This document shows positions 1 through 64,000 of a DNA stretch of 64,000 nt, piece after piece. Location: contig CAZIYE010000001.1 in the NCBI GenBank assembly GCA_964543385.1, positions 422,755 through 486,754 on the forward strand, written 5' to 3'. How positions within the stretch are numbered: the stretch's first letter is position 1; every line of letters begins with the position of its first letter. The translations under genes and the position numbers were made by a program. The notes below the pieces were generated by a model. It did no database searches. It saw only the letters and a list, made by a program, of their open reading frames with translations, and had not been told where the DNA came from. The stretch is from an uncultured Candidatus Saccharibacteria bacterium (GTDB taxonomy: Bacteria > Patescibacteriota > UBA1384 > XYA2-FULL-43-10 > 1-14-0-10-43-13).

Positions 1-2
1 AG

Positions 3-281
3 TACGTCACCCCCGACGAACTCAAAGCCATGCTCAAATTCTCCGGTGAGATGGAGTTCACAACCTTCGTCTCAATCTTCCGCCTGGAGCTCATGGATGA
101 CGAGCACTGGCAGACGATTAGGGAGTACACTGGCGCGAATAAACGCCAGAACAAAGCACGAGACCGGCTGGATAGCCGGTCTCGTTTCTATTATGTATCA
201 ATTTTGTCATTGCGTCTGTCGCGGTTGTCATTCCAGCTTGTAAGCTTGAGAGCTGGAATCCAGGAGTTTGTTTACTTATAA
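3..281 (+). CDS. 3' fragment of a GC-rich ORF entering from upstream of the window (unknown product)
   Basis: Open frame from position 3 to the stop at 281 (ORF track 30..281 is its ATG-truncated tail). Local GC is clearly higher than the genome background. A perfect 10-bp hairpin at 159-184 lies inside it, so the true stop may be earlier. Confidence 0.25.
   Translation, partial: YVTPDELKAMLKFSGEMEFTTFVSIFRLELMDDEHWQTIREYTGANKRQNKARDRLDSRSRFYYVSILSLRLSRLSFQLVSLRAGIQEFVYL
159..192 (+). terminator. Rho-independent terminator candidate (CGAGACCGGC-tggata-GCCGGTCTCG followed by TTTCTATT)
   Basis: Perfect 10-bp inverted repeat followed by a T-rich tract, read directly. Confidence 0.55.
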
Positions 282-362
282 ATAGCCTGGATACCCGGGT
301 CATGGCGTTGCCTGTCCAAGTATGACAAAAAAGTGTTTTCTACGTTCTGCTTACTAGTTTGC

Positions 363-1154
363 TTATTTTATCCCAAAGAATTTCATCGCCTTTTTAGTCG
401 TCTCCTGCTCCACCTCAGCCAGAGAAATACCCTTTATCTCAGCAATTTTTTTTGCGGTCTCTGTCACGTAAGATGGCTCATTTCTCTTGCCGCGATATGG
501 CTCTGGAGCAATATATGGACAATCGGTCTCAATCATCATAGAACCTAGAGGGATTTTCTTTACTGCCTTGAGTGTATCAGGAGTTGCATTTTTAAATGTA
601 ATCGTACCGGTAAATGAAATTGCAAAACCAAGATCGAGAATTTTTTCTGCAAAATCCCAATCTCCCGAGAAACAATGCATCACTGCCCTGAGCTGACCAT
701 GATAAGATTTCAATATTCCAAGTATGTCGGCATCTGCTTCTCTGCTATGAATAATAGCTGGCAATCCCGTCTCCAGCGCCAAATCAAGCATCTGTTCAAA
801 ACAAAAAATCTGTTCATCACGAGTAGGATAGTCTGCATATTTGCTTGACCTCTTCAAAAAATAATAATCAAGTCCTATCTCTCCTACTGCTACCACCTTT
901 TCGTGATTAGAAAAAGTAATCATTTTCCCCTTTGATTCAATATCGAGATCTTTTGCACAGTGAGGATGAAAACCAACTGTCGCATAAACTTCAGGATATT
1001 TTCTCGCCAGGTCCAGAGACTGCTTCGAGCTATCTAGATCAACCCCCACATTAATGATTCTTTCTACTCTTGCTTCTTTGGCACGACCAAGAACCGCAGG
1101 CACTTCTGTCTTGAATTCTGGGAAGTTTAAATGAGCATGGGTATCTATAAACAT
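363..1154 (-). CDS. tatD: TatD-family metal-dependent hydrolase (DNase)
   Basis: MFIDTHAHLNFPEF N-terminus plus HxH and later His/Glu/Asp metal-ligand pattern typical of TatD; 263 aa. Confidence 0.85.
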   Translation of the reverse strand: MFIDTHAHLNFPEFKTEVPAVLGRAKEARVERIINVGVDLDSSKQSLDLARKYPEVYATVGFHPHCAKDLDIESKGKMITFSNHEKVVAVGEIGLDYYFLKRSSKYADYPTRDEQIFCFEQMLDLALETGLPAIIHSREADADILGILKSYHGQLRAVMHCFSGDWDFAEKILDLGFAISFTGTITFKNATPDTLKAVKKIPLGSMMIETDCPYIAPEPYRGKRNEPSYVTETAKKIAEIKGISLAEVEQETTKKAMKFFGIK

Positions 1155-1164
1155 AAATAAATCC

Positions 1165-2007
1165 TTATTTCATCAGGGTAGAATAGATTATACACAAAAC
1201 AACGACTGCAGCACAAACAATATCTCTTTTAAAATTCCTGTGCTCGTTGAAATAAAAATATGAGGCCAAATAAGTAATGATCGGGGTTAACAATAATATC
1301 ATAGTTGTCAGAACAACGCCGATCTGCTGAAAAGCATAGTATTTTAGAATCATTACTCCAGTTCCAAACATAGCAGATATTACGAGACTACGAACTATCG
1401 GCTTTATTAATAATAGTTTCATATCTGGTTTATAAATAGTAAAAAAGACAATCGCCAAAATCAAAACCCTTATAAAATAAAGAAGTGGGGGCGAATAAAA
1501 ATTTAATAGTTGTCGAAGTGCAACCGACTCAATGGCAATTAATACAACAGCCAATAATGTTCTTTTGGCACTTTTACTGACCTGAAAATGGTGTTTCTTA
1601 ATTCGAGAGAGGAACAACGCCAAACTGGAAGCTATTCCTGCTATAAAAATATGAAAATTACGCTCTACTGGCAAAAACACAGCCGCTAACAACACAGTGG
1701 CAAGTGGTACCATTAATATAATTGTCTCATATTCATGCAATGGCTCAGTCTGCAAACTCTTGGCAAGTAGAATATTCCAAAGAGCAGCACATGCAACCAT
1801 TATCAGGAATAAAATAATATATTTGAAAGAAAAAGCCTGATGATCCAGATGATAATTGACTGGAATCAAAAAAAGCGAAAGAATCGTCAATATAGAGAAA
1901 ATAAAGGGAAGGTAGTCCTTCACCGGTAATTTCAATCTAGCCAAAAGGTATTTATTTGAAATATCCCCACCAGAACCGCTGATAGCTGCTAATATAGCCT
2001 GTAGCAC
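1165..2007 (-). CDS. Polytopic integral membrane protein (about 8-10 TM; DMT/EamA-like, unassigned)
   Basis: 280 aa, almost entirely hydrophobic helices, 10-bp gap to tatD. Confidence 0.5.
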   Translation of the reverse strand: MLQAILAAISGSGGDISNKYLLARLKLPVKDYLPFIFSILTILSLFLIPVNYHLDHQAFSFKYIILFLIMVACAALWNILLAKSLQTEPLHEYETIILMVPLATVLLAAVFLPVERNFHIFIAGIASSLALFLSRIKKHHFQVSKSAKRTLLAVVLIAIESVALRQLLNFYSPPLLYFIRVLILAIVFFTIYKPDMKLLLIKPIVRSLVISAMFGTGVMILKYYAFQQIGVVLTTMILLLTPIITYLASYFYFNEHRNFKRDIVCAAVVVLCIIYSTLMK

Positions 2008-2112
2008 TGTCCCTCCCGAACTTTATTGAGTAATATAAATCTTAAATTTCTAAGTTGACAATAATTCTTTCCTGTTGTGATTCGTATTATTTGTCTAATT
2101 CGTCATCCGTTG

Positions 2113-3519
2113 TTATTTGTCTAATCTTGGAAAAAGAGGCTCTGGTTCTAAAGTCTCAAGTTGCTTTTTCATCTTTTGCGCGGTCTCAGGCATAAACGGA
2201 TCAATCATATCCGAAATAATCGCCAACTTTAAATAAGCATTCGTGAGGACTTCTGCTAGCTCTTCCGCTTTGTTCTCTTTCGCCAAAATCCAAGGCTGTT
2301 TATCTGCAATATATTTATTTGTCGAGATCGCTAAATCGTCAATCTTTTTAATTGCTCCCATAAAATCCAGCGATCCGATTTCTTTATCTAGGTTCATCGT
2401 CTCGTCTTTTATGGCCGAATTTTGGCTTTTAACCTCTACTTCATACTTATTGATCATAGAGATGGTTCTTTGAACAAGATTGCCGACGTTATTGGCTAGA
2501 TTAGAATACTGACTAGCAATTTTCTCCTCGGAGATGTCGCCATCTTCGCCAAATGGGAATTCTCGAAGCAATGCGTACCGCACTGCATCAACACCAAATT
2601 TATCCACTAAATCATTAGGGTTTAAAACGTTACCAATAGTTTTGCTCATCTTTTGATTACCAACCGTGAAGAAGCCATGGGCAAATACATTCTTTGGCAG
2701 TGCTAAACCAAGAGCCATAAGCATAGCCGGCCAAATCACTGCATGAAACCACAAGATATCCTTAGCCATGAGGTGCAAATTTGCTGGCCAGAATTCATCT
2801 TTCTTATACAACTTCGTTGCAGTATAGTAGTTCAACAATGCATCAATCCAGACATAGATAGTTTGGCTATCGTCTTCTGGGAACTTAACTCCCCACTCTA
2901 CTGCTGCTCTAGAAATAGAAATGTCCTCGAGTCCAAGCTTTATTTTACCGACTATCTCATTCTTTCTTGACTCGGGACCAATCTCAAATTCGCCAGACTC
3001 AATCTTCTCCAAAATCTTCTCACCAAATTGCGACAGTTTAAAAAAGTAGTTCTCCTCCGTCTGTCGCACTGGTTCTTTTAGGTGGTCTGGACATTTGCCG
3101 TCTACTAATTCGGACTCTTTCAAAAACTTTTCACAGCCAACACAATAAAGGCCTTCATAGCTTCTTTTCTCTACAAAACCCTTGTCTTTTAGATTTTGGA
3201 CAAATTCCTGTACCTGTTTCTCATGATCAGGGTTAGTCGTTCTAAAGAACTCATCGTAAGATATATTGAGATTTTTCCAGGCTTCTTTGAACTTAGGCTC
3301 AAGCTCATCTACGAAATCTTGCGGTGATTTTCCGGCCTTCGTCGCAGCTTCAGCAATCTTTGCTCCATGCTCGTCTGTACCGGTTAGAAAAAAAACCTCA
3401 TCACCTTTCTTGCGATGATAACGTGCGAGAACATCTGCTGCCACCGTCGTATAAGCGTGCCCAATATGCGGAACATCATTTATATAATAGATCGGGGTTG
3501 TAATATAATATTTACTCAT
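2113..3519 (-). CDS. metG: Methionyl-tRNA synthetase (short form, no C-terminal tRNA-binding domain)
   Basis: HIGH motif (PIYYINDVPHIGHAYT), KMSKS (QKMSKTIGN), class I MetRS architecture; 468 aa. Confidence 0.9.
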   Translation of the reverse strand: MSKYYITTPIYYINDVPHIGHAYTTVAADVLARYHRKKGDEVFFLTGTDEHGAKIAEAATKAGKSPQDFVDELEPKFKEAWKNLNISYDEFFRTTNPDHEKQVQEFVQNLKDKGFVEKRSYEGLYCVGCEKFLKESELVDGKCPDHLKEPVRQTEENYFFKLSQFGEKILEKIESGEFEIGPESRKNEIVGKIKLGLEDISISRAAVEWGVKFPEDDSQTIYVWIDALLNYYTATKLYKKDEFWPANLHLMAKDILWFHAVIWPAMLMALGLALPKNVFAHGFFTVGNQKMSKTIGNVLNPNDLVDKFGVDAVRYALLREFPFGEDGDISEEKIASQYSNLANNVGNLVQRTISMINKYEVEVKSQNSAIKDETMNLDKEIGSLDFMGAIKKIDDLAISTNKYIADKQPWILAKENKAEELAEVLTNAYLKLAIISDMIDPFMPETAQKMKKQLETLEPEPLFPRLDK

Positions 3520-3686
3520 AGATTGATCTTACCAGATTATATATAAGCTTCCAAGATGATAAAAGTAGAAGACAGAATAAGATTGATTTAATTGAGAGAA
3601 AAGCTGCAATTTATTTGACTTTTATAACATTTTATTGTATATTATACATATCATCTCCCACATGGGAGTGCAAGGAGGTAGCTCCC

Positions 3687-4094
3687 ATGAGAGCTACGAC
3701 AATACTACTGGCCGCTTTAATCGCCCTTGTCACAATCTCCGGCTGCGGGATGGTAGAAGATCGCGTCAGGATCAACCCGACAGTCAAATCAGTGTCCATG
3801 GACTTCGGGAAGGAGGTGTTGCATATTAAGGTAGCTCCCTATGATTCCAACATCTACATACTGGGTACCGCCGTGGACTTACCGGACGGAACAACTAGCG
3901 CCGTCTCGCTCAACGTCAGCTATTGGAGCGGCTCCGCCCACCAATACAACTATGGCGATGCAGCATTCACCTTCTCGCCAGTGGATTTTAAAGCGGTATA
4001 CCGCTTTAAAATCCGAGTCGAGGGGCCCTCAATCGTCGCTGACGCTATTGAGGAAACATGGGAATATCAAGGGGGGCAGTGTATCAAGCTCTGA
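3687..4094 (+). CDS. Small secreted lipoprotein, GC-rich, unknown function
   Basis: AAGGAGGT RBS 8 nt upstream of ATG 3687. Signal peptide MRATTILLAALIALVTISGC with a lipobox Cys. GC about 50% versus about 37% background. The longer ORF-track start at 3615 lacks an RBS. Confidence 0.55.
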   Translation: MRATTILLAALIALVTISGCGMVEDRVRINPTVKSVSMDFGKEVLHIKVAPYDSNIYILGTAVDLPDGTTSAVSLNVSYWSGSAHQYNYGDAAFTFSPVDFKAVYRFKIRVEGPSIVADAIEETWEYQGGQCIKL

Positions 4095-4101
4095 ACGCCT
4101 T

Positions 4102-4140
4102 CGAGGCGGCCAACCGGCCGCCTCGATTGCATTTTATTGG
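4102..4140 (+). terminator. Intrinsic terminator hairpin (CGAGGCGGCC-aacc-GGCCGCCTCG) between convergent genes
   Basis: Perfect 10-bp GC stem with 4-nt loop, then a weak T-tract (ATTGCATTTTATT). Confidence 0.6.
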
Positions 4141-4153
4141 CTTTGTATCTTCT

Positions 4154-7100
4154 CTACCAAGACCAAGAGAATATAGTTATACTCCAACTCGTACCTAATC
4201 GTAGATTACCCTTTTGCGTATTAAAATAATCCGTTACCACACCAGTCAGAATATTGTCCCTGAAAAAACCCCAGACACCGTCAAGAATTGGCGAAAGAAT
4301 ATGATTGAGAAAATACTGGGTTCGATCACCTTTGCCCATCACCATAATATTCCAGAAATCATTAATAGTACTAATTTGGTTTTTGACCCAAGCCATTGCA
4401 TCATCTCCAACAGCGTTAACAAAGGCACCGAAACTAACAATTAGCTTAAAATTAACTTTAATCTCTTTATCACTAGTCAAATTTCTACATATCATTTTAC
4501 CTTCTTTTGTCGATTTTATATCTGTCGTTGGCCGCCCGCTGTCATCAAAATAACGTGGGGCTTCACAATCTGGCGCTGCCATGCTTTGAATTAGGAAGTT
4601 TCTGGATGCTTTTGCCACTATTTCCTTATTACTACCATAATCTAGCGTTACTACCCCGTTAGGATCAGTCGTTCCAAAAGGATTTCTCTTCGCAAGAGCT
4701 AATTGATTATTCTTATAGGTTTCGAGTCTGTCCGGTATAAAAGTTACCATTAGATTATTATAAAAATTATCGAGAGAACCAATCGCAGCCGCCGTATCAA
4801 TCTGAGCTGACGACAAAGTCAAACCGCGCGAGACAAGAGTCTGATTAAATTTTGGTATTATATCAAAATTAAATAACGAAGTAAGTTTATCTGTAATACT
4901 TGTGACTTTCCTCACAGTGCATTGAGGTGATCTTGGATTCTCTTGGCAAGCAATATTTACACACTGAGCCACCCCAACCTTGTCACCCAAAACTGCCTTA
5001 TTTATAATATCCGTATTTGAACATGGAGAAATACCAATAATTTGTCTGCTGACCAGCCCCCCTCTTCTGTCATTAATCGTAACTTCACGACTACCATTAG
5101 GCAAAACAGTCACAGTTGTGGTAGTACCATCTGAATTTGCGATAATTCTCATAGCTCCTGGTCGGTCCGGTACTGTATTGCCAAATAACCCAGCGCCAAG
5201 TCTTGTTAGGATGCTAGTCGCATTGCTCTCGAGTTCAGTAATCCCTTCAATTGTTTGCCTACCAAGCTTATAGGCGTTAGTAAGATTGACCTGGTCACGC
5301 CATAGCGACTTCACGTCGTTGATTTTAGAATCAACCCAGCCAAGAACACCCCCTCGTGTTTTTGCTTTGATTTGCTCAATTTGCGAAGCAGTATCGGCAT
5401 CCGTAATTACAGAATTAAGATCTTTCTGTACATTTAACCTGATTTGTTTGGGTCTGAAAGTCGCAGTAACTGTTTTATCAGAAGTGACGTTACTAACAGT
5501 ACATTGATAACCATCTGTCGATATATCCGTGCAACCGTTCCAAACAACTATGGAATTGTTTTCTGGCATAGTTGAAATGATTGCAGAATCGCCGTAATTC
5601 ACCACCTGAGTCAGCGGATTTACGCCATTTATAGAACCCAGATCAGTTCTTGAGACAGGATCATTCACTGAGCTCACAATCACCGTGAAGATCCTTTTGC
5701 GGACTTTGACTACGACATCATGATTTGCATCGATATTTGTAATACTGCAGGTTGATGCAGTAGGAGTGGTCGGCATACAGCCGGTCCAGCTAACGATTTC
5801 ACTACCTGCATCGATCAGTATCACCATAAAATTGACGTTACCGCCAGGGGCGATTTGCTGATTGGACGGGTTGATAGAAGCGCGGGCATTTGAAGCAGGA
5901 TCGATCATACCAGTGACTGTGTGCATCGTTGCAAAGGCAGCGTCAATTGTATGATCAGCAATAATAGATGTGAAAGCATAAGAGCCGGAACTGACAGCGG
6001 CATTATTAGTAGCACCGTCGATGCGAACATCCCTGATATTATATCCGAGAGCAGCAGTTACCAAATAAGATTGAGAATCACCATAATTTACCGTCTTTAC
6101 ACCAGCGGGTGTGATCAAGCCGTTTACTCCTGCTGTTGATTTGATAGTAAAAGTCTTGAGTTTAAAGGTGGCGATGACTGTCCTATTGGAGATGATATTG
6201 TCAAGTTTACAAAGGTCAGACTCAATACTATCGCAACCGGACCAATCAGTATTGGGATTAAATTCAACGGATGAAATAGCCGCAGTAGCTTTTATTAGTA
6301 AAATATCACCCATATTAACTACTGTGTAGGGAATTGTTTTGTCAAAAGTTCCGTCACCATTGCCTGCCTTATTGATACTAATAGTATATGTGTTAATAGC
6401 AAAACTAACATAAATACTATGATCGCCCGATATATTAGAGAATGTATAACTTGAAACTAAATCCACGGGATTTGCATCAACAACTAATGTTTCTATATGA
6501 TAATTAACTGCCGGAGTGAAGGTATAAGTTTTAGATTGTCCGTAGCTCACATAAGTTATGCCTGGTGATGAAATCGCCCCGTTAGAACCGAGAACTGCAT
6601 TAATCGAATATGTCCTAATAATAAAAGTAACTGCAATTGTGTGATTAGAATCAACATTGTCAAACCAGTAGGAGCTATCAGCAACAGCCGTAGGGTTGTT
6701 CACTCCGTCAACCAACACCTGATATATAAGATAACCATTATTAGGGGTAAATGTGTATAATTTAGAATAATCATATCCTACCATCGTAACACCTGGAGTC
6801 AAAATTGAACCGTTTTGACCTGCTGTAGCTGTAATAGCATAAGTATCGCGAGTATAGACTACCGAGACCGTGTGATTAGCGGAAATATCAGAGAAAGTAT
6901 AAAAGCCTGCAGCTATCGCTCCGCTATTTGATACTCCGTCCACTAAGACTTCACCTATATGATAGTGATTCTCCGACGTGAAAGTATAAGTCTTAGAGGA
7001 ATCCCAATTTACAACAGTAGCTCCTGGTGAAGTGATTGAGCCGTTCGAACCTGTTGTGGCAGTAATGGTGTAGGTATTAATGTCAAAAGTAGCCGAGATA

Positions 7101-8797
7101 GTGTGATTAGCAGTTACATTGGTAAAGTTATATGAACTTACAGCACCGACAGATGAACCGTTTACTCGAACATCAGAGATATGATAGCCGTCATTCGATG
7201 TGACGGTGTAAGATTGAGAACCATTTGTAGCTACACTGGTCGTTCCAGGAGGCGAGATTGTACCATTAGCGCCAGAAGAAGCTGTGATAGAATAATCACC
7301 CGCAGTAGTTACCACAAAGGGATAATTTGTCGTGCCTCCATTTGTAGTTATAATACAGGATCCAGCACCTATTGCTGCGCCAACTGGCACAGTAAGTATA
7401 ATAGACGTATTTGTCCATGTAGTAGGAGAACCTGCTACGGCTCCTATGGATATGGTTGAATTTCCTTGATTCAAGCCAAAATCAGTACCAGTAATCACGA
7501 CAATGTCACCAACATCTCCATTCGACGGATCTATTGATGTAATCGCGGGGACATTAGGCGTATTATAATGAACCGTCATAGCATCAAATATGGGAGTGAC
7601 TGTGGTATCTTCTGTAATAAGAATTATCTTTATCTGAGCATAACGTCCAGTTGGGACAATATGGTTTATGCCAATTACAAAAGTACTGGCTTGGTGGTTG
7701 GCATCTTCGCTCCACTCAGCAGCAGATAAACCGGCTTCAGTATCAGCTGCCCTTAGCCGGACTTCGAAATCAGTATTGGTGGGGACTGTCACAGTCCAGT
7801 CAGCATAATTCCAGTATGTACCGCTAAGACCTGAATCATAAGTAGTAATGGCAGTACCTACAGAAGAGAAAGCCGGGAAGGTGCCAGCTGTATTAACCCC
7901 ACTTAAGATATCATTATAAAGAGCAGAATTACCCGATACATCACTTGGATAGAAGCCCATGCCCCCCTGCATTACAGCAGCATTGATGGTGTGGTCAGAT
8001 ATAGAAGAAGCTGCTAATTGCAAAACAGCCGAAGTAATTGGCCCCGAAAGAATAGATGGATCTATAATGATAAAAGCTCTCTCGCCTTTTCCACCATAGT
8101 TTCCAATGTATCCAACCGTAGTCATCCCTCCTCGTGTCCCATCAGAGTAAACGTTGAATAAGTCAGACGTCACGCTTGGCAATGTAATTGTACCATTATC
8201 AGTAATAATCCTAATCGAACTATCGCGAGCCCCGTCAGTGCCAATCCAACTCTCCTCATCAGCATTTTCAGCCGAATCTTTAAAACCAATAATGACCAAC
8301 TCTTCATTTTCTTTAGCATAATTCATCCGCTGAATAAAGGCACAACTTAGAGTAATATCTTTAGAACCACCATCAGCGGTGAAATCAGCTGCTGCTAGTG
8401 AAGGCTCAGTAATATTTCCTACAGCGGTTGGACAACCACCATCAAGCTGAAAAAATCCCTGGGTTAATGGAGTGCCATTATCGACACCGCTTAGATCAAA
8501 ATTCGATAAATCAATAGTATCGTCCCAAGTTTTAGTCAGGGAGGCAGCCTTTAAATGCTGTTGCGGATTTGATATCAAGACAGCGGTAAATAATGAAAAA
8601 ACGACTAAACTGAAAAATAAAAACACCCAATGACTAGTCCTAGCAATTGGATTGATATGCCATCTATAATACCAGCGGAAATGCATCCTCAAAAAATTAT
8701 GCAGCTTTGATGCCCAAGGCATCAAAGCTTTAGTACTTCGCTGAATACGAATTAACTTTTTATCTAACTCTTGGATATTAATTTGAGATGATGTCAT
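4154..8797 (-). CDS. Giant surface protein: N-terminal TM anchor, IPT/TIG domain, at least 6 tandem Ig-like (InlB-B-repeat-like) domains, about 550-aa Cys-containing C-terminal domain
   Basis: 1547 aa. A single hydrophobic helix (WVFLFFSLVVFSLFTAVLI) near the N-terminus. IPT/TIG-like segment (PAITSIDPSNGDVGDIVVITGTDFG...). About 78-aa repeats with the pattern G.NG.I..PG......Y.....YTFT...GY.I..V.VDG.......Y.F.NV..NHTI...F repeated at least 6 times. Confidence 0.8.
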   Translation of the reverse strand: MTSSQINIQELDKKLIRIQRSTKALMPWASKLHNFLRMHFRWYYRWHINPIARTSHWVFLFFSLVVFSLFTAVLISNPQQHLKAASLTKTWDDTIDLSNFDLSGVDNGTPLTQGFFQLDGGCPTAVGNITEPSLAAADFTADGGSKDITLSCAFIQRMNYAKENEELVIIGFKDSAENADEESWIGTDGARDSSIRIITDNGTITLPSVTSDLFNVYSDGTRGGMTTVGYIGNYGGKGERAFIIIDPSILSGPITSAVLQLAASSISDHTINAAVMQGGMGFYPSDVSGNSALYNDILSGVNTAGTFPAFSSVGTAITTYDSGLSGTYWNYADWTVTVPTNTDFEVRLRAADTEAGLSAAEWSEDANHQASTFVIGINHIVPTGRYAQIKIILITEDTTVTPIFDAMTVHYNTPNVPAITSIDPSNGDVGDIVVITGTDFGLNQGNSTISIGAVAGSPTTWTNTSIILTVPVGAAIGAGSCIITTNGGTTNYPFVVTTAGDYSITASSGANGTISPPGTTSVATNGSQSYTVTSNDGYHISDVRVNGSSVGAVSSYNFTNVTANHTISATFDINTYTITATTGSNGSITSPGATVVNWDSSKTYTFTSENHYHIGEVLVDGVSNSGAIAAGFYTFSDISANHTVSVVYTRDTYAITATAGQNGSILTPGVTMVGYDYSKLYTFTPNNGYLIYQVLVDGVNNPTAVADSSYWFDNVDSNHTIAVTFIIRTYSINAVLGSNGAISSPGITYVSYGQSKTYTFTPAVNYHIETLVVDANPVDLVSSYTFSNISGDHSIYVSFAINTYTISINKAGNGDGTFDKTIPYTVVNMGDILLIKATAAISSVEFNPNTDWSGCDSIESDLCKLDNIISNRTVIATFKLKTFTIKSTAGVNGLITPAGVKTVNYGDSQSYLVTAALGYNIRDVRIDGATNNAAVSSGSYAFTSIIADHTIDAAFATMHTVTGMIDPASNARASINPSNQQIAPGGNVNFMVILIDAGSEIVSWTGCMPTTPTASTCSITNIDANHDVVVKVRKRIFTVIVSSVNDPVSRTDLGSINGVNPLTQVVNYGDSAIISTMPENNSIVVWNGCTDISTDGYQCTVSNVTSDKTVTATFRPKQIRLNVQKDLNSVITDADTASQIEQIKAKTRGGVLGWVDSKINDVKSLWRDQVNLTNAYKLGRQTIEGITELESNATSILTRLGAGLFGNTVPDRPGAMRIIANSDGTTTTVTVLPNGSREVTINDRRGGLVSRQIIGISPCSNTDIINKAVLGDKVGVAQCVNIACQENPRSPQCTVRKVTSITDKLTSLFNFDIIPKFNQTLVSRGLTLSSAQIDTAAAIGSLDNFYNNLMVTFIPDRLETYKNNQLALAKRNPFGTTDPNGVVTLDYGSNKEIVAKASRNFLIQSMAAPDCEAPRYFDDSGRPTTDIKSTKEGKMICRNLTSDKEIKVNFKLIVSFGAFVNAVGDDAMAWVKNQISTINDFWNIMVMGKGDRTQYFLNHILSPILDGVWGFFRDNILTGVVTDYFNTQKGNLRLGTSWSITIFSWSW
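5900..7200 (-). repeat. Degenerate tandem coding repeats (about 234-bp unit) encoding the Ig-like repeat array of the giant protein
   Basis: Periodicity seen at protein level (ISPPG/ITSPG/ILTPG/ISSPG ... NHTI..TF). Boundaries approximate. Confidence 0.55.
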
Positions 8798-8808
8798 ATT
8801 TTTCCAAA

Positions 8809-9528
8809 CTAAATTGGATTAATAATAAAACTCCAAAAACCCCTTCCTTTGGTTTCTTGTTCTATTTTGGTCTGACCCCGTAAAGAATCATAGATATAAG
8901 ATATGAATATTAATAACATCGGGAAGATAACAACCATAAACATTCCCATAAATAATTTACCAAATATCATTGAGACAATAGAGACAATCAGAAGAGAAAG
9001 AAACACCGTCCAAAATGCTCCCTTACCAATCTTGCGACTGTTTTTTATCGCCTCAATCGCTTTATCACCATCTGCCACTGCGAAGATATAAAATGCATAA
9101 TGTATTCCCCAGACGATTCCAATTAGGTCAAAAATAACAGTCGCAAAAGGAATAATGAATTTCAGAAGATTACCGACAATCGGTCCCGCTGCCAGAAGTG
9201 CGGAGACCGCTAATGAAGCCATTATGAGGTTCCACATGTTTTTCTTCAATGAATATATTTCTTTCAGACTTGTTTTCTTACTCCTGACAACATCCAATGA
9301 TATCCTGAGACAAACGAGCAGTGCAATAGAATTAATAATTGCAACAGAGATATATATAATAAATTGATATAAAAGACCAACATAGGTTGCACTGGCAATA
9401 ATTTCGTAAATCATAATGTTGAAGATAGCGGCCAAAGACACAACCATCAAAAATATCGGCCATATCTTCCACACAAACCGTAATGAAAAGATAAAGGCAT
9501 TTTTTATAGAAACCTTCTTCTCGGACAT
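8809..9528 (-). CDS. Polytopic membrane protein (about 6 TM), unknown; probably co-transcribed upstream of the giant surface protein
   Basis: 239 aa, multiple hydrophobic helices, 11-bp gap to the next gene on the same strand. Confidence 0.55.
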   Translation of the reverse strand: MSEKKVSIKNAFIFSLRFVWKIWPIFLMVVSLAAIFNIMIYEIIASATYVGLLYQFIIYISVAIINSIALLVCLRISLDVVRSKKTSLKEIYSLKKNMWNLIMASLAVSALLAAGPIVGNLLKFIIPFATVIFDLIGIVWGIHYAFYIFAVADGDKAIEAIKNSRKIGKGAFWTVFLSLLIVSIVSMIFGKLFMGMFMVVIFPMLLIFISYIYDSLRGQTKIEQETKGRGFWSFIINPI

Positions 9529-9594
9529 TTCCCCTCCAAAAGAACTAAAAAAATACTAATGCTAATATAGCCTATTTATGTAGTTATAGTCAAT

Positions 9595-10290
9595 TCAAGA
9601 AATAACCCTTTTTACTATCAATACCAATTCACCTTTTAATTGATGACTTTTCAGGCCAGAAATGACATCGATAACACTTCCACCCCAATACTCCTCAAAC
9701 ATCTTTGTGATTTCACGAGCAATAAATACCTTGGTATCGTCACCTAGATAGGCCTTAATATCACCCAGAGTCCTCTCTATACGCATTGCAGATTCGTAGA
9801 TGACAATTGGACAGTCCAAAGATTTCAATTGTTTAAATTTAGTTTGACGGCCCTTCTTCTTTGGTAAAAATCCGGCAAAAAAGAATTCCTTCTCTATTAG
9901 CCCCGACACACTTGCGGCTGCTGCCAAGGCAGAGGGACCAGGAACAGGAATCACCAATATATCACTTTCAACGTTCTTTATTCTAGCTATTAGTTCCTGC
10001 CCAGGATCAGAGATTCCCGGCGTACCTGCATCAGTCACTAAAGCAATATTCTTGCCACTTTTCAATTCATCTATAATATATTCAATTTTCGATAATTTTG
10101 AGTGCTGGAAATAAGATACAAGTGGCTTCTTAATCTCAAAATGCTTCAACATTTGCCCTGTCACACGTGTATCTTCGCAAGCAATTAAATCTGCCTCTTT
10201 CAAAACACGAATAGCTCGAAGAGTGATATCTTCGAGATTGCCAATCGGGGTTGCGACAATATACAAAATTCCTTTATTTGTCTTATTCAT
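9595..10290 (-). CDS. rsmI: 16S rRNA (cytidine1402-2'-O)-methyltransferase
   Basis: GILYIVATPIGNLEDITLRAIRVLKEADLIACEDTR is a canonical RsmI/tetrapyrrole-methylase-fold N-terminus; 231 aa. Confidence 0.85.
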   Translation of the reverse strand: MNKTNKGILYIVATPIGNLEDITLRAIRVLKEADLIACEDTRVTGQMLKHFEIKKPLVSYFQHSKLSKIEYIIDELKSGKNIALVTDAGTPGISDPGQELIARIKNVESDILVIPVPGPSALAAAASVSGLIEKEFFFAGFLPKKKGRQTKFKQLKSLDCPIVIYESAMRIERTLGDIKAYLGDDTKVFIAREITKMFEEYWGGSVIDVISGLKSHQLKGELVLIVKRVIS

Positions 10291-10399
10291 AGCCTATTAT
10301 TAATTACTATCGATCACCACTTTATTCTTTATATACGATACTCTACCATATTTTGCCTCATATTGGTATAACATCAGTATCTGGCATGGAGGTACATCC

Positions 10400-10663
10400 A
10401 TGAGTACGTCAATCATTGTCGCTTGCGCCATTGGAAATCAAAGTTTCGAGCTAAAAGCGGAGAGCTTATCAGTATGGCTTGAAGCAAAGGCTCTTTCTGA
10501 GAGAATTGAGGTAACAATTTTAGCAGCGCCAGAAGAATATCAAAGTCTTATTAACACTAAGATCTTTGCATATTTAAACGGCGAAACAATAACCGTCGAC
10601 ATACCAAAAAGCGGAAAATTTCACCTGCGCCAGACAGGATTCTTCTTTCCGCACCGTCCGTAG
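10400..10663 (+). CDS. Small hypothetical protein (87 aa)
   Basis: GGAGGT RBS before the ATG, followed by a stem-loop; no recognisable motif. Confidence 0.4.
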   Translation: MSTSIIVACAIGNQSFELKAESLSVWLEAKALSERIEVTILAAPEEYQSLINTKIFAYLNGETITVDIPKSGKFHLRQTGFFFPHRP

Positions 10664-10698
10664 AACCCACCCTTGCACAAGATGCCACGGTGGGTTCT
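10662..10698. terminator. Stable stem-loop between convergent genes (AGAACCCACC ... GGTGGGTTCT, 17-nt loop)
   Basis: Perfect 10-bp inverted repeat. No clear U-tract, so terminator function is uncertain. Confidence 0.35.
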
Positions 10699-10711
10699 TG
10701 CCTTATTAGGG

Positions 10712-12196
10712 CTATTTTATAAAGTTTAATGCGATTACTGCCATAACTGCTATTGCAGCAAAGGCAAAGGCTGCCCAGCCAAACACTTTTACCCAAGTTG
10801 GGTGAGTTTCCCTGCCCATAATACGCTTGTCATTACCGACAACCATTATTACAAAGAGAAGCGGAACAGCGATCACACCGTTTAGAAACGCTGAATAATA
10901 AAGCGCCTTCATCGGATTAATGCCTATAAAGTTTATAGCAAGACCAATAAGGATAGACAGAGTAATAACACAATAGAATGCCTTCGCACGGGAAAATTTA
11001 TTTTCAAGCCCCTCTCTCCAATTCATTAACTCTGCTAACGCATACGCTCCCGATCCTGCGAGGACCGGGATTGCCAGTAAACCCGTGCCGACAATTCCTA
11101 AGGCAAACAGCAGAAAGGCTTGATCGCCAGCAAATGGCTTTAGTGCCATTGCCGCTTGCTCGGCAGATTCAATATTGAATATACCATTAGCATTTAACAC
11201 CTTGGCCGTCGTCAATACTATGAAGAAAAAAGTAAGATTAGCAAAAATCATGCCAGTGCGAACATCTGTCCTCATCCGACCGATTCTATCATTTAGTTTA
11301 TGAGAAATAGGCTCCCCATCTTCGTCCACCTTTGCTTTACCAACTAATTTATTTTCTTCCACTTCCTCCGATGCTTGCCAAAAGAAAAGATATGGGCTGA
11401 TAGTAGTACCAAAAACCGCAATTATCGCAAATACATAAGTCTTGTTAAAAGACATCTGTGGAATCAAAGCCTCTTTAAAAACCATGGCCCAATCAGGGTG
11501 TATTATAAATCCAGTGATGATATAGGCGAAAAGAGAAAGAGTCAGCCATTTCAAAATTTTTGAATAATGCCTATAAGGGATTAGTATTTCGATAGCGATA
11601 ATCAATACCGTTAAAGCAATAGCTACGACAGCGAAATTAATTGGTATTAGAAGTCTTATTGCAGCTGCCATTGCTGAAATATCAGCACCAATATTGGCGA
11701 CATTAGCGACAATAAGTAAGGCAACTATGACAAAAACAATCCATTTTTTGTAATGTCGAAGCAAGACACCAGCTAAACCCTTGTTTGTAACAATCCCGAT
11801 ACGAGCACAAGCCTCCTGGACAGCAGTCATAAGTGGCAGCAACCATGGAGCAAGCCAAATAAGGCCAAAACCAAACTGCGCACCGACAGAGGAGTATGTA
11901 CCTATACCAGAAGGATCATCATCGGCAGCTCCGGTTATAATACCAGGACCGAGTGCCTTGAAAAAAAGCTTTGTTCTATGCCATGGATTTTTGAGGAATA
12001 CCTTGGTTTCTTCCAACTCACCTTCAGTAATCCGAATAGTACCATCTGCTGCCTTGACTACCTCAACATAACCCCAAACTATTAGTTTTCTGGCTAGAAT
12101 TAGTGGGATGCCTAGTTCGTGTCTGAATTCCGACAGAGTGAAAAGTTTAGTCTGAGAAGCTTTATCATTAAATTTGCTATTTTTATCTTGCAACAT
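10712..12196 (-). CDS. mntH: NRAMP-family divalent metal (Mn2+/Fe2+) transporter with an about 80-aa N-terminal cytoplasmic extension
   Basis: GPGIITGAADDDPSGIGTYSSVGAQFGF is an NRAMP signature; about 11 TM helices; 494 aa. Confidence 0.8.
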   Translation of the reverse strand: MLQDKNSKFNDKASQTKLFTLSEFRHELGIPLILARKLIVWGYVEVVKAADGTIRITEGELEETKVFLKNPWHRTKLFFKALGPGIITGAADDDPSGIGTYSSVGAQFGFGLIWLAPWLLPLMTAVQEACARIGIVTNKGLAGVLLRHYKKWIVFVIVALLIVANVANIGADISAMAAAIRLLIPINFAVVAIALTVLIIAIEILIPYRHYSKILKWLTLSLFAYIITGFIIHPDWAMVFKEALIPQMSFNKTYVFAIIAVFGTTISPYLFFWQASEEVEENKLVGKAKVDEDGEPISHKLNDRIGRMRTDVRTGMIFANLTFFFIVLTTAKVLNANGIFNIESAEQAAMALKPFAGDQAFLLFALGIVGTGLLAIPVLAGSGAYALAELMNWREGLENKFSRAKAFYCVITLSILIGLAINFIGINPMKALYYSAFLNGVIAVPLLFVIMVVGNDKRIMGRETHPTWVKVFGWAAFAFAAIAVMAVIALNFIK

Positions 12197-12273
12197 GTCC
12201 CCTCACTATAATTAGTGTTCGAATGAAGTAAGAGATATCCAGCTCAAGCTCTAATTTGCAACCAAACAATAAT

Positions 12274-13143
12274 CTATTTATCATTTATAGCTTTAGTTAA
12301 AGAAACCCACTCTTCGAGCGATAGTTCCTGTGCTCGGACATTCTCAGATAATCCGATTGACTTAATTATATCGGCTGCATTTTTCTTGTCTATATGATAA
12401 CCAGACGACAAATTATTAACCAAAGTCTTCCTACGTGAGGAGAAGCCAACTTTGATAGCTCGAAAAAGAACATCTTCTGACGTCTCTGACAATACATAAT
12501 TTATATCCGATATTTTTAAAATTGCCGAGTCAACATCAGGAGATGGAAAAAATGACTCTCGTGGTACGATGCCAATTATTTCCGGTTTCCCATATGCCTG
12601 GACAGACAAGGCCAACACGGACATATCTCCTGGCTTAGCACATATACGCTCAGCTACCTCTTTTTGTACCAGCAAAACAATGCTTTTGGGTTTATTGGGG
12701 GTAGTTAGAAAAAGTTTTATTATTTTTGAAGTAATATAGTATGGAATATTGGCGATGACTTTATATTTCCTGTCTCCAACCAATTCAGGAATATTTATTT
12801 TAAGAATGTCTGAATTGAGCACTAGTAATTTACTATCATGATTCAATAAAGTCGGTTGAGAAACAGCAATCCTATATTTGGATGCTAATAACTCTGCTAG
12901 TTTATCATCAATCTCTACTGCGGCCACCTTTCCTGCCTTCTCTATTAATTCTTCAGTCAACGTACCTAATCCCGGCCCCACTTCGATTACTAAATCGTCT
13001 TGTCCGAGATCAGCTGCGTGTATAATTTTATTGAGAGCATCTCGATCAACTAAAAAATTTTGTCCAAGGCCATGCTTGGCCCAAAGACTATTTGATTTTA
13101 GATACTCGAGTAATTCCGTTTTATTTGTGAGATCAATAGACAT
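12274..13143 (-). CDS. rsmA: 16S rRNA (adenine1518/1519-N6)-dimethyltransferase
   Basis: HGLGQNFLVD...VIEVGPGLGTLTE matches KsgA/RsmA SAM-binding motifs; 289 aa. Confidence 0.9.
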   Translation of the reverse strand: MSIDLTNKTELLEYLKSNSLWAKHGLGQNFLVDRDALNKIIHAADLGQDDLVIEVGPGLGTLTEELIEKAGKVAAVEIDDKLAELLASKYRIAVSQPTLLNHDSKLLVLNSDILKINIPELVGDRKYKVIANIPYYITSKIIKLFLTTPNKPKSIVLLVQKEVAERICAKPGDMSVLALSVQAYGKPEIIGIVPRESFFPSPDVDSAILKISDINYVLSETSEDVLFRAIKVGFSSRRKTLVNNLSSGYHIDKKNAADIIKSIGLSENVRAQELSLEEWVSLTKAINDK

Positions 13144-13170
13144 TTTTAATTTTATGGAATTAATTAGGAA

Positions 13171-14169
13171 TTATTTGAATGTTCCAGGCCACCTGCCAGC
13201 ATATCCATGAGTCAGAGCCCAGGCGGTCGTATAAATCTGTGCTTTGGGATCTTTCCAGCTAGCACCTGCATATCCCGCTTTTTTACTAGCATCAGCCCAA
13301 AATCCTTCTGTATACTGAAATAATCCTAAATGTCCTCCGCCAGAAACAGACTCAACATTACCACGACTTTCAACTCGCATAAGATTACAAAGTCTATCAG
13401 GATCAAGCCCATTATTGATTGAGGCATCCAGAACAAGATCATTATATTTACACCACACGGTAATTACCGGTTTCGTACCAATTATTTGTATTTCATCAAC
13501 TGGAGCTGTAGTAACTTCACTACCTATGAGTTTCCGAGAAATTTCTATTCCATCCTCTCTTACTAGGCGATAGGTCAAAGTCCTAATCCCAGACTGTCCC
13601 TTCTGCTCGATTTTACTCTTGCCTTTATCTAGTGTCTTATCTTCTTTTTTTATCGTTTTAAAGGCAACCGGCTCTGTCTTATTTATATTTGTTATAGCTA
13701 CACGGATAATATTTATTTCCATGCCCAGCTCTAACTCGGTACTTTCTGCAAAATTGATTTTGTCGTCATTACCAAGAGCAATATCTGCTTCCCGGAGAAG
13801 ATTACCAACAGTAGTAACCCAGCTTCTTTTTTGAAGATGCTTTTTTCCGTCAACAATGATATATTCTGGAGCCTTATAAATAGTGATCTTACTACCAATA
13901 CCCATTTTTATATCAGGGAAAGCGGTAAATTTATCCTCTTTATGCGGATCTGCACCAAGCTCAGCAGCAATAGCAAATGAATTTTGGGACTTACTAGCGC
14001 CAGAATATCTAGAATAATCACCGTTGGGCATATAGGTTTCGACAATATAAGGTCTTGGAAATTGCTGATTAGCAATCACCTTACTCTCAACCAAAGGACT
14101 TGAGGAAAAAGTTATATAACCAGCAGGAACAATCAAGCCTGCAAGCAAAAATTTGAAATTAAATTTCAT
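13171..14169 (-). CDS. Secreted G5-domain plus lytic transglycosylase (SLT/Rpf-like) cell-wall hydrolase
   Basis: Signal peptide MKFNFKFLLAGLIVPAG. Central G5-like segment. C-terminal ...VESRGNVESVSGGGHLGLFQYTEGFW resembles the SLT catalytic ES...GLMQ motif. Start trimmed to the ATG at 14169. Confidence 0.6.
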   Translation of the reverse strand: MKFNFKFLLAGLIVPAGYITFSSSPLVESKVIANQQFPRPYIVETYMPNGDYSRYSGASKSQNSFAIAAELGADPHKEDKFTAFPDIKMGIGSKITIYKAPEYIIVDGKKHLQKRSWVTTVGNLLREADIALGNDDKINFAESTELELGMEINIIRVAITNINKTEPVAFKTIKKEDKTLDKGKSKIEQKGQSGIRTLTYRLVREDGIEISRKLIGSEVTTAPVDEIQIIGTKPVITVWCKYNDLVLDASINNGLDPDRLCNLMRVESRGNVESVSGGGHLGLFQYTEGFWADASKKAGYAGASWKDPKAQIYTTAWALTHGYAGRWPGTFK

Positions 14170-14249
14170 GTCTATGAGTATTTTACCAAACGATATGACT
14201 TTAAACAATATTGGCCGCCTTAATAAGGCGGCCACACAGGATTACCTGG

Positions 14250-14492
14250 TCAATAATTATAATCGTTTGCCCTTCTTACTGTTTCAGGGTCATAGGAGAA
14301 TAAATCATCCAGGCATTTTGGTGTACTGCAAAGCAAACACCATAGTTTTTCCAACGCCATGAAAGTGATAGCCAATGACATGATGGCGTGAATAATGAAT
14401 ATGATCGAGATATTACCCCTCATAATCCCCTCCTCAGAAGCAGTCATTCTACATCTGATAATATTTTTAACACGAAATTTAAAGAAGCACAA
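14250..14492 (-). CDS. Small hypothetical protein (TTG start per ORF track)
   Basis: 80-aa ORF, no RBS or motif support. Confidence 0.2.
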   Translation of the reverse strand: MCFFKFRVKNIIRCRMTASEEGIMRGNISIIFIIHAIMSLAITFMALEKLWCLLCSTPKCLDDLFSYDPETVRRANDYNY

Positions 14493-14895
14493 TAAAATAC
14501 ACGCTTTTTAATAAATTAATCAACTATAAAATAGATAATCTGCAAATGAGCAAGTATTTTAAAATAAGATTCCTGCAATAAATGTCTTACTTAAAATAAG
14601 TATTACAGCTCTGTGACAAGACGCTATCTCAAACCGCTCATGATTCCAGGCTTAATCAGAAATCTTTGGCGAGTTGCGATCACCTGCCAGTAGCAGAAAA
14701 CCCCTAGTAATAGAAACTATAAATCCCCTCCGATCCCCGTAATCACTCAGGGTATCGAGGCATATTTATTATCTGTCTAATAAATATTTTTGTCAATTAG
14801 TTGATAGGTCCGCATATATAATGTCAAGGTCCCGGCAGATAAATCTACCGGGACCGTGATCTCCCACTCCTTCCTAAACTGTAGTTTGCACTCTC

Positions 14896-15846
14896 CTATC
14901 TGGAGAGCTCATGATCGATTTCCGATAACCGTGCTTTCATATCAGTTTCGTCCTGATCGACAAAGGCAACCTTCTGTTTTGCCGCTTCCCACTCAACTTT
15001 CTTGCGATCAGTCTCTGCTTGAGCAGTACTTCGACGCTTCGGCACTTCGCCCAACCGACGATTGAGATCTTCCCGCTCCTTTTTGAGACGGACAAGCATG
15101 TCAGCAGCGGCAAGTTCCCAGAAATGCAACGATGGCATAAAGCCGTCTTCGTTCTCGGGGTACAAGACTCCGTTGCGAATGAGAATATGCAGGAGATACT
15201 TGAAGTCGGGAACCGTCAATTCCTGATGAAGCGCCGACTTAAGCGCAGCCTTGATCGACTCCAACCGGTATGGACCCTCTCCGCTATCCGATAGGTAACT
15301 GCACACTTGGCTCATCACGGCGAATTTGGTGATTTGCTCCCCGAGACGCTCCCTAACAAGCTGACGCTGTTCGAACCGTTGAACATCGCGGTGCTTACGC
15401 TTCCTACTGAGTGCAGCGATTTCTTCCTCGAGCTGACGATCAGACTCTTTTACATACCTCTCACAAGTTGCCACATAGTTTGGCTTCACGATCGCCAGGA
15501 ATCCACACGCTCCGGCATAAGAATCAAAGACCATGCAGACTGACCATTGCTGGTCAGACCCTTGTGGACGAACCCGCAGCTCGACGTAATCACTTCCATC
15601 GAACTTGAACCCGAAGAGCGCACTCACACCATGCATTTCGCCTATTGTCCTGATGGGCTTTACGTAGAGGATCGCCTTTTTACAAGCAATCTCGTTGTAA
15701 CCCAGGACATCAGCGAGCCAACGATCGATCTCATCAACTAGACCTTGGATGTCGATCTGATGGTCCCACTTGTCGTCGAGGATCAATTCGATCTGTCGTG
15801 ACCGATTCTCTTGCTGTGATAACCCCAGCCATTTTGCAATGTTCAT
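14896..15846 (-). CDS. GC-rich hypothetical protein (about 316 aa), charged coiled-coil-like C-terminal region
   Basis: GC about 52% against about 37% background. ATG at 15846 preceded by AGGGGAAG RBS; the ORF-track GTG at 15885 is less likely. No recognisable domain. Confidence 0.6.
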   Translation of the reverse strand: MNIAKWLGLSQQENRSRQIELILDDKWDHQIDIQGLVDEIDRWLADVLGYNEIACKKAILYVKPIRTIGEMHGVSALFGFKFDGSDYVELRVRPQGSDQQWSVCMVFDSYAGACGFLAIVKPNYVATCERYVKESDRQLEEEIAALSRKRKHRDVQRFEQRQLVRERLGEQITKFAVMSQVCSYLSDSGEGPYRLESIKAALKSALHQELTVPDFKYLLHILIRNGVLYPENEDGFMPSLHFWELAAADMLVRLKKEREDLNRRLGEVPKRRSTAQAETDRKKVEWEAAKQKVAFVDQDETDMKARLSEIDHELSR

Positions 15847-15940
15847 TGCTACTTCCCCTTGTGTAACAAAAATCACTGCTTGCACTATTGCAAAGCAGTT
15901 GCATAATACTATACTATTTTTAGATCAATTTGTAAATGAC

Positions 15941-17902
15941 TTAGATGATGTCCAACAGACACTCCGGTATGTTTTCAATAAATCGTGATTTTGGATTACA
16001 CTGAAACCGACCGTAGATATTTCTCTCTGTCGCATAAATCATATATAAACGCTCTTTTGCCCTAGTAATACCGACATAACAAAGTCTTCGCTCTTCTTCC
16101 ATCTCAGAGACGTCCATTAAAGCTCGTGAGTGAGGAAATATTCCTTCCTCAACACCGACAATAAATACGGTCTGAAATTCCAAGCCTTTGGCCGAATGCA
16201 TGGTCATCAATGTAACGACACCGTCCTCATGATTTATCTGATCAGTATCAGAAACCAAAGCTACCTGCTCGAGAAATATATCCAAAACTGTCCTATCTTC
16301 TAGATCATCACTTGGAGCTGCTTCATAGTTTGCCTGTATCTGCTCTGCCACAGTAATTAGCTCAAGGACATTCTCCCACCTTCCTTCCCCTTCAGGTGTG
16401 CCGTCAAGAAGAGATTCTTTAAAACCAGTTTTTACCGCTATTTTTGAGATTAATTGATCTAAGGAAGTAACAAGTGACAGATTATAAAGCTCAGAAATAA
16501 TTTTGAAGAACTCAACAATCTTAGCAGGAAATTCTTTAGACATTTTATCCATTATTTTGTTATCTAAGGGACTTGTATCCTCAGTGTTTTGAGAAAAAAA
16601 TTCCCTTATCTTTTCGACTGTTTTGTCTCCAATACCGCGCGATGGAGCAGCAACCAATCTGGCAAAAGCCTCCATGTCCTTCGGATTGGCTAGAAAACGT
16701 AGATAAGCGATCATATCCTTGATCTCTTTGCGCTCATAGAAACGGACGCCGCCGACAACCTTATATGGGATCTTAAATCTTAGGAATGCTTCTTCTATAG
16801 CTCGAGATTGCGCGTTCGTCCTATACAAAACAGCGAAACTATTATAATCAGCGCCTCTATTATGCAGCGACCTTACCTCCATAGCCACAAATTCGGCCTC
16901 ATCTTTTTCATTTAAGGCCTCATAAATTGTAATCGGCGTCCCTTCGGAGTTTTCTGTCCAAAGCTTTTTATCTGTTTTATTTTCGTTAAACTTAATAACA
17001 TCATTTGCAGCAGCAAGAATTGTTTTTGTTGACCGATAATTTTGTTCAAGCTTTATTACTTTTGAGTCTTTATAATCCTTCTCGAAATTTAAGATGTTAC
17101 GAAAATTTGCACCTCTCCACGAGTAAATTGATTGATAATCATCGCCGACCACCATAATGTTTCGATGCTTTGAAGCCAGCAATTTAGTCCAGAGATACTG
17201 AGCTTGATTTGTATCCTGATACTCATCAATTAAAATGTATTTAAATAAATTCTGATATTTCTCTAAAACTGATGGATTGTTTTGGAATAAAAATACACAC
17301 TGCATTATCAAATCATCAAAGTCCATTGCATTAGCCTCTTTGAGATACCGCTCATACCGCTCAAAAACTTGTGAGGTCACTTTTTCGAAAGGAGAATTTA
17401 TATATTTCTTATATCCTGTGGCATCAATCAACTCATTCTTCGCCCCCGAAATAAAATAAGAGATCGATTTTGGATTGAAATTCTTTGGATCAATATTTAG
17501 TTCTTTCATTATCCTTTTAATAATAGAAAGCTGATCGTTGTCATCATAAATAGTAAAGCTCTTTGAATAACCCACATAGTCGGCCTCACGACGCAAAATC
17601 CTGACACAAATTGAATGAAATGTCCCAAGCCAAGGCAAGCGATAATTTAGTTCATCCCCGGCCCTCTCACCGACAATAAGCTTAGCGACTCTCTTCTCCA
17701 TTTCTTTGGCAGCCTTGTTCGTAAAAGTCACTGCCAAAATATGATAAGGCGAAACCTTTTTTTCTTTAATAAGATAGGCAATCCTATGAGTCAAAGCCTT
17801 TGTCTTGCCGCTACCAGCTCCGGCCAAAACAAGCAGGGGGCCCTCAGTCGTCATTACAGCATCAAGCTGTGGCTCATTTAGATTTTGTAATAATTCATTC
17901 AC
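15941..17902 (-). CDS. uvrD: ATP-dependent DNA helicase UvrD/PcrA (SF1)
   Basis: Walker A AGAGSGKT, motifs Ia-VI in order (TFTNKAA, DEYQDTN, GDDYQSIY, TMHSAKGLEF, VGITRA); 653 aa; host-like AT-rich composition. Confidence 0.9.
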   Translation of the reverse strand: MNELLQNLNEPQLDAVMTTEGPLLVLAGAGSGKTKALTHRIAYLIKEKKVSPYHILAVTFTNKAAKEMEKRVAKLIVGERAGDELNYRLPWLGTFHSICVRILRREADYVGYSKSFTIYDDNDQLSIIKRIMKELNIDPKNFNPKSISYFISGAKNELIDATGYKKYINSPFEKVTSQVFERYERYLKEANAMDFDDLIMQCVFLFQNNPSVLEKYQNLFKYILIDEYQDTNQAQYLWTKLLASKHRNIMVVGDDYQSIYSWRGANFRNILNFEKDYKDSKVIKLEQNYRSTKTILAAANDVIKFNENKTDKKLWTENSEGTPITIYEALNEKDEAEFVAMEVRSLHNRGADYNSFAVLYRTNAQSRAIEEAFLRFKIPYKVVGGVRFYERKEIKDMIAYLRFLANPKDMEAFARLVAAPSRGIGDKTVEKIREFFSQNTEDTSPLDNKIMDKMSKEFPAKIVEFFKIISELYNLSLVTSLDQLISKIAVKTGFKESLLDGTPEGEGRWENVLELITVAEQIQANYEAAPSDDLEDRTVLDIFLEQVALVSDTDQINHEDGVVTLMTMHSAKGLEFQTVFIVGVEEGIFPHSRALMDVSEMEEERRLCYVGITRAKERLYMIYATERNIYGRFQCNPKSRFIENIPECLLDII

Positions 17903-17919
17903 CTGCTTAACCCTTACTG

Positions 17920-17934
17920 CTTAATTCTTAATTC
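17920..17934. repeat. (CTTAATT)2 copy of the recurrent GAATTAAG motif, 18 bp upstream of the uvrD start
   Basis: Same 15-16-mer as at 25950-25977 and 62150-62200. Confidence 0.5.
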
Positions 17935-17977
17935 TGTTCGATTATATCGAATATACGAACAAATTCCAAACAAAACA

Positions 17978-18721
17978 TTGTTTCATATTCAACTAAATTA
18001 TTATTTGCGTTATATTAATTTAATGAGCAAAGTTTTAGTCAGTGTTACAACTTTAGAAAATCCCAAATGGGCAAAACAAGTAGAGGATCTGGCAAGATTC
18101 AATATAGATGAATTTGCAATTTTTATTTCTTGTTTAAATCCAACCGAACGTCAAGACCTTTATACTAAGCTTGAGAAGCTTAAATCCATCAAAGTTCCTT
18201 TCGCACATATTAGAACAGACGTAAATGATTCAGAACTGGAATATCTGGTTAAACGATTTGGCCTAGAACTTTGTAATATACATCCGAGTTCGGAGTTTGC
18301 CCTGCAATATGAGTGGAAAAAATATCGGAAAATTATACTGATAGAAAATGTTATACATTCAATAATTGATGAAGAAGAATTAAAAACCTTCGGTGGAATA
18401 TGCTTGGATACTGCTCATTTAGAAAACCATCGATTATCAGATATGCCCAAGTACGAATATACTGTAAAACTAATTCAAAAATATTCAGTCAAGGCTAACC
18501 ATATTAGTGGAATTTTGCATATTCCGGCTCACATAGACACCGGACATCCCGAAAGACTTTGTTATGACAATCACGATGTACACTCAATTACTGAATTTAA
18601 CTATCTAAAAAATTTTCCGAAAGATTACTTTGGCAAATATTTATCAATTGAAGTTGGAAATGATATTGAGGCTCAATTAAAGATAAAAGAATATATCAAG
18701 AAAGTTCTAAATATTAAGTAA
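17978..18721 (+). CDS. Hypothetical protein, possibly xylose-isomerase-like TIM-barrel (sugar-phosphate isomerase/epimerase or AP-endonuclease-2 fold)
   Basis: GGICLDTAHL resembles the ...CLDTCH/LDTAH metal-site motif of the xylose isomerase-like TIM-barrel family. Weak support. Confidence 0.4.
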   Translation: MFHIQLNYYLRYINLMSKVLVSVTTLENPKWAKQVEDLARFNIDEFAIFISCLNPTERQDLYTKLEKLKSIKVPFAHIRTDVNDSELEYLVKRFGLELCNIHPSSEFALQYEWKKYRKIILIENVIHSIIDEEELKTFGGICLDTAHLENHRLSDMPKYEYTVKLIQKYSVKANHISGILHIPAHIDTGHPERLCYDNHDVHSITEFNYLKNFPKDYFGKYLSIEVGNDIEAQLKIKEYIKKVLNIK

Positions 18722-18806
18722 AAGATCCAGTAAAAACAAAAAGAGCAAACCGCTCAAGCATCACCTCCTTACAGAGGTTCACTCTCTTCGCGATCCGCTC
18801 TCGGAT

Positions 18807-20063
18807 CTATTTTGTCATTGGCTGCTGCATAATGCTGGCATAGGGCAGGAAATCACCAACCCACCGCTCAATCGGTGTCGCGTCGAAGATGGTCCTCCCG
18901 AGAAGGGCGTTGCCAACGCTGGCAATCGCTTCCTCCATCATCCGAATGGAATGAACAGCGGCTTCGCCGATCTGTTTTTTGGTGCGGTAATGCGGAACGA
19001 GGTGTGCCTGCCAGGCATCATCATGATCGGCTTTTGCCTGCTCGATTGCATCGTAGATACCATAAACACGGAAGATCGCACGTTGGATCTCCTTGTTTGC
19101 CGGAATCATGTATACACGCCCATCGGGAGCTGTGTAGGCGAGCATGATCCTATTCTCATCGGGATTACAGGCGAAGTCGGTGAAGATCGGGAAACCGTTA
19201 ACGACCATACCCTCAGTTTTCCCGTCGATGCTCATGAGGCCCAGCGCCTTGCAGTAATCGCGCTGGTGACGAGCATTCTCTGCCACCGTTTTCCGCCAAG
19301 CCATAAAAGCCAGCGGATCAAGGTGCATCATCAGCCGCGCCTCATCTTCTGTCATAGTAGCATCACCTGCCGGCCGAAACTTCGTGTCGAAATTGATAGC
19401 CGGTTCGGCAATCATGTGGCCCGGATTGGGGATACAATCAAGACCGGCCGCCGCGAGTACCCGCACCATCGCCGGATCTTGCATGATCCCGGGGATAGCC
19501 CGAATCTCATCAAGCCCGACAATCGTATCGGCATAAGTAGCGATCTTCTCATACCGTTCTACCATGTTGGCCGCGCCAAAGATCTTCTTGAAGGTTGAGC
19601 TCCCGAGCGGGAACCCCCAACGATGAATACATTCTGCGTCAGCGACGAACACGTTGATATCGCCCGAGTTGATCAGTCGGTGATAAATCGCTCGCGTTTC
19701 GTCCGTTATCTTATCGCCGAAGACATGGGGGGTTACCCCCAGCTTCATAACAATGATATCGGAGAGTTCTCCGCGGTCCATCAACGTCTCCACATCCGTG
19801 ATCTTACCATCCTTGTCGAGCATACCGGCATAGGTATGTTGGAAACCGGCTGCAGAGGCCTGCTCCCAATACCGTGCCGACGTCATCGCCAAAATATAGT
19901 TCTTGTCACGGATCTCGATTGGGGGTATTAGCTCCTTGAGATCGCCGACCGAAAAGCGGCCGGATACCTGCCAGGCGCCAAGCCCCAACGAATTGAACCC
20001 CGGCTTTCGAAATAACCGGCCTCCAGGGCTGTCACCCTGAATTTGATCTTTCACTGAACCCAT
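18807..20063 (-). CDS. GC-rich hypothetical protein (about 418 aa), unknown function
   Basis: GC about 52-55%. Long antisense ORFs on the + strand are typical of high-GC coding DNA. ATG at 20063 (MGSVKDQ...) preceded by a GAGGAAG RBS. No confident family assignment; only a faint resemblance to SAICAR-synthase-like folds (FDTKF). Confidence 0.6.
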   Translation of the reverse strand: MGSVKDQIQGDSPGGRLFRKPGFNSLGLGAWQVSGRFSVGDLKELIPPIEIRDKNYILAMTSARYWEQASAAGFQHTYAGMLDKDGKITDVETLMDRGELSDIIVMKLGVTPHVFGDKITDETRAIYHRLINSGDINVFVADAECIHRWGFPLGSSTFKKIFGAANMVERYEKIATYADTIVGLDEIRAIPGIMQDPAMVRVLAAAGLDCIPNPGHMIAEPAINFDTKFRPAGDATMTEDEARLMMHLDPLAFMAWRKTVAENARHQRDYCKALGLMSIDGKTEGMVVNGFPIFTDFACNPDENRIMLAYTAPDGRVYMIPANKEIQRAIFRVYGIYDAIEQAKADHDDAWQAHLVPHYRTKKQIGEAAVHSIRMMEEAIASVGNALLGRTIFDATPIERWVGDFLPYASIMQQPMTK

Positions 20064-20255
20064 AATCACTTCCTCTCTCTTTTTCAAGAGATAGTCCATG
20101 CATCCATGCAAAAATATCTGACAGAGATCCTACTCGGCCACCAGTTGGAAAAGTACCTCCTCTAGATTGTATTAGATAACCAAACAAGGCACACACTATG
20201 TGCCCTGTTTCCAACTAATGTATACCAAATCAGACAATAAATTTCAATTTTGACA

Positions 20256-20296
20256 ACTAAAAAATCCCATCTGATTTCTCATTTGGGATTTTTTAG
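20256..20296. terminator. Bidirectional intrinsic terminator (AAAATCCCA-14 nt-TGGGATTTT flanked by A and T runs)
   Basis: 9-bp perfect stem, A-run upstream and T-run downstream; sits about 150 nt upstream of the start of the 18807-20063 gene. Confidence 0.6.
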
Positions 20297-20916
20297 TTCG
20301 GGCAGAAGTGATTTACGGACTAATTGGAAATTAGTTTTTTAATAATATTCCAGCCGCGTCAACTTATGCCCTCCATAAGAGGCTTTGATATTGTGTCTCC
20401 GCCAAAAGATTTGTGATCCCTTGATAGAAACTATCTTGTCCTCTTAAATTTCTTGTTTGTGTCATGAACTTGGCGGGTCAAATTTCAATTCAAACCCGGT
20501 CAGACACTTTTTTATTTTCGAGTAATCCCTTTGAAGGATATATATCTTCCAAAAGAATATTACTTCATCTTGCTAATTTCTTAGCAAGAATGAGCTGGGG
20601 AGGAGTTCTTTCACCGATTCACTTTTGAAGTGACTTTGTAAAAGATTCGATAACCATTAATTTTCTAGATTATTTCCTCCTCTCAAGAGTAAGGTAGGGG
20701 TGGACCTTTCTCTTGTCCCATCTCATTCTAGCTAAAGAAAAAGACATTCCGGAAGGAATGCCAATTTTGCGATTCCCTCCAAGCACTTATTTGATTGTTA
20801 ATGTACTACTAAATTAAACCATTGTATCAATTAGAACACATCTTGTCAATAGTATGCTTGCAAATTTACACACCTATAAATAAATATTTAATATAGGACT
20901 TAGTAATTTTTAAAAA

Positions 20917-21321
20917 TTATTCCCCTGCCCCTGGAGAATATTGGCCAAAACCATTTCTGTTTTCAAAGTTTGATTTTTTTGGCAGCAGCTTTGCGCTGAC
21001 AACAAATTTCCTATTAGCAATTTCGTCAGTCTGGCTCTCCTGATAAAACTGCATTAGCTCTGCTGATAAAATTTCTTTCAGCGTCGACATTTCTTCCATA
21101 TTATTCTTTATATTAGCTAGTACTTCTTGATTTGGACCCTTGCCCAAAATCTCATCCTTAATCTGCTTCTTTTTCTGGCCTGCAGCTTTAGTTTCCTCGG
21201 CAGCTTCTAAATATGCCAAATCATTCTCCAATTCACCCTTCAGCATTTCCTTTGAGATTTTCACCTCTTCCTGTAATTTTTCTAGTTGATCGATCCTTTT
21301 TTGAATAGTCGTCAAATCCAT
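20917..21321 (-). CDS. Hypothetical coiled-coil protein (134 aa)
   Basis: E/K/L-rich heptad-like sequence; last gene of the rlmN operon. Confidence 0.45.
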   Translation of the reverse strand: MDLTTIQKRIDQLEKLQEEVKISKEMLKGELENDLAYLEAAEETKAAGQKKKQIKDEILGKGPNQEVLANIKNNMEEMSTLKEILSAELMQFYQESQTDEIANRKFVVSAKLLPKKSNFENRNGFGQYSPGAGE

Positions 21322-21365
21322 GACAAAAATCTCCGATTAAATATTATCGCTCCTGCATTACATAA

Positions 21366-21875
21366 TTATTCTTTATTATGTAAAAAAAGAGTATTTTTTA
21401 AAACTTCTACAATTTCTTTCTCAACAAATTCTTGGGTAATCTGGTCTGGAGTATATTCGCCATGCGACCCGACTACGCCTCCCTCAGACGGCATCATTGT
21501 TGATACCATAATGCCAATCTTTTTAGCATAACGATTTGCTATAAAAGAAATATAGGGCGTACACTCCGGCTTATATAGGGATTTATCAAGAGAAGCAGGA
21601 TAAATATTCAGAGTAATACTGGCGGGCAGGAAATTAGCAGTGGCGTCAACATATTCTTCCTCTTCAGAAACATGAAAATCATGCTTATACTGATTCATTT
21701 GGTTGCCAACATCGACGATAACTGGCCATATAACTTCTTGTTTTAAGCGCTCAAATTCTGTCATAAATTTGTCTTGCTCAGCCTTCTCTTGAGCCTTCTC
21801 TGCTTGCAAACCATCAATGTCGTTATCAAAACGACTCATTATATTGTCAAGCTCCTTCTTGTTTTCAAAAAGCAT
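21366..21875 (-). CDS. Hypothetical protein (169 aa)
   Basis: Between rlmN and the coiled-coil ORF, same strand; no recognisable motif. Confidence 0.5.
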   Translation of the reverse strand: MLFENKKELDNIMSRFDNDIDGLQAEKAQEKAEQDKFMTEFERLKQEVIWPVIVDVGNQMNQYKHDFHVSEEEEYVDATANFLPASITLNIYPASLDKSLYKPECTPYISFIANRYAKKIGIMVSTMMPSEGGVVGSHGEYTPDQITQEFVEKEIVEVLKNTLFLHNKE

Positions 21876-21932
21876 AGCGCTCCCTTATTATTTTGTTGAC
21901 TTCATTATAACAACATCAATAGTTTTGGCAAA

Positions 21933-22952
21933 TTAATCTTCCCCTGCCAATTGACCACAAGCTGCACTTATTTCATCTCCTAGGCTTGCTCTTATTGTTG
22001 TCGGTACTCCATTTCTTTCCAATATACCCCTAAACCGTTCAACTTTTTGACGACTACTTGATTGAAAATCAGTATCACCGATTGCATTAAAGTTTATTAG
22101 GTTCACAAAGGCCAATCTGTTCTTGAGCACATCAGCAAGCGCCTGCGCATCTTTCTCGCTGTCGTTAAAATTTTCCAGCATTACATATTCGTAACTTACT
22201 CTTTTGTTGGTTCTCTCAACATACCGATCCAAAACAGCAAAAAGTTTTTCTAGTGGATTAGTTTTAGCAATTGGCATCAACTTTTCTCTAAGTTTTTGAT
22301 TTGGCGCATGGAGGCTAATAGCTAAGGTGACACCCAGATCAGCATCGGTAAATTTAGAGAGCTGAGCAACTATTCCACACGTTGAGACCGTTATATGTCG
22401 TCGTCCAAGATTAAAATAACTCGGATCGTTTAGTTCTTTAATCGCCCCAATTAAATTATCAAAGTTTAATAGTGGTTCGCCCATTCCCATAAATACAACG
22501 TTAGTCAACTTTTTATCTCTCGATTTTAATTGTCGGGCAGCGAATAAAACCTGTGAAATAATTTCCCAAAGGCTTAGATTGCGCTTGAAGCCAAGCTGGC
22601 CAGTAGCGCAAAAAAGACAGCCAGAAGGACAACCAACTTGTGAAGAAACGCAGACCGTGCTGCGCCCGTCTCGAAATTCCATCAACACCGTCTCAATTTT
22701 GGCACCATCCTCCAGCTGGAAAAGCCACTTCGTTGATCCATCCTTTGACTTTTGTTCAGCAATTAATTGAAATGGCACTATGCTTGTCGCTGCGGCCATC
22801 TTCTCACGCTCTTCTTTGCCAATCGTTGTGATATCAGATGGACTATCAACCAAATTTACCCAGACAGCATGACGAATCTGTTTTTGTCTTAACGAGGTCT
22901 GATTTTTTAGATAATCATAAAATTCCATATTATTCCTACTCCTGAGATCCAC
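21933..22952 (-). CDS. rlmN: Radical-SAM 23S rRNA (A2503-C2)/tRNA (A37-C2) methyltransferase
   Basis: CVSSQVGCPSGCLFCATG (CxxxCxxC), MGMGEPLLN and the C-terminal Cys; 339 aa. Confidence 0.9.
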   Translation of the reverse strand: MDLRSRNNMEFYDYLKNQTSLRQKQIRHAVWVNLVDSPSDITTIGKEEREKMAAATSIVPFQLIAEQKSKDGSTKWLFQLEDGAKIETVLMEFRDGRSTVCVSSQVGCPSGCLFCATGQLGFKRNLSLWEIISQVLFAARQLKSRDKKLTNVVFMGMGEPLLNFDNLIGAIKELNDPSYFNLGRRHITVSTCGIVAQLSKFTDADLGVTLAISLHAPNQKLREKLMPIAKTNPLEKLFAVLDRYVERTNKRVSYEYVMLENFNDSEKDAQALADVLKNRLAFVNLINFNAIGDTDFQSSSRQKVERFRGILERNGVPTTIRASLGDEISAACGQLAGED

Positions 22953-24348
22953 CTGGTGCCTCGCGCCTCTTCTCTATATCCCCGAATCTCATTTGAGCCG
23001 GATTGAAGAACAATTCGAGATTACCGATTGGACCATTTCTATGTTTTCTTATTAAAACTTCTGTTATCCCTTTTCTTTCTGATTCAGGGTGATAATATTC
23101 GTCGCGATATAGAAACATTACGATATCAGCATCCTGTTCTATGGAGCCAGACTCACGCAGATCGGACAATTGTGGACGCTTGTCGTCACGATGTTCAACA
23201 GCACGAGAGAGCTGTGACAATGCGATAATTGGCACATTCAATTCTCTTGCGAGACCCTTTAGGCCTCTTGAGATTTCTGAAATTTCTTGAACCCTATTGC
23301 CTTCCGAGCTCCGACTATGACCAGACATAAGCTGCAAATAGTCAATAATGATAAGGCCAAGTCCATGTTCCATTTGCAACCTTCTTGCCTTTGCCCTTAT
23401 CTCCATAATATTGCCGCCGGCTGAATCATCAATAAACAATGGTGCCTCAGAAAGAACACCCATGGCATAGCCAATTTTTGGGAAGTCGTCATCAGAAAGA
23501 TTACCCGTTCTCAATTTCCACGAGTCAACACCGGCCTGCGAAGATAATAGACGATCTACGAGCTGATCTTTACTCATTTCTAATGAAAATATAGCAACAG
23601 GCAATTTCTCATCTATAGCAGCGTTTTCAGCCAAGTTTAGAGCGAAAGAAGTTTTACCCATCGATGGCCTAGCAGCCAGAATAATCAAATCCGACTGTTG
23701 AAAACCAGCAGTTACATTATCTAGTGCTTTAAAACCACTGGGAACGCCTCTAATCGCGCCCTTATCTTTGTCCTTGTGGATTTTATCTATTCTATCAAAG
23801 GCATCTGTGAGAACATCCTTGATGGCAATAAATTTATTCTTCATCGACTTTTGTGAAATGGAGAAAAGTGATTGTTCTGCCGAATCTAAAACCTCGGAAA
23901 TTTCGCCGTCTTCTTCATAACCAAGCTCCGTAATATTTGCTCCAGCACTAATCAGACGCCGCAAAATAGCCTTGTCGCGGACAATCTGAGCATAATAAGC
24001 AATGTTTGCAGCAGAAGGAGTGTTATTAACAATTTCCGCCAAATAACTAGATCCGCCAACTTGTTTTATTTTACCTGCGTTCTCCAGTATTTCGGAGAGC
24101 GTAACGATATCTATCGGCATTCTTTTTTCAAACAAATTTGCCATTGCCTCATAGACAATACCATGACGACTATCATAAAAATCCTCGTGGGTGATGACGT
24201 CTGCTACCTTGATAATTGCATCTTTATCTAACAAAATGGCGCCGAGAATACTTCTCTCCGCTTCTACGTTTTGAGGAGGCATACGCAAACCAGATGGCTT
24301 GTTGGCTGGCTCCTGATTACGACTAGATTTTTGCTCTTTTACAGGCAT
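22936..24348 (-). CDS. dnaB: Replicative DNA helicase DnaB
   Basis: N-terminal DnaB domain (ERSILGAILLD), Walker A GMGKTSFALN, RecA-like C-terminus; 470 aa. Confidence 0.9.
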   Translation of the reverse strand: MPVKEQKSSRNQEPANKPSGLRMPPQNVEAERSILGAILLDKDAIIKVADVITHEDFYDSRHGIVYEAMANLFEKRMPIDIVTLSEILENAGKIKQVGGSSYLAEIVNNTPSAANIAYYAQIVRDKAILRRLISAGANITELGYEEDGEISEVLDSAEQSLFSISQKSMKNKFIAIKDVLTDAFDRIDKIHKDKDKGAIRGVPSGFKALDNVTAGFQQSDLIILAARPSMGKTSFALNLAENAAIDEKLPVAIFSLEMSKDQLVDRLLSSQAGVDSWKLRTGNLSDDDFPKIGYAMGVLSEAPLFIDDSAGGNIMEIRAKARRLQMEHGLGLIIIDYLQLMSGHSRSSEGNRVQEISEISRGLKGLARELNVPIIALSQLSRAVEHRDDKRPQLSDLRESGSIEQDADIVMFLYRDEYYHPESERKGITEVLIRKHRNGPIGNLELFFNPAQMRFGDIEKRREAPGGSQE

Positions 24349-24362
24349 TTGTTTATCCCTTA

Positions 24363-25940
24363 CTACGTTTCAAAGATTTCAGTAACAGCCTTTTCCTGAT
24401 CAATATTTTCTTCTTTATTTATGGATTTTGAACTACTATCAGCTATTTTGCAACATACTTTGTATTTAGATCCTGTAACTTGAGAGATAATACTTTCCAA
24501 TACATCACGATTCTTCTTCTCAGAAATTCTGTCTTTGTGAAACTTAAATTTTACTCCGAGGGTAAGAGTATCGTTTGTCATTTGCTCTGGCTTTGCATCT
24601 CGCAGCAACGCAGCAAGAGTTGAATTCTCCTTTTTAGTTGACTCGATAACTTGGCACCAAATATCCTGCGTCATTTCCAGAACTGGTACAGGTACAGTTG
24701 CTGATGTGCACTGGCTATCTTTTTCGACAGAATTAGGCCGTGGCTCAAAAACAGCTTTTTCTTCAATTGGTGGAGTTTTAACCACCTTTTTGTCCTGCGA
24801 CACAATAGCTTGAGATTTTGTCGCTGGTATATCAATAATTTTAAATTCACTGTTTACGGATTTAACTACTGCTATTTCCAAGGGCAGCATCGGATACTGT
24901 ACATCCTTCAGCAAAGAGCTAGCTTCTATAAAAGAATCAATTACTTTCATTATTTTAACAAGATCAGTTTTTGAGGATAGTTCCCTGATTTTTGCAATGT
25001 TTTCCAATGTATCTTCGAAAACAGTCTCTGCATTAATGCTACAGAGCATGACCCTTCTTAAGGTTTCTATAACCTTGCGATTAAATTCCAAAAGGTCATG
25101 CCCCGAATCAAAAAGTCTCCTGGCGATTTTTAATCCCTCCTCCGGGTTTTTATTAAAAATTGCACCAACAAAGAGTAAAACTTCGTTATCCTCTGCAACA
25201 CCAAGAATTTTTCTAGTTATCTCTATGTTAATTTTACTATTTGCAGATGAAACTTGTTCAAGCAGGCCCAATGCATCCCTGTGGCCACCAGCAGCAACTA
25301 CAGCAATCAAATCTAGTGAGGCATCATCAATAGTTATATCCTCTGCTTTGCAAACATTTTTCAAGTTTGTGATGATCTCTTCTTTTGCTGCTCTTTTGAA
25401 ATCAAACCTTTGGGTTCTAGAAATAATAGTCGCCGGTATCTTATGAGTCTCAGTTGTGGCTAAAATAAAAACAGCATGGCTTGGCGGCTCCTCAAGGGTC
25501 TTTAAAAGCGCATTGAAGGCGCTTTTAGACAACATATGAACCTCATCTATGATATAAACCTTTTTGGGAGATTTAGTTGGTGACAAACGAGCTTTCTCGA
25601 TCAAATCGCGAACATCATCTACTCCTGTATGCGAAGCGGCATCTATTTCAATAACATCAAGAGATTTGCCAGCAGCTATTTCTAAGCATGAATTACACTC
25701 GTTGCATGGCTCTCCAGAAAATTCCTCTTTTTTGTTTTTCGAATCATTTATCTTTTGACAATTAATTGCTTTAGCAAGTAATCTAGCAGTCGAAGTTTTG
25801 CCAATACCTCTTGGACCAGTCAAAAGATAGGTATGGACAAGTTTGTCACTCCTGATACTCTCGAGTAATGTTTTTGCCACATGCTCTTGACCAACAAGTT
25901 CGCCAAATGTTTTCGAACGATATTTCTGATAAAAAGCCAT
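24363..25940 (-). CDS. dnaX: DNA polymerase III subunit gamma/tau
   Basis: GPRGIGKTSTARLLAKAINC (Walker A plus Zn module CxxC), DEVHMLS, SRTQRF sensor; 525 aa. Confidence 0.9.
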   Translation of the reverse strand: MAFYQKYRSKTFGELVGQEHVAKTLLESIRSDKLVHTYLLTGPRGIGKTSTARLLAKAINCQKINDSKNKKEEFSGEPCNECNSCLEIAAGKSLDVIEIDAASHTGVDDVRDLIEKARLSPTKSPKKVYIIDEVHMLSKSAFNALLKTLEEPPSHAVFILATTETHKIPATIISRTQRFDFKRAAKEEIITNLKNVCKAEDITIDDASLDLIAVVAAGGHRDALGLLEQVSSANSKINIEITRKILGVAEDNEVLLFVGAIFNKNPEEGLKIARRLFDSGHDLLEFNRKVIETLRRVMLCSINAETVFEDTLENIAKIRELSSKTDLVKIMKVIDSFIEASSLLKDVQYPMLPLEIAVVKSVNSEFKIIDIPATKSQAIVSQDKKVVKTPPIEEKAVFEPRPNSVEKDSQCTSATVPVPVLEMTQDIWCQVIESTKKENSTLAALLRDAKPEQMTNDTLTLGVKFKFHKDRISEKKNRDVLESIISQVTGSKYKVCCKIADSSSKSINKEENIDQEKAVTEIFET

Positions 25941-25949
25941 AAAAGTCAG

Positions 25950-25977
25950 AATTAAGAATTAAGAATTAAGAATTAAG
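25950..25977. repeat. (AATTAAG)4 heptamer tandem repeat directly upstream of the dnaX start codon
   Basis: Four perfect 7-bp units counted in the sequence. Confidence 0.8.
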
Positions 25978-26099
25978 CTAGTTTATGCTTACTTCCTACT
26001 TCTTATTGCTTACCGCTGACTACTTTCTCATTATAGAGTTAAGTTGTGTGTTTAAAAAATACTGCTTGCCTCACCTCAAAAATACTAAGTCCTGCCAAA

Positions 26100-26127
26100 G
26101 GAAAATGGAAAATGGAAAATGGAAAAT
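26100..26127. repeat. (GGAAAAT)4 heptamer tandem repeat, about 190 bp upstream of the pilus operon
   Basis: Four perfect 7-bp units counted in the sequence. Confidence 0.8.
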
Positions 26128-26317
26128 ATATATTTGTCCCCAGATAATCCACAGACATATACACAAATAGCTTATTTGAAGTCTTGTTTTTTAGTCTCCA
26201 ACTTTATAAACCTTTGTTTAGCGAACTTGTAATGGTTATATTTCCGCTTTTTTCGCAGTTAATTACTTGTTTTTAATATAATAAAAAAGTAAAATGTACT
26301 AAAGGAGCGGAAACAAA

Positions 26318-28639
26318 ATGAACAAGACAGAACTAGCTAAAATTTTAGCTAGCAAAATCAAAAAAGACCCGAAAGTTGCCGAAAAAATGATCAATTCTTT
26401 TGGCGATACTGTTACTGAAGTATTATCAAAAGGCGGCAAAATCGTCTATTCTAACTTCGGTACTTTTTATACTGTTCATTATCCATCTAAGGTTATTTAC
26501 CATCCAACGCTTGGCACTAAGAAAAAAATGATCATGTTACCTACAAATGCAGTCAAATGGATGCCATCAGGTAATATTAAAGATATGGTAAATTCCGGCA
26601 AAGAAATCGAGGGAGCGACAACTTTTGGCGCCAGCAAAAAAATTAAGGATCTGCATCTCAACCCCGCAGTAGAAGAAACTATAATTGATAATACAAAAGA
26701 TATGGATAAAAGCCAGGAAATTGGTGGTTCATTGACATATTCTAGCTCAGAGCATGAAGATCAAGAGGAAGTTGAAATCCCTATCCGTAATATTTCAAAG
26801 AATAAAATCGAGGATAATACGACTATTGATGATAAGAAAGCTACTCCGGCAGTAGAAGACAAAGATGGTTTCTGGGATCAACTATTTAAAAAAGCAAACG
26901 ACGATTCCAAAAATATCGACCAAAGCAAAAAAATAGAGACAGATAGTATAGATAGCAAAAATGATAAATCACCCTCAGTCGGATTGGGCTTGTTTGGTGC
27001 CAATACGTCGTCGAAACAAGAAATCAAAGCCCCTACTCCTAATGTCATAGATGGTCAAAATATCGAGCCAGAAGAAGAAAGCCTATCTCCTTACATAAAC
27101 AGAAAAACTTCCATCTCATATATCGACTTATCCAAGACGACAGTACCCAAAGAAATCTTACAAATGATTTCAGAAAAAATTGCCAGAGAATATAAAATTG
27201 TTCCAGTCGAAGATAGTAATGATGGACTAGTGGTTGGCATGGTCGACCCAGAAGATATTGAAGCAATAGAGATTGTGAAAAAGATTATCGGCAAAAAGGT
27301 TTTGCCAAAGCTGACAACTGAAACTGACCTAAACCACGTTTTGGACCAATACCAAGGTTTCGAAAGTGAGGTGAAGGAAGCGATTGAAGATGTTGAAGAT
27401 AAAGATCATAAAAAAGAAGAAGATCAAAAATCTGCGTCGATAATATCAAGCTCCGCGCCAGCATCTAGGATTGTTAGTTCGCTATTAAAACGAGCCATTA
27501 GAGATAAGGCATCAGACATACATATAGAACCATATGAGGATGAAGTGACTGTACGTTTTCGTATTGATGGCGTCCTACATAAGAAAGTATCTCTGCCAAA
27601 AGATATTCAGCAAGCAGTAGTTTCACGCATCAAAATTTTATCAAACCTAAAAATAGACGAGCAACGTCTACCACAAGATGGACGCTTTAGTATTATGGCA
27701 GACAACCGTAAAGTTGATTTTCGTGTCTCAACCATGCCAATTGCAAATGGCGAAAAAGTAGTTATGAGAATCTTGGATAAGCTCTCAGGGATAATTTCAA
27801 TTGATGACCTAGGCTTTCGAGAAAGAGATTTTTCTCTTATCAATAATAGCTGCCAAAAATCTCATGGAATGATCTTAGTAACTGGCCCTACTGGATCGGG
27901 CAAGACAACAACTCTTTACGCCCTGATACAGAAAATATACAGCGAAGGTATTAATATCATTACTTTAGAGGACCCTATCGAATACCAAATCCCCGGCATT
28001 AATCAGAGCCAGGTGAATGCGGAAATAGATTACACTTTTGCCTCCGGCCTGCGCTCCATTTTACGTCAAGACCCGGATGTCGTTATGATTGGAGAGATAA
28101 GAGATAGAGAAACAGCTGAGATGGCCGTACACGCAGCCTTGACTGGTCATGTTGTTCTTTCCACACTTCATACCAATGATTCTGCAGGCGCAATTCCTAG
28201 ATTAGTAGATATGAATATAGAACCATTTCTATTAAATTCATCTCTAAATCTGATTCTAGCCCAAAGATTAGCGAGAAGAATTTGTGATTCCTGCAAAGAA
28301 GAAATAAATCCATCCCAAGACCAATTAAAACTAATTAAGAATGAATTAGACAAAATGCCCCGTGAAGAAAAGGCAAAAATCGGTAATAAAATTAAATTTT
28401 ACAAGGGCAAGGGCTGTAAAGATTGTTCCAATACTGGATATAAAGGCAGAATAGGAATTTATGAAGTGCTTGAAGTTGATAAGAAGATAAAAGATTTAGT
28501 CGCCAATAAAGCGTCGTCGAATGGGATTGAGGAGAGTGCTATTCAAAATGGCATGACGACAATGATACAAGATGGAATTTTAAAAGCAATCAGCGGTCTT
28601 ACTACAATTGAAGAAGTATGGAGGGTCACCAAGGAATAA
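26318..28639 (+). CDS. pilB: Type IV pilus assembly ATPase PilB/GspE with an N-terminal HU/IHF-like DNA-binding domain and an acidic low-complexity linker
   Basis: AAGGAG RBS. Residues 1-95 (MNKTELAKILASK...FGTFYTVHYPSKVIYHPTLGTKKKMIMLPTNAVKWMPSGNIKDMV) match the HU-fold pattern (MNK.EL...FGTF...P.TG..I.I...P.F..G...KD.V). About 165-aa D/E/K/S-rich linker. GspE_N domain. Walker A GPTGSGKTTT, His box, tetracysteine CDSC...CKDC. One uninterrupted 773-codon frame. Confidence 0.85.
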   Translation: MNKTELAKILASKIKKDPKVAEKMINSFGDTVTEVLSKGGKIVYSNFGTFYTVHYPSKVIYHPTLGTKKKMIMLPTNAVKWMPSGNIKDMVNSGKEIEGATTFGASKKIKDLHLNPAVEETIIDNTKDMDKSQEIGGSLTYSSSEHEDQEEVEIPIRNISKNKIEDNTTIDDKKATPAVEDKDGFWDQLFKKANDDSKNIDQSKKIETDSIDSKNDKSPSVGLGLFGANTSSKQEIKAPTPNVIDGQNIEPEEESLSPYINRKTSISYIDLSKTTVPKEILQMISEKIAREYKIVPVEDSNDGLVVGMVDPEDIEAIEIVKKIIGKKVLPKLTTETDLNHVLDQYQGFESEVKEAIEDVEDKDHKKEEDQKSASIISSSAPASRIVSSLLKRAIRDKASDIHIEPYEDEVTVRFRIDGVLHKKVSLPKDIQQAVVSRIKILSNLKIDEQRLPQDGRFSIMADNRKVDFRVSTMPIANGEKVVMRILDKLSGIISIDDLGFRERDFSLINNSCQKSHGMILVTGPTGSGKTTTLYALIQKIYSEGINIITLEDPIEYQIPGINQSQVNAEIDYTFASGLRSILRQDPDVVMIGEIRDRETAEMAVHAALTGHVVLSTLHTNDSAGAIPRLVDMNIEPFLLNSSLNLILAQRLARRICDSCKEEINPSQDQLKLIKNELDKMPREEKAKIGNKIKFYKGKGCKDCSNTGYKGRIGIYEVLEVDKKIKDLVANKASSNGIEESAIQNGMTTMIQDGILKAISGLTTIEEVWRVTKE

Positions 28640-28640
28640 A

Positions 28641-29843
28641 ATGCTTTTTTACTACCAAGCAAAAAACAGCAAAGGGGAAACAAAAAGCGATTACTTAGAG
28701 ACAAACGACAAGGCGTCTGCTTTGGCATCCCTAAAACAAAATGGGCTTTATGTAGTAAAAATTATTGAAAAGGATAAGGAAGATAGAATATCTAAGATGT
28801 TTTCGAGAAATAAGATTCCCTTAAAAGATAAAATTATATTCACAAAGCAGCTTGGGATAATGATAAGGTCAGGTCTATCAATTTTAGATGCTCTGAAATC
28901 TCTCCAAGAGGAGTCTTCTAACAAGAAAATGGAGACGATAATACTCAATTTGATCTCCGAAATTGAAGGGGGATCCCCGCTTTCAAAGGCACTTGCAAAC
29001 CACAGAGAGGTATTTGGTGACATTTATATCAGCATGGTCCAATCTGGCGAAAAATCAGGAAAAGTTGATACTGTTCTAGAACGCTTGAACACTCAATTAG
29101 AGAATGATTATGATCTTCAAAGAAAAATTAAAGGAGCCCTTTCCTATCCAATCTTTATACTTGTGACTATGATTGCGGTCGTATCTTTAGTAATCGTCTT
29201 AATCATTCCACAATTGAAAGTAATCTTCGATGATGCAGGGATCAGTTTGCCGCTACTTACCAGAATGATGATAGGTCTCAGTATGCTTTTGAAACAATAT
29301 GGTATCTTCGCAGTCGCTATAATAGGCCTTCTTGTTTTTCTGGCAGCAAGATGGCGCAAAACCAATACAGGCAAATATTTCTTTGATAAAATTATACTGT
29401 CTATTCCAATTTTTGGTTCGTTGATCAAAAAGGCTTATATGGCACGCTTTACCAGGACTTTTGCTGCCCTCACATCCTCAGGTCTACCATTATTAGAAGT
29501 TTTTAAATCATCAGGCCAAGTTATCGGCAACGTTTTGTATGAAGATGAAATAAAGAAGATGTCGCGAAAAGTAGAGGATGGCGAGCAATTATCTTCAGTG
29601 TTTAAAAAAAGCAAAATGTTCCCAAGTATAATTGGTCAACTTTCAGCAGTAGGCGAAAAGTCTGGAAATATAGACGAGGTTTTCGATAGTATCGCCGACT
29701 TCTTTGATAGAGAAGTCGATGGAATTACAGGCAACCTATCTAGCCTTCTAGAGCCAATTCTAATGGTCGTTATAGGAGCAGGCATAGGCCTAGTAGTAAT
29801 ATCTGTTTTACAACCAATTTATAGTTTAGTTAACGCAATTTAA
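28641..29843 (+). CDS. pilC: Type IV pilus platform protein PilC (GspF family)
   Basis: Two GspF repeats and 3 TM helices; ATG 1 nt after the pilB stop with an AAGGAAT RBS. The ORF-track start at 28608 overlaps pilB and is less likely. Confidence 0.85.
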   Translation: MLFYYQAKNSKGETKSDYLETNDKASALASLKQNGLYVVKIIEKDKEDRISKMFSRNKIPLKDKIIFTKQLGIMIRSGLSILDALKSLQEESSNKKMETIILNLISEIEGGSPLSKALANHREVFGDIYISMVQSGEKSGKVDTVLERLNTQLENDYDLQRKIKGALSYPIFILVTMIAVVSLVIVLIIPQLKVIFDDAGISLPLLTRMMIGLSMLLKQYGIFAVAIIGLLVFLAARWRKTNTGKYFFDKIILSIPIFGSLIKKAYMARFTRTFAALTSSGLPLLEVFKSSGQVIGNVLYEDEIKKMSRKVEDGEQLSSVFKKSKMFPSIIGQLSAVGEKSGNIDEVFDSIADFFDREVDGITGNLSSLLEPILMVVIGAGIGLVVISVLQPIYSLVNAI

Positions 29844-30842
29844 ATGATAAACTTTTCAATCAAAAATTCGAATCCGATACTTGGCCTAGACATCGGCTAT
29901 CAGACCTTGAAACTTGTTCAGATTAAACAGACCAAGCATGGGTCATCTTTAATTGGCGCTATAGAGATACCATTGGAACAAAAAATTTTAGACAAAGACA
30001 AATTTCGCAATAAAGCAGACACTGCTAATCTGATAAAAGAAGCAATAAAAGAGGCTAAGCCAAATTCAATAACAGCAAGAAGAATCGTGTCAGCACTTCC
30101 AGAAACTTTTGTTTTCAGCAAAACTGTACAAATGCCCAAGATGACACAACAGGAATATTTGGCGGCAATACCAAATGAAATTGCAGGTTTTCTTCCTATC
30201 CCAATCAATGATGTTTATTTTGACTATCAAGTCCTTGTCGCTCATCCTGATGAGCCCTTAAATGATATATTGGTTGTCGCAACGCCAAAGAGATTAGTCG
30301 ATGATTACGTCGAGATGGCACAGCTCGCTGGCCTAGAACTTGTAGCTTTGGAAACCAAACCATTGGCGGTTGGCAGAGCAATAATTGGAGATGATGACAA
30401 GAGTGGATCACTTGTCATCCATATAGGGACTGAATACTCTAGAATCGCTATTTGGGATGACGGCAATTTGAAACTAACAACCACCGTTAACACTGGACAG
30501 AATCAACTTCTAGAAAGCCTGGGATATACAGGAAAGCTGGATAAAAAAGAGATTAAACTAAGCGAAGCAAGTGAAAAAGATATTGCTATACCTTTAAATA
30601 ATATTATTGAAGAAGCAATAAATGCCATTAAATATCATCTCAACAGAGGATATAAACCAAAACCAATTAGCAAAATTATGCTTTGTGGATCTGGTATATT
30701 AATAAGCGGTCTTGATAATTTAGTAGAAAAAGAAATCAAGATTAAAACTGAGATCGAGAAAATAAAATTGACAGGCAAGGAATCATTGCAGCCACAATAT
30801 ATTGCAGCTTATGGTTTGGCTCTAAGAAAAGAGGAGGAATAA
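29844..30842 (+). CDS. pilM: Type IV pilus assembly protein PilM (actin-like ATPase fold)
   Basis: ILGLDIGYQTLKLVQIK N-terminus, 332 aa; start abuts the pilC stop. Confidence 0.75.
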   Translation: MINFSIKNSNPILGLDIGYQTLKLVQIKQTKHGSSLIGAIEIPLEQKILDKDKFRNKADTANLIKEAIKEAKPNSITARRIVSALPETFVFSKTVQMPKMTQQEYLAAIPNEIAGFLPIPINDVYFDYQVLVAHPDEPLNDILVVATPKRLVDDYVEMAQLAGLELVALETKPLAVGRAIIGDDDKSGSLVIHIGTEYSRIAIWDDGNLKLTTTVNTGQNQLLESLGYTGKLDKKEIKLSEASEKDIAIPLNNIIEEAINAIKYHLNRGYKPKPISKIMLCGSGILISGLDNLVEKEIKIKTEIEKIKLTGKESLQPQYIAAYGLALRKEEE

Positions 30843-30843
30843 T

Positions 30844-31380
30844 ATGACAATCAACCTAATCCCTCCAGCATTAAAAAAACAAAAAGAATTAGCTGCCATT
30901 TCTAATCAAATAATCTTTGGTTTGTGCGTCATTTTAATTATGCTGGGAATAATGTCTGGGGCTATATTTGTTTATAATTCGACTTTGACAAAAGACATCT
31001 CCAAGACCGATCAAGATATCTTAGAGCAAAGCAAAAGGCTAAAAAGCTTTAAGGATTTAGAAGCATTAATCAAGACGGCCAATCAAAAGCTCGATAAAAT
31101 CGATGATATCTCAAAAGGGAGAATGATTTGGAGCAAAATCATTGTAGAAATTTCAAATTTTACTCCGAAAGGAGTACAAATTAAAACTATGGATTTAAAT
31201 CAGGACACAAATAACGGTGTGCTTTCAGGAGTCGCCACAACGCGCAAAGATATTGCATTGTTTAAGGAAAAATTAGAGAAAGGTGGCTTTAAGAACGTCA
31301 CATTTACATCTTCATCGTATAATCAAAATACAAACGATTATACTTTTTCTCTTTCGGTTGGATTGGAGGGAAAACAATGA
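30844..31380 (+). CDS. pilN: Type IV pilus assembly protein PilN (single N-terminal TM)
   Basis: Size, topology (LIPPALKKQKE then TM) and position after pilM; GAGGAGG RBS. Confidence 0.65.
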   Translation: MTINLIPPALKKQKELAAISNQIIFGLCVILIMLGIMSGAIFVYNSTLTKDISKTDQDILEQSKRLKSFKDLEALIKTANQKLDKIDDISKGRMIWSKIIVEISNFTPKGVQIKTMDLNQDTNNGVLSGVATTRKDIALFKEKLEKGGFKNVTFTSSSYNQNTNDYTFSLSVGLEGKQ

Positions 31381-31925
31381 ACTCAATCAAAACGACAATA
31401 TTTTATCTCCTTTTAATTTGTTCACTGGTTACGATACTCATCGTATTTATATTGCTACCTACCGTTACAAATATAAACGAGAATAAAAAGATTCTTTCAA
31501 GCAAACAAACAGAGTTTATGGATAATGAAGAGAAAATATCTATTTTAAGAGGCCTACAGAAGAATCCTAGCGACCTTAAAATAAGGATTGATAAGATCAA
31601 CAATCTTTGGCCTACAAACAGCGAGATAAGCGGTTTCATTGTAAACTTGGAGAATATCGCTGTTGCGCAAGATATAAACTTAAAAAATATTTCCATGTCT
31701 GAACCAAAAGCTGTTTCTGATAGCAAAAAAGACTCAAAAAACAAGAAAAAGATGTCCATTCAATTCTCCTTTGACACTCAAGCTGCTTTCAATCAAAGCC
31801 TGACAATAGTTAAAGACATGGAGACACTTAGCCGTTTTAATTCTATTAAACAGATCAATTTGACCAGAGGTGATGAAGGGTTGGTTTTCATGAAAGTAAC
31901 AGGGAATGTCTACTATGGCGAATAA
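31377..31925 (+). CDS. pilO: Type IV pilus assembly protein PilO-like
   Basis: N-terminal TM then coiled coil; overlaps the pilN stop by 4 bp. Assigned by context. Confidence 0.55.
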   Translation: MNSIKTTIFYLLLICSLVTILIVFILLPTVTNINENKKILSSKQTEFMDNEEKISILRGLQKNPSDLKIRIDKINNLWPTNSEISGFIVNLENIAVAQDINLKNISMSEPKAVSDSKKDSKNKKKMSIQFSFDTQAAFNQSLTIVKDMETLSRFNSIKQINLTRGDEGLVFMKVTGNVYYGE

Positions 31926-32169
31926 AACGAAAAACGATATCACCGCATTGATTATAGTTACAATGGTTATAATAATCGGATTTTTTCTAATTTTTTGGTT
32001 TTATTCGATAGTATCAACACTAGGAGTACAATCGGAAGACATAAGCAAAACTTTAGAGATAAAGGATGCTATTGTAGAGCAAATAACTAGTCAAAATGCC
32101 CAAAACACTCCGCTATTGCTCGAAGGAAATGACTTTGGCAGAGAAAATCCTTTTGGCAAAATAAATTAA
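31906..32169 (+). CDS. Small single-TM protein, last gene of the pilus operon
   Basis: 87 aa, N-terminal TM helix, followed by the operon terminator. Confidence 0.4.
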   Translation: MSTMANKTKNDITALIIVTMVIIIGFFLIFWFYSIVSTLGVQSEDISKTLEIKDAIVEQITSQNAQNTPLLLEGNDFGRENPFGKIN

Positions 32170-32175
32170 ATATAA

Positions 32176-32212
32176 ATAAAAAATACCCATATTTTCAGGG
32201 TATTTTTTATTT
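32176..32212. terminator. Bidirectional intrinsic terminator (AAAATACCC-atattttca-GGGTATTTT plus T-run)
   Basis: Perfect 9-bp stem with flanking A and T runs between convergent operons. Confidence 0.7.
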
Positions 32213-32233
32213 ATATAAAGAAGAGCTAAATGT

Positions 32234-32614
32234 TCACCTCAAAGATAAAGACTTCTCAATAGCATCTATAACTTGAGCCGGCATTATTTCACTTTTGATA
32301 AGATATTGATCATACGGCTTCATCATATTTTTGATCTTATTTATTTCTTGTACAAGTGCTGTCAACAATATTACTGGGATATTAGCTGTTTTTTCATCCT
32401 CCCGAATCTTCTTCATGACATCAATACCATTAATCTTTGGCATCATAATGTCTAACAAAATGACATCAGGCATATCTTTGTATACCTTCTCAATAGCCTC
32501 TTCGCCATCATAAGCAGAAACAATGCTATATCCCTCTGCTCTTAGCCTTTCAGCATACATCTCGTGCAAAGTCATATCGTCATCTACTAATAGAATTTTA
32601 GCGCTGGTTGCCAT
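32234..32614 (-). CDS. Standalone response-regulator receiver domain (CheY/PilH-like)
   Basis: ILLVDDD ... D at position about 55 (LLDIMMP) ... K near the C-terminus; 126 aa, no output domain. Confidence 0.85.
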   Translation of the reverse strand: MATSAKILLVDDDMTLHEMYAERLRAEGYSIVSAYDGEEAIEKVYKDMPDVILLDIMMPKINGIDVMKKIREDEKTANIPVILLTALVQEINKIKNMMKPYDQYLIKSEIMPAQVIDAIEKSLSLR

Positions 32615-32622
32615 TTTGCCTC

Positions 32623-33753
32623 CTAATCAGGTTTTTGATAAATTACGTAGTCAAATAAATCATACAACGTACCGGATTGGCGGTCAATATTAGCACTGAT
32701 AGTTCTCGTAGCACCGCTATAATAACCCGTTGAGATAATATTTGTAACTGGACCAGGAATTACGTTGGTTTTTGTTTGGTTCAAGCAGGTTAAACTAGTA
32801 GCACACTGCATCGTAGATAACCCGATATAAGCGTCGTAAAATAAAGGTTTCATGGAGAGAGTTACTTTTGCAGGAGCAACTATGGGTTTTGTGCCAAATT
32901 GGGATTCAAATACAGAAATTAAATTATCCTTATGCCAAACAATATCACCATTAGAAATACTGTTTGCTATTATTAGTTCATTTGGACAGCTAAGATCAGC
33001 TCCCCTGCCAAGGACTACGCAAGTGCTAGCTGCAGTCGCTGATGTTATAATTGTTTTATATTCCCTGATATCCGTTCCTGTCCCAGTATAGTCAACTGTC
33101 AATTTTGCATACATTATAGCTTTCTTCTGGAAGTCAGGATCAGGAGATGCAGGGCTCAAATATTTTGTCATTATTCTTATATCATTGTTTATGCCAGAAT
33201 CAGCAAAATTGAGTTTACTTAAATCTATTTTGTAAGTTTCATCCCTCATCATTTTAAGAAATCCGTACTTGCCGCTACCATAGTTAGGGTCGAGAAGATC
33301 GATGGTGTTAAATGCTTCATCACCGTTAATATTATGACCATAAAGTGGAATAGATATGGTTCCGGCGAATCCCATCCTTAAATCATAAACCTGTTGATTT
33401 ATATAAGTAGATGAGATTGTAGTGGTCTTGGCTATTCCACCATAACCTGTGCCACGTGTAGTAATTGGTGATGGCACGTTAAGATATGATCTAAAAACCA
33501 TATTTTCACCGACTTTCCAATCATAAGTAGCTGTGCCATCGCCATAAGGAATCTCTGCATTTCTATCATATCTGTATCTCAGGAAACCTTCCTCTATGCC
33601 GGACTCAGCTGCATAATAAGCACTAATACCATTTTCTGTAATACTGGCATTTCTGGATTCAATCAGAAATATACGGCCAAAAGAAAAAGCCAAACCGCCA
33701 ATAGCTGCGACTAAGAATACTGCGATTACGATAGCTGAACCCCTCTGTTTCAT
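32623..33753 (-). CDS. PilX-like minor pilin / pilus-associated protein with N-terminal TM
   Basis: MKQRGSAIVIAVFLVAAIGGLAFSF resembles PilX_N. AAAGAGG RBS before the ATG at 33753; the ORF-track start at 33867 is less likely. Confidence 0.55.
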   Translation of the reverse strand: MKQRGSAIVIAVFLVAAIGGLAFSFGRIFLIESRNASITENGISAYYAAESGIEEGFLRYRYDRNAEIPYGDGTATYDWKVGENMVFRSYLNVPSPITTRGTGYGGIAKTTTISSTYINQQVYDLRMGFAGTISIPLYGHNINGDEAFNTIDLLDPNYGSGKYGFLKMMRDETYKIDLSKLNFADSGINNDIRIMTKYLSPASPDPDFQKKAIMYAKLTVDYTGTGTDIREYKTIITSATAASTCVVLGRGADLSCPNELIIANSISNGDIVWHKDNLISVFESQFGTKPIVAPAKVTLSMKPLFYDAYIGLSTMQCATSLTCLNQTKTNVIPGPVTNIISTGYYSGATRTISANIDRQSGTLYDLFDYVIYQKPD

Positions 33754-33846
33754 CTCGGCCTCTTTATTTAAGTAAATTATAATCGAAATAAGAAAAGTTT
33801 GCAAAAGGTTATCAATCCAAAAGAATTTGGGTATAATGTTGATACC

Positions 33847-35130
33847 ATGAGAAAAAATCAAAGCCACCTTACCTGGGAAGCTATCACTTGGATATTGATT
33901 ATCGCTCTCACTCTAACCACAGTGATATTTTTTCCGTGGTATATAGCCGGCAATGTATTGAGTATTATTCTTGGGATAGCAGTTGCCGCTACAGTTTTTT
34001 GGTATTTCAAAAGCAGACAGCTGTATTTGGAAAGTCAAGATAAGAGTAAAAAAATCTTGGCAGATCAAAAAGAAATTAAAAACCACCAAAAGACAATTGA
34101 TCTGATTTATGAAAACTCCGCCGATGGTATTCTGATATTGGACAATGAACAAAGGATAGAAAGCTTTTCCCCAGGCATGGAAAATATTACGGGATATGAG
34201 TCTCGTGAAGTTATTGGACTATTAGCAAAACAGGTTCTAAAATTTCGTGCGGAAAAAGGAGAAAGTCTTTTGCCGGATCTAATGTTTTTGCCAAAAGACA
34301 TCAGAAAAAGACCTTATTCAAAAAGCTATATCACAACAAAAGAAGGGCGAGAAATAACTGTTGAGGCAAGTTACACCTCTATAAAAACAAAGGACGAACA
34401 CAAAGCGATGGCTATTATCCGTGATGTTACTTATGCTGAAGATTTAGTGACGCGCGACAAGGAATTTATTGCCATTACATCTCATCAAATGAACACCCCT
34501 CTTTCAATAATGCGTGGCTATCTTTCTATGCTAATTAATGGCAAGGCCGGTAAAATTTCTGAAAATCAAAAAAAATATTTACAGGAGGTATATGATTCTA
34601 CCAAGAAGCTTATATCCCTCACTAATAATCTACTATCGATATCAAGAATTGAGCAGGAAAAAGTTGTAATCGAAAAATCAGAATTATCAACTAAAGATCT
34701 AGCTGCGCAACTCCGGAAGAATGCGAATACAGAGGCTATAAGCAAAGAAGTTTCTCTGGAAATAGAAATGCCCGAGCCAGACTTTATTTTCTATGCAGAT
34801 GAAGCAAAACTAGTCCAAGCATTATCAAACCTCATCGATAACGCTATAAAATATACAAAAAAAGGCAAAATAAAAGTTTCCTTCAGCAAGAAAAGTGATT
34901 CTGTCACTATTTGTATCAGTGACACTGGTATCGGTATCCCTGACGCCGACACCGAAAAGATTGGGGAGAAATTTTACAGATCTCAAAATGCTATTGATAC
35001 TGACAATAAGGGTACTGGTTTAGGATTATTCATTGCAAGAACTATAATTGAAAAACACAATGGACAAATACAACTCAGTAGCAAAATAAATTCAGGAACA
35101 AAAATAACAATAAACTTACCAGTGAGGTGA
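33847..35130 (+). CDS. Sensor histidine kinase (2 TM, PAS, HisKA, HATPase_c)
   Basis: H-box ITSHQMNTPL, N/G1/G2 boxes (NLIDNAIKYT, DTGIGIP, GTGLGLFIA). Start taken at the ATG at 33847; the upstream TTG at 33799 is less likely. Confidence 0.85.
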   Translation: MRKNQSHLTWEAITWILIIALTLTTVIFFPWYIAGNVLSIILGIAVAATVFWYFKSRQLYLESQDKSKKILADQKEIKNHQKTIDLIYENSADGILILDNEQRIESFSPGMENITGYESREVIGLLAKQVLKFRAEKGESLLPDLMFLPKDIRKRPYSKSYITTKEGREITVEASYTSIKTKDEHKAMAIIRDVTYAEDLVTRDKEFIAITSHQMNTPLSIMRGYLSMLINGKAGKISENQKKYLQEVYDSTKKLISLTNNLLSISRIEQEKVVIEKSELSTKDLAAQLRKNANTEAISKEVSLEIEMPEPDFIFYADEAKLVQALSNLIDNAIKYTKKGKIKVSFSKKSDSVTICISDTGIGIPDADTEKIGEKFYRSQNAIDTDNKGTGLGLFIARTIIEKHNGQIQLSSKINSGTKITINLPVR

Positions 35131-35504
35131 ATATGAACATGAGAGACAAAAATATTTTAATAATTGACGATGAAGAACCAATACTTAGAATGTATTCTGC
35201 TTCGTTAAGTGAATACAATATTTTGACTGCTTCAAACGGAGAAGAGGGATTGGCAGTCGCAAAATCCGAGAAACCAGATCTGATTTATCTTGATATTATC
35301 ATGCCTAAGATAAACGGCTTGGATGTACTCAAAAAACTGAAAGATGATGATCAGACAAAGGAAATCCCTGTCATTCTCCTAACAAACTTGCCAGAGGAAG
35401 CGTCAAAAGACAAAGCCGAGGCGCTCGGCGCATATGATTACTTCGTAAAGGTTAATTATGAACCAGAAGACCTCCTCGAAGCGACAAAGAAGATATTGAA
35501 ATAA
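35127..35504 (+). CDS. Standalone response-regulator receiver domain
   Basis: ILIIDDEE ... LDIIMPKINGLDVL ... K; 125 aa; 4-bp overlap with the kinase gene. Confidence 0.85.
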   Translation: MNMNMRDKNILIIDDEEPILRMYSASLSEYNILTASNGEEGLAVAKSEKPDLIYLDIIMPKINGLDVLKKLKDDDQTKEIPVILLTNLPEEASKDKAEALGAYDYFVKVNYEPEDLLEATKKILK

Positions 35505-35530
35505 ACTTCTTATTATTTATAAAAACAATC

Positions 35531-35566
35531 AAAAAATGTTCTGAATTTTTATTCAGAACATTTTTT
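35531..35566. terminator. Bidirectional terminator (12-bp stem AATGTTCTGAAT/ATTCAGAACATT, TTTT loop)
   Basis: Perfect inverted repeat flanked by A6 and T6. Confidence 0.7.
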
Positions 35567-35640
35567 GGTAGCGTCATGGGGAATCGAACCCCAATTACCG
35601 CCGTGAGAGGGCGGCGTACTAACCGTTATACGATGACGCC
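35566..35640 (-). tRNA. tRNA-Glu (anticodon CUC)
   Basis: Cloverleaf folded by hand: acceptor GGCGTCA/TGACGCT, anticodon loop CUCUCAC, T-loop TTCGATT, encoded CCA. Confidence 0.85.
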
Positions 35641-35910
35641 ATAAATCTTACTGATTCTAACACTTTTGAGTATTTTTTTCAAGAAGCAACACTCTTCAAA
35701 TGGAACAAAGAGCGTTTACCTCTACAATGTTTTTTCCGGCATATTTCGTTGACGAATAAGGATTTGTTAATACATCAGTAGAAAAGGCCGCTTAGAGCTT
35801 CTTAAGATTTTACAACGGTATAATATCCCCATAATATTAATGGTAATTTCACATAGAACAAGCATTGAGAACAGCCTGATAATATGGTATAAATTTAAGG
35901 ACAATTATTC

Positions 35911-35984
35911 TCCGAGATCGTCTAGTGGCAGGACAGCAGATTCTGGATCTGCTTACCTAGGTTCGAATCCTAGTCTCGGAACCA
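35911..35984 (+). tRNA. tRNA-Gln (anticodon CUG)
   Basis: Acceptor TCCGAGA/TCTCGGA, anticodon loop TTCTGGA, T-loop TTCGAAT, encoded CCA. Confidence 0.85.
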
Positions 35985-35988
35985 TAAT

Positions 35989-36018
35989 AAAAACACCAAT
36001 TTCTTGGTGTTTTTATTT
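35989..36018. terminator. Intrinsic terminator (ACACCAA-tttc-TTGGTGT plus T5)
   Basis: Hairpin then T-run directly after tRNA-Gln; also 3' of the convergent helicase gene. Confidence 0.65.
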
Positions 36019-36035
36019 ATATATCTAGGTCTTTG

Positions 36036-37487
36036 TTATCTTGCTTCGACGAATGTCAGAGCTTTACCCTTTTTATCTCCGCGACCAGTTCGGCCAATAC
36101 GGTGGATATAGTCGTCATATGTCTGAGGAACAGTGTAGTTGATGACATGTGAAATATCTTTGATATCAAGTCCTCTAGCTGCAACGTCAGTCGCAACAAG
36201 TATATTGATCGAATTATTTCTAAATTGAGTCAAAGCTTTTAGCCTTTGGTTTTGCTTCTTATCACCATGTATAGACTCTGCTCGGAAACCTTCTCCGATC
36301 AAATTCTGAGTCAATCTCTCCACTTCCATTTTGGTTTCGATAAAGATAAGAACTTTTTTTAGCTCATCTTGTTTCAAAATTTCCTGGAGTTGGGTAAATT
36401 TAACTGCCCTATCTCGTACTCGAACAATATCCTGCTCAACATTTTGGGCCGTTTCGCCAGTTTTGATCTCCACAGTGACAGGATTGTTTAGGAATTTAGA
36501 TACTAAATCTCTAATTTTTATAGGCATTGTCGCTGAAAAGAATAAAGACTGTCTATTTTCTGGTAAGACATTCAATATCTCTCTGATTTCATCAACGAAA
36601 CCCATATCTAACATACGATCTACTTCGTCGAGAACAATATTGGTAAAGGATTCAAATTTTATTAGATTTCGTTCACTCAAATCTTTAAGTCTGCCGGGAG
36701 TACCAATAACAAAGTTTGGATTTCTTCGTAAGTTATTAATTTGCTTGAATATTGGTGATCCACCAACACAAATTGCTGAGAAAAGCTTCATTCCCCATGA
36801 GAATTCTCTGAATTCATTCTCTATCTGAATAGCCAATTCTCTAGTTGGAGCAATGATCAAAACTTTTTCAGATTTATCTTTGAAAACTTTATTAATCAAA
36901 GGCAGTAAAAAAGCACCAGTCTTGCCTGTACCTGTATTCGCTAATCCAACCATGTCTCTGCCTTCCATAATCGGCAAAATAGCCTGATCCTGAATAGGAG
37001 TAGGGGTTGTAAACATTTTTTTACGAAGGTTATTCTGTATCTCTTCACAAAGTTGAAAATCAGCAAAAGAGTTTTTTATCTCTACTGGCTTATTTTGGAC
37101 ATTCTCAGTAGCGTTCTGAACAAATCGTGAAATATCAATCTTCTCTCCCCGTCTTTTTCCTGTTGGCCTTGAACTAAATCTTCTTGGCCCACTAGAAAAA
37201 CTAGAACGAGATCTTTGACCATCTCTACTGCCAAAAGAACTTCTCTGACCAAAAGGCCTTGAAGAACTCTGGCTATCTCTATTAAATCCCCCTTGAGAGC
37301 CGAAAGAGCTACCACCGTCTCTATTGCCAGAAGCATTTCGCGCACCAAATGTTCTAGTTGCGCCCTGTCCTTCTCTGCTTCCAGAGGAACTACGTGAATT
37401 AAATGGTCTGGAGCTACTTTGACCTGTTCTGCTTCCAAAAGTGCTTCGTGCAGCAAAAGAGGCTCGCCCCGATGTGTTTCCTTGCAT
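36036..37487 (-). CDS. DEAD-box ATP-dependent RNA helicase with an N-terminal RG/S-rich low-complexity region
   Basis: Q motif (PTPIQ), Walker A TGTGKT, DEVD (DEAD variant), SAT, HGD/ARGLD motifs. N-terminal about 120 aa is rich in R, G, S, F and Q repeats. ATG at 37487 has a GGAAAG RBS; the TTG at 37529 is less likely. Confidence 0.85.
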   Translation of the reverse strand: MQGNTSGRASFAARSTFGSRTGQSSSRPFNSRSSSGSREGQGATRTFGARNASGNRDGGSSFGSQGGFNRDSQSSSRPFGQRSSFGSRDGQRSRSSFSSGPRRFSSRPTGKRRGEKIDISRFVQNATENVQNKPVEIKNSFADFQLCEEIQNNLRKKMFTTPTPIQDQAILPIMEGRDMVGLANTGTGKTGAFLLPLINKVFKDKSEKVLIIAPTRELAIQIENEFREFSWGMKLFSAICVGGSPIFKQINNLRRNPNFVIGTPGRLKDLSERNLIKFESFTNIVLDEVDRMLDMGFVDEIREILNVLPENRQSLFFSATMPIKIRDLVSKFLNNPVTVEIKTGETAQNVEQDIVRVRDRAVKFTQLQEILKQDELKKVLIFIETKMEVERLTQNLIGEGFRAESIHGDKKQNQRLKALTQFRNNSINILVATDVAARGLDIKDISHVINYTVPQTYDDYIHRIGRTGRGDKKGKALTFVEAR

Positions 37488-37652
37488 AAAAATGCTTTCC
37501 AATGCACCAAAAAAATATGTTTGGTACAAATAATTATAAATTTCGAATTGCTGTATAGAACTTCGAAATCTTAATTATTTCTTGGAAAATCTATAGAACA
37601 AATTCATATTTTTTATACTATAACACGTAAATTTAATTAATGCAAGTGTTAT

Positions 37653-38753
37653 TTAAATTTTATGGTAAAGATCCTCTAGTTTTTCGATAACAGATGGCCA
37701 GCAAAATTTAGGTAAATCTTTCAGAGCATTTTTGGCCAAATTTGCTGCCAAGGTAGGTTTACTCAGGAGTTCAACAATCGCTTTTGCTAGCAACTCTGGA
37801 TTCTTCCTCTCAACCAGCAATCCATTCATTTTGTCTCTGACAATATCAGTAACTCCGCCAGATTTAGTGACAACAACGGGGATATGATTGTTCATCGCTT
37901 CCAATATTGAGATACCAAAAGTTTCAGAAATTGATGACGATACAAAAACATCCCAATTTGATAAATATTTTGGCAAACCAATCTTGTGCCCAAGCAACGA
38001 CACATTTTTTTGCAGATTTAGACGCCTTATCTCTGCTAGTATATTATCTCTTTCACTTCCTTCTCCAATAATCTCAAGTTTTACTGTGGGATATTTTTTA
38101 ATAATATAAGGCAATGCTCTAATTAAATATATGTGCCCTTTTTGCGGATTCAAGTTCCCTATCGTCCCTATGATCAAATCTCTACTTGTATTTTTAATAG
38201 CCAGTTTTTCGTTTAGGTCAATGCCATTATTAATCACTGATACCTTATCAGCAGGAACCTTGATGCCTGATAGATATTCCTTCACGGAAGAAGAAACAGC
38301 AATTATATGATCGCTCCTCCTATACACAAAATTCATCATCTGGGCCTGGATAAAACCATCTAGTAAGCCAGGCAAACGATAGAATTTAGTATAATTATGC
38401 TCAGTAAAAATTATTGCTGCACTTTTGGGGGCTGCTATATTAGAAAAAAAGCCTGCTCTCGGCCCGTGAGAGTGAATAATCAATTTTGTGAATGGGTTAT
38501 CCGAGGATTGGATCTTGCACAGCTCTTTTTTTAGATCCAAGATCGTTTTAAAATCAAATTTGCTTCTAAAAGGTAGATTCGCGACTTTCACCTCTTTAAT
38601 ACCCCTGGCATTTTTAGATAAGAAACCGGCAGGGCAGATAAGATAACAATCGAATTTGTTTTTATCGATATTCTGAAGTATGCCCAAAACATGGGTAGAG
38701 CCACCGCCTATCTCAGAATCACTAATGATTTGAATTAGTTTTATCTTTTGCAT
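37653..38753 (-). CDS. Glycosyltransferase family 4 (GT-B, retaining)
   Basis: N-terminal GGxxxH-type Rossmann, C-terminal E..(7)..E motif region (ETFGISILEAM); 366 aa. Confidence 0.8.
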   Translation of the reverse strand: MQKIKLIQIISDSEIGGGSTHVLGILQNIDKNKFDCYLICPAGFLSKNARGIKEVKVANLPFRSKFDFKTILDLKKELCKIQSSDNPFTKLIIHSHGPRAGFFSNIAAPKSAAIIFTEHNYTKFYRLPGLLDGFIQAQMMNFVYRRSDHIIAVSSSVKEYLSGIKVPADKVSVINNGIDLNEKLAIKNTSRDLIIGTIGNLNPQKGHIYLIRALPYIIKKYPTVKLEIIGEGSERDNILAEIRRLNLQKNVSLLGHKIGLPKYLSNWDVFVSSSISETFGISILEAMNNHIPVVVTKSGGVTDIVRDKMNGLLVERKNPELLAKAIVELLSKPTLAANLAKNALKDLPKFCWPSVIEKLEDLYHKI

Positions 38754-38768
38754 TATAAATATTGTACC

Positions 38769-38805
38769 AAAAAAAGACTAAATCTCAATCTAGTCTTTTT
38801 ATTTC
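38769..38805 (-). terminator. Intrinsic terminator downstream of gltX (AAGACTA-loop-TAGTCTT plus T7 on the minus strand)
   Basis: Hairpin plus T-run when read on the minus strand. Confidence 0.65.
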
Positions 38806-38809
38806 TCTA

Positions 38810-40213
38810 CTAAACCAACTTTTTTATTGCGTTTGAGATTCTTTTCAGAGTCTCTTCTTGCCCCAGCGCCACCATCAATTCAACTGGTGAAGGCGACTTT
38901 TCACTGCCAGAGAGAGCAACCCGAACCGGCCAAAAAACATCACCGTTGGTCATACCGTTTTCAGTAACTGTATATTCGAGAGCTTTTTGAACATTATTTG
39001 CACTCCATTCATCCTCAACAGTCAACTTTTCATTTACAATTTGCAATGCGATTGTCGTATTCTTCTTATCAGACTTTTTAAATATTAGTATTTCGGCTTT
39101 ATAATCTGGCTCTGCGCGCAAAACCATAATATACTCTGCCATTTCTTTTAGTGTCGCATAACCACCTCGAAGCAAAAGTGCTATCTCGCCATCAGTCATA
39201 TCGTTAACATCAAAATTTTTAAGTTCAGCCTTCAGTCTTTTCGGCTCAAGTTTCATCAGATAATAAGAATTGATGCTATTTAGTTTCTCGAGATTAAATA
39301 TTGCAGGCGCCTTATTTACCTCTTCAATCTTGAATTCATTTTTAAGTTCAGCGAGAGTAAAAAACTCCCGATCATCACCTGGATTCCAGCCCATCAAAAC
39401 TAAGAAATTAATAACTGCCTCCGGTAAATAACCCAATTTCTTGTATTCACTAATGCCTGTTGCCCCATGTCGCTTCGATAATTTTGTTTTATCAGATGCC
39501 AATATCATCGATAAATGAGCAAACTCTGGCGCTTGCCAACCGAACATCCGATAAAGAGTTAAATGTTTTGGCGTCGAAGACAACCACTCTTCGCCACGAA
39601 TGACGTGTGTGATTTCCATTTCATGATCATCTACAATAGCCGCTAAGTGATATGTTGGGAAACCATCAGATTTTATAATTACCTGATCATCAGAAAGCGA
39701 CAAATCGAATTCAATATTCCCTCTTATCAGATCGTGAACAATTACTTTGCCACTCTTTGGCATCTTCATTCGAATGACATATTCTCCCTCTTTAACATCC
39801 TCAATTTTTATTCCAGCTTCTCGACAATGCCCCTCATAGCCAGTTGGTCTTTTTTCTGACTCCTGTCGTTTCCGATCCTCATCTAGTCTTTCGCGTGTAC
39901 AAGTACATATGTAAGCTTTACCTTCTTTTAGAAGTTGCAGGGCATAAGATTTATATATACCAATTCTTTTTGTCTGGTAAACGATGTCATCAAGATTGTC
40001 AGGAACTAAATTCATCCACTTCAAAGCATCGATAATTTTTTCAATCGATCCTTCAACATAACGACCACGATCAGTATCTTCAATTCTTAAATAAAACTTG
40101 CCACCGGTACTTTTGGCTGCCAAATACTCAAAAAGAGCTGTCCTAAAGTTACCAATGTGTGGCTCTCCTGTCGGACTCGGCGCAAAACGTGTAATGATTT
40201 TTTCTTTATTCAT
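38810..40213 (-). CDS. gltX: Glutamyl-tRNA synthetase
   Basis: RFAPSPTGEPHIGNFRTA (HIGH), KLSKRHG (KMSKS); 467 aa. Confidence 0.9.
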   Translation of the reverse strand: MNKEKIITRFAPSPTGEPHIGNFRTALFEYLAAKSTGGKFYLRIEDTDRGRYVEGSIEKIIDALKWMNLVPDNLDDIVYQTKRIGIYKSYALQLLKEGKAYICTCTRERLDEDRKRQESEKRPTGYEGHCREAGIKIEDVKEGEYVIRMKMPKSGKVIVHDLIRGNIEFDLSLSDDQVIIKSDGFPTYHLAAIVDDHEMEITHVIRGEEWLSSTPKHLTLYRMFGWQAPEFAHLSMILASDKTKLSKRHGATGISEYKKLGYLPEAVINFLVLMGWNPGDDREFFTLAELKNEFKIEEVNKAPAIFNLEKLNSINSYYLMKLEPKRLKAELKNFDVNDMTDGEIALLLRGGYATLKEMAEYIMVLRAEPDYKAEILIFKKSDKKNTTIALQIVNEKLTVEDEWSANNVQKALEYTVTENGMTNGDVFWPVRVALSGSEKSPSPVELMVALGQEETLKRISNAIKKLV

Positions 40214-40293
40214 AGGATTAAATTAACACAAAATTAATAGTTATTGAATAGGAGAAAACCAAATTACTCTTTCTACATTCCACATTCTACTTT

Positions 40294-40656
40294 CTATCCT
40301 TCCACTGCGCTCTCGATATGTTCGATCTTTGGTCCGCCCATACTTATATCGACGCCGATAACGTCAATTCTTATTGTCCGATCTGGATATTTCTGAGAGA
40401 TAGCCCGAGCTAACAAACGAAGCTTGTTCTGCTTGGCAAATCTAACCAAGTCTTGCGCCAATCCGAAGCCACTGCCCCTTACAGTTTTAACCTCGGCTAT
40501 TACAATAGTTCTTTTGTATTCTGCCAATATGTCAATCTCACCAAAAGAAAAATTAATATTACGGTCTATAATTTTATAGCCTTTATATTCAAGGTATTCA
40601 ACGGCTAAATCCTCACCGAAGTTACCAACATTTCGGTTTTCTTGTTTATTAGACAT
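40294..40656 (-). CDS. YraN/UPF0102-family endonuclease
   Basis: GEDLAVEYL ... GEIDILA ... VIAEVK matches the restriction-endonuclease-like PD-(D/E)xK core of the YraN family; 120 aa. Confidence 0.75.
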   Translation of the reverse strand: MSNKQENRNVGNFGEDLAVEYLEYKGYKIIDRNINFSFGEIDILAEYKRTIVIAEVKTVRGSGFGLAQDLVRFAKQNKLRLLARAISQKYPDRTIRIDVIGVDISMGGPKIEHIESAVEG

Positions 40657-40732
40657 TAAGTGATATTATAACAGAAAAATGCCCCGATTGGGGGCATTTT
40701 TCATCAGAGCCATATATATAACTTGGTAGTTA

Positions 40733-41254
40733 TTATTTTGTTTCTTCTTCCTTTTTGTCTTCAACGATTCTGTCTCCAGCAAGTGCTTCTGCTTTTGCAG
40801 ATAGTTCTGCTTCTTCGGCAGCTTTCTTAGCTGCGTCTGCTTCAGCCGCAGCAGCTGTTTCGGCTGCAATTTTCTCGAGCTCTTCTTCAGCGCCCTTCTC
40901 TTCCCAAACTTTATGATCACGATTTAAGTCTTTGAGTCTAGCATTTTTGCCGGAAAGATTTCTCATATAATAAAGCTTACTTCGTCTAACTTTAGATTGT
41001 TTTACTCTTTCGACTTTGACAACTCTAGGGCTATGTAATGGAAATACTCTCTCAACACCGACGCCAAAGGATTCTTTGCGTACGGTAAAGGTACCGTCTA
41101 GACCAGCGCCGTGCTTAACAGCGATGACTAATCCTTCGAAGATCTGAACTCTTTCTTTAGCCCCTTCTTTGACCTTAAGATGAACTTTGACAGTGTCGCC
41201 GCTCTTAAGCTCAGGAGCATTTTTCTTCAAATATTTTTGTAAAACTTTTTCCAT
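40733..41254 (-). CDS. rplS: 50S ribosomal protein L19 with an about 55-aa Ala/Glu/Lys-rich C-terminal extension
   Basis: GDTVKVHLKVKEGAKERVQIFEGLVIAV ... KLYYMR matches L19; the extra tail is AEADAAKKAAEEAELSAKAEA-like. Confidence 0.9.
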   Translation of the reverse strand: MEKVLQKYLKKNAPELKSGDTVKVHLKVKEGAKERVQIFEGLVIAVKHGAGLDGTFTVRKESFGVGVERVFPLHSPRVVKVERVKQSKVRRSKLYYMRNLSGKNARLKDLNRDHKVWEEKGAEEELEKIAAETAAAAEADAAKKAAEEAELSAKAEALAGDRIVEDKKEEETK

Positions 41255-41547
41255 TATTTACCTACCTTTGCGATTTCATCGACGTGAACAAATGTTCTTT
41301 TATCTTTATTGCCAGTAAAAGCAACTACCTTTTTCTCTTGGAAACGTACTGTTCCATCGATCTGAGAATAAAGAGTATAGTCATCACCCATCCCAACATT
41401 TTTGCCAGGATGAAACTTTGTACCGTGCTGACGAATGATAATTCCACCGGCGGTGATTACTTGACCACCAAAAACTTTGACGCCCAATCTTTTACTTTGC
41501 GAATCTCTTCCTAGCCTGGTACTACCTGCGGCCTTCTTATGTGCCAT
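41254..41547 (-). CDS. rpmA: 50S ribosomal protein L27
   Basis: [24 protein letters not shown]...GTKFHPG is a classic L27 sequence. Confidence 0.9.
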
Positions 41548-41587
41548 TGTAACTCCCTATTAATTAAACAAAACCCTACATTTTTCT

Positions 41588-42799
41588 TTATAGGGTTAGC
41601 AGCAAGATTTCTCTCTTGACTACTTGATAGTCTCTGCCATAAATTAGCGGCGACTGTTGCTCAGTATACCCAATTTTTTTGATTTCGTCAACACAATCAC
41701 GATAAAGACTAAATCTCTTACCCTCTGTCGTTTCAACAAGTGGAAATACAACGCAGAATACTGGTTTATAGGGCTTGAGGTCGGCCATATTGGCAAAAAA
41801 TGAGATATAGAGATCTTTTACTTTGGCATATTCTCCTCTTGCCGCACTTAGAGTGGGCATGAATTTTTTTGGTTCACCTAAATATGGCTCTGTCACAACT
41901 GCAAGATTAGCAGCAGATAAGGAACTGATAGCAGATAGGTATTGCCCAAAGTCAAACTTTGTCGCATCAGCCTGAATAATATTTAGTTTCTCTTCTCCTC
42001 TTTCCCCTCTCCTTTCCAAAAGCCAACTAGTATTATCCTGACTATCTCCTACTGCTTTTTCTGAAACATCAGCGCCAAAAGTATTATAACCAAGCATCAA
42101 AGATTCCATTAAAATATTTCCTGATCCACAAAAAGGATCAATGACAAGTATTTCATGCCGTGAATTTTTTTCAAGGGCGAGATTTATCATTATTCTTGCT
42201 AATTTAGGTGGTAGCATACCAGAATATTTGTCGCCAGCAGGCTTCTCATAATCACGCACGCTCCATTCGACGGGATTAGTCGTCGCTACAAGAACTCCGA
42301 TTGACTCATTAAATAGGCCAAATTCAAAACCTTCTTCAACTAGCTTGCTCTTTAAAGACAAAATTGTTGAAACCTCTTTGCCTTCTCTGTTTTCCACAAA
42401 ACGAGAAGAGATTTTGCCCTTAAAATTCTTCTTCATTTCGAGTCCAAGGCTATTTAGGCGTCTTTGATCAAATTTAATAGAATATGAAGACAATGCAAAA
42501 TTGAATTTGCCATCTTTTTTTAAATTAGTTTGAATATATGTTTCTAAAACTGACTTAAATTTTTCATCCATCGGAGCGATGATCTTAAAAATTTTTATTG
42601 TTCCGCCTAGAACTGCCAAAAGATCCACCATATTTATTGGCGCCTTAGTAATATTGATGAAAGCAACATTGTCGGCTACACTAAAGTCACCAAAACAAAA
42701 ACCAAATCTTAAAAATACCGCTTTCAGTTCGGCCAAACAAAGTTCTCTCTCTCGTCCGAGGACAAAAGCATATGTGTTTATTGTTGACAAATTATCCAT
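41588..42799 (-). CDS. THUMP-domain class I SAM-dependent RNA methyltransferase (RlmL/Trm14-like N2-G methyltransferase family)
   Basis: SAM motif I VIDPFCGSGNILMES and a following acidic motif. N-terminal THUMP-like region. Start trimmed to the ATG at 42799 (MDNLST...). Confidence 0.6.
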   Translation of the reverse strand: MDNLSTINTYAFVLGRERELCLAELKAVFLRFGFCFGDFSVADNVAFINITKAPINMVDLLAVLGGTIKIFKIIAPMDEKFKSVLETYIQTNLKKDGKFNFALSSYSIKFDQRRLNSLGLEMKKNFKGKISSRFVENREGKEVSTILSLKSKLVEEGFEFGLFNESIGVLVATTNPVEWSVRDYEKPAGDKYSGMLPPKLARIMINLALEKNSRHEILVIDPFCGSGNILMESLMLGYNTFGADVSEKAVGDSQDNTSWLLERRGERGEEKLNIIQADATKFDFGQYLSAISSLSAANLAVVTEPYLGEPKKFMPTLSAARGEYAKVKDLYISFFANMADLKPYKPVFCVVFPLVETTEGKRFSLYRDCVDEIKKIGYTEQQSPLIYGRDYQVVKREILLLTL

Positions 42800-42840
42800 A
42801 TTATTTTTAAGTATAACATATATTAGGCTACAAATCAAAA

Positions 42841-45800
42841 ATGACTGAAAAAGAATTTCCACAATTTGTTCATCTCCATGTTCATAGCCACTATTCAATG
42901 TTGGATGGTATGGGCAAAATTTCTGATTTAGTTAAAAAAGCAAAACAAGATGGTCAGCCTGCCTTGGCTCTCACTGATCATGGAGTGATGCATGGGGTAA
43001 TTGAATTATATGAAGAATGTATCAAAGAAGGAATTAAACCAATAATTGGAGTAGAGGCCTATGTTGCTCCCCGAACCCTGCACGACAAGCAACCCAGAAT
43101 AGACTCTAGCTCCTACCATTTGATTCTGTTGGCCAAAAATGATGTTGGATATAAGAACCTTTTAAAACTCACTACGATAGCCCATCTGGAGGGTTATTAC
43201 TACAAACCAAGAGTAGACAAGGAGACATTAAGAAAATATTCTGATGGATTAATAGCCTGTACCGCCTGTGTTCAAGGAGAAGTTCCACGAAAATCACTCG
43301 AAAGCATTGATCTAGGACGCGATACCGTCAAGGAATATATAGATATATTTGGCAAAGATAATTTATATCTAGAAGTTCAAAAACACAGCAAAGTAGAACA
43401 ACAAGAAGCCGCAAATGAATTAATCTTCCAATTATCAAAGGAATTTGACCTAAAAGTAATTGCTACCAATGATCCTCATTATGTTAATTCTGATGACGAC
43501 ATTGCCCAAGACGCACTACTTTGCCTCCAGACAGGGCGAGTGGTAAGCGACGAAAAGAGGATGTCTATGGCTGGGGATGATTATTCCCTCCTGACCAGAG
43601 AACAGATGGCAAAAAACTTTCCCGATCGCCCTGAAGTTATGACAAACACTCTAGAAATAGTTGAGAAGTGCAATTTGAAGCTTGATCTGGGCGGAATTAT
43701 TATCCCTGACTTTCCTGTACCAGAAGGCCACACCTTGGAAAGCTATTTTATGGAAAAAAGTTATCTCGGTTTAAACTGGAGATACGGCTCAGAAAGGATA
43801 ACCAAAGCCGATCTTCCGAAAGACCGCGAACCAACACCAGAAGAATTAAAGATCACTCCAGAAATTTGGGAACGTTATAAATATGAGTACAGCGTTATAG
43901 ATCACATGGGATATCAAGGGTATCTGTTGATTGTCGCTGATTATGTTCAATGGGCCAAAGATCAGGGCATCGCTGTCGGCCCTGGCCGTGGCTCTGGCGC
44001 CGGATCTATCATTTGCTATTCATTCAATATTACCAATTTGAACCCCTTAGACTACGGATTGCTTTTCGAGCGCTTCTTAAATCCTGATAGAATTTCAATG
44101 CCTGATATAGATATGGACTTTGCCGACTCCCGTCGAAGTGAAGTTATCGAATATGTGAGCCATAAATATGGAAAAGACCATGTTGCTCAGATTATTACTT
44201 TCGGAACCATGGCAGCCCGCATGGCAGTACGCGATGTTGGAAGAGTTCTCTCCATGACCTATTCAGAAGTCGACACTATCGCAAAATTGATTCCTGCTGG
44301 TATGGATTTAAAAGAAGCCCTAGAATCTATCTCTGAGCTACGAAGTCTTTACAATAGCGATGCCAAAGTTAAGCAATGTATTGATATAGCAAAAAGGTTA
44401 GAGGGTGTCGTCCGCCATGCATCCATGCATGCCGCTGGAGTAGTGATCTCTAAAGAGCCATTAACGGAATATTGCCCATTGCAAGAAGCTCAAAAAGGTG
44501 ACATATCTACCGTCACTCAGTACTCAATGGGACCGATTGAACACTTAGGTCTCTTAAAGATGGACTTTTTAGGTTTATCAAACTTATCAATCATTCAAGA
44601 TGCACTTAAAATTATAAAGAAAACTAGAGATACCGTAATAGATATTGATAATTTGGTTCTTGACGACAAGGATACATATAGACTGCTATCGCACGGCGAA
44701 ACAATCGGAGTGTTTCAGCTGGAAAGTGACGGCATGAAACGATACCTAAAGGAACTAAAACCTTCAGTATTTGAAGACATAATCGCGATGGTTGCCCTTT
44801 ACCGTCCAGGACCAATGCAATGGATTGATAGCTTCATCGCCAGAAAACATGGTCGGGAACCAATTGTTTATTTTCATGAAAAGTCTAAGGCGTCTCTGGA
44901 AAATACTTATGGCATTATTGTCTACCAGGAACAGGTTATGCAAATGGCGAAAGACATGGCAAACTTTACCGGCGGTCAAGCAGATACCCTAAGAAAAGCG
45001 ATGGGTAAGAAAATCAAAGAACTTATGGAAAAAATCGGCAAAGAATTTATCGAAGGCTGTACCAAAAATAATGTAGAAAAAGAAATAGCCGAAAATCTTT
45101 ATCAGGCGATGCAAGACTTCGCCCAGTATGCCTTCAATAAGTCTCACGCTGCTTGCTATGCCCTGATTGCCTACCAGACAGCTTATCTAAAGGCTCATTA
45201 TCCTTCTGAGTTCATGGCCGCATTGATGACCTCTAATAAAGATGATCTCGACAAACTAGCAATCGAGATTGATGAATGTAAACGCATGAATATAGAGGTT
45301 TTACCTCCATCAGTAAATGAATCATTTGTAGATTTCGGTGTGGTCAAAGAAACAGGCAACGTCCGCTTCGGTTTATCAGCCATAAAAAATGTTGGCACAG
45401 CAGTTGCCGAGGAAATTATTGAGGAAAGAAAGAATAATGGTAAATTCAATAATTTCACTGATTTTTTAACAAGATTAAGCGGTAAAGTAGCAAACAAAAA
45501 GTCACTTGAAGCCCTTGCAATGGCCGGAGCTTTTTCAGAAATGGCCGAAAGAAATGAGATTCTTTTTAACATGGAAAAAATACTGGCCTTTTCTACTAAT
45601 TTGCAGAAAATAAAGAATGATTCACAAGATTCCTTATTCGGCGATAATAGTGAGATTGAGGCTGCAAGATTGGATCTAGAAAAAGCCAAACCAGCTGATA
45701 AAAAGCAGATTCTATCATGGGAAAGAGAACTATTGGGGATGTATATATCAGAACATCCGCTTTCAGATATTGGACATATTATAGAAGCGAACCGAACTAT

Positions 45801-46446
45801 TAAAATAAATGAAATTAGACATGACAAAGAAAACCACTTTGTCAGAATTGCTGGGGTTATCACCTCCTTGCAAAAAATCCTCACTCGCAACAATCAGAAT
45901 ATGGTTTTTGCCAAGATTGAAGATCTACAAGCAAACGCCGAGGTTTTGGTTTTTCCAAAATTATTGGAGAATGTTAGCGATCTGCTTGTAAATGATAAGA
46001 TAGTCGCTATCGACGGATTTGTGAGCTTTAAAGATGGTGCCTTAAAAATTTTGGCTGAGAACATCTATGAATTAAAAGATGATGTCCAAATACCGCGATT
46101 CGCCGTTCGTGATAGAAAAAGAGGATCGGGGCGCTTCAATAACAACAAGAAAGATACTTTGATAGAAGTGAAAAGAAATAATACTTATGAGACAAAAACA
46201 GCCGATATTTATATGCCAAACAATTTAAGAATTTCCATACCTCCTTACTTTACAAAGGAAGATCTTCTTGAGATTAAGGATGTTTTGTCCAATCACCCTG
46301 GAGATTGCTCAGTATCTTTAAAAATACTAGACCCCCATACTCAAGAATATAAGGAAATTAAAATAAAGAATCAGATCAAGTCAGACCCTATATTGCTAAG
46401 AAAGATTAAGGATTTTGTTGGTAAGGATAATTGTGAGATTTTTTAG
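42841..46446 (+). CDS. dnaE: DNA polymerase III alpha subunit
   Basis: PHP domain FVHLHVHSHYSMLDG, polymerase core and OB fold; 1201 aa. Confidence 0.92.
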   Translation: MTEKEFPQFVHLHVHSHYSMLDGMGKISDLVKKAKQDGQPALALTDHGVMHGVIELYEECIKEGIKPIIGVEAYVAPRTLHDKQPRIDSSSYHLILLAKNDVGYKNLLKLTTIAHLEGYYYKPRVDKETLRKYSDGLIACTACVQGEVPRKSLESIDLGRDTVKEYIDIFGKDNLYLEVQKHSKVEQQEAANELIFQLSKEFDLKVIATNDPHYVNSDDDIAQDALLCLQTGRVVSDEKRMSMAGDDYSLLTREQMAKNFPDRPEVMTNTLEIVEKCNLKLDLGGIIIPDFPVPEGHTLESYFMEKSYLGLNWRYGSERITKADLPKDREPTPEELKITPEIWERYKYEYSVIDHMGYQGYLLIVADYVQWAKDQGIAVGPGRGSGAGSIICYSFNITNLNPLDYGLLFERFLNPDRISMPDIDMDFADSRRSEVIEYVSHKYGKDHVAQIITFGTMAARMAVRDVGRVLSMTYSEVDTIAKLIPAGMDLKEALESISELRSLYNSDAKVKQCIDIAKRLEGVVRHASMHAAGVVISKEPLTEYCPLQEAQKGDISTVTQYSMGPIEHLGLLKMDFLGLSNLSIIQDALKIIKKTRDTVIDIDNLVLDDKDTYRLLSHGETIGVFQLESDGMKRYLKELKPSVFEDIIAMVALYRPGPMQWIDSFIARKHGREPIVYFHEKSKASLENTYGIIVYQEQVMQMAKDMANFTGGQADTLRKAMGKKIKELMEKIGKEFIEGCTKNNVEKEIAENLYQAMQDFAQYAFNKSHAACYALIAYQTAYLKAHYPSEFMAALMTSNKDDLDKLAIEIDECKRMNIEVLPPSVNESFVDFGVVKETGNVRFGLSAIKNVGTAVAEEIIEERKNNGKFNNFTDFLTRLSGKVANKKSLEALAMAGAFSEMAERNEILFNMEKILAFSTNLQKIKNDSQDSLFGDNSEIEAARLDLEKAKPADKKQILSWERELLGMYISEHPLSDIGHIIEANRTIKINEIRHDKENHFVRIAGVITSLQKILTRNNQNMVFAKIEDLQANAEVLVFPKLLENVSDLLVNDKIVAIDGFVSFKDGALKILAENIYELKDDVQIPRFAVRDRKRGSGRFNNNKKDTLIEVKRNNTYETKTADIYMPNNLRISIPPYFTKEDLLEIKDVLSNHPGDCSVSLKILDPHTQEYKEIKIKNQIKSDPILLRKIKDFVGKDNCEIF

Positions 46447-46939
46447 TACTATTTAGGACACTAGCTATTTTTTGTTGCACTGAATAAGGATTTGAGATAT
46501 TCTCCACTACTATATCCCCACCTTCTCGCGCACCTGCAGTCCTTATTATCAAATCACCATATTTTAACATTGTTTTAGTCATACCTTGCATATTGCTAGA
46601 CATATCGACAATATTTACTAGTTCCGCTTCAGTAATTCTTCTTTTGAAAAAACCTTTTTGGTCGATCGAAAATACCCTCATATTTGTAACAATTAGCAGG
46701 GTCTCTTTGTAGCTATAAAAAGCATTGAAAAAATATAACAAGATTAATAGAGATAGAATCGATCCGACCAGCCACATCTTAGGAAGAAAAAGGAATATCC
46801 CTATTGCTACCGACAATACCAATATCGTCCTAAAACCTGGCGAATAGAGAGTGTAAGGATGAGTAGGAATAACTTCCATCACCTTCTCTCCCTGTTTCTG
46901 ACCGCTGAATGTATATTCCTCTTCCATAATTAATTCCAT
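46406..46939 (-). CDS. Membrane protein with bacterial PH (YdbT/DUF304-like) domain
   Basis: Two TM helices followed by a beta-rich domain (VFSIDQKGFFKRRITEAELVNIVD); the 3' end overlaps dnaE by 41 bp, convergent. Confidence 0.5.
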   Translation of the reverse strand: MELIMEEEYTFSGQKQGEKVMEVIPTHPYTLYSPGFRTILVLSVAIGIFLFLPKMWLVGSILSLLILLYFFNAFYSYKETLLIVTNMRVFSIDQKGFFKRRITEAELVNIVDMSSNMQGMTKTMLKYGDLIIRTAGAREGGDIVVENISNPYSVQQKIASVLNSTKKSHNYPYQQNP

Positions 46940-48039
46940 TAAGATTTCAAACTATTTCTTCTTTTGATTATAGATAATATTATTATAAGCGCAATTACTA
47001 AAATAAATAAAGCCAGCCCTGCGACTATCTTCGACAATGTCGTTGAACGTAGCGCCACCCAGGCGAAAGCAATCGCTATAATATAAATAAAAATTACCGC
47101 CTGTCTTTGTGAAAATCCTGCCGCCAAGAAACGGTGGTGAAGATGAGTCTTATCCGGAGATGTCATTGGATTCTTGCCTTTTAAGATACGACCGGTTGCA
47201 ACCATTATTCCATCTACTATAGGAAAACCAAGAGCTAAGAAAACTGTTGCGAGCTTACCACCAGAAATTAGAGGCAAAACTCCCAGCATAAAGCCCAAAA
47301 ACATACTTCCCGAATCCCCCATAAATATTTTAGCAGGAGGGAAATTTAATATAAGAAAGCCTGCCGAAGCACCAGCCATTGCTATTGCAATTGAAGCTGT
47401 TGCCGGTTGGCTCACTGCCAAAGAAATTGATAGAAGGAAAATTGTAATAAATGCTATTGTCGCAAGTCCGCCAGCAAGTCCATCAACGCCATCGACAAAA
47501 TTAATCGCATTCATCATTCCCACTATCCAAATTAAAGTTAATAAATCTGACAATAAGGAAAAATGGTATACAACCCCTTGATAGGAAAACAATGGTATGT
47601 AAATTGTATTTAGATCCAGACGCTCACCAAATGGATTTGATAAATAATCAATACCAATTCCTGATGCTATAACTACTAACGCAACAACTGTTTGCAATAA
47701 TAGTTTCTTCCAAGCCTTAAGGCCCCTAATGTCATCGTAGAGCATAAAAGCCGTTATCATAAGACCACCGACCAATATTCCCAAAAATTTTTTATCTATA
47801 GACCAAATATGCCCAAAACCAAAACTGAGTTGCTGACGATCTAATAAAAAAATGGCTATTGAGATAACGAAAAATGACAAAAATATTGCAATGCCGCCAA
47901 TCCTCGGTACTGGTTTTTTGTGTATATCTCTAGCTCGAGGTTTAGAAAGTAAATTCCATCTATAGCCTAATTTTCTCGCAACAAAACTAAAAGTTAGAGA
48001 GAGAGCGAGGCCCAATAAAAAAATGGAAAGATAATTCAT
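46939..48039 (-). CDS. Polyprenyl-phosphate N-acetylhexosamine-1-phosphate transferase (MraY/WecA/TagO GT4 family)
   Basis: MMNAINFVDGVDGLAGG, FMGDSGSMFLGF, DKTHLHHR motifs; 10-11 TM. Confidence 0.8.
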   Translation of the reverse strand: MNYLSIFLLGLALSLTFSFVARKLGYRWNLLSKPRARDIHKKPVPRIGGIAIFLSFFVISIAIFLLDRQQLSFGFGHIWSIDKKFLGILVGGLMITAFMLYDDIRGLKAWKKLLLQTVVALVVIASGIGIDYLSNPFGERLDLNTIYIPLFSYQGVVYHFSLLSDLLTLIWIVGMMNAINFVDGVDGLAGGLATIAFITIFLLSISLAVSQPATASIAIAMAGASAGFLILNFPPAKIFMGDSGSMFLGFMLGVLPLISGGKLATVFLALGFPIVDGIMVATGRILKGKNPMTSPDKTHLHHRFLAAGFSQRQAVIFIYIIAIAFAWVALRSTTLSKIVAGLALFILVIALIIILSIIKRRNSLKS

Positions 48040-48077
48040 ATTATGATTATAACCAAACGTTACACAAAGTAGAAATT

Positions 48078-48683
48078 TTAAAACATTGCCGCATGGTCAA
48101 CACGATCGTAGTCGTCATGAATTTCGCTCTCTGAAAACCAATGAGCAATTTCATGTTCTGCCTCTTCCTTATTCTCAGATATATGAATAACGTTCTTAAT
48201 AGCGCGCTTACCCACATTGGCTGCAGCAGGAGAATCGGTGGAATAGTCACCCCTGATAGTTCCGATATCTGCCTTAGATGGTAATGTAACCCCAGCAATC
48301 TTTCTAGCCATATCTATAGCGTGAACTCCTTCTATTACCATCGCAATCATTGGAGCTTCAGTAAGGTACTTTACAAGCCATTCTCTGACCTGTTTACCCG
48401 CCTCCAACTTATCTCGAGTACCCATAACATCTTGAGGATCAAGTCCAAGCTCATCAAAAACGGTAAACCCTTTTTGACCCAACCTGGCCACCCAAACATC
48501 ATCCTTAGGATAATGCTCATTGGCTTGATCAATATTTGGTTTAACCATTTTTAAGGCAACAATCTTCAGTCCCCTTTTTTCGAATCTGGTAATTATCTCT
48601 CCTATGATTCCACGCTGAGTACCGTCAGGTTTCACCATCGCAAATGTTCTCTCAATAGCTGGTCCTAGCTGTTTGTTAGCCAT
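48078..48683 (-). CDS. ndk: Nucleoside diphosphate kinase with an about 50-aa insertion
   Basis: ERTFAMVKPDG, GEIITRFEKRG, NVIHISEN (active-site His) motifs; 201 aa versus the usual about 140-150. Confidence 0.85.
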   Translation of the reverse strand: MANKQLGPAIERTFAMVKPDGTQRGIIGEIITRFEKRGLKIVALKMVKPNIDQANEHYPKDDVWVARLGQKGFTVFDELGLDPQDVMGTRDKLEAGKQVREWLVKYLTEAPMIAMVIEGVHAIDMARKIAGVTLPSKADIGTIRGDYSTDSPAAANVGKRAIKNVIHISENKEEAEHEIAHWFSESEIHDDYDRVDHAAMF

Positions 48684-48691
48684 ACAACTCC

Positions 48692-49966
48692 TTAAAAATT
48701 AAATATTTTTTCTAGATCTCCTTCAATAATATCAGGTCCAACTAAACTTATAGCCATGCTCTCTTGCTTAAAATATTTATTGCCAACTGCTGTTAAGTCA
48801 GACGGCGTGATCTCTCTATATTTATCAATAATCTGAAGCGGACTTTTTATTTGTGATGAAAGTAATTCATTAGCACCGTATAAATTTGCTAATTCATTTG
48901 TATCCTCGAGACTTATTAGCATGCGACCAGATATTATTTCTTTTGCACGGGCAAATTCTGCGTCTGTAAAACCATTCAGCATCTTCTTATATTCTCTCAA
49001 AATAGCAACCGCTGCTTCCTGCCATCGGTCATTATGAACTCCAGCGTAAGTGTCGATTGCTCCAGTATCCAGATAACTATCTGATGTTGTGCGGACAGCA
49101 TAGGCTAAGCCAAGCTTCTCGCGAATTTCAGTAAACATCCTCGAGCTCATTGATCCGCCTAATATTATACCCAGAAGTTTTAATGCATATTTGTCATCAT
49201 TGTCGCGCGCAGCCCCTCTAAAACCAATGCTAAGATGGGTTTGTTCTGTTTTTCTCTTGACAATGATGCTATTTTTCCTAGTCGGGAGAACAATTGCAGG
49301 ATAATGATGTTTTTCGCCGCTATCAAAAGTGAATTTCTCCTCTATAAGGCTCAACAAATCATTTTCCGCCATAGAAGAAATGTTGCCGACAACTACAACG
49401 ACAATATTTTGACTTTGGTAATAACCCTTCTTATATTTGAGTATAGCTTCCCTGCTGGTTTTACTTATGCTATCACGATAGCCGATGACATCACGTCCAA
49501 GAGAATTCTTACCAAATAATGCCTCTTCAAATTTACTTGAGCATACCTCCATCGGTAGATCCGCATACATGTCATATTCCTGCAGAATAACCAGCTTTTC
49601 CTTGACCAAATCTTCTTTTTTGAATAGAGGATTGACTAATAAGTCAGAGAGAAAGTCAATTGACTTTGCCAAATGTTTAGTGGCAGTTTTAGTATAATAG
49701 CCGGTATACTCTTTGCCAGTAAATGCGTTGTGTTCCCCTCCAATATCTTCAATAAACTCTGCAACTTTTAAAGGTGTTGATCTCTTTTCTGAGCCCTTAT
49801 AGAACATGTGTTCTAGCACATGGGAGATACCTGCTATATTCTCATCCTCATAGCGACTACCAGCTCCGGCCATTACCATAGTAGTAACAACATCTTTAGA
49901 ATTATCAGGAACCAAAATTACACGCAGCCCATCCTTTTGTATATGTTTTTTGTATATTGAATTCAT
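48692..49966 (-). CDS. M16-family (pitrilysin/insulinase-like) zinc peptidase
   Basis: Inverted zinc motif HVLEHMFYKG (HxxEH) plus a downstream Glu; 424 aa. Confidence 0.8.
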   Translation of the reverse strand: MNSIYKKHIQKDGLRVILVPDNSKDVVTTMVMAGAGSRYEDENIAGISHVLEHMFYKGSEKRSTPLKVAEFIEDIGGEHNAFTGKEYTGYYTKTATKHLAKSIDFLSDLLVNPLFKKEDLVKEKLVILQEYDMYADLPMEVCSSKFEEALFGKNSLGRDVIGYRDSISKTSREAILKYKKGYYQSQNIVVVVVGNISSMAENDLLSLIEEKFTFDSGEKHHYPAIVLPTRKNSIIVKRKTEQTHLSIGFRGAARDNDDKYALKLLGIILGGSMSSRMFTEIREKLGLAYAVRTTSDSYLDTGAIDTYAGVHNDRWQEAAVAILREYKKMLNGFTDAEFARAKEIISGRMLISLEDTNELANLYGANELLSSQIKSPLQIIDKYREITPSDLTAVGNKYFKQESMAISLVGPDIIEGDLEKIFNF

Positions 49967-50023
49967 TTAAAATGTACAAATAATAAGATTGTAAAATAAG
50001 TAAACGATAAAATGTATTCAAAT

Positions 50024-50099
50024 GGTACCCGCGGAAGGAATCGGACCTTCGGCCTCACGGACCGCAACCGTGCGCTCTATCCACTGAGCTACGCGGGCA
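50024..50099 (-). tRNA. tRNA-Arg (anticodon read as GCG; atypical T-loop UCCGAUU)
   Basis: Cloverleaf folded by hand: acceptor GCCCGCG/CGCGGGT with a G1-U72 wobble, D-arm GCTCAGTGGATAGAGC, anticodon loop TTGCGGT, encoded CCA. Confidence 0.7.
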
Positions 50100-50117
50100 A
50101 AAATTCTGGATTTGCGA

Positions 50118-50633
50118 TTAAAGCTTCAAAAAACGATTAACAATATCTGAAAAGTCCTCTCCCTTATCCTCATCTTCAGGCAAATATCTCGACAGATAGA
50201 GTCTTATTTGTTCAGGATCAGTTTCAGCAAGAGGCATAGTCAAAACTCCTGCTGCTATTCCATTCATTTGAAATCTTGCCTTGGGGATATCGGACAATGT
50301 CAACCAGAATGATTTGAAATCAGTATAACGATATACCTTATCATCAACCACAACACCCTGATTATAAACTGCGCATTTTACAATCCTTGGCTTGCTCTGA
50401 GATAAAAGTATAAACATGGTCGCAGCAATAAGAACAAGGATCATTCCACTCCACAGCTGCTGATAGTAAAGAATTGCTGCGAGAGATAATGTTACACCCG
50501 CTACGGCAATATACCAAGATATATTTTTACCATAGACTATACGATCTGGTGACTCCCAAATAAATACAGGTTTATCTATTTTTTGGTCAATTTTATCAGC
50601 TCTGTCCTCGATATTTTTCGCCATAAACCCCAC
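50118..50633 (-). CDS. Hypothetical membrane protein (2 TM)
   Basis: 171-aa ORF with two central hydrophobic helices. Confidence 0.45.
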   Translation of the reverse strand: MGFMAKNIEDRADKIDQKIDKPVFIWESPDRIVYGKNISWYIAVAGVTLSLAAILYYQQLWSGMILVLIAATMFILLSQSKPRIVKCAVYNQGVVVDDKVYRYTDFKSFWLTLSDIPKARFQMNGIAAGVLTMPLAETDPEQIRLYLSRYLPEDEDKGEDFSDIVNRFLKL

Positions 50634-50718
50634 TCGTTTATTTATGTCATCATTCTACAAAACTAACAATGTGACCTGCCATGTACCAGGTCTTAATCGT
50701 AGATTAAGCCGCGGTACA

Positions 50719-50808
50719 TGGCGGAGAGGGCGGGATTCGAACCCGCGAGAGGATTACTCCTCTACCTCGTTAGCAGTGAGGCGCTTTCGGCCACTCAGCC
50801 ACCTCTCC
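50719..50808 (-). tRNA. tRNA-Ser (anticodon GCU), long variable arm
   Basis: GGAGAGGTGGCTGAGTGG...CTGCTAA anticodon loop ... GGGTTCGAATCCCGCCCTCTCCGCCA; 90 nt. Confidence 0.85.
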
Positions 50809-50990
50809 AAAATATTTAATATATTGTTACAAAGCTTGAATCAATTGCAACAATAAACCTATTCTTTGCAAATCTTATCATACCGCACTAAAAAAATCCA
50901 TGCTTATAGCTGTTGAAATAATCTTTTAAAAAAGCGATAATACAACTGTATTCTGTAAACATAAATTAGACAAAGAAGTAGGAGATATTT

Positions 50991-51434
50991 ATGTGTGGAG
51001 TCTGTACTGCTGCAGCCTTAGCTGGCGTTGGTCTTTCAAGATGGCTAAAAATAGATGATACGATATCTGGCCTTTGGATTGGCGGAATGTTAATATCTAT
51101 CAGCATCTGGACAGCTAAATGGCTTAGAGATAAATTTCCCAAAATAAGCTTTCCCGGTCTAACACCATTGGTCGGTCTTGCATACTATGCTTTAGTTATT
51201 ATACCTTTTTATCAAAAAGGCATTATTGGGCACCCTAAGAATGTCTTATTTGAGATCGACAAACTTCTTCTGGGCCTAATCGCTGGCAGCATCTTTTTTT
51301 ATCTTGGCGGCGAGCTTTATAAAATTATAAAAGCCAAAAATGGCGGGCACGCTCAATTTCCTTTTCAAAAAGTTGTAATTCCAGTAGCAGTGTTAGCAAT
51401 CTTAAGTGGAATATTTTATTTAATAACAAAGTAA
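50991..51434 (+). CDS. Hypothetical polytopic membrane protein (4 TM)
   Basis: 147-aa hydrophobic ORF. Confidence 0.45.
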   Translation: MCGVCTAAALAGVGLSRWLKIDDTISGLWIGGMLISISIWTAKWLRDKFPKISFPGLTPLVGLAYYALVIIPFYQKGIIGHPKNVLFEIDKLLLGLIAGSIFFYLGGELYKIIKAKNGGHAQFPFQKVVIPVAVLAILSGIFYLITK

Positions 51435-51443
51435 GGATAATTT

Positions 51444-51968
51444 ATGATCACTAAAAGCGTCGACGATTTTATTCAAAAAATAAACAATTCAAAAAAAGAT
51501 AATAAGTTTGACCTTTCCACAGAGGAAGATTTATCTATTGCAATTATGAATTTAATATCAGTAGAGGAACATTTTTTCTTCAGCGCGAAGAAGACAGGTG
51601 ATAATAAATATTTTGATCTACTTAAAGAAGTTCGAGAGATGCGCAAAGACCTGATGAAGAAAATGATAAAAGAATACGAAGGAGAAGTTTGGTGTATTTC
51701 TAAACATCTATTAGCGTCGTCAATGAGATTAATGGAGGTGGGGACAAAACTATTAGGAAAAGGCCAGACCAAAGATTCCGAAGAAATGTTTGAAAAATCT
51801 TACAATCTTTATTCTCTTTTTTGGGGCCTCAACCTTAACGTAATAAAAACAGATGAGATAAAAAAGATCGACGACGGCAAGCTTGATAAAACCGATAAAA
51901 AACAGAATACTGTTTTTAATAAGCTCGGAGTACTAGTTCAAAAGGCAATCGATTGCTGTAGAGAATAG
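51444..51968 (+). CDS. Hypothetical soluble protein (174 aa)
   Basis: ORF only. Confidence 0.45.
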   Translation: MITKSVDDFIQKINNSKKDNKFDLSTEEDLSIAIMNLISVEEHFFFSAKKTGDNKYFDLLKEVREMRKDLMKKMIKEYEGEVWCISKHLLASSMRLMEVGTKLLGKGQTKDSEEMFEKSYNLYSLFWGLNLNVIKTDEIKKIDDGKLDKTDKKQNTVFNKLGVLVQKAIDCCRE

Positions 51969-52055
51969 CGACCATAGAGTGACAAGTTGACGTTGACTCG
52001 ACGACTATTTCTGTGATTAAATTAACTCATTAGTATTAGATTTTAAAGAGGGAAC

Positions 52056-52649
52056 ATGACTGAGTGGATAACAACCAAGGAAGCTGGAGAGATCTTAGGC
52101 GTCAGCATTAGGACTATTCAAAGATATGTGGAAAAAGGTAAATTAAAGACCAAAGTTATATCTGGCAAAAATTCAGTAAAAAAAGATGCTATTGTTAAAC
52201 TCAAGCCTGAAAGCCAAACCCCTGGTACAACAAATCAAGAGACTAATAATGGACAGAAGGTTCAGTCAAATCATAGCTGGCAGATACCAGATGGATACTT
52301 ATTAATTGATAAATCGACCCTTGAGAGCTTAAGAGAACAGATAAAAAAACTGACAGACAGCGTCGGAGAAATGCAACTAACGCAAAAACTTCTAATTGAA
52401 AAGGGGTTAAACTTAAAAGAAAACAATAGCGAAGAGCTATCTCTAGGAGAGTCAACACCGCTATCCTCAATACAGCCCGAATCTTCATTAATTGACACAC
52501 CCATTGAGAGTGTAGCAAAAGCCCACGAGGACTTTTTTGGCAAAAAGAAAAACAACGGGTTAAATTTACTTTGGATTATTCCCTCTGTAATAGTGGGCTT
52601 AATAATAGTAATATTGATTATCAATTCATTTGCCGGCATATCACTTTAG
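52056..52649 (+). CDS. Membrane-anchored helix-turn-helix protein (excisionase/MerR-like HTH, C-terminal TM)
   Basis: TTKEAGEILGVSIRTIQRYVEKGKL is a classic HTH_17-type motif. C-terminal LLWIIPSVIVGLIIVILIINSF is a TM helix. Confidence 0.55.
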   Translation: MTEWITTKEAGEILGVSIRTIQRYVEKGKLKTKVISGKNSVKKDAIVKLKPESQTPGTTNQETNNGQKVQSNHSWQIPDGYLLIDKSTLESLREQIKKLTDSVGEMQLTQKLLIEKGLNLKENNSEELSLGESTPLSSIQPESSLIDTPIESVAKAHEDFFGKKKNNGLNLLWIIPSVIVGLIIVILIINSFAGISL

Positions 52650-52664
52650 CCAACAGTTCTAGAG

Positions 52665-53288
52665 CTAATACTGCTCCAAACGCTCGTTAACCTTTGGCCA
52701 ATTTACCACTTGCCAGAAATTATTAGCGTATGACTTTTTATCATTCTTGTAGTCTATATAATAAGCGTGTTCCCACATATCTAAAACTAATAGTATTTTT
52801 TGTTCAGGGGATAAATTTAAGTTATGATTACCTATCTGAAAAATTAGTAGGCGACGCGTCAGGACATCGTACGTCAATATTGCCCAACCCGAACCCTCGA
52901 TTGTCGTGGCGCATTCAGTAAATTCTGAAATGAATCTCTCCAGATCACCAAATTCAGAGTCAAGCATATCTATGATCTTATTCTTTGGCTTTTCAAATTG
53001 AGAAATTGGTATTAAATTTTCCCAGAATAGATTATGCAGGACACTACCACCTATATTAAAAGATAGTTTCTTAGCGACAACACCAACATCTATCTCATCA
53101 CCATCGGCTCTAGAGTCGTCAACTTTTTTTAATAATTCGTTACTTTTTTCTATGTATACTCTATGATGCTTGTTATAGTGAACGTCTGTTTGTTGCCTAG
53201 ACAAGACAGGCTCCAAGGCATCTAAATCATAGTGTAACACTGGTAAATTATAAAATTTATTATTCATAAATATCCTCATATTATCCAT
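52665..53288 (-). CDS. sodA: Fe/Mn superoxide dismutase
   Basis: LPYDYDALEP-like LHYDLDALEP, HYNKHH, DMWEHAYY metal-ligand motifs; 207 aa. Confidence 0.85.
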   Translation of the reverse strand: MDNMRIFMNNKFYNLPVLHYDLDALEPVLSRQQTDVHYNKHHRVYIEKSNELLKKVDDSRADGDEIDVGVVAKKLSFNIGGSVLHNLFWENLIPISQFEKPKNKIIDMLDSEFGDLERFISEFTECATTIEGSGWAILTYDVLTRRLLIFQIGNHNLNLSPEQKILLVLDMWEHAYYIDYKNDKKSYANNFWQVVNWPKVNERLEQY

Positions 53289-53519
53289 AAAAGAAGATAC
53301 AATCTTACAATAATAATTTATATGGTCAATATAACAACAGAGGGGAACTAGCGACGATTACGTATTTTAAAATTTGAAAAGCGCTGGCAAATTTTAGATA
53401 TACAAACATCCAGCGAAAGTTGAATTTATCAATAAAAAATGTTATTATCTTTAAAGATTAAGCACGGATAATTAATTGCCAAGATATCGCAATCTATTAT
53501 CTACACGATTCAGCTACCT

Positions 53520-53607
53520 GGAGAGGTCGCATAGTGGTCTAGTGCGGCGGTCTTGAAAACCGCTGAGCCGCAAGGTTCCGTGGGTTCGAATCCCACCCTC
53601 TCCGCCA
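53520..53607 (+). tRNA. tRNA-Ser (anticodon UGA), long variable arm
   Basis: GGAGAGGTCGCATAGTGG ... CTTGAAA anticodon loop ... GGGTTCGAATCCCACCCTCTCCGCCA. Confidence 0.85.
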
Positions 53608-53643
53608 AAAACAAGTTACTCGTTTCGAGTGACTTGTTTTTGT
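53608..53643 (+). terminator. Terminator hairpin after tRNA-Ser (ACAAGTTACTCG/CGAGTGACTTGT plus T-run)
   Basis: Near-perfect 11-bp inverted repeat with one mismatch, followed by TTTTTG. Confidence 0.55.
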
Positions 53644-53843
53644 GGTTAGAATTTGGACAGAAAAATGACAGTCTTTTAACGTCATTTTTTAGTTAAGGCT
53701 ATATACAAAACACTTTGTTGTTTTGATACCTTACTACAGAATGGGGGAGAAAGCTAATTTTGAAAGCGAAACTTCTAGCATAGAAGTTGAAGGTGAAAAC
53801 CCTTCCTCCTCCGCCATCCTAAAATACTGTTTCAAAATAAGCA

Positions 53844-54551
53844 CTAAATATTTCTCGTCACCACAGCTCCATATATCCTCTTAGCCCCTGCTTGTTTTAA
53901 AATCCTGGCACATTCGCTAAGAGTAGCTCCTGTTGTAAAAACATCATCAATCAACAATATATTCTTACCAAAAACAAATTCATTATCATCACATTTGAAG
54001 GCGTCTATCATATTATTATATCTACCACTTCTTTGTAATTTTACTTGATTCTTAGTATTTTTAATTCTTATTAACGCATCAGCACCAGATATGCATAGCC
54101 TTTTAGATAAATACCTTGCAATTAATTCAGATTGGTTGAACCCACGTATGTTATATTTTAGGCGATGCAAAGGAACGGGAACTATCACTATATCGGTTGG
54201 AATATCCATATTTTTAATACGCTGATAGATTAGTTCTCCACATATGTCAGATAGACCGGTAAGCCCATGATATTTAAAGCTTTTTATCAGCTGCTTAACT
54301 ATGAGCGAATGATAGCTAGTCGCAACATATACCGAGAAAAGATGACTGTTATTTTTATTCCTGCAACGAGGACAAAACCTTGAATTTACCGATATTCTTC
54401 CACACCCAGGACAGGTTGAAGTGGCTGTTTTTTCTACGTTAGAAAGGCAATTGCAACATAAGAGATACCCATATTCTCCACAAAATATACACTTGTTTGG
54501 AAAGAATAAATTTATAATATTTTCGTAGGTTTTATTTAGCCAAAGGTGCAT
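53844..54551 (-). CDS. comF: ComF-family protein (N-terminal zinc ribbon plus phosphoribosyltransferase domain)
   Basis: CxxC...CxxC...CxxC zinc finger, PRT motif ILLIDDVFTTGATL; 235 aa. Confidence 0.7.
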   Translation of the reverse strand: MHLWLNKTYENIINLFFPNKCIFCGEYGYLLCCNCLSNVEKTATSTCPGCGRISVNSRFCPRCRNKNNSHLFSVYVATSYHSLIVKQLIKSFKYHGLTGLSDICGELIYQRIKNMDIPTDIVIVPVPLHRLKYNIRGFNQSELIARYLSKRLCISGADALIRIKNTKNQVKLQRSGRYNNMIDAFKCDDNEFVFGKNILLIDDVFTTGATLSECARILKQAGAKRIYGAVVTRNI

Positions 54552-54690
54552 TTGAGGTCATTTTACCGTTAAAAAATTTTATGCGCAATTATCCACTACT
54601 TTTATGTAGTTGACTATTTTCTCCATTAATTTATAATTAGAATATGTTATTGTGATATTTGCTTATTTTTCCTAGTTCCTAAAGGAGGGA

Positions 54691-55065
54691 ATGATGAAAG
54701 ATGGGGGCCAAGATTGGCTTTCAGATGAAACCGAGGGACAGCTTTCTGTAGATGTTTACCATGATGAGCATAGCATCTATATCTTAGCCCCTATTGCTGG
54801 CGTCAAAGCATCTGACGTCGATATTTCTATTACTGACGAAGTTGTTACAGTAAAAGGCAATAGGACCCCTGGCCATGAGTTCGATGATGATAAACATTTC
54901 ACACAAGAATGTTATTGGGGCCCATTTTCCCGCTCTTATGTATTACCTATCGCTGTAAACTCCGAAAGCGCTAAGGCAACACTAAAAGATGGTTTGCTTC
55001 GGATTGAAATACCAAAAGACGAAAAAGTTAAAACTAAAGTTATAAAGATTAATGAGTCGAAATAA
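54691..55065 (+). CDS. Hsp20/alpha-crystallin small heat-shock protein
   Basis: ACD core (ITDEVVTVKG ... GLLRIEIPK) with I-x-I-like C-terminus; 124 aa. Confidence 0.85.
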   Translation: MMKDGGQDWLSDETEGQLSVDVYHDEHSIYILAPIAGVKASDVDISITDEVVTVKGNRTPGHEFDDDKHFTQECYWGPFSRSYVLPIAVNSESAKATLKDGLLRIEIPKDEKVKTKVIKINESK

Positions 55066-55188
55066 TTATCCGTTGATTTTTTAAGGGCTATTACTTTAAA
55101 CTAGCTCTTTTTTTATGTTATAATTATTTCACATAAGCAATGATTACTATTTTGCTTAGAAAATCTAGACAAAGTTAAGAGAGGTACC

Positions 55189-56073
55189 ATGAGAAAAATT
55201 AGAAAAGCAGTAATTCCAGCTGCCGGCTACGGCACACGTTTTTTGCCAGTTACCAAGGCAATGCCAAAAGAAATGTTGCCCATCGTAGATAAGCCCGTTA
55301 TTCAATATGTTGTCGAGGAACTAGTGGAAGCGGGGATTGAACAAATTATAATTGTAACCGGCTGGCACAAGAGAGCTATCGAGGATCATTTTGACAGGCA
55401 CCTTGAACTCGAATATAAGCTCAAAGAGAGTGGTAAACTAGAACAATTAGAAGAAATAAAAAAGCTATCTGAGATGGCCGAATTTGTATATGTAAGACAA
55501 AGACAACAAAGGGGGAATGGCGATGCAATCCTAACAGCAAAGAATATAGTAGGGGACGAACCATTTATTGTTTTTTGGGGAGACGATTTTATTTCAGCAG
55601 AACCAAGTAGGGCTAGACAACTTATTAGCGCTTACGATAAATATCAAACCACAATACTAGGAGGAGTCAGGACCAATGACCCTGCAGACGCTAAAAAATA
55701 TGGTTTTGCTAAAGGGATAGAAATGGCTGATGGAGCTATAAAAATAGAAGAACTTATTGAAAAGCCCGGTATGGATAAAATGCCTTCAAACCTTGCCATA
55801 GTTTCTGGACAAGTTTATTCTCCGGACATTTTTAGCGCACTAGAGAGTATTAATGTCAGAGAAGGGGAAGAATTAGTCTACATCGACGGGGTCAATAAAT
55901 TAAGAGAAGAAGGAAAAGATGCTTACGCCGTTGAAATAAAGAACGGTAAATATTATGATTGTGGTAATGTTGATCAATATTTAAAGACCAATATAGAAAT
56001 TGCCCTTAAAAGACGGGGTAAAGACAGTGATCTTGCAGATTTTATAAGAAAAATTGCACAAGAAATTGAATGA
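55189..56073 (+). CDS. galU: UTP--glucose-1-phosphate uridylyltransferase
   Basis: KAVIPAAGYGTRFLPVTKAMPKEMLP is a canonical GalU N-terminus; 294 aa. Confidence 0.9.
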   Translation: MRKIRKAVIPAAGYGTRFLPVTKAMPKEMLPIVDKPVIQYVVEELVEAGIEQIIIVTGWHKRAIEDHFDRHLELEYKLKESGKLEQLEEIKKLSEMAEFVYVRQRQQRGNGDAILTAKNIVGDEPFIVFWGDDFISAEPSRARQLISAYDKYQTTILGGVRTNDPADAKKYGFAKGIEMADGAIKIEELIEKPGMDKMPSNLAIVSGQVYSPDIFSALESINVREGEELVYIDGVNKLREEGKDAYAVEIKNGKYYDCGNVDQYLKTNIEIALKRRGKDSDLADFIRKIAQEIE

Positions 56074-56110
56074 TAATATAATGCGTCTCAGAAATGAGGC
56101 TGGAGGGTAG

Positions 56111-57487
56111 ATGAAACACTTTTTCAAAATTTCTAGCTATATCCTAATAGCAATATTTTTTTCTATTGCGCTTTCCGGCTGTACAAAGAAGGACAAAGAA
56201 GATCCAAAAGCTAAAGAGATTATCGTTTGGAGTTTTGAAGACGAAGATATTTGGAAGCCTGTAGCCAAGACATTTGCTACAAAGTACAAAGGCTATAAAC
56301 TGATCTATCAGAAACAAACATTTGACTCTGATTATGAGAATCGTGTATTAAATTCTATTTTATCTAATCAAGGTCCAGACGTCTGGAATATGCCCAGTGA
56401 CTGGGTTTACAGACACAAAGACAAGTTAGCTTCTATCTCTAAGAAGGGGATTGGCATAGATAAATATATCCAATCTATCAATCAATCGGTGACATTTGAT
56501 GAAAAAGTTTACGCTCTTTCTCCATATGCAGAACCATTGATGGTATATTACAACCCAAAAATATTTGAGAATGCCCTCCGTGAATATAACGATGCAAATA
56601 CAGGATCTGAGAACATCGAAAACCGCAAAGAAGCAAGCAGACTCCTGAGAGAGGTTCCTCAAACATGGACCGATTTTATAAAAACAGTCAATTTAATAAC
56701 AAAGATAGATCAAGACAACCAATTTGAAATTTCTGGGGTAGCAATGGGAACAGATAAAATATCAAATTCTGCTGACATCCTTTACCTTTTAATGCTAGAA
56801 AATGAGACCAAAATATTGTCAGATAATTTAAAACAAGCAAATTTTAATCTGCCGGTAGACACCGCACAAGAAACAAAAGATATACCAGGACTTAGAGCAT
56901 TAGAGTTTTATACCTCATTTTCTGATCCATCCAGTGAGAATTATTCTTGGGATGACTCCTTGGGAAATGATATTGAGGCTTTTGTAGAAGGCAAAACGGC
57001 AATGATTTTTGGCTATAGTTCACTTCAGAATCACCTCTCGCAGAAATACCCAAATTTTAGATATAAAAGAGCTTTTACTCCGCAGCTAACTGCAGAATCA
57101 TCCAAGGTAGTAGACTATGCTAAAAGTAATGTCTTCGCTGTAACTGCCTTAACCTCTAAATATGCCGAGAAGCCAAAGGCATGTTGGAATCTTCTTAATA
57201 TATTATCTAGTGAATCCCCCGCAGATAGCTTTAATTCTGCGCTCAAAGTTCATACATCAATAAAAGCTTCTGGTGATGTAGATTTTGGAGACAGAAATAC
57301 CAATAGCCCTGAAAAAGTTTCTCTTGCCACTGCAAAATCTCTGGTTAAAGGAAGGGACCCGGTAGAATTTGATAGGATCATAAGACAGAGCATAGCCGCA
57401 GTCAATCAAGGGGATCAAGATCTACAATCAGCGCTAGACACAGCAGCAAGAGACATTACAGATATTCTTCGTAAAGAAAATTGGTAA
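56111..57487 (+). CDS. Lipoprotein, extracellular solute-binding-protein-like (SBP family 1?), first gene of the operon containing the small two-TM paralogs
   Basis: Lipobox ALSGC after the signal peptide; mixed alpha/beta sequence of SBP size (458 aa); no adjacent permease. Confidence 0.5.
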   Translation: MKHFFKISSYILIAIFFSIALSGCTKKDKEDPKAKEIIVWSFEDEDIWKPVAKTFATKYKGYKLIYQKQTFDSDYENRVLNSILSNQGPDVWNMPSDWVYRHKDKLASISKKGIGIDKYIQSINQSVTFDEKVYALSPYAEPLMVYYNPKIFENALREYNDANTGSENIENRKEASRLLREVPQTWTDFIKTVNLITKIDQDNQFEISGVAMGTDKISNSADILYLLMLENETKILSDNLKQANFNLPVDTAQETKDIPGLRALEFYTSFSDPSSENYSWDDSLGNDIEAFVEGKTAMIFGYSSLQNHLSQKYPNFRYKRAFTPQLTAESSKVVDYAKSNVFAVTALTSKYAEKPKACWNLLNILSSESPADSFNSALKVHTSIKASGDVDFGDRNTNSPEKVSLATAKSLVKGRDPVEFDRIIRQSIAAVNQGDQDLQSALDTAARDITDILRKENW

Positions 57488-57493
57488 AAACTG

Positions 57494-57904
57494 ATGGGTA
57501 AAGAAATGTCAAAAAATAAAAAGACGAATCATCGCCTTAAAATTATAACCATGTTTATAATTGCGGCTTTCTTAATTTCGATAGCTCTTGTCTTTTTATT
57601 TCCTGAGTTTGAAGCGAGTAGCAGTGATGTTTTACCTTCTGGGATTGATCTGGGTGCTCCTATTCCAGGCTCTGGAGCAACTAGCAATTTCTTTGAATAT
57701 GTTACTGCTATAGTTGCATTCTGTACTAATATTCTTGGGCCAGTACTCGCGATAGCAATGATTATTTATGGAGGATATCGATACATCTTCTCCCAAGGAG
57801 ATAGCACCGCCTTGACAGAAGGAAAAGACATTATCTTCGGCGCTATTATTGGCTATGCGATTCTTTTTCTGACAAAACTCATAATAAATATTATTGGGGT
57901 TTAA
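57494..57904 (+). CDS. VirB2/TrbC-like two-TM small protein, paralog 1 (candidate pilin)
   Basis: N-terminal signal/TM, then two hydrophobic helices separated by a short K/G-rich loop (..ILGPVLAIAMIIYGGYRYIFSQGD...KDIIFGAIIGYAILFL..). Confidence 0.55.
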   Translation: MGKEMSKNKKTNHRLKIITMFIIAAFLISIALVFLFPEFEASSSDVLPSGIDLGAPIPGSGATSNFFEYVTAIVAFCTNILGPVLAIAMIIYGGYRYIFSQGDSTALTEGKDIIFGAIIGYAILFLTKLIINIIGV

Positions 57905-57912
57905 CTATATTA

Positions 57913-58275
57913 ATGAAAAAAGTTATTATTGAAAAAATATACTATGCCTCGTTACTAACAATAGTAATACTAGCGTCTTTTTCAACTGCAAAGGCTGCCA
58001 CAGGCATCGAGATTAATAGTGGATCGAGCATGGATAGCCTGCCCGCTATATTAGAATGGCTTATAAATGTATTTTTAGTTGGAATTTTAGGAATAATTGC
58101 CTTTGTTGCATTCCTTGTTGGAGGATTTATGTATCTTCTAGCTGGTTCAGACGCTGCTAAAGCCGAAAAAGGGAAGAAGACTTTAGCTTATGCTGTCACA
58201 GGCATGATTTTAGCAATTTTCTCTTATTCTTTCACTTCCATAATAGTAGATATTTTGAATAATATTTTCCAATGA
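57913..58275 (+). CDS. VirB2/TrbC-like two-TM small protein, paralog 2
   Basis: Same architecture as paralog 1 (GILGIIAFVAFLVGGFMYLLAGSD..KAEKGKK..VTGMILAIFSY). Confidence 0.55.
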   Translation: MKKVIIEKIYYASLLTIVILASFSTAKAATGIEINSGSSMDSLPAILEWLINVFLVGILGIIAFVAFLVGGFMYLLAGSDAAKAEKGKKTLAYAVTGMILAIFSYSFTSIIVDILNNIFQ

Positions 58276-58610
58276 TCAAATTAATAGAAAAAGTAAGTGC
58301 AGAAGTAAAAGTTAATTCCGATCCCATGCCAGATGGGATACTTGGTTTTGTCCGTCAATTTGGTGGTACAGAGGCAAGCTTGGGTTCCGTAGTAGCAATG
58401 ATAGAGAAAGCGATTGAAGTAGGGCTCACTTTTGCCGGTGTCTTTGCTTTAATAATGTTTTTGTGGGGAGCATTCGACTATATGTTTTCTTTAGGTGATG
58501 ACGAAAAAGTTAAAAAATCTAGCCAAACCATGCTTTGGTCATTCATAGGTCTTGTAATTATTGCTGCTGCGCGTACAATATTAAATAGAGTAATTGATTT
58601 ATTAAAATGA
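58272..58610 (+). CDS. VirB2/TrbC-like two-TM small protein, paralog 3
   Basis: Same architecture; 4-bp overlap with paralog 2. Confidence 0.55.
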   Translation: MIKLIEKVSAEVKVNSDPMPDGILGFVRQFGGTEASLGSVVAMIEKAIEVGLTFAGVFALIMFLWGAFDYMFSLGDDEKVKKSSQTMLWSFIGLVIIAAARTILNRVIDLLK

Positions 58611-58614
58611 GGAG

Positions 58615-58941
58615 GTGTTAATGAGTTTTATTATCAAAGCATTGGCAGCCAATGATGATGTGAATACTGACAATCTTGGCCTTCAGCTCGTTGGTGGTGC
58701 TAGTGATATCCAGGGGTTGATAACGGCAGTTTTGCCATGGGTAAGTTTAGCAGCAGGTGTAATTGCATTTGCTTATCTAATTTATTCAGGCTTCCTTTAT
58801 CTTTCAGCCGGTGGTAATGCCGAGTCTGCAAAGAAGGGCCAACAAGGAATTCTAAATGCAATTATTGGTTTGATTATTATTGCATTGGCCTACACTATCA
58901 CCACTGCTCTGGTTGGAACATTCAATAATACCACCAGTTAA
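58615..58941 (+). CDS. VirB2/TrbC-like two-TM small protein, paralog 4
   Basis: LAAGVIAFAYLIYSGFLYLSAGGNAESAKKGQQGILNAIIGLIIIALAY; GGAGG RBS. Confidence 0.55.
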   Translation: MLMSFIIKALAANDDVNTDNLGLQLVGGASDIQGLITAVLPWVSLAAGVIAFAYLIYSGFLYLSAGGNAESAKKGQQGILNAIIGLIIIALAYTITTALVGTFNNTTS

Positions 58942-58962
58942 TTCTAGCCATAAAGTCTTACA

Positions 58963-58998
58963 AAAAGCCCTTAAGTAGTGATGCTAAGGGGCTTTTTT
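58963..58998 (+). terminator. Intrinsic terminator after paralog 4 (AAAGCCCTTA ... TAAGGGGCTTTTTT)
   Basis: Hairpin with a one-base bulge, then T6. Confidence 0.6.
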
Positions 58999-59061
58999 AG
59001 TAGAAGTTGGCAATATAGCTAATGAATAAATAGTCAGGAGTTTTAAAATAAAAACAAACAT

Positions 59062-59361
59062 ATGATCACTGCCGAAAATATAAAAAATTTGTTTGTCCCA
59101 ATAATAAATCAGACTGTGACCGCGGAACAGCTTGTAGCTTCAATAGCCAATATTGCTGCTTCTGTTGCTGGTATAATAGCCTTCTTTTATCTTTTATATG
59201 CCGGACTATTATATATAACTTCTGGTAATAATCCAGATCAAGCAAAAAGAGCCCAGGCAGCTATTGCAAATGTTATTATAGGAATTATTGTTATTGCGCT
59301 ATCTTATCTTGTGATTAGAGTTATAGGTAATTTTGCAATAACGATAATTCAACCTAAATAG
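59062..59361 (+). CDS. VirB2/TrbC-like two-TM small protein, paralog 5 (own transcription unit)
   Basis: SVAGIIAFFYLLYAGLLYITSGNNPDQAKRAQAAIANVIIGIIVIALSY. Confidence 0.55.
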   Translation: MITAENIKNLFVPIINQTVTAEQLVASIANIAASVAGIIAFFYLLYAGLLYITSGNNPDQAKRAQAAIANVIIGIIVIALSYLVIRVIGNFAITIIQPK

Positions 59362-59363
59362 AA

Positions 59364-61010
59364 TTATGATTTGGTTACTCTCCAAACTTCTTCAATAGTA
59401 GTAGAGCCGGAAAGAGCTTTTATTAGACCATCTTGCTCCATTGTTATAATCCCTGTTTTGGCTGCACATTTTTCAAACTCTGATATAGAAGCGCTTGCAG
59501 CTATCAACTTTTCTATCTCTTCATTTGGTACTAAAATTTCCACCATGACTTGGCGGCCAGAGAACCCGGTTGTATTACACCTTTCGCATCCCTTGCCTCT
59601 GATCAATTTGACGTATTTATGGCTAATAAGTTCTAAAATATTTTTAGGAAGTCTATCAGAGATTCTGCTTAATGTTTCGACAACCGCTTGCCATGTCTGA
59701 GGCGCTGGAGAATATTCTTCCTTGCAATAAGGACAAATTTTTCTAATTAAACGCTGTGCCATAATAAGATTGATTGATCCTGATAATAAGAATGGTTTTA
59801 CTCCTATTTCAAGTAATCTTGCAAAAACTGAAGGCGCTGAATTCGCATGAATTGTAGATAAAAGCAAATGACCAGTTAAGGCAGCTTGTACAGCAATTTC
59901 TGCCGTTTCTTGGTCGCGTATCTCTCCGACCATTAAAATGTCAGGATCTTGGCGCAAGGAGGCTCGTAGACCATCTGCAAATTCATATCCTTGATTTGGA
60001 CGGACCTGACTTTGCTCTATTCCCTCAATTTTGTATTCTACGGGATCTTCTAAAGTAATGATTTTAACCCCTGGCTTCTTTACCTCCATTAAAAAAGCAT
60101 ACAAAGTTGATGATTTACCGCTACCAGTCGGTCCAGAAGTCATAATCATGCCATGAGGCTTAGATATGGCCTCCTTTATTGCTGCTAATGCGTCAGGTCT
60201 GAATCCAAGATTATCTAGCCTGAGAATAGATTTCTCTTGACCCAAAAGACGTAATACTATAGATTCGCCATAAGCAGACGGCATGATAGAAACTCTAAAA
60301 TCTATTTTTTCACTAGGAGAAGAAAAAGAGAATCTACCATCCTGAGGTTCATTAGATATATCCATTCGCAAGCTAGACAAGAATTTAATCCTTGAGACCA
60401 ATTGCTTATGATATTGTAATGGCAAAACGACAACATCCTGTAGGACGCCATCGATTCTAAATCTTACCAAGAACTCTGTTTCTGATGGTTCCAGATGTAT
60501 ATCAGAAGCGTTCAATTTCATAGCGCCAAGTAGGACAACATCTAAAAGTTTTGTCGTGTTGGCTTTCTTGGCAGCATCGGCAGCAGATTTAATATCTGTT
60601 ACTTTAATATCGTCATATTCTTTTACTTTTTGTTGCTCTTTTTTCTCGACTTCAGCAATTTTACTTTTATCTGACTCGTAACATGAAATACCATAATAAA
60701 GACTGGTTTGAGACATTAATACCATTGTAATAGTTATCCCTGTTTTCTGTCCCAAAGCTTTCAGATATTGAGTCATTTCAGAATCGTCTGGATTCATCAC
60801 TCCAATCTTTACCTCATTACCGGTTTTTAGATAGGGGACTACATGGTACCTTATAGCCATTTCTTCTGGAACAAGATCAAGGACATCTTTTACTATCGGA
60901 TAGTTTGCTAAAGAGACATAAGACAAATTATGCTTTTTGGCACGCTCGATTGTGTGCTGTTCTTCTTGTTCTCTATTAAGATAATAAAGTGTGTCATTTA
61001 TATCAGTCAT
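59364..61010 (-). CDS. Second PilB/GspE-family secretion ATPase (T2SSE_N plus ATPase plus tetracysteine)
   Basis: GspE_N domain, Walker A SGPTGSGKSSTL, His box, CPYC...CERC; 548 aa; convergent with the paralog array at a 2-bp gap. Confidence 0.85.
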   Translation of the reverse strand: MTDINDTLYYLNREQEEQHTIERAKKHNLSYVSLANYPIVKDVLDLVPEEMAIRYHVVPYLKTGNEVKIGVMNPDDSEMTQYLKALGQKTGITITMVLMSQTSLYYGISCYESDKSKIAEVEKKEQQKVKEYDDIKVTDIKSAADAAKKANTTKLLDVVLLGAMKLNASDIHLEPSETEFLVRFRIDGVLQDVVVLPLQYHKQLVSRIKFLSSLRMDISNEPQDGRFSFSSPSEKIDFRVSIMPSAYGESIVLRLLGQEKSILRLDNLGFRPDALAAIKEAISKPHGMIMTSGPTGSGKSSTLYAFLMEVKKPGVKIITLEDPVEYKIEGIEQSQVRPNQGYEFADGLRASLRQDPDILMVGEIRDQETAEIAVQAALTGHLLLSTIHANSAPSVFARLLEIGVKPFLLSGSINLIMAQRLIRKICPYCKEEYSPAPQTWQAVVETLSRISDRLPKNILELISHKYVKLIRGKGCERCNTTGFSGRQVMVEILVPNEEIEKLIAASASISEFEKCAAKTGIITMEQDGLIKALSGSTTIEEVWRVTKS

Positions 61011-61110
61011 ATTCTCCTATTTGATAATTATTTGTATTTTAAGTATAGCAAAATTCAAGTTTTACATAAAAGATGGATTTTGGAGTTCAATTTTGCTATA
61101 TTCTACGAGT

Positions 61111-61200
61111 GGAAGGTTGGCAGAGTGGTTTATAGCGCTGGTCTCGAACACCAGTTGGGTAGCAATACCCTCAGAGGTTCAAATCCTCTACCTTCCGCCA
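61111..61200 (+). tRNA. tRNA-Ser (anticodon CGA), long variable arm
   Basis: GGAAGGTTGGCAGAGTGG ... CTCGAAC anticodon loop ... GGTTCAAATCCTCTACCTTCCGCCA. Confidence 0.85.
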
Positions 61201-61233
61201 AAAAAGACTTGAATTACTTCAAGTCTTTTTTAA
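61201..61233 (+). terminator. Intrinsic terminator (AAGACTTGAA-ttac-TTCAAGTCTT plus T5)
   Basis: Perfect 10-bp stem then T-run, immediately 3' of tRNA-Ser. Confidence 0.7.
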
Positions 61234-61256
61234 ATAATACAGAAATTTCCAATGTC

Positions 61257-62138
61257 TTATTTTTTCTTTGTTCTCACAGTGACATTTACACCTAGCTTCT
61301 TTTCCTGTTTATCAAGCCTCTTATTCATCATATTTGTCATAAAATCCTTTTTATTAGGACTTTCAACCGCTTTTTTTACAACATCATTCTGGGCAGCAGC
61401 TAATTTTGGTTGTTCTGGTTTTGATGTTGCCCGCTGGACCATTATCTGTTTATTTACATACCATTGTTGACCTATACCAAAAACAGTAGTTGCAATCCAA
61501 TAAATCACAAGAGCAGCTGGCATTGTACGACCAAAAAATACAGTGATCAAGGGGGCAATAAACAACATTTGTTTTGTCATCATCGCTGTCGGATCGTTAG
61601 CTTCGGGCTTAACTATATTCTTTTGAGGCAACATTGTAAGGTATGACAAACCAAATTGTAAAAGACCCGCAACAATCGGCAGAATCCAAGGATCAGGCTT
61701 AGTGATATCCATTCCAAAAAAGAATGTGTTTAACGTCTCTGGCCTTGGCAGAAATGAATAAAGATCTTTATAGCTACTTATATCTAAACCACTTTTAAAA
61801 ACAGCAAAAAGAACCCAGATAATAGGAATTTGGATTAAAAGAGGTAGACAAGATCCAAAAGGGGAAAAACCCTCTTCTTTATACAAGGCCATTAAAGCCT
61901 TCGATTGCTCTTGCTGATCCTTTATTTCACTTCTAATTTTGTTAATCTTCGGCTGCATCTCCAAGCTTCTTACTTGATGGTGAGCGGCCTTTATGGATGA
62001 AGGCAATAATATCAATCTAACTATAATAGTCAAAACTATAATAGCTAAAGCAATAGAATGGCCAGGAATAAGCCATGCTATAAAAATTAACAAATTAAAA
62101 AACGGCTGATATAAGACTGTGTGTATAAAAGCTTTCAT
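61257..62138 (-). CDS. yidC: Membrane protein insertase YidC (short Gram-positive/CPR type)
   Basis: 5-TM core with a conserved Arg in TM1 (IIVRLILLP), basic C-terminal tail KKLGVNVTVRTKKK; 293 aa. Confidence 0.85.
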   Translation of the reverse strand: MKAFIHTVLYQPFFNLLIFIAWLIPGHSIALAIIVLTIIVRLILLPSSIKAAHHQVRSLEMQPKINKIRSEIKDQQEQSKALMALYKEEGFSPFGSCLPLLIQIPIIWVLFAVFKSGLDISSYKDLYSFLPRPETLNTFFFGMDITKPDPWILPIVAGLLQFGLSYLTMLPQKNIVKPEANDPTAMMTKQMLFIAPLITVFFGRTMPAALVIYWIATTVFGIGQQWYVNKQIMVQRATSKPEQPKLAAAQNDVVKKAVESPNKKDFMTNMMNKRLDKQEKKLGVNVTVRTKKK

Positions 62139-62155
62139 ACTTTTTTAAAAATTAA

Positions 62156-62200
62156 GAATTAAGCATTAAAAACTGCTTATCAGCACTTAATGCTTAATTC
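62156..62200. promoter_or_regulatory. 13-bp perfect inverted repeat GAATTAAGCATTA-N19-TAATGCTTAATTC in the yidD-yidC spacer (attenuator or operator candidate)
   Basis: Read directly; contains the recurrent GAATTAAG motif and is followed on the minus strand by a T-rich tract. Confidence 0.45.
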
Positions 62201-62209
62201 TTGATTTGT

Positions 62210-62443
62210 TTATGCTGGGTCATGACCTCCCTTACTCCACGGATTACATCTTAGCAATCTATAAGCTCCTTTGACAAGACCCTTGAGCACACCATATTTT
62301 ATAATTGAATGTTTGCAATATTCAGAGCAGGTAGGATTATATTTACAATAACCTCCAGGGTAATTACCCCTAAACCAACCATAGTCGGGAGAAAGGGTCC
62401 TTTGATATACCTCAATAATTTTAATTATTATCTTATTAATCAT
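62210..62443 (-). CDS. yidD: Membrane protein insertion efficiency factor YidD
   Basis: CKYNPTCSEYCKHSIIKYG ... RLLRCNPW matches the YidD motif; 77 aa. Confidence 0.85.
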   Translation of the reverse strand: MINKIIIKIIEVYQRTLSPDYGWFRGNYPGGYCKYNPTCSEYCKHSIIKYGVLKGLVKGAYRLLRCNPWSKGGHDPA

Positions 62444-62784
62444 TTATACACCTTCAACGATTCTATACCCGTCTGAAAATCCTTATTCATCAGGCTAATA
62501 TCACAAGGGGAAGGATATCTCTCTCTAACAATTATAATTATATCGTGACCAGGCAAAATTTTATCCAAATGCTGTCGTGATATTGCTCGGAGACGTCTTT
62601 TGATTGCATTTCGCCTAGTAGAGCGTTTATCAATCTTATTACTAATCACAAAACCAAAGCGCACAAAAGGAGCTTTACCTTTGAGTACACGAAAAAATAA
62701 TCTTCCAGCCACGACATTTCGCGATAAAGAAAAAATCTTTTTAAAATCCTTGTCTTTTTTTAATCTGTTTCTGTTATCAAGCAT
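62440..62784 (-). CDS. rnpA: RNase P protein component
   Basis: Basic protein with the RNR-like RRNAIKRRLR motif, 114 aa, between rpmH and yidD as usual. Confidence 0.85.
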   Translation of the reverse strand: MLDNRNRLKKDKDFKKIFSLSRNVVAGRLFFRVLKGKAPFVRFGFVISNKIDKRSTRRNAIKRRLRAISRQHLDKILPGHDIIIIVRERYPSPCDISLMNKDFQTGIESLKVYK

Positions 62785-62900
62785 TGAACTTGATTATAAC
62801 ACAAAATAACTGTTTTTAACAAGTTCCTCTATTCTAGCCATATAAATTTAAAAAAAGAGCCCGTAAGCTCTTCTATATAGAAGCTGTTAGATATAAAGAA

Positions 62901-63035
62901 TTAGACAGCTAGTATTTTTCTACCCTTGGTTCTGCGTCTTTTCAAAACAGTCCTACCGTTTAGGGTGGACATTCTCTCTAAGAATCCATGGACTCTTTGT
63001 CTTCTTCTTTTGTTTGGTTGATAAGTTCTCTTCAT
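62901..63035 (-). CDS. rpmH: 50S ribosomal protein L34
   Basis: Hand translation gives [44 protein letters not shown] (44 aa), a canonical L34. Below the ORF-track size cutoff. Confidence 0.85.
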
Positions 63036-63184
63036 AACTATAGTAGACTTTAACACAAAAAAGCTCCAAAATCAAGGGTCATAGATTAGACAAATAAATA
63101 AAAAAACAAATGCTGTATTTTTCCCAATTTATATAGATTTAAAAACAAGAAACCATGCTTCGAAATACGTTGTATTGCATAGCT

Positions 63185-63193
63185 TGTGGATAA
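63185..63193. promoter_or_regulatory. Perfect DnaA box (TGTGGATAA, complement of TTATCCACA) in the AT-rich rpmH-dnaA spacer (dnaA promoter/oriC region)
   Basis: Consensus 9-mer 45 bp upstream of the dnaA ATG. Confidence 0.6.
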
Positions 63194-63237
63194 CTTGTTA
63201 TATTGTGCGATAGATAGAATTAAATATTATTACCACA

Positions 63238-64000
63238 ATGGATCTAACAGAAGTCTGGCGTAATGCGCTTGGTGAGTTACAAGTAACCTTATCAAAAGCA
63301 AACTTTGAAACATGGTTTAAAAATACTTTTATTTTTGAATATAAAAAAGACATTTTCACTATTGGAGTACCAACTTTCTTCGTTGAAGATTGGCTTAAGA
63401 AAAAATATTTTAAAGATATTCATAAGGCACTTCAAAACCAAGTAGGGGAACCAATACAGCTAATAAAATTTAAAATAGCCACACCCAAAGACGACCAACT
63501 AGTGAGCTTCGATAAGGATAAGGTTATCCACAAGCCTGTGGATAAGCCGACAGTCATCGCAACGGAAATATTCCGACGTGTTTCCCAGAATCCAACCCTG
63601 AACGATAACTATATCTTTGATAATTTCATTGTCGGACCCTCAAATCAATTGGCATTCGCTGCAGCACAAGCAGTAGTGGATAAACCAGGAACTCAATACA
63701 ATCCTCTTTTTATATATGGCGATTCTGGTCTTGGTAAAACTCACCTGATGCAAGCTATTGGTCATGCCTATCTAAATAGATATCCAGACAAACGTGTACT
63801 GTATGTTTCCACCGAAACTTTTGTCAATGATTTTATTCAAGCTGTTGGTTCTGGGTTTGGAAAAGCCAAGGACTTTAAGAATCTTTATCGCAATGTAGAT
63901 CTACTTCTTATCGACGACATCCAGTTTTTATCAACAAAAGAACAAACACAAGATGAGTTTTTTCATACTTTCAATCATCTGCACCAGAACAAAAAACAAG
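63238..64000 (+). CDS. dnaA: Chromosomal replication initiator DnaA (N-terminal about 254 codons; runs off the window end)
   Basis: Hand translation gives MDLTEVWRNALGELQ ... NPLFIYGDSGLGKTHL (Walker A) ... LLLIDDIQFL (Walker B). Not in the ORF track because no stop falls within the window. Confidence 0.9.
   Translation, partial: MDLTEVWRNALGELQVTLSKANFETWFKNTFIFEYKKDIFTIGVPTFFVEDWLKKKYFKDIHKALQNQVGEPIQLIKFKIATPKDDQLVSFDKDKVIHKPVDKPTVIATEIFRRVSQNPTLNDNYIFDNFIVGPSNQLAFAAAQAVVDKPGTQYNPLFIYGDSGLGKTHLMQAIGHAYLNRYPDKRVLYVSTETFVNDFIQAVGSGFGKAKDFKNLYRNVDLLLIDDIQFLSTKEQTQDEFFHTFNHLHQNKKQ

Follow-up and report, generated by a model that had tools for sequence, protein, structure and literature searches.

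A candidate surface stalk with tandem B-repeats and orphan end modules in an uncultured Saccharibacteria bacterium

Introduction

Members of the Saccharibacteria live attached to the cells of other bacteria, and to our knowledge their recognition of a host is largely unexplained apart from type IV pili and a handful of adhesins. Epibiotic growth in this group requires several surface adhesins in addition to type IV pili, and the adhesins that Tn-seq marks as essential in Southlakia epibionticum carry VCBS, dockerin or FN3 domains (PMC10633639). Fibrillar adhesins combine a stalk of repeated domains, among which Flg_new and TIG are counted, with a known adhesive domain and a cell-surface anchor (Monzon et al., PMC9210967). 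The defining trait of periscope proteins is long, highly identical tandem repeats in their DNA, which permit the number of repeats to change (Whelan et al., PMC8201768). Here we describe a giant gene and its small upstream neighbor, found in a window of 64,000 nucleotides (the whole stretch of DNA analysed) from an uncultured Saccharibacteria bacterium, and compare them with these systems.

Results

The giant gene occupies positions 4154..8797 of the minus strand (stop codon included) and encodes 1547 amino acids, arranged as a basic tail, a transmembrane (TM) helix (aa 57–76), a domain spanning aa 77–416, a TIG domain (417–492), a repeat block (502–1119), and 428 C-terminal residues. A 239-aa gene (8809..9528, minus strand) lies directly upstream across an 11-nt gap (8798–8808), the layout given by the initial annotation. 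The flanking MetRS and RsmI are 82% and 76% identical, respectively, to those of an uncultured Saccharibacteria MAG. In the closest related genomes the slot between RsmI and MetRS holds other genes, which makes the pair lineage-specific. No orthologue of the 1547-aa protein was found in 1.84e9 protein clusters. It is the sole member of its 90% cluster, and the exact protein is also recorded in NCBI and Logan, so that the collections contain a single allele, identical on five contigs (the longest 671 kb).

The gene amounts to ~0.7% of a ~0.67-Mb genome. Its GC3 is 0.33 and its fit to synonymous-codon usage lies inside the range of 12 housekeeping genes; on the strength of this native codon usage a recent horizontal transfer was rejected. 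These observations bear on the notion that the gene is lineage-specific and decaying or non-functional, left over from an old insertion and now without a role. It is a singleton in a variable genomic slot, with orphans for both of its flanking modules, as such a remnant might be; yet its 4.6-kb frame is unbroken in a small genome of 38% GC, its codons are native, its domain signatures are intact, its repeats model well, and the same sequence recurs on five contigs. We regard decay as scarcely credible.

A promoter-like site (TTGACT-18-TATATT, 9564..9593, minus strand; 10/12 match in a consensus scan) lies upstream of the 239-aa gene and is offered as a lead only, and a GGAGGGG Shine-Dalgarno sequence directly precedes the ATG of that gene. 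As the two genes are co-oriented, 11 nt apart, and equally lineage-specific, their co-transcription is plausible. Codons 23–32 of the giant gene contain a possible attenuator, a perfect hairpin of 12 bp with a U-run after it (8703..8729, minus strand); the 51-nt segment that holds it (8690–8740) folds at −19.8 kcal/mol (z = −4.1). At the other end, a GC-rich 11-bp hairpin (4101..4126), with a T-run only on the plus strand, sits between the giant gene and a convergent lipoprotein-like ORF, and the 69-nt segment around it (4085–4153, minus strand) folds at −33 kcal/mol (z = −6.0). This lipoprotein-like ORF, the next one downstream, is compositionally foreign and had no tblastn match among plasmid records. 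The idea that the locus is a target of a diversity-generating retroelement (DGR) was set aside, since low-stringency blastn of 4154–9528 against the remainder of the window found no template repeat: no match exceeded 51 nt, and all were at chance level.

The 239-aa product has about six hydrophobic spans (~21–43, 49–75, 99–121, 124–151, 171–192, and 194–214), bearing out its description as a polytopic membrane protein, and its topology is predicted to be N-in/C-in. It matches no Pfam, NCBIfam, or PHROG family and has no homologue except itself; a 227-aa ORF (L002) was considered as a homologue and rejected. We take its "...AIKNSRKIGKGAFW..." motif to recall DUF975/YciC-type membrane proteins, a likeness that no HMM match backs and that we do not claim. 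It may be a partner of the giant protein.

The giant protein begins with a basic, presumably cytoplasmic tail (aa 1–56, 8630..8797, minus strand; 10 K/R and 2 D/E), followed by a signal-anchor helix that is its single hydrophobic segment (aa 57–76, 8570..8629; Kyte-Doolittle maximum 2.59). Residues 1–56 carry a net charge of +8 and the next 340 residues one of −25, an asymmetry that favors an N-in/C-out topology and agrees with the single N-terminal helix of type II orientation originally proposed. A sortase (LPxTG-type) or other wall-anchoring motif is absent from the protein, including the last 50 residues, where one would be expected. Beyond the helix lies an acidic, putatively extracellular domain (aa 77–416, 7550..8569, minus strand) without relatives in Pfam, NCBIfam, PHROG, or PDB searches, in tblastn of phage and plasmid records, or in a metagenome pattern scan. 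The one hint is a weak pairwise similarity (E 0.065) between aa 329–414 and residues 923–1008 of protein P0008.

This last similarity would suit a surface-tethered enzyme or glycan binder, with aa 77–416 or 1120–1368 being a highly diverged module that binds or degrades carbohydrate polymers of the host envelope. Peptidase, fucosidase, or discoidin-type domains occur in related multi-B-repeat proteins, and essential Saccharibacteria surface proteins bear glycan-binding domains (PMC10633639). Against this, the isolated segments match nothing in Pfam, NCBIfam, or PDB even at E = 10, and a catalytic motif was not identified, so we judge this role quite unlikely.

An IPT/TIG domain follows at aa 417–492 (7322..7549, minus strand), where PF01833 scores 31.1 bits (E 2.3e-7) against a gathering cutoff of 20.9, as the initial annotation had supposed. 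Next comes an array of eight tandem PF18998-type B-repeats of ~77 aa (aa 502–1119, 5441..7294, minus strand), delimited with a custom HMM, Pfam, and homologues, where at least six repeats had been counted before. Five of them lack Cys: R1 (aa 502–577, 7067–7294), R2 (578–654, 6836–7066), R3 (655–731, 6605–6835), R4 (732–805, 6383–6604), and R6 (884–961, 5915–6148). The other three have a W-x-G-C...C pair: R5 (806–883, 6149–6382; Cys 855/863), R7 (962–1037, 5687–5914; Cys 1007/1017), and R8 (1038–1119, 5441–5686; Cys 1089/1099). All lie on the minus strand and conform to the signature G.NG.I.P.G...V..G....F...P..GY.....VDG.......Y.F.NV..NHTI.A.F.

PF18998 was not among the families returned by the whole-protein Pfam scan and appeared when the repeats were scanned singly. 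R1 alone reaches 25.7 bits, above the gathering score of 23.6; R4 (17.2), R8 (13.9), R5 (13.7), and R3 (12.0) fall below that cutoff, and R2, R6, R7, and R9 (see below) gave no match. The block as a whole, all eight repeats over ~640 aa, is 34%–37% identical to multi-repeat proteins annotated with PF18998. PF09479 (Flg_new) matched no repeat even at E <= 10. The assignment to an InlB-B-repeat/Flg_new type thus holds for PF18998, the divergent InlB B-repeat or Flg_new_2, and fails for PF09479.

[quoted passage not shown] An AF2 model of R4–R6 from a 23-row alignment (mean pLDDT 87; R4 and R6 ~95, R5 62–80) is all-beta, with three separate, compact beads; it leaves ambiguous whether each has the two-sheet Greek-key sandwich of an Ig-like fold. 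In Foldseek this model matched best the tandem stalk domains found in adhesins and pilins of Gram-positive bacteria (PitA, SdrD B domains, YwfG, SHIRT, and SpaC); querying PDB sequences with the repeat profile or the entire protein yielded no match. Between themselves the repeats are 52%–66% identical in nucleotides and 17%–52% in amino acids, the longest exact DNA match is 12 nt, and TRF detected no tandem array at the DNA level in the repeat region. With such divergence, the proposal that the array is a hotspot for recombinational length variation finds no support.

The C-terminal part of the protein opens with an orphan region (aa 1120–1368, 4694..5440, minus strand) that has no Pfam match and no relative. 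Next comes a probable ninth, isolated B-repeat, R9 (aa 1369–1449, 4451..4693, minus strand; Cys 1411/1437), and then an aromatic-rich orphan tail (aa 1450–1547, 4157..4450, minus strand) with 6 W and 9 F among its 98 residues and the FSWSW noted earlier at its end. In DNA of 38% GC a stop should turn up roughly every 15 codons, so the 428-codon frame is not a product of chance. Searched by HMMER against 1.84 billion representative proteins, the last 442 residues (1106–1547) have no relative apart from half of R9: the only non-self match joins aa 1369–1416, the first half of R9, to a B-repeat of protein P0055 (E 4.7e-4 library-wide). The R9 motif aligns with those of R5, R7, and R8; the Pfam scan gave no confirmation. 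A tblastn search of phage records with the C-terminal domain was empty, PHROGs and NCBIfam scans returned noise only, and Pfam and NCBIfam revealed no known adhesive domain, lectin, or enzyme signature anywhere in the 1547 residues.

The C-terminus had been described as ~550 aa without a family and with paired Cys. The absence of a family stands for aa 1120–1368 and 1450–1547, but the span as drawn begins inside R7 and holds R9. The paired Cys are likewise real, but those at 1007/1017 and 1089/1099 belong to R7 and R8, and those at 1411/1437 to R9. The orphan sequence proper holds just four Cys (1259, 1279, 1284, and 1293). A single-sequence AF2 model of the C-terminal 442 aa reached a pLDDT of only 35 and was kept out of the fold search; in this low-confidence model aa 1120–1368 are mostly helical, with a small beta unit at ~aa 1216–1254.

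An orphan C-terminal region is typical of variable toxin tips, and this, together with the amphipathic, aromatic-rich tail and the parasitic lifestyle of the organism, might suggest a polymorphic-toxin-like effector, a filament through which a hypervariable C-terminal module, toxic or membrane-active, would enter the host bacterium. There is, however, no co-oriented immunity gene downstream, the domain scans showed neither a pre-toxin nor a known toxin domain, and no dedicated secretion partner is recognised, making this very improbable.

The tail also bears on a further explanation, in which the rod is an envelope scaffold or spacer that organises the wall, S-layer, or spacing of the bacterium itself. 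The aromatic-rich tail could bind its own wall or membrane, no adhesive domain was found, and B-repeats were initially viewed as pure spacers (PMC12415215). A scaffold would be expected to be conserved, yet the syntenic slot of the closest genomes lacks the gene and the 1.84e9 clusters hold no orthologue. We consider this role unlikely, if less so than that of an enzyme or a toxin.

Discussion

We think it somewhat probable that the giant gene encodes a lineage-specific surface stalk, a fibrillar-adhesin-like attachment fibre of a Saccharibacteria (Patescibacteria) bacterium. The adhesin or host-recognition fibre of the initial annotation survives in its stalk architecture and in a distal region without relatives, but not in any adhesive or effector domain; adhesion is therefore suggested by the architecture and by the lifestyle of the organism. 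In such a fibre the protein would be exported by Sec and retained in the cytoplasmic membrane by its uncleaved N-terminal signal-anchor (N-in), with the 340-aa acidic domain adjoining the membrane. One TIG and eight B-repeats would then form a beads-on-a-string rod, perhaps ~25–35 nm long if extended and enough to span the wall. At its tip would stand the ~430 C-terminal residues: the mostly helical four-Cys module, another B-repeat, and the Trp/Phe-rich tail. This tip would most likely touch a ligand on a host bacterium or other surface, serving attachment or recognition. The six-TM upstream gene, probably co-transcribed, may aid insertion or anchoring.

A stronger version, which we hold to be doubtful, would make the C-terminal module a new host-recognition or membrane-engaging head, the equally orphan six-TM protein its dedicated partner for insertion or anchoring, and the pair a lineage-specific host-range cassette in the variable RsmI–MetRS slot. 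If true, this head would set which bacterium the Saccharibacterium parasitises. Native codon usage and a slot whose gene content varies from one related genome to another fit a rapidly evolving host-interaction determinant. Repeat-stalk surface proteins with unassignable ends are common in Patescibacteria, and as such the protein upsets no expectation.

How does this locus compare with described systems? Polymorphic toxin systems are set apart by their pre-toxin and toxin domains, of which the scans showed none here, and by a co-oriented immunity gene just downstream, where this locus has a convergent ORF. Periscope proteins share with it a single polypeptide in which a rod of tandem globular domains projects a functional region from the cell, but the 52%–66% nucleotide identity of the repeats here is far from theirs, and the collections offer a single allele (PMC8201768). 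The Southlakia proteins, like this one, are large extracytoplasmic proteins of an epibiont for which contact with the host surface is proposed (PMC10633639), a likeness of description. The ~74–77-aa repeat signature is shared with PF18998 multi-B-repeat proteins (P0002, P0003, and P0004), whose terminal domains are unrelated (RCC1, peptidase, T9SS-sorting, and others), and with Listeria InlB, where just one B-repeat separates the LRR from the GW domains, as against eight in tandem here.

Closest are the fibrillar adhesins and fibrillar adhesin-like proteins, which have in common with it a long rod of TIG and Flg_new-type repeat domains, attachment to the cell through one terminus, and a distal region that lacks annotation (PMC9210967). 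The repeated-domain stalk is present, as one TIG and eight tandem B-repeats; outside it no Pfam or NCBIfam adhesive domain matches, and an N-terminal TM helix takes the place of an LPxTG-type anchor. Compared with fibrillar adhesins bearing a C-terminal LPxTG, the polarity is thus reversed, the head would be C-terminal, and the organism is a Patescibacterium. Judged by its sequence, the 1547-aa protein adds to this known type a further putative repeat-stalk surface protein, whose end modules have no detectable relatives.

Architecture and Fold of the Repeats

The 1547-aa surface protein encoded at 4154..8797 (-), here called the giant protein, is a new member, with an orphan tip, of a kind of stalk protein already known. 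A profile made from the repeats themselves detects five strong units of ~77 aa (R1, 502–577; R2, 578–654; R3, 655–731; R4, 732–805; R6, 884–961) and three diverged units with a W-x-G-C...C pair (R5, 806–883; R7, 962–1037; R8, 1038–1119), so that the "at least six" repeats of the initial annotation are in fact eight. Cys 855/863, 1007/1017 and 1089/1099 make up the signature pairs in these Cys-type repeats. The earlier assignment of the repeats to the InlB-B/Flg_new type was nearly right: R1 alone passes PF18998, the divergent InlB B-repeat (25.7 bits versus a gathering score of 23.6), R3, R4, R5 and R8 match it below threshold, and Pfam scans found no PF09479 match for any repeat. The block 502–1119 shares 34%–37% identity with multi-repeat proteins already annotated with PF18998.

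An AlphaFold2 model of R4-R5-R6, built from a 23-row alignment of three-repeat segments, has a mean pLDDT of 87 (~95 for R4 and R6, 62–80 for R5) and predicts three separate all-beta beads. Failure of the repeats to fold had been named beforehand as grounds for abandoning the annotation; in this model they fold well. "Ig-like" is probably the wrong label for them, although it suits the TIG domain.

The array had also been proposed as a hotspot of recombinational length variation, which the DNA does not support. Tandem Repeats Finder (minimum score 30) reports no arrays, the best direct repeat is 43 nt at 77% identity, and the repeats share 52%–66% nucleotide and 17%–52% amino-acid identity pairwise, with no exact match longer than 12 nt. 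Homologous recombination requires ~20–30 nt of identity, well above that maximum. No DGR-type template repeat lies within the window. We also considered and rejected a periscope protein, a class defined by high DNA identity among repeats (PMC8201768), whereas identity here is only 52%–66%.

Terminal Regions

Residues 1–56 are basic (10 K/R, 2 D/E), residues 57–76 form the sole strong hydrophobic segment, and the following 340 residues carry a net charge of -25; from the positive-inside rule we infer an N-in/C-out topology. An IPT/TIG domain at 417–492 scores above the curated Pfam cutoff. The domain at 77–416 has no match in Pfam, NCBIfam, PHROG, PDB, phage and plasmid records, or a metagenome pattern scan. 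The one large-database search made with this N-terminal domain, a word-index search for homologues of a 339-aa fragment, missed the parent protein itself, so sub-fragment negatives from that search are untrustworthy. Residues 329–414 (nt 7556–7813) align weakly (pairwise E 0.065) with residues 923–1008 of P0008, another B-repeat protein; the common loose motif, W..W....P..T..F..R ... RY.q...L.T....P...D, may mark an undescribed beta-sandwich module of B-repeat proteins.

The C-terminal ~550 aa, initially described as novel, lose ~120 residues to R7 and R8, leaving 1120–1368 and the 98-aa tail unassigned. A HMMER search of 1.84 billion representative proteins with residues 1106–1547 yielded, apart from the protein itself, a single weak match (E 4.7e-4), which pairs aa 1369–1416 with the first half of a B-repeat of another protein, P0055. 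This match and a C...C-x-NLTSDKEIKVNF motif point to a probable ninth, isolated B-repeat at ~1369–1449, which Pfam does not confirm. Residues 1120–1368 contain four Cys and, in a low-confidence AlphaFold2 model, appear mainly helical with a small beta unit; this single-sequence model of the C-terminal region (pLDDT 35) was unusable. The tail holds 6 Trp and 9 Phe and ends in FSWSW, and a motif scan of the giant protein found no sortase or other sorting motif. The protein might be a surface-tethered glycan-active protein, which we consider improbable, or a toxin-like effector, which we consider more improbable still.

Gene Pair and Variable Slot

The 239-aa membrane protein gene (8809..9528, -) lies 11 nt upstream on the same strand and has a Shine-Dalgarno sequence and a promoter-like site in front of it, so that co-transcription of the two genes is plausible. 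The 239-aa protein might act as a dedicated partner of the giant protein. Both exact proteins are already in NCBI and Logan (on five contigs of up to 671 kb), each as an unnamed one-member cluster at 90% identity; homologue and domain-family searches with the 239-aa protein gave no homologues and no families. A hairpin of 12 perfectly paired bp, with a U-run after it (8703–8729, -), lies 69–95 nt into the giant gene's coding region; the surrounding 51 nt (8690–8740) fold at -19.8 kcal/mol (z = -4.1), and the hairpin could serve as an attenuator of read-through out of the 239-aa gene.

RsmI (TP_methylase) and Nramp lie upstream of the pair and methionyl-tRNA synthetase (MetRS) downstream. MetRS is 82% and RsmI 76% identical to those of an uncultured Candidatus Saccharibacteria MAG, which places the window in a Saccharibacteria (Patescibacteria) genome of ~0.67 Mb and 38% GC. 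Related genomes share the order Nramp-RsmI-[slot]-MetRS but differ in what the slot holds: the pair here (slot at 3520–9594), an unrelated 227-aa protein in L002 (9219–9902), and a 23S-rRNA-intervening-sequence protein on the opposite strand in L003 (7494–8021). Cargo is unrelated between all related Saccharibacteria genomes examined, a pattern that points to a spot of variable integration or turnover. Given this difference, the absence of tblastn matches to the giant protein in comparison loci L002–L005, and a 239-aa protein without homologues, the pair is lineage-specific. Both the GC3 (0.33) and the synonymous-codon fit of the pair fall within the values spanned by twelve housekeeping genes from the window, which speaks for long residence, or else rapid divergence in place, and against a recent import. 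That the giant gene is decaying seems to us scarcely credible.

Convergent with the giant gene, a 135-aa ORF (3687–4094, +) stops at a shared hairpin (4101–4126); it has an AAGGAGG ribosome-binding site and encodes a classic lipoprotein signal (MRATTILLAALIALVTISGC). It looks recently acquired, since its GC (0.52) and GC3 (0.62, versus 0.29–0.41) exceed housekeeping values; it has no match in Pfam or plasmid records. Elsewhere, a single 773-aa ORF (26318–28639, +) joins an HU-like DNA-binding domain (aa 1–92) through a ~170-aa acidic low-complexity stretch to a PilB-type ATPase (MshEN + T2SSE), a fusion that is unusual if real. Another PilB-type gene is found at 59364–61010.

Function and Relation to Known Stalk Proteins

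In order, the giant protein consists of an anchor in the membrane, a domain proximal to it, a rod of nine domains and a distal module without an assigned family. Saccharibacteria attach to host bacteria for growth, and for this they depend on several surface adhesins in addition to type IV pili (PMC10633639). Because of this lifestyle and the fibrillar-adhesin-like architecture, we lean toward an attachment or recognition fibre presenting an orphan head; the rod might instead belong to an envelope scaffold, an unlikely reading. The initial observation was real and mostly accurate, and its interpretation finds support in part, for the stalk and not for the recombination hotspot. Wider importance would follow only if the tip turns out to determine host range. 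The protein resembles fibrillar-adhesin-like proteins in its anchor, rod and distal module, and in fibrillar adhesins TIG and Flg_new-type domains act as stalks (PMC9210967); compared with LPxTG proteins, its polarity is reversed.

Follow-up and report, generated by a model that had tools for sequence, protein, structure and literature searches.

GC-rich genes flanking uvrD in a Berkelbacteria-like genome: a predicted long-form PurC with a persistent GC excess and a plausibly acquired winged-helix-like gene

GC-rich genes around uvrD

We analyze a 64,000-nucleotide stretch of DNA (the window) whose host looks like a CPR bacterium of Berkelbacteria type. At its center of interest, the uvrD/pcrA helicase gene and an adjoining conserved gene are flanked by two GC-rich genes, which we call gene A and gene B (Table 1). 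The closest relatives of this UvrD are 76–77% identical, and those that are named belong to Berkelbacteria or Patescibacteria; a Pfam match confirms uvrD, which the first-pass annotation had called native. The window's GC content is 38.2%, and 300-bp blocks with a GC of at least 0.50 occur solely at 1–350, 3651–4250, 14801–15900 and 18701–20200. Across about 60 scored ORFs, the median GC3 is 0.33 with a robust standard deviation of 0.04, against which gene A (z = 5.4), gene B (z = 7.1), the lipoprotein ORF at 3615–4094 (GC3 0.58, z = 6.1) and the ORF at 30–281 (GC3 0.62, z = 7.0) stand out, with no further ORF exceeding z = 2.2. Both composition and codon usage are atypical in these genes (GC3 z of 5.4–7.1). 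The first-pass annotation had noticed the high GC of all four, and the long antisense ORFs that it described are present as well (215 aa within gene B, 91 aa within gene A).

Table 1. Features around uvrD and near the start of the window
Feature	Position	Strand	Description	Evidence or composition
Partial ORF	1..281	+	C-terminal 93 codons of a GC-rich 354-aa membrane-anchored protein	GC 0.52
Lipoprotein	3687..4094	+	135 aa; signal peptide and ISGC lipobox	GC 0.50
Gene A cassette	14800..15940		1.1-kb insertion relative to sisters, from the uvrD stop codon to the conserved TTGACA promoter region of the next (G5-domain) gene	blastn/alignment against L037
Terminator-like hairpin	14829..14857	-	~38 nt 3' of the gene A stop; as RNA, 12-bp stem and 4-nt loop, no U-tract
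Gene A	14896..15846	-	316 aa; alternative GTG start at 15885 gives 329 aa	GC 0.50, GC3 0.55
Promoter-like site	15908..15936	-	TTTACA-17-TATAGT in the uvrD–gene A spacer, 10/12 matches	Consensus scan; regional total not above chance
uvrD/pcrA helicase	15941..17902	-	Native composition; synteny anchor	Pfam E = 9e-95
Conserved hypothetical protein	17978..18721	+	Always paired with uvrD in relatives
Gene B insert	18722..20254		Variable slot from the 3' end of the conserved 247-aa gene to the terminator of the conserved non-coding element
Gene B	18807..20063	-	418-aa divergent SAICAR-synthetase (PurC)-like enzyme (predicted)	GC 0.54, GC3 0.62
Conserved structured non-coding element	20255..20640	-	Upstream boundary of the gene B insert

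The compositional anomaly is bounded at gene edges, and all four GC3 outliers lie at synteny breaks relative to sister genomes. Neither gene A nor gene B is present in the syntenic DnaX-DnaB-...-UvrD-G5-KsgA-Nramp frame of sister L037 or of the P0127 contig, where UvrD is 76–77% identical to that of the window. The GC-rich genes sit in a flexible part of the genome; the first 21 kb of the window would form a plasticity zone. Hallmarks of a mobile element are absent at these positions: no mobility genes adjoin either cassette, no integrase lies beside the GC-rich genes, no tRNA occurs within 15 kb, and flanking direct or inverted repeats are found at chance level only, with neither terminal repeats nor the target-site duplications for which the island edges had been flagged.

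Orthologues of the conserved 247-aa protein between uvrD and gene B, 36–37% identical, adjoin uvrD in L037 and L038; the first-pass annotation had labeled it a TIM barrel, a label for which Pfam, NCBIfam and PDB sequences yield no match. The non-coding element is 85% identical to its L037 counterpart over 192 nt, compared to 72% for uvrD DNA, and has a fold z of -7.6, with no ORF and no Rfam family.

Toward the window start, the lipoprotein gene contains a perfect 32-bp palindrome (3983–4014) and belongs to an insertion of about 6 kb, together with a 239-aa gene and a gene for a 1547-aa surface protein, which is absent between TP_methylase and cysS in sister genomes. A GC-rich (0.57) gene for a 386-aa Amidase_3-like protein lies just outside the window start (contig L104). 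Separately, foreign-looking GC-rich genes are also present in related genomes, such as a DUF1559/N_methyl gene in L009.

Gene A and its cassette

The gene A slot holds no gene in L037 or the P0127 contig. At the cassette edge, the inverted repeat GTCCCGG-N12-CCGGGAC at 14830–14856, reported by the first-pass annotation, is present in the sequence and has a predicted RNA folding energy of -37.8 kcal/mol over a 101-nt region (z = -4.8). A terminator scan had passed over it, as that scan's DNA-level stem needs a loop of 3–8 nt. Judged from its sequence and predicted fold, the element reads as a terminator-like stem-loop at the edge of the cassette, in place of the insertion boundary or operator first suggested. 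The near-palindrome described over the 5' end of gene A turns out to be a trivial repeat with 5-bp arms; as gene A is encoded on the minus strand, the repeat in fact falls at its 3' end.

The AlphaFold model of gene A (pLDDT 81.5) begins with an alpha/beta domain and continues through a helical hairpin and a winged-helix-like domain to a C-terminal helix of 75 residues; the predicted three-helix and beta-hairpin unit spans residues 175–238 and precedes the long helix. This arrangement is similar to that of winged-helix proteins (MarR-like, Cdc6/Orc) with coiled-coil dimerization, from which gene A differs in having no significant sequence or whole-fold match to them and in carrying an N-terminal alpha/beta domain with no family assignment. 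Fold matches are partial, to the winged-helix domains of MarR, Cdc6, RosR and Rok, with E-values of at least 0.015 and query-normalized TM-scores of about 0.2. The product is probably a dimeric DNA-binding protein, as judged from the model. A word-indexed search returns gene A itself only, whereas an exhaustive HMMER search finds 10 distant relatives of 296–319 aa with 23–29% identity, the best match reaching 28–30%; no family was found in Pfam, NCBIfam, PHROG or PADLOC. Gene A would add a small uncharacterized protein family that combines a winged-helix-like domain with a coiled coil.

The homologues are near-native in composition where they reside (GC 0.50 versus 0.47 in L039; 0.58 versus 0.55 in L040), which suggests a sparse family native to genomes of 47–55% GC, and they have no conserved neighbors. 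Since its cassette is absent from two sister genomes, horizontal acquisition of gene A is plausible, with a donor of about 50% GC as the best reading; the first-pass proposal of recent acquisition from a high-GC source thus survives, as plausible, for this one gene. Most likely by horizontal transfer, gene A would have arrived between uvrD and the next operon as a cassette of a gene plus its terminator.

Gene B, a predicted long-form PurC

Gene B had been described as having no recognizable domains, and here the fold and the family matches say otherwise. Its AlphaFold model (pLDDT 95) has the SAICAR-synthase fold: the Foldseek PDB matches ranked 1–38 are all PurC or PAICS (E down to 1.6e-8), no other enzyme is matched significantly, and target-normalized TM-scores are about 0.57–0.74 against stand-alone PurC chains and lower against bifunctional PAICS. 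At the sequence level, identity to solved PurC structures is 10–14%, and the only family matches are to PurC, all of them under the curated cutoffs (PF01259, 13.0 bits versus 20; TIGR00081, 19.8 versus 189.9; NF010564, 30.2 versus 459), while some members of the gene B family carry a precomputed PF01259 match. An SD-like AGGAAG lies 7 nt 5' of the ATG.

Gene B has 120 homologues of about 410–430 aa, and R148, G150, G154, K228, D234, D280, G281, K282, E284, D296, D302, E303, N304 and R305 are invariant in the family. The D280-G-K282-x-E284 segment aligns to the D-F-K-x-E of PurC, and D296...D302-E-N-R305 aligns to its D-E..P-D-x-x-R; in HMM alignments to 2YZL, 3NUA, 1A48 and 2GQR, iDGKlE falls on vDFKlEFG and ltDfactvDENR on laDE-isPDtcR. 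The PurC motifs D-x-K-x-E, D...P-D-x-x-R and the R...G-S loop are therefore kept, and we take their residues to have the catalytic and ligand-binding roles generally known for PurC. Compared to canonical PurC (PF01259, TIGR00081; 2GQS from E. coli, 1A48/2CNQ from yeast, 2YZL from M. jannaschii), gene B has the same fold, the same layout of the D-x-K-x-E and D...D-x-x-R motifs and, among its homologues, the same operon partners purE, purB and purH. It differs in length (418 aa versus about 237–306 aa, or about 110–180 extra residues), in its inserted segments and long helical C-terminal region, and in that the copy in the window stands alone.

We conclude from motifs and model that gene B encodes a SAICAR synthetase (PurC) of a long, highly divergent form, with a predicted activity: it would catalyze the PurC step, in which CAIR, aspartate and ATP yield SAICAR. 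The long form was observed solely among DPANN archaea and Berkelbacteria. Aenigmatarchaeota and a few Hyphomicrobiales have shorter relatives, of which the one in Mesorhizobium sits in an accessory plasmid cluster. Gene B has no viral matches, and its only plasmid matches, from Mesorhizobium and Aminobacter, are PurC-like genes that are short and distant. A 'hypothetical' CPR/DPANN gene thereby becomes annotatable as the long-form PurC of a divergent purB/E/C/H module, which changes the metabolic reconstruction of organisms in which purine synthesis is usually described as missing.

Origin and persistence of the GC excess

DNA conservation with L037 ends at position 20255, and the slot beyond it is variable. 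In L037 it holds an unrelated GC-rich 133-aa ORF, while in L038 it holds a gene B homologue and purB, in the order [B]-purB-[conserved gene]-uvrD. Homologues are linked to purine genes in L006 (purB-purE-[B]-purH), L105 and L010 (purB-purE-[B]), L009, L041, L038 and many DPANN loci, in many of which purB directly adjoins [B]; no canonical purC was seen in these operons. They are solitary in L004, L005, L008 and the window, whose 64 kb give no tblastn match to purB, purE or purH. In a neighbor-joining tree, the Berkelbacteria copies come out as a monophyletic group (bootstrap 99/100) that lies within the DPANN-archaeal copies, a topology from which we infer a single origin. Gene B would be part of a late-purine module (purB, purE, purC, purH), otherwise mainly DPANN-archaeal, that entered Berkelbacteria once, probably from an archaeon. 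The nesting of the bacterial clade is in line with the CPR–DPANN gene exchange described in the literature that PMC12455944 cites. After entry, the module would have passed on mostly by vertical descent, while being rearranged and often lost. Vertical descent is supported by a single syntenic pair that co-diverges, L004/L105, and by a single locus common to the window and L038, and it requires loss events because the two closest sisters lack gene B. Our literature search found no description of the purine module or of its compositional behavior.

The GC excess is common to the whole bacterial clade. Over their flanks, 11 bacterial copies, from an inspection of about one third of the closest-homologue contigs, have a GC offset of +0.153 ± 0.026, compared to +0.021 ± 0.022 for 35 DPANN-type loci, with zero overlap between the two (Mann–Whitney p = 4e-7). 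The same offset occurs in 11 of 11 orthologues, and none of the 11 contexts examined has GC-rich flanks. Flank GC predicts gene GC with a slope of 0.87 (r = 0.64), and the best non-self match of gene B, 60% identical, is in a low-GC host. In the window copy, GC1/GC2/GC3 are 0.58/0.40/0.62. Both G3 and C3 are elevated; purB, purE and purH are likewise GC-rich in bacterial-clade genomes. Comparison of the bacterial copies shows saturation at four-fold sites, with an excess identity that averages 0.02 over 50 pairs; of the pairs that include the window, window/L038 has the highest residual synonymous similarity. L004 and L105 share an adh-GDH-...-PurC-Nramp locus in which PurC is 77% identical and the flanking genes 72–78%, and in both PurC has a GC3 of 0.80–0.83 against about 0.5 in the flanks.

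Given the offset shared by 11 copies, the saturated synonymous sites and the co-diverged syntenic pair, the GC excess of gene B is old and maintained, and a recent transfer is not indicated; the first-pass reading of recent acquisition fails for this gene, in the way that the annotation itself had named as its refutation, since the high GC is a property of the lineage. An excess that has persisted through synonymous saturation must be actively maintained, and is not the residue of a recent import. At about 15 GC points and about 0.3 GC3 above the host, it would be a property of the bacterial module clade as a whole, and the maintaining force may be selection on composition or expression, or recombination-associated GC-biased repair. 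Acquired atypical islands, according to the model of Lawrence and Ochman, reportedly ameliorate towards host composition. The GC-rich genes resemble such islands in their gene-bounded atypical GC and GC3, their position at synteny breakpoints and their absence from the closest sisters. They differ in being GC-richer, not AT-richer, than the host, and in being single genes without an integrase, tRNA target or direct repeats, and the deviation of gene B is undecayed and equal in all orthologues, its offset having stayed constant over 11 genomes despite saturated four-fold sites. Island calling based on GC would misdate gene B.

An effect this large, confined to one module in a tiny genome, is to our knowledge not typical of described GC-bias patterns. 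The GC-biased gene conversion or GC-favoring selection described in bacteria by Lassalle et al. 2015 (PMC4450053) likewise places GC3 above the host's mutational expectation, with G- and C-ending codons both increased, whereas the gene B effect is about +0.3 GC3, limited to one functional module and found in a very small genome. We consider it possible, and put it forward tentatively, that a gene-specific, non-mutational force gives the DPANN-type purB/E/C/H module of Berkelbacteria a compositional equilibrium of its own, which exceeds that of genomes of less than 1 Mb by about 15 points in GC and about 0.3 in GC3 and has lasted up to synonymous saturation. If so, the module as a whole would have stayed far richer in GC than its tiny, AT-leaning host genomes despite deep divergence. 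This would be an unusually clear natural example of bacterial GC heterogeneity being maintained within a genome, and a specific case against taking GC deviation as a sign of recent transfer. What holds bacterial GC above mutational equilibrium, whether selection or biased gene conversion, would be testable here, with the offset-free DPANN copies as a built-in control.

For the locus as a whole, the explanation that we favor, with some reserve, is that A and B are independent single-gene cassettes and not one system, B being an old PurC gene with maintained GC and A a horizontally inserted gene for a winged-helix-like protein. The original proposal, in which a high-GC donor (perhaps an actinobacterial host) recently supplied both genes and these together serve a two-part defense or host-interaction function, is by comparison very unlikely. 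It is consistent with the sharp gene-bounded GC jumps, the absence of both genes from the syntenic frame of two sisters, the other GC-rich genes of foreign appearance in relatives (DUF1559/N_methyl in L009) and a GC1/GC2/GC3 profile of gene B that, by known genome-wide trends, resembles a native gene of a ~54% GC genome. However, searches of 5.8 billion and 1.84 billion proteins returned no Actinomycetota or other high-GC homologue of either gene, and the organism, being Berkelbacteria-like, is no known actinobacterial episymbiont. Homologues of A and B never co-occur, which speaks against a two-part accessory system, and searches of PADLOC, PHROGs, phages and plasmids gave no relevant match, with PADLOC empty for A, B and their neighbors alike, so that a defense role loses its footing too. 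The missing integrase, tRNA target and target-site duplication count against recent import as well, as do the uniform offset, saturated synonymous sites and co-diverging pair of gene B. Recurrent import is a better version of the idea and still improbable: the pur module would be native to an unsampled GC-rich (55–62%) lineage or mobile pool and repeatedly enter low-GC Berkelbacteria, each observed copy being a fairly recent arrival. Every copy does look at equilibrium for a 54–62% GC genome, contexts vary among genomes, presence is patchy in close relatives, and in L006 genes for a relaxase, a coupling protein and a serine recombinase are found some 2 kb away from the module. Yet none of the 11 contexts examined is rich in GC, viral matches and plasmid matches other than the distant short ones are lacking, gene GC co-varies with host GC, the L004 and L105 copies have diverged as much as their flanks at one locus, and the window and L038 share a slot and have the highest residual synonymous similarity of the pairs that include the window.

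The remaining alternatives concern what gene B is and whether the sequence is intact. There is an outside chance, on a par with recurrent import, that gene B is a PurC-fold paralogue with another substrate, for example an ATP-dependent aspartate or amino-acid ligase, acting outside purine synthesis here; the low identity to solved structures, sub-threshold family scores, extra residues, solitary copies in four genomes and short form in the Mesorhizobium plasmid cluster would all fit. Assignment as PurC is favored by the retained nucleotide, Mg and CAIR-type motifs, by the tight purB/purE/purH linkage that recurs in two domains of life with gene B exactly in the PurC position, and by the lack of a canonical purC in those operons. 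That chimeric assembly or contamination put GC-rich fragments into the contig has hardly any probability. Chimeras are possible in MAG-type data, and Logan contigs do break inside one GC-rich ORF, but that break is explained by the perfect palindrome. The GC-rich junctions are not assembly artefacts, since 100% identical contigs were recovered in at least three separate sequencing-run assemblies, and another 10 genomes, which come from different projects and were built with different assemblers, show the same pattern.

GC-rich outliers and the identity of the genome

The window has an overall GC content of 38.2%, and sliding windows resolve four sharp GC-rich blocks (1-350, 3651-4250, 14801-15900 and 18701-20200), all in its first 21 kb. 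Across about 60 ORFs, the median GC content at third codon positions (GC3) is 0.33, with a robust standard deviation of 0.04. Four ORFs depart from it with z-scores of 5.4 to 7.1, namely gene A (GC3 = 0.55) and gene B (0.62), which flank uvrD, and two smaller ORFs at 3615-4094 (0.58) and 30-281 (0.62); all remaining ORFs have z-scores of at most 2.2. At least three assemblies, each of a separate sequencing run, yield contigs that match the window at 100% identity across every junction, which rules out a chimeric assembly as the source of the pattern. The compositional anomaly seen by the first-pass annotation is thus real. The antisense ORFs within gene B (215 aa) and gene A (91 aa) are expected in GC-rich DNA. 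The smaller GC-rich ORFs differ from gene B in their third-position preferences, which weakly disfavors a single donor for all of the GC-rich genes.

The identity of uvrD is supported by Pfam (E = 9e-95), and its nearest relatives are 76-77% identical, the named matches being Candidatus Berkelbacteria or Patescibacteria. Berkelbacteria MAGs are also the source of the nearest bacterial homologues of gene B. Judged by these sequence affinities, which show no sign of a known actinobacterial episymbiont, the source genome belongs to a CPR bacterium resembling Berkelbacteria. Berkelbacteria genomes repeatedly contain GC-rich outlier genes. Three other loci hold strongly GC-rich single genes, among them unannotated ORFs, a B12-binding radical-SAM enzyme with a GC content of 0.66, and a DUF1559/N-methyl pilin-like gene from a family characteristic of Planctomycetota.

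Coordinates of features in the window and in compared loci
Feature	Sequence	Positions	Remarks
Partial ORF	Window	1-281	C-terminus of 354-aa membrane-anchored protein
Lipoprotein ORF	Window	3687-4094	Signal peptide and ISGC lipobox
Palindrome	Window	3983-4014	Perfect, 32 bp
Surface-protein and 239-aa genes	Window	4154-9528	Native GC
Insert A	Window	~14800-15940	1.1 kb
Hairpin	Window	14829-14857	38 nt after gene A stop; as RNA, 12-bp stem, z -4.8
Gene A	Window	14896-15846 (-)	316 aa
uvrD	Window	15941-17902 (-)	
Insert B	Window	18722-20254	Starts at 3' end of conserved 247-aa gene
Gene B	Window	18807-20063 (-)	418 aa, PurC-like
Non-coding element	Window	20255-20640 (-)	Possibly to ~20812; between 134-aa gene and gene B
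Promoter	Window	20849-20821	TTGACA-17-TACAAT with TG; upstream of the element
Radical-SAM gene	Window	21933-22952	339 aa; between dnaB and 169-aa gene
ORF in gene B slot	L037	5410-5811	133 aa, GC 0.52 vs 0.43
GC-rich pair	L104	3732-6171	Past left edge of window
pur island	L006	1-5586	purB-purE-PurC-purH
Long PurC locus	L105	1257-7648	purB-purE upstream
Long PurC locus	L004	8543-12714	Syntenic with L105, without purB-purE
GC-rich single gene	L009	17231-18697	
GC-rich single gene	L005	19649-21016	
GC-rich single gene	L041	3168-4538	
Short PurC relative	L107	142443-143303	Mesorhizobium plasmid

Gene B as a long form of PurC

Searches with gene B recover 120 homologues, each about 410-430 aa long; SAICAR synthetase is the annotation or Pfam tag of several. 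Its own sequence-family matches are to PurC only, all far under the curated cutoffs. Its AlphaFold model, built from a 32-sequence alignment, has a pLDDT of 95, and every one of its 38 best PDB fold matches is to SAICAR synthetase or PAICS (E down to 1.6e-8), with TM-scores against stand-alone PurC chains of about 0.57-0.74, normalized to the target. In profile alignments to solved PurC chains, the family-invariant residues D280-G-K282-x-E284 align with the PurC motif D-F-K-x-E, and D296...D302-E-N-R305 aligns with D-E..P-D-x-x-R.

The homologues also sit among late purine genes. The gene order is purB-purE-B-purH in L006, purB-purE-B in L105 and L010, and purE-B in L009 and L042; in L041, L038 and many DPANN archaeal loci the homologue immediately adjoins purB. 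The partner pur genes of L006 and L038 are divergent too, scoring under the NCBIfam cutoffs. In the window gene B stands alone, with no purB, purE or purH across 64 kb. The first-pass annotation had recognized no domain in gene B; its PurC fold, its PurC motifs and the pur neighbors of its homologues are now established, and we conclude from them that gene B probably catalyzes the PurC reaction within a late-purine module of divergent sequence. Literature searches returned no account of this long PurC form, nor of its GC pattern. Gene B is recognizable as a PurC but is very divergent, and its compositional behavior is unusual.

A shorter relative (about 286-340 aa) occurs in a few Hyphomicrobiales (L107, and also L033, L034 and L036). 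On the mobilizable plasmid of Mesorhizobium sp. L-2-11 (L107; NZ_AP023260.1), it adjoins a second purH, a gene resembling beta-ribofuranosylaminobenzene-5'-phosphate synthase and a phosphoribosylanthranilate isomerase gene, a cluster that may encode an accessory nucleotide-type pathway.

An old GC excess in bacterial gene B

In a neighbor-joining tree of 40 gene B homologues, with no host species tree alongside, the Berkelbacteria copies all group into a single clade (bootstrap 99/100) that is nested within those of DPANN archaea. This nesting indicates that the module probably crossed between domains in a single transfer, and the direction would be from archaeon to bacterium. The GC content of the gene minus that of its flanks is +0.153 ± 0.026 in the bacterial clade (n = 11) versus +0.021 ± 0.022 at DPANN-type loci (n = 35), with zero overlap (Mann-Whitney p = 4e-7). 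Within the bacterial clade, the GC content of the homologue co-varies with that of the host (slope 0.87, r = 0.64), and wherever purB, purE and purH are present in these bacteria they are as GC-rich as the gene B homologues.

Four-fold sites at identical residues are saturated among the bacterial copies (mean excess identity of 0.02 over the composition-based expectation, 50 pairs), and consequently their shared GC3 of 0.59-0.83 cannot be a relic of the composition of a single ancestral donor. L004 and L105 have a common locus, adh-GDH-...-PurC-Nramp, at which PurC is 77% identical and the flanking genes 72-78%; synonymous divergence of PurC falls inside the flank range, and in both loci its GC3 is 0.80-0.83, versus about 0.5 for the flanks. 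The same locus shows that L004 has lost purB-purE, a module erosion leaving a lone PurC, as in the window. L038 carries its homologue in the same slot as the window, beside the conserved gene and uvrD, and no other pair involving the window retains as much residual synonymous similarity. Taken together, the offset in 11 of 11 loci, the saturation, the co-divergence of L004 and L105, and the slot shared with L038 make the GC excess of gene B an old, clade-wide and maintained property. The first-pass annotation had read it as a sign of recent acquisition; a lineage-wide excess is the very observation that it had itself named as counting against that reading.

What maintains the excess is a matter of weighing candidates. 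Amino-acid composition is ruled out because GC3 is the most shifted codon position. Simple translational selection is unlikely because the ribosomal-protein genes adjoining the L005 homologue have normal GC, and because G-ending and C-ending codons are both elevated. Recurrent import of pur genes from an unsampled GC-rich pool is another candidate, but a GC-rich context is seen in none of 11, these being about one-third of the roughly 34 closest homologues, and the L004 and L105 copies have diverged together with their flanks. For these two reasons we favor maintenance in situ, in which the excess would be held either by selection on composition or expression or, alternatively, by recombination-linked GC-biased repair (compare PMC4450053). 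About 2 kb from the pur island of L006 are genes for a relaxase, a TrwB-like coupling protein and a serine recombinase, so that a conjugative element may be close by.

Gene A, insertion boundaries and neighboring cargo

A word-indexed search with gene A finds only itself. Exhaustive HMMER searching finds ten relatives (296-319 aa, 23-29% identity, nearly full length), none with a family annotation. Sequence searches yielded no informative match in the PDB, phages, plasmids, PADLOC or PHROGs. The homologues in L039 and L040 are near-native in GC (0.50 versus 0.47 and 0.58 versus 0.55 for their contexts), and no two of L039, L040 and the window have neighbor genes in common around them; the 712-aa genes next to two homologues are mutually unrelated. 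In the AlphaFold model (pLDDT 81.5), residues 18-120 form an alpha/beta domain and residues 122-172 a helical hairpin; a winged-helix-like unit follows at 175-238, and a helix spans 240-315. Its fold search yields only sub-significant partial matches, to the winged-helix domains of MarR, Cdc6, RosR and Rok, and a viral (BFVD) search yields nothing significant. The leading, though rather doubtful, reading of this model is a coiled-coil-dimerized DNA-binding protein.

Genes A and B had been proposed as a possible two-part accessory system with a defense or host-interaction role, acquired from a high-GC, perhaps actinobacterial, donor. By tblastn across more than 100 loci, about 90 of them gene B loci, a gene A homologue never adjoins a gene B homologue, and gene A occurs only in its own genome, L039 and L040; there is no evidence of a functional link between them, and the two-part proposal falls. 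PADLOC matches neither gene A, gene B nor their neighbors, PHROGs matches none of the window proteins, and we reject the defense reading. No evidence of an actinobacterial donor was found for either gene. A phage or plasmid origin is also rejected, since tblastn matches neither gene in phages, IMG/VR holds no relative of gene B, and plasmids hold none of gene A and only the distant short PurC-like gene (Mesorhizobium and Aminobacter) for gene B. Of the proposed horizontal acquisition, the part concerning gene A survives, an orphan cassette gained by horizontal transfer being a plausible reading of it; the part resting on the GC excess of gene B does not.

The frame DnaX-DnaB-171aa-133aa-[slot]-conserved 235-aa gene(-)-UvrD-G5-KsgA-Nramp-TP_methylase-CysS-EamA-TatD is common to two sister genomes, L037 and the one whose contig carries P0127, and both are missing genes A and B. 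Synteny breaks against this frame coincide with all four GC-rich ORFs. DNA alignment with L037 places insert A between the uvrD stop and the promoter region (TTGACA) of the G5-domain gene, which is conserved. The hairpin noted by the first-pass annotation is present, after the gene A stop; it is best read as the putative terminator of the gene A cassette rather than as an insertion boundary or operator. Insert B ends at 85%-conserved non-coding DNA, which opens with a terminator hairpin bearing compensatory changes in L037. A search for target-site duplications or terminal repeats at either insert finds direct or inverted repeats at chance level only, and neither a tRNA nor a mobility gene lies near the inserts.

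In L037 the gene B slot is filled by a GC-rich membrane-anchored coiled-coil ORF, which is unrelated to gene B and no remnant of it, and the second sister genome has a 132-aa gene there. The non-coding element beside the slot is 85% identical to L037 over 192 nt (72% for uvrD DNA), has a fold z-score of -7.6 with a terminator hairpin at its end, and lies downstream of a near-consensus promoter. The element contains no ORF, matches no Rfam family and probably represents an ncRNA of no known class, and the slot downstream of it looks like a hot spot where GC-rich genes insert.

The flexible genes of the window are not all GC-rich. The radical-SAM gene has near-native GC and is missing in both sisters. 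An insertion of about 6 kb between TP_methylase and cysS, relative to both sisters, holds a TIG-domain 1547-aa surface protein and a 239-aa protein together with the lipoprotein ORF. Past the left edge of the window, a contig of the same genome (L104) carries a GC-rich pair encoding the 354-aa membrane-anchored protein (GC 0.52), of which the partial ORF is the tail, and a 386-aa weakly Amidase_3-like protein (GC 0.57); at this position L037 instead encodes a PhdYeFM antitoxin and an aminotransferase. Within the lipoprotein ORF lies the window's longest palindrome, GGATTTTAAAGCGGTA followed by TACCGCTTTAAAATCC; the next longest measures 20 bp, against a maximum of 14-18 bp in shuffled sequences. 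Because of this palindrome, the Logan contigs of the genome all break at about 3985-4012.

Follow-up and report, generated by a model that had tools for sequence, protein, structure and literature searches.

The operon discussed here is probably (we put the likelihood at roughly 70%) the form that the origin-proximal, VirB2-like T4SS pilin array of Patescibacteria takes in Berkelbacteria. That reading draws on the predicted hairpin fold of pilin 4, the family to which the small proteins belong, the range of identity among them, the synteny shared with Southlakia epibionticum ML1, and the conservation of the operon in 28 loci. In the window (the whole 64-kb stretch of DNA that was analysed) the operon stands next to the origin of replication of a chromosome from Berkelbacteria, a candidate phyla radiation lineage, and the ComF, Hsp20, array and tRNA-Ser genes lie 2 kb from rpmH/dnaA.

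The operon and its hairpin proteins

The first gene of the operon specifies a 458-aa SBP_bac_1 lipoprotein (56111..57487, + strand). It is followed on the same strand by pilin 1 (136 aa; 57494..57904), pilin 2 (120 aa; 57913..58275), pilin 3 (112 aa; 58272..58610) and pilin 4 (106 aa; 58621..58941), at gaps of 6, 8, -4 and 10 nt, the negative value being an ATGA overlap at the pilin 2/pilin 3 junction: the four small genes are as tightly coupled behind the lipoprotein gene as a first-pass annotation had them. Translation of pilin 4 most likely begins at the ATG at 58621, behind the RBS AGGAGG (an independent gene call concurs; 58615 is the alternative). Pilin 5 (99 aa; 59062..59361, + strand) is preceded by a separate 120-nt spacer that holds a weak promoter-like site (59007-59034). 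In the gap between pilins 4 and 5, RNA folding finds an intrinsic-terminator-like hairpin with a 5' A-tract and a 3' U-run (58962..58998, + strand; -20.8 kcal/mol, z -2.86 against shuffles), which a simple terminator consensus scan overlooked. A terminator downstream of pilin 5 is absent, so the description of the fifth gene as "terminator-bounded" holds on its upstream side only. The pilin 5 stop codon is separated by 2 bp, the gap originally noted between array and ATPase, from that of the convergent gene for PilB2 (548 aa; 59364..61010, - strand).

Directly 5' of the operon lies a GalU-like NTP (sugar-1-phosphate) transferase gene (55189..56073, + strand; PF00483), preceded by a conserved neighbour, the Hsp20 small heat-shock protein (54691..55065, + strand; ORF and gene call), and by a ComF/GntX-like phosphoribosyltransferase with DZR_2 and Pribosyltran domains (53844..54551, - strand), the left-hand member of the synteny block. 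On the other side, a tRNA-Ser(CGA) gene (61111..61200, + strand) serves as a synteny marker beside the array, as in S. epibionticum.

The five small proteins are true paralogs, as proposed at the outset (pairwise identity 19-33%), and their consensus, ...AGVIAF..LY.GF.Y..SGG...AKKG...I..AIIG.IIIAL.Y, agrees with the one first drawn. All five match PF18895 (T4SS_pilin) above its gathering score of 26.6 bits: pilins 1 to 5 score 31.3, 33.1, 36.9, 40.6 and 38.5 bits, respectively (E 2e-7 to 3e-10), and, judged by these values, the matches are not due to chance. Because all five pass, the original "VirB2/TrbC-like" call is correct at the level of the family. All 35 homologs found for pilin 4 carry PF18895 as well. 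The TrbC profile PF04956, on the other hand, stays below its gathering threshold (E 4.5e-4 for pilin 2 to 0.012), the sub-threshold similarity of pilin 2 spanning nearly the entire model; hhalign against five true VirB2/TrbC proteins returns a probability of 4.8%, fold searches carrying little information for a two-helix hairpin. Independent support for homology to classical VirB2 was not obtained from these comparisons. Near-full-length matches to NF045849, the Mycoplasma-ICE pilin-like model, are made by four of the five (E 1e-8 for pilin 3 to 3e-4), at 20-35 bits, all below the curated cutoff of 40. None of the five contains a class III prepilin motif, as was noted from the start, i.e. they are not type IV pilins. 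Sequence comparison thus supports assigning the paralogs to the VirB2-like T4SS pilin family and not to the type IV pilins. The suggestion of a new pilin-like family finds no support: PF18895 counts about 90,000 cluster representatives at 50% identity, and its tandem arrays in Patescibacteria are already in print (PMC7427843, PMC10633639, PMC12102498, PMC12857230).

Might these short proteins instead be holins, bacteriocin-immunity proteins, small transporter subunits or parts of a defence system? Such an identity is disfavoured and very improbable. Only general shape (short, with two TM helices) and weak, chance-level Pfam matches (E 0.03-0.6) speak for it; the PF18895 result speaks against it, as do PHROGs and PADLOC searches that both returned no match, and an origin-proximal synteny that is kept across the whole class without phage or mobile-element genes.

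Every one of the five has two hydrophobic helices flanking a short K- or R-containing loop; in the AlphaFold2 model of pilin 4 the helices span residues 30-62 and 67-104 (pLDDT 84-95 over the helices). The two-helix hairpin had been anticipated for all, together with an N-terminal signal or TM segment in each, and that second element is confined to pilin 1 (a basic N-terminus and a TM anchor/signal at 17-35) and pilin 2 (a Sec-type signal peptide ending ..STAKA|A). Pilins 3-5 have no N-terminal signal or anchor, and none of their ORFs leaves room for an upstream extension; in this, three of the five differ from classical VirB2 and from the TM7x pilin array, the "Sec-secreted array" of McLean 2020 (PMC7427843). 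A short N-terminal motif is common to many small array members across the lineage (MIKLIEKVSA in pilin 3, MSFIIKALA in pilin 4), and pilin 5 is without it. The hairpins would be expected to enter the membrane so that both termini face outward and the loop with K/R faces inward, a topology to which the positive-inside rule is a weak guide, because the loops carry a charge of just -2 to +2. Pilins 1 and 2 would use their Sec signals, and pilins 3-5 would insert signal-less, like YidC/Sec-dependent small hairpin proteins.

Positional orthologs and an accompanying lipoprotein

Conservation of the operon was assessed in 28 Berkelbacteria genome loci, and positional orthology in 27. As far as sequence comparison goes, the array members are shown to be positional orthologs across the lineage and not interchangeable copies; pilin 1, for example, finds its best match at position 1 in 26 of the 27 loci. 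Position 1 bears an anchor, position 3 is a small member, and conservation is highest in the last member. Proteins at position 2 in relatives are "big-headed" (400-1204 aa): a signal peptide, an ectodomain of 300-1100 aa and a C-terminal PF18895 hairpin, of which one relative's protein has two. Pilin 2 is the ortholog of these proteins, its ectodomain lost in this genome. In this genome the last array member exists in duplicate, as pilins 4 and 5. Because the pilin 4 ortholog group is the most conserved (41-66% identity), pilin 4 is the candidate major subunit; pilin 5 is an older duplicate within that group, 33% identical to pilin 4.

The lipoprotein matches PF01547 at 34.2 bits (cutoff 26), its nearest solved relatives being binding proteins of sugar ABC transporters. 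Its lipobox is LSGC, and Cys24 is unchanged across four orthologs. In every genome it is coupled to pilin 1: pilin 1 follows its stop codon by 6 nt here and overlaps it at loci L005 and L009. One can take this coupling as a hint that the hairpins serve as a modular anchor or scaffold in the membrane which, with the lipoprotein, forms a membrane-embedded surface complex that displays ectodomains or assists in the capture of host-derived sugars. The position-2 proteins do resemble anchored surface proteins, and the single polypeptides with 2-17 tandem hairpins found elsewhere in PF18895 (P0156, for example, has eight) are hard to fit into a helical pilus unless they are cleaved; moreover, no Patescibacterium has been seen to carry a pilus of this family (PMC12857230). 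This explanation is nevertheless unlikely: family assignment and synteny link the array to T4SS, and ABC permease and ATPase genes are absent beside the binding-protein lipoprotein. Type IV minor pilins show that other filament systems routinely include large minor subunits held by a pilin-like domain, and for that reason big heads are compatible with a filament. Under the preferred reading, that of a T4SS pilin array, the product would be a mixed surface filament or conduit contacting the host cell, with the pilin-4/5 type as major subunit, the other members as minor or adhesive subunits, and the lipoprotein as a putative lineage-specific accessory.

A convergent ATPase and a presumed distant partner machine

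PilB2 is indeed the second complete PilB/GspE ATPase that it was first taken to be. It matches T2SSE (405 bits) and the MshEN N-domain; its best NCBIfam scores are PilB and GspE (490 and 483 bits), with VirB11 at 42; among solved structures, the PilB proteins of Geobacter and Myxococcus come closest (E ~1e-110); and it has the motifs GPTGSGKS (Walker A), DILMVGEIRD (Walker B) and CxxC...CxxC. Identity is at least 58% across the lineage and 43% to PilB1, a 773-aa protein with an N-terminal HU domain that is encoded in the pilC-pilMNO operon.

Does this ATPase drive the array? In its strongest form, the proposal has the hairpins build a separate filament or secretion device, VirB4-independent and powered by PilB2: T4SS pilins joined to a T4P motor. 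PilB2 is a distinct and well-conserved paralog, it adjoins the array tail-to-tail in all 22 Berkelbacteria loci long enough to show it, and it does so even in eight genomes in which its other-side neighbour is not yidC but an ORF of about 305-311 aa (DUF7544 in both of those tested); that VirB4 is not found near the array fits as well. Set against this, the orientation is always convergent, so that array and PilB2 are never co-transcribed, and in about half of the relatives unrelated genes intervene (for a polytopic membrane protein, an AAA_14-like ATPase or a spermidine-synthase-like protein). PilB/GspE ATPases of T2SS and T4P work via a PilC/GspF platform on class III-signal pilins: the array proteins carry no such signal, and the sole PilC is in the other operon. 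Duplicated GspE/PilB sets have been noted earlier in the sister lineage Saccharibacteria, and the orthologous, essential S. epibionticum array sits beside VirB4/VirB6 with no PilB neighbour. The hybrid device is accordingly quite improbable, and the view of PilB2, which is PilB-type and not VirB11-type, as the array's dedicated ATPase is not supported. Since adjacency is conserved in 22 of 22 loci, PilB2 may still have a tie to the array: it is a conserved neighbour and a candidate member of the array's system. Most likely it serves type IV pili or DNA uptake, its closeness to the array being retained synteny.

Where, then, is the T4SS machine? VirB4 and VirB6 had been expected just outside the window; what lies there, on the 3' side, is dnaA, dnaN, recF and dciA, and then a gene for 2806 aa. 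No VirB4, VirB6 or PrgI gene was found in the 64-kb window (56 kb of it 5' of the array) or in the 5 kb past it, in 28 relatives out to 10 kb from the operon, or in the 3 kb past the giant gene; nor did VirB4 turn up in the roughly 17 kb that follow the array toward dnaA. Since none of these genes is seen near the array, the partner machine of this genome is one that we only infer. In a relative, a cysteine-peptidase-like fragment, a PEGA protein and an M23 peptidase are encoded beyond dnaA-dnaN-recF-dciA and the giant gene, and the same kinds of genes come after virB4 in S. epibionticum; by synteny, VirB4/VirB6 would be expected past dnaA-recF and the 2806-aa gene. The pilins would then be extracted and assembled by a monoderm (MPF-FATA-derived) VirB4/VirB6/PrgI machine encoded elsewhere, probably across the replication origin. 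In PMC12102498, VirB4 is recorded as present in both assemblies of GTDB class UBA1384 in the part of Table S1 that was covered, pilin genes lie away from virB4 in about 40% of Patescibacteria assemblies, and T4SS genes are often near dnaA, rnpA and rpmH. The covered part of the genome table names no assembly "Berkelbacteria". An organism named "Candidatus Berkelbacteria bacterium UBA1384" is on record at NCBI.

Known systems compared

The Sulfolobus bindosome also links a solute-binding protein to pilin-like membrane proteins and a PilB-superfamily ATPase. Its binding proteins carry class III signals and are displayed with the help of the PilB-like ATPase BasE; here the binding protein is a lipoprotein, PilB2 matches BasE at 44 bits (cutoff 1000), and nothing indicates that the two systems are homologous, which leaves a functional analogy. 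With the PilB/PilF/GspE extension ATPases PilB2 shares the MshEN N-domain, the T2SSE core and the Walker and Zn-finger motifs, differing from them as an orphan second copy that has no PilC, PilM or pilin gene alongside. The Mycoplasma ICE pilin-like proteins (NF045849; Mbov_0395 family) are likewise hairpins of about 80 residues from monoderm, MPF-FATA-type transfer, encoded by a single gene on a mobile element instead of a chromosomal array. Classical VirB2/TrbC/TraA proteins (PF04956) are similarly small, with two hydrophobic helices and a short loop with basic residues; apart from the low profile and hhalign scores, the differences are a long signal peptide that three of the five proteins lack, an array that is not beside virB3/virB4, and a monoderm host without an outer-membrane core complex.

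Closer are the 441 VirB2 arrays of Patescibacteria that Quinonero-Coronel 2025 (PMC12102498) detected with PF18895 and PF04956: 2-11 tandem genes each, at a mean identity of about 25%, in line with the 19-33% here. Paralogy is interpreted there as host-range variation, in contrast to the stable positional orthologs of the Berkelbacteria loci. The available text of PMC12102498 and PMC7427843 makes no mention of lipoprotein coupling, PilB adjacency or big-headed members.

Closest of all is the only experimentally studied case, the six essential PF18895 pilins of S. epibionticum ML1 (SEML1_0014-0019; Wang 2023, PMC10633639), which are bounded by VirB6/VirB4 on one side and by Hsp20-ComF-tRNA-Ser on the other and stand only a few kb away from dnaA-dnaN-recF. 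Both arrays consist of tandem same-strand genes for PF18895 proteins of 100-185 aa near dnaA-dnaN-recF; both are flanked by Hsp20 (SEML1_0020, adjoining the ML1 array and itself essential), the ComF/GntX phosphoribosyltransferase (SEML1_0021; conserved in nearly all Berkelbacteria loci) and tRNA-Ser; and a polytopic membrane protein follows the array in S. epibionticum and in some Berkelbacteria. The ML1 array differs in standing directly beside VirB6, PrgI and VirB4 (here absent over at least 56 kb to one side and about 5 kb to the other), in having neither a binding-protein lipoprotein (with GalU upstream) nor a PilB-type neighbour at its locus, and in the signal peptide that three of the five window proteins are without. 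The array is real, yet it is not new: it is this lineage's version of a published pilin array that is essential in ultra-small relatives, and what is lineage-specific is the coupling to the lipoprotein, the positional orthology, the position-2 ectodomain and the shared N-terminal motif.

The pilin array and its proteins

The locus at 56111-61010 holds a genuine, well-conserved VirB2-like pilin array of an already known kind; what makes it interesting is less that such an array exists than the details peculiar to this lineage. The ORF map of 52-64 kb places a 458-aa lipoprotein ORF (56111-57487, plus strand) ahead of five small plus-strand ORFs of 136, 120, 112, 108 and 99 aa (57494-59361; pilins 1-5), with a 548-aa ATPase ORF, PilB2, beyond them on the minus strand (59364-61010). 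From the lipoprotein gene to pilin 4 the genes are separated in turn by 6, 8, -4 (an ATGA overlap) and 10 nt; pilin 4 most likely starts at ATG 58621, behind an AGGAGG, which makes it a protein of 106 aa, and an independent gene call on an identical public contig chose the same start. Pilin 5 (59062-59361) is set off by a 120-nt spacer containing an A-tract/hairpin/U-run (58962-58998), detected by RNA folding (-20.8 kcal/mol, z -2.9) and missed by a simple terminator consensus scan. The first-pass annotation described pilin 5 as terminator-bounded and the array as ending 2 bp from the ATPase gene: the upstream hairpin is there, and the stop codons of pilin 5 and the convergent PilB2 gene are indeed 2 bp apart, but there is no room for a downstream terminator. 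(A note on this tail-to-tail junction, at 59359-59366: since it lacks a terminator, transcripts from both sides must overlap and could act as antisense or interfere with each other's transcription; within pilin 5, at 59237-59221, is a weak hairpin resembling a minus-strand terminator; Rfam matches in 53-64 kb are two tRNAs only.)

All five small proteins are members of Pfam family PF18895 (T4SS_pilin): pilins 1-5 score 31.3, 33.1, 36.9, 40.6 and 38.5 bits against a gathering threshold of 26.6, and precomputed PF18895 matches are present on all 35 homologs. The core of the original observation, tandem paralogs with two hydrophobic helices beside an ATPase, is borne out by the ORF map, alignment and hydropathy, and the consensus offered with it is close to that of the five-protein alignment, in which pairwise identity is 19-33%. 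Each protein has two strong hydrophobic segments flanking a short K- or R-containing loop; in the AlphaFold2 model of pilin 4 these form a hairpin (helices 30-62 and 67-104, pLDDT 84-95). An N-terminal signal or transmembrane (TM) segment had been ascribed to every member. Hydropathy finds the extra hydrophobic segment in pilins 1 and 2, but not in pilins 3-5, whose ORFs start at the first possible start codon and allow no upstream extension; a Sec signal, a trait of classical VirB2/TrbC propilins, is by this hydropathy-based reading confined to pilins 1-2.

The step from PF18895 to classical VirB2 rests on Pfam and literature assignment plus sub-threshold scores. Two Pfam profiles had been proposed for these proteins, and while PF18895 recognizes all five, TrbC/VirB2 (PF04956) stays below its gathering threshold of 27.9 for pilins 1-3 (16.6, 20.8 and 16.3 bits), with no match reported for pilins 4 and 5. 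The NCBIfam profile for a Mycoplasma ICE pilin-like conjugal transfer protein (NF045849) gives sub-threshold matches in four pilins; when a profile of 40 Berkelbacteria sequences is compared by hhalign with five VirB2/TrbC proteins from Ti-type plasmids, the match is weak (probability 4.8%, E 0.0083), with 38 columns aligned in the correct register; and the pilin alignment profile found nothing relevant among PDB sequences. The exclusion of type IV pilins stands: a regular expression for the class III prepilin motif (a short basic leader ending in G, then a hydrophobic F/M-T-L-I-E segment) is negative in all five, and there is no N_methyl Pfam match. Readings as holins, phage proteins or defence proteins are unsupported, since PHROGs and PADLOC gave no match at E <= 0.01.

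The family to which these proteins belong is very large: a profile search of a library of 1.84 billion proteins yields 89,809 representatives of 50%-identity clusters at E <= 0.001. Its top-scoring library relatives are single polypeptides with 2-17 tandem hairpin units, such as P0156 (820 aa, a signal peptide followed by eight units), P0162 (1775 aa) and P0218 (235 aa); fused hairpins of this kind bear on whether the pilins are true filament subunits.

The first gene of the operon encodes a protein that passes the SBP_bac_1 profile (34.2 bits, gathering 26), with an LSGC lipobox and an invariant Cys24. Its nearest solved relatives in the PDB are sugar ABC-transporter binding proteins; a partner permease is not adjacent. 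In every locus inspected this gene touches or overlaps the first pilin gene.

Array composition across Berkelbacteria

Identical or near-identical copies of pilin 4 and PilB2 are found in public assemblies, and the named relatives are Candidatus Berkelbacteria. Scanning the lipoprotein alignment against one genome per species returned 28 loci at 38-74% identity, and these were annotated by combining an in-house ORF caller with a pilin HMM and BLAST searches against the window proteins. Wherever the contig is long enough a single block is kept: ComF (minus), Hsp20, GalU, the lipoprotein and 3-6 pilin-domain genes (all plus), then PilB2 (minus).

Reciprocal comparison shows that array members are positional orthologs. 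Window pilin 1 matches position 1 in 26 of 27 loci and pilin 2 matches position 2 in most; pilin 3 matches position 3 or, in three-gene arrays, the second of the two hairpins in a fused position-2 protein; pilin 4 and pilin 5 alike match the last member, whose conservation is the highest (41-66% identity). Position 2 (sometimes 1 or 3) is occupied in relatives by proteins of 400-1204 aa, with a signal peptide, an ectodomain without a Pfam match and a C-terminal PF18895 hairpin (L005:6877-8949, L015:11753-14887, L016:7430-11044 and L034:6656-9007 among other loci; the L034 protein carries two hairpins). The position-2 protein of the window (57913-58275) is only 120 aa long; its ectodomain has accordingly been lost. 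Roughly two-thirds of the small non-first members (loci L005-L041 and the window) lack a signal peptide and share a short N-terminal motif, approximately M-x(1-4)-[LIV]-[IV]-[EQ]-[KR]-A-[YF]-A (for example MNLIEKAYA), which a variable acidic linker separates from the hairpin. The motif is represented in the window by MIKLIEKVSA in pilin 3 (58272-58610) and MSFIIKALA in pilin 4, and is absent from pilin 5; it may be a leader or recognition motif. (Another large protein of the window, 1547 aa encoded at 4154-8797 on the minus strand, has one IPT/TIG domain as its sole Pfam match and is probably a large surface protein.)

The stability of these positions argues for a mixed assembly with division of labour over antigenic variation. 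The hairpins would insert in the membrane with the loop inside, and a VirB4-type machine encoded elsewhere would extract and assemble them into a mixed filament made up chiefly of the pilin-4/5 type, with the headed position-2 protein serving for adhesion or as the tip. A less probable reading makes the hairpin a membrane anchor instead of a filament subunit; what keeps it in view are the large-headed array members and the family polyproteins elsewhere, with up to 17 tandem hairpins.

The convergent PilB-type ATPase

That the neighbouring gene encodes a second, complete PilB/GspE-type ATPase is confirmed. PilB2 matches T2SSE (405 bits) and MshEN (41 bits) in Pfam, its Walker A/B and tetracysteine motifs are evident in the sequence and in alignment to PilB1, the PilB of the pilC-pilMNO operon at 26-32 kb, to which it is 43% identical, and its best solved relatives are PilB proteins. 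The NCBIfam equivalog cutoffs are not reached (PilB 490 bits, cutoff 676; GspE 483, cutoff 630), so that the assignment stops short of a subfamily. It is not of the VirB11 type, with scores of 42 for VirB11 (cutoff 250) and 50 for TrbB (cutoff 305), and with 548 aa including MshEN, as against ~330 aa without MshEN for VirB11-type proteins. (PilB1 itself, at 26318-28639 on the plus strand, is a 773-aa in-frame fusion of an HU-type domain (PF00216, residues 1-92), a ~170-aa linker, MshEN and T2SSE; it is unusual for a pilus extension ATPase to carry a DNA-binding domain, which here may have to do with DNA uptake. Directly after pilO, at 32234-35504, lie genes for two single-domain response regulators, a PAS histidine kinase and a 414-aa protein without a Pfam match, which may regulate the type IV pilus operon.)

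Is PilB2 the motor of the array, as the first-pass annotation supposed in calling it a dedicated ATPase? The adjacency is strikingly conserved, PilB2 following the array in 22 of 22 genomes, but several features make the proposal a disfavoured one: 1) PilB2 is convergent with the array in every one of these genomes. 2) Insertions between them are tolerated: about half of the genomes have unrelated genes there, encoding a polytopic membrane protein of 476-495 aa, an AAA_14-like ATPase or a spermidine-synthase-like protein. 3) The pilins lack class III signals, and there is no PilC nearby. 4) The array locus of the saccharibacterium S. epibionticum, unlike that of the window, is without a PilB-type neighbour. 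The polytopic insert (L005:10419-11849, L007:10530-12017, and 493 aa in L028) has a C-terminal soluble domain and no Pfam match. On its far side, PilB2 adjoins in 8 of the 22 genomes an ORF of ~305-311 aa instead of yidC (DUF7544 in both cases tested), followed by a GH1 glycosidase; with these as its upstream neighbours, PilB2 was rejected as part of a pilus-gene operon in relatives.

There is a more radical proposal, which we regard as very improbable: that in Berkelbacteria the hairpin has become a modular domain, for assembly or anchoring, of a surface apparatus peculiar to the lineage, with a sugar-binding lipoprotein first, fixed and non-interchangeable positions (one bearing a 300-1100-aa ectodomain), an M-x-L-I-E-K-A-Y-A leader replacing the Sec signal, and dependence on the always-adjacent PilB-type ATPase instead of, or besides, VirB4. 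If true, the result would be a hybrid in which pilins of the type IV secretion kind are paired with the motor of a type IV pilus.

The replication origin and the Saccharibacteria locus

VirB4 and VirB6 had been expected just outside the window; a Patescibacteria array of this kind should share its genome with a VirB4-based secretion system (VirB4, VirB6, PrgI/VirB3), usually no more than 20 genes away. Beyond the window come dnaA, dnaN, recF, dciA and a 2806-aa gene instead, and no VirB4, VirB6 or PrgI was found in the first 5 kb there, in the 64-kb window, or within 10 kb on either side of the operon in 28 relatives; nothing relevant was seen in the left flank. Large ORFs near the operon in relatives were rejected as VirB4: one in L031 is a TOTE primase-helicase, and one in L029, just upstream of Hsp20, is a 1243-aa fusion of a TrwB/TraG-type coupling protein and Replic_Relax (2218-5949, minus strand). 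Adjoining the latter is a 601-aa gene (6551-8356, plus strand) that is recombinase-like by its N-terminal sequence; the pair is probably an integrated mobile element, and looks unlike a core type IV secretion system (T4SS).

The giant gene just past dnaA-dnaN-recF-dciA (L003:13855-15362, window-equivalent ~67.4-75.9 kb; L044:3053-11503) encodes a protein of 2806-2816 aa (3160 aa in L040) with a signal peptide, C-terminal TM helices, a Cys-rich tail and no Pfam match. A chromosome walk in a relative, by metagenome scan, covered 3 kb past it and found T4SS-associated gene types beyond recF: upstream of the giant gene, L044 encodes a TM-containing M23 peptidase, a PEGA/beta-propeller protein and the final part of a cysteine-peptidase-like protein. 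Genes of the M23 and PEGA kinds also follow virB4 in S. epibionticum. Indirect support for VirB4 in the lineage comes from Table S1 of PMC12102498, whose available part records VirB4 in two assemblies of GTDB class UBA1384, to which the window's lineage may belong and whose name corresponds to an NCBI Berkelbacteria genome; no assembly carries the name Berkelbacteria in the available part of that supplement's genome table.

Arrays of this sort are familiar. McLean et al. (2020, PMC7427843) describe 4-6 small signal-peptide proteins arrayed beside VirB4/VirB6 in Saccharibacteria and other CPR, and Quinonero-Coronel et al. (2025, PMC12102498) report 441 arrays, each of 2-11 VirB2-like genes, from 383 assemblies, with a mean identity of 25%, T4SS genes often near dnaA, rnpA and rpmH, and pilin genes near virB4 in only 1135 of 1948 assemblies. 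The window array, with five same-strand tandem genes at 19-33% identity, fits the Patescibacteria pattern. A 2025 review (PMC12857230) considers that the array might form the pilus of a monoderm T4SS, and notes that no pilus of the PF18895-type family has been observed in Patescibacteria. What the locus adds is comparative constraints, not a new system: the array can be parted from virB4, whose position here is a predicted one, by the replication origin; one array position can bear a large ectodomain, a candidate host-binding tip; and in one class the array shares an operon with a sugar-binding lipoprotein. What these points predict can be tested in studies of the structure of Patescibacteria surface filaments and by imaging them.

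[quoted passage not shown] 2023, PMC10633639), and the window is syntenic with that essential array. According to the supplementary tables of the same paper, dnaA, dnaN and recF are followed there by minus-strand genes (0004, a PEGA protein, a lysozyme/cysteine peptidase, an M23/M15 peptidase, VirB4, 0009, PrgI, 0011, 0012 and VirB6), and these by six plus-strand PF18895 pilins, Hsp20, a ComF-type phosphoribosyltransferase, tRNA-Ser and a polytopic glycosyltransferase-like protein. The window reads ComF, Hsp20, array, tRNA-Ser, then yidC, yidD, rnpA and rpmH, with dnaA through the giant gene next on the public contig. An origin-proximal array, Hsp20, ComF and tRNA-Ser are thus common to the window and SEML1_0001-0023; the 476-495-aa protein of some relatives occupies a place comparable to that of the RgtA-like glycosyltransferase SEML1_0023, a likeness of position. 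The simplest reading is that both loci derive from one ancestral origin-proximal T4SS neighbourhood, which in Berkelbacteria spans both sides of the origin and whose pilin half there gained GalU, the lipoprotein and PilB2.
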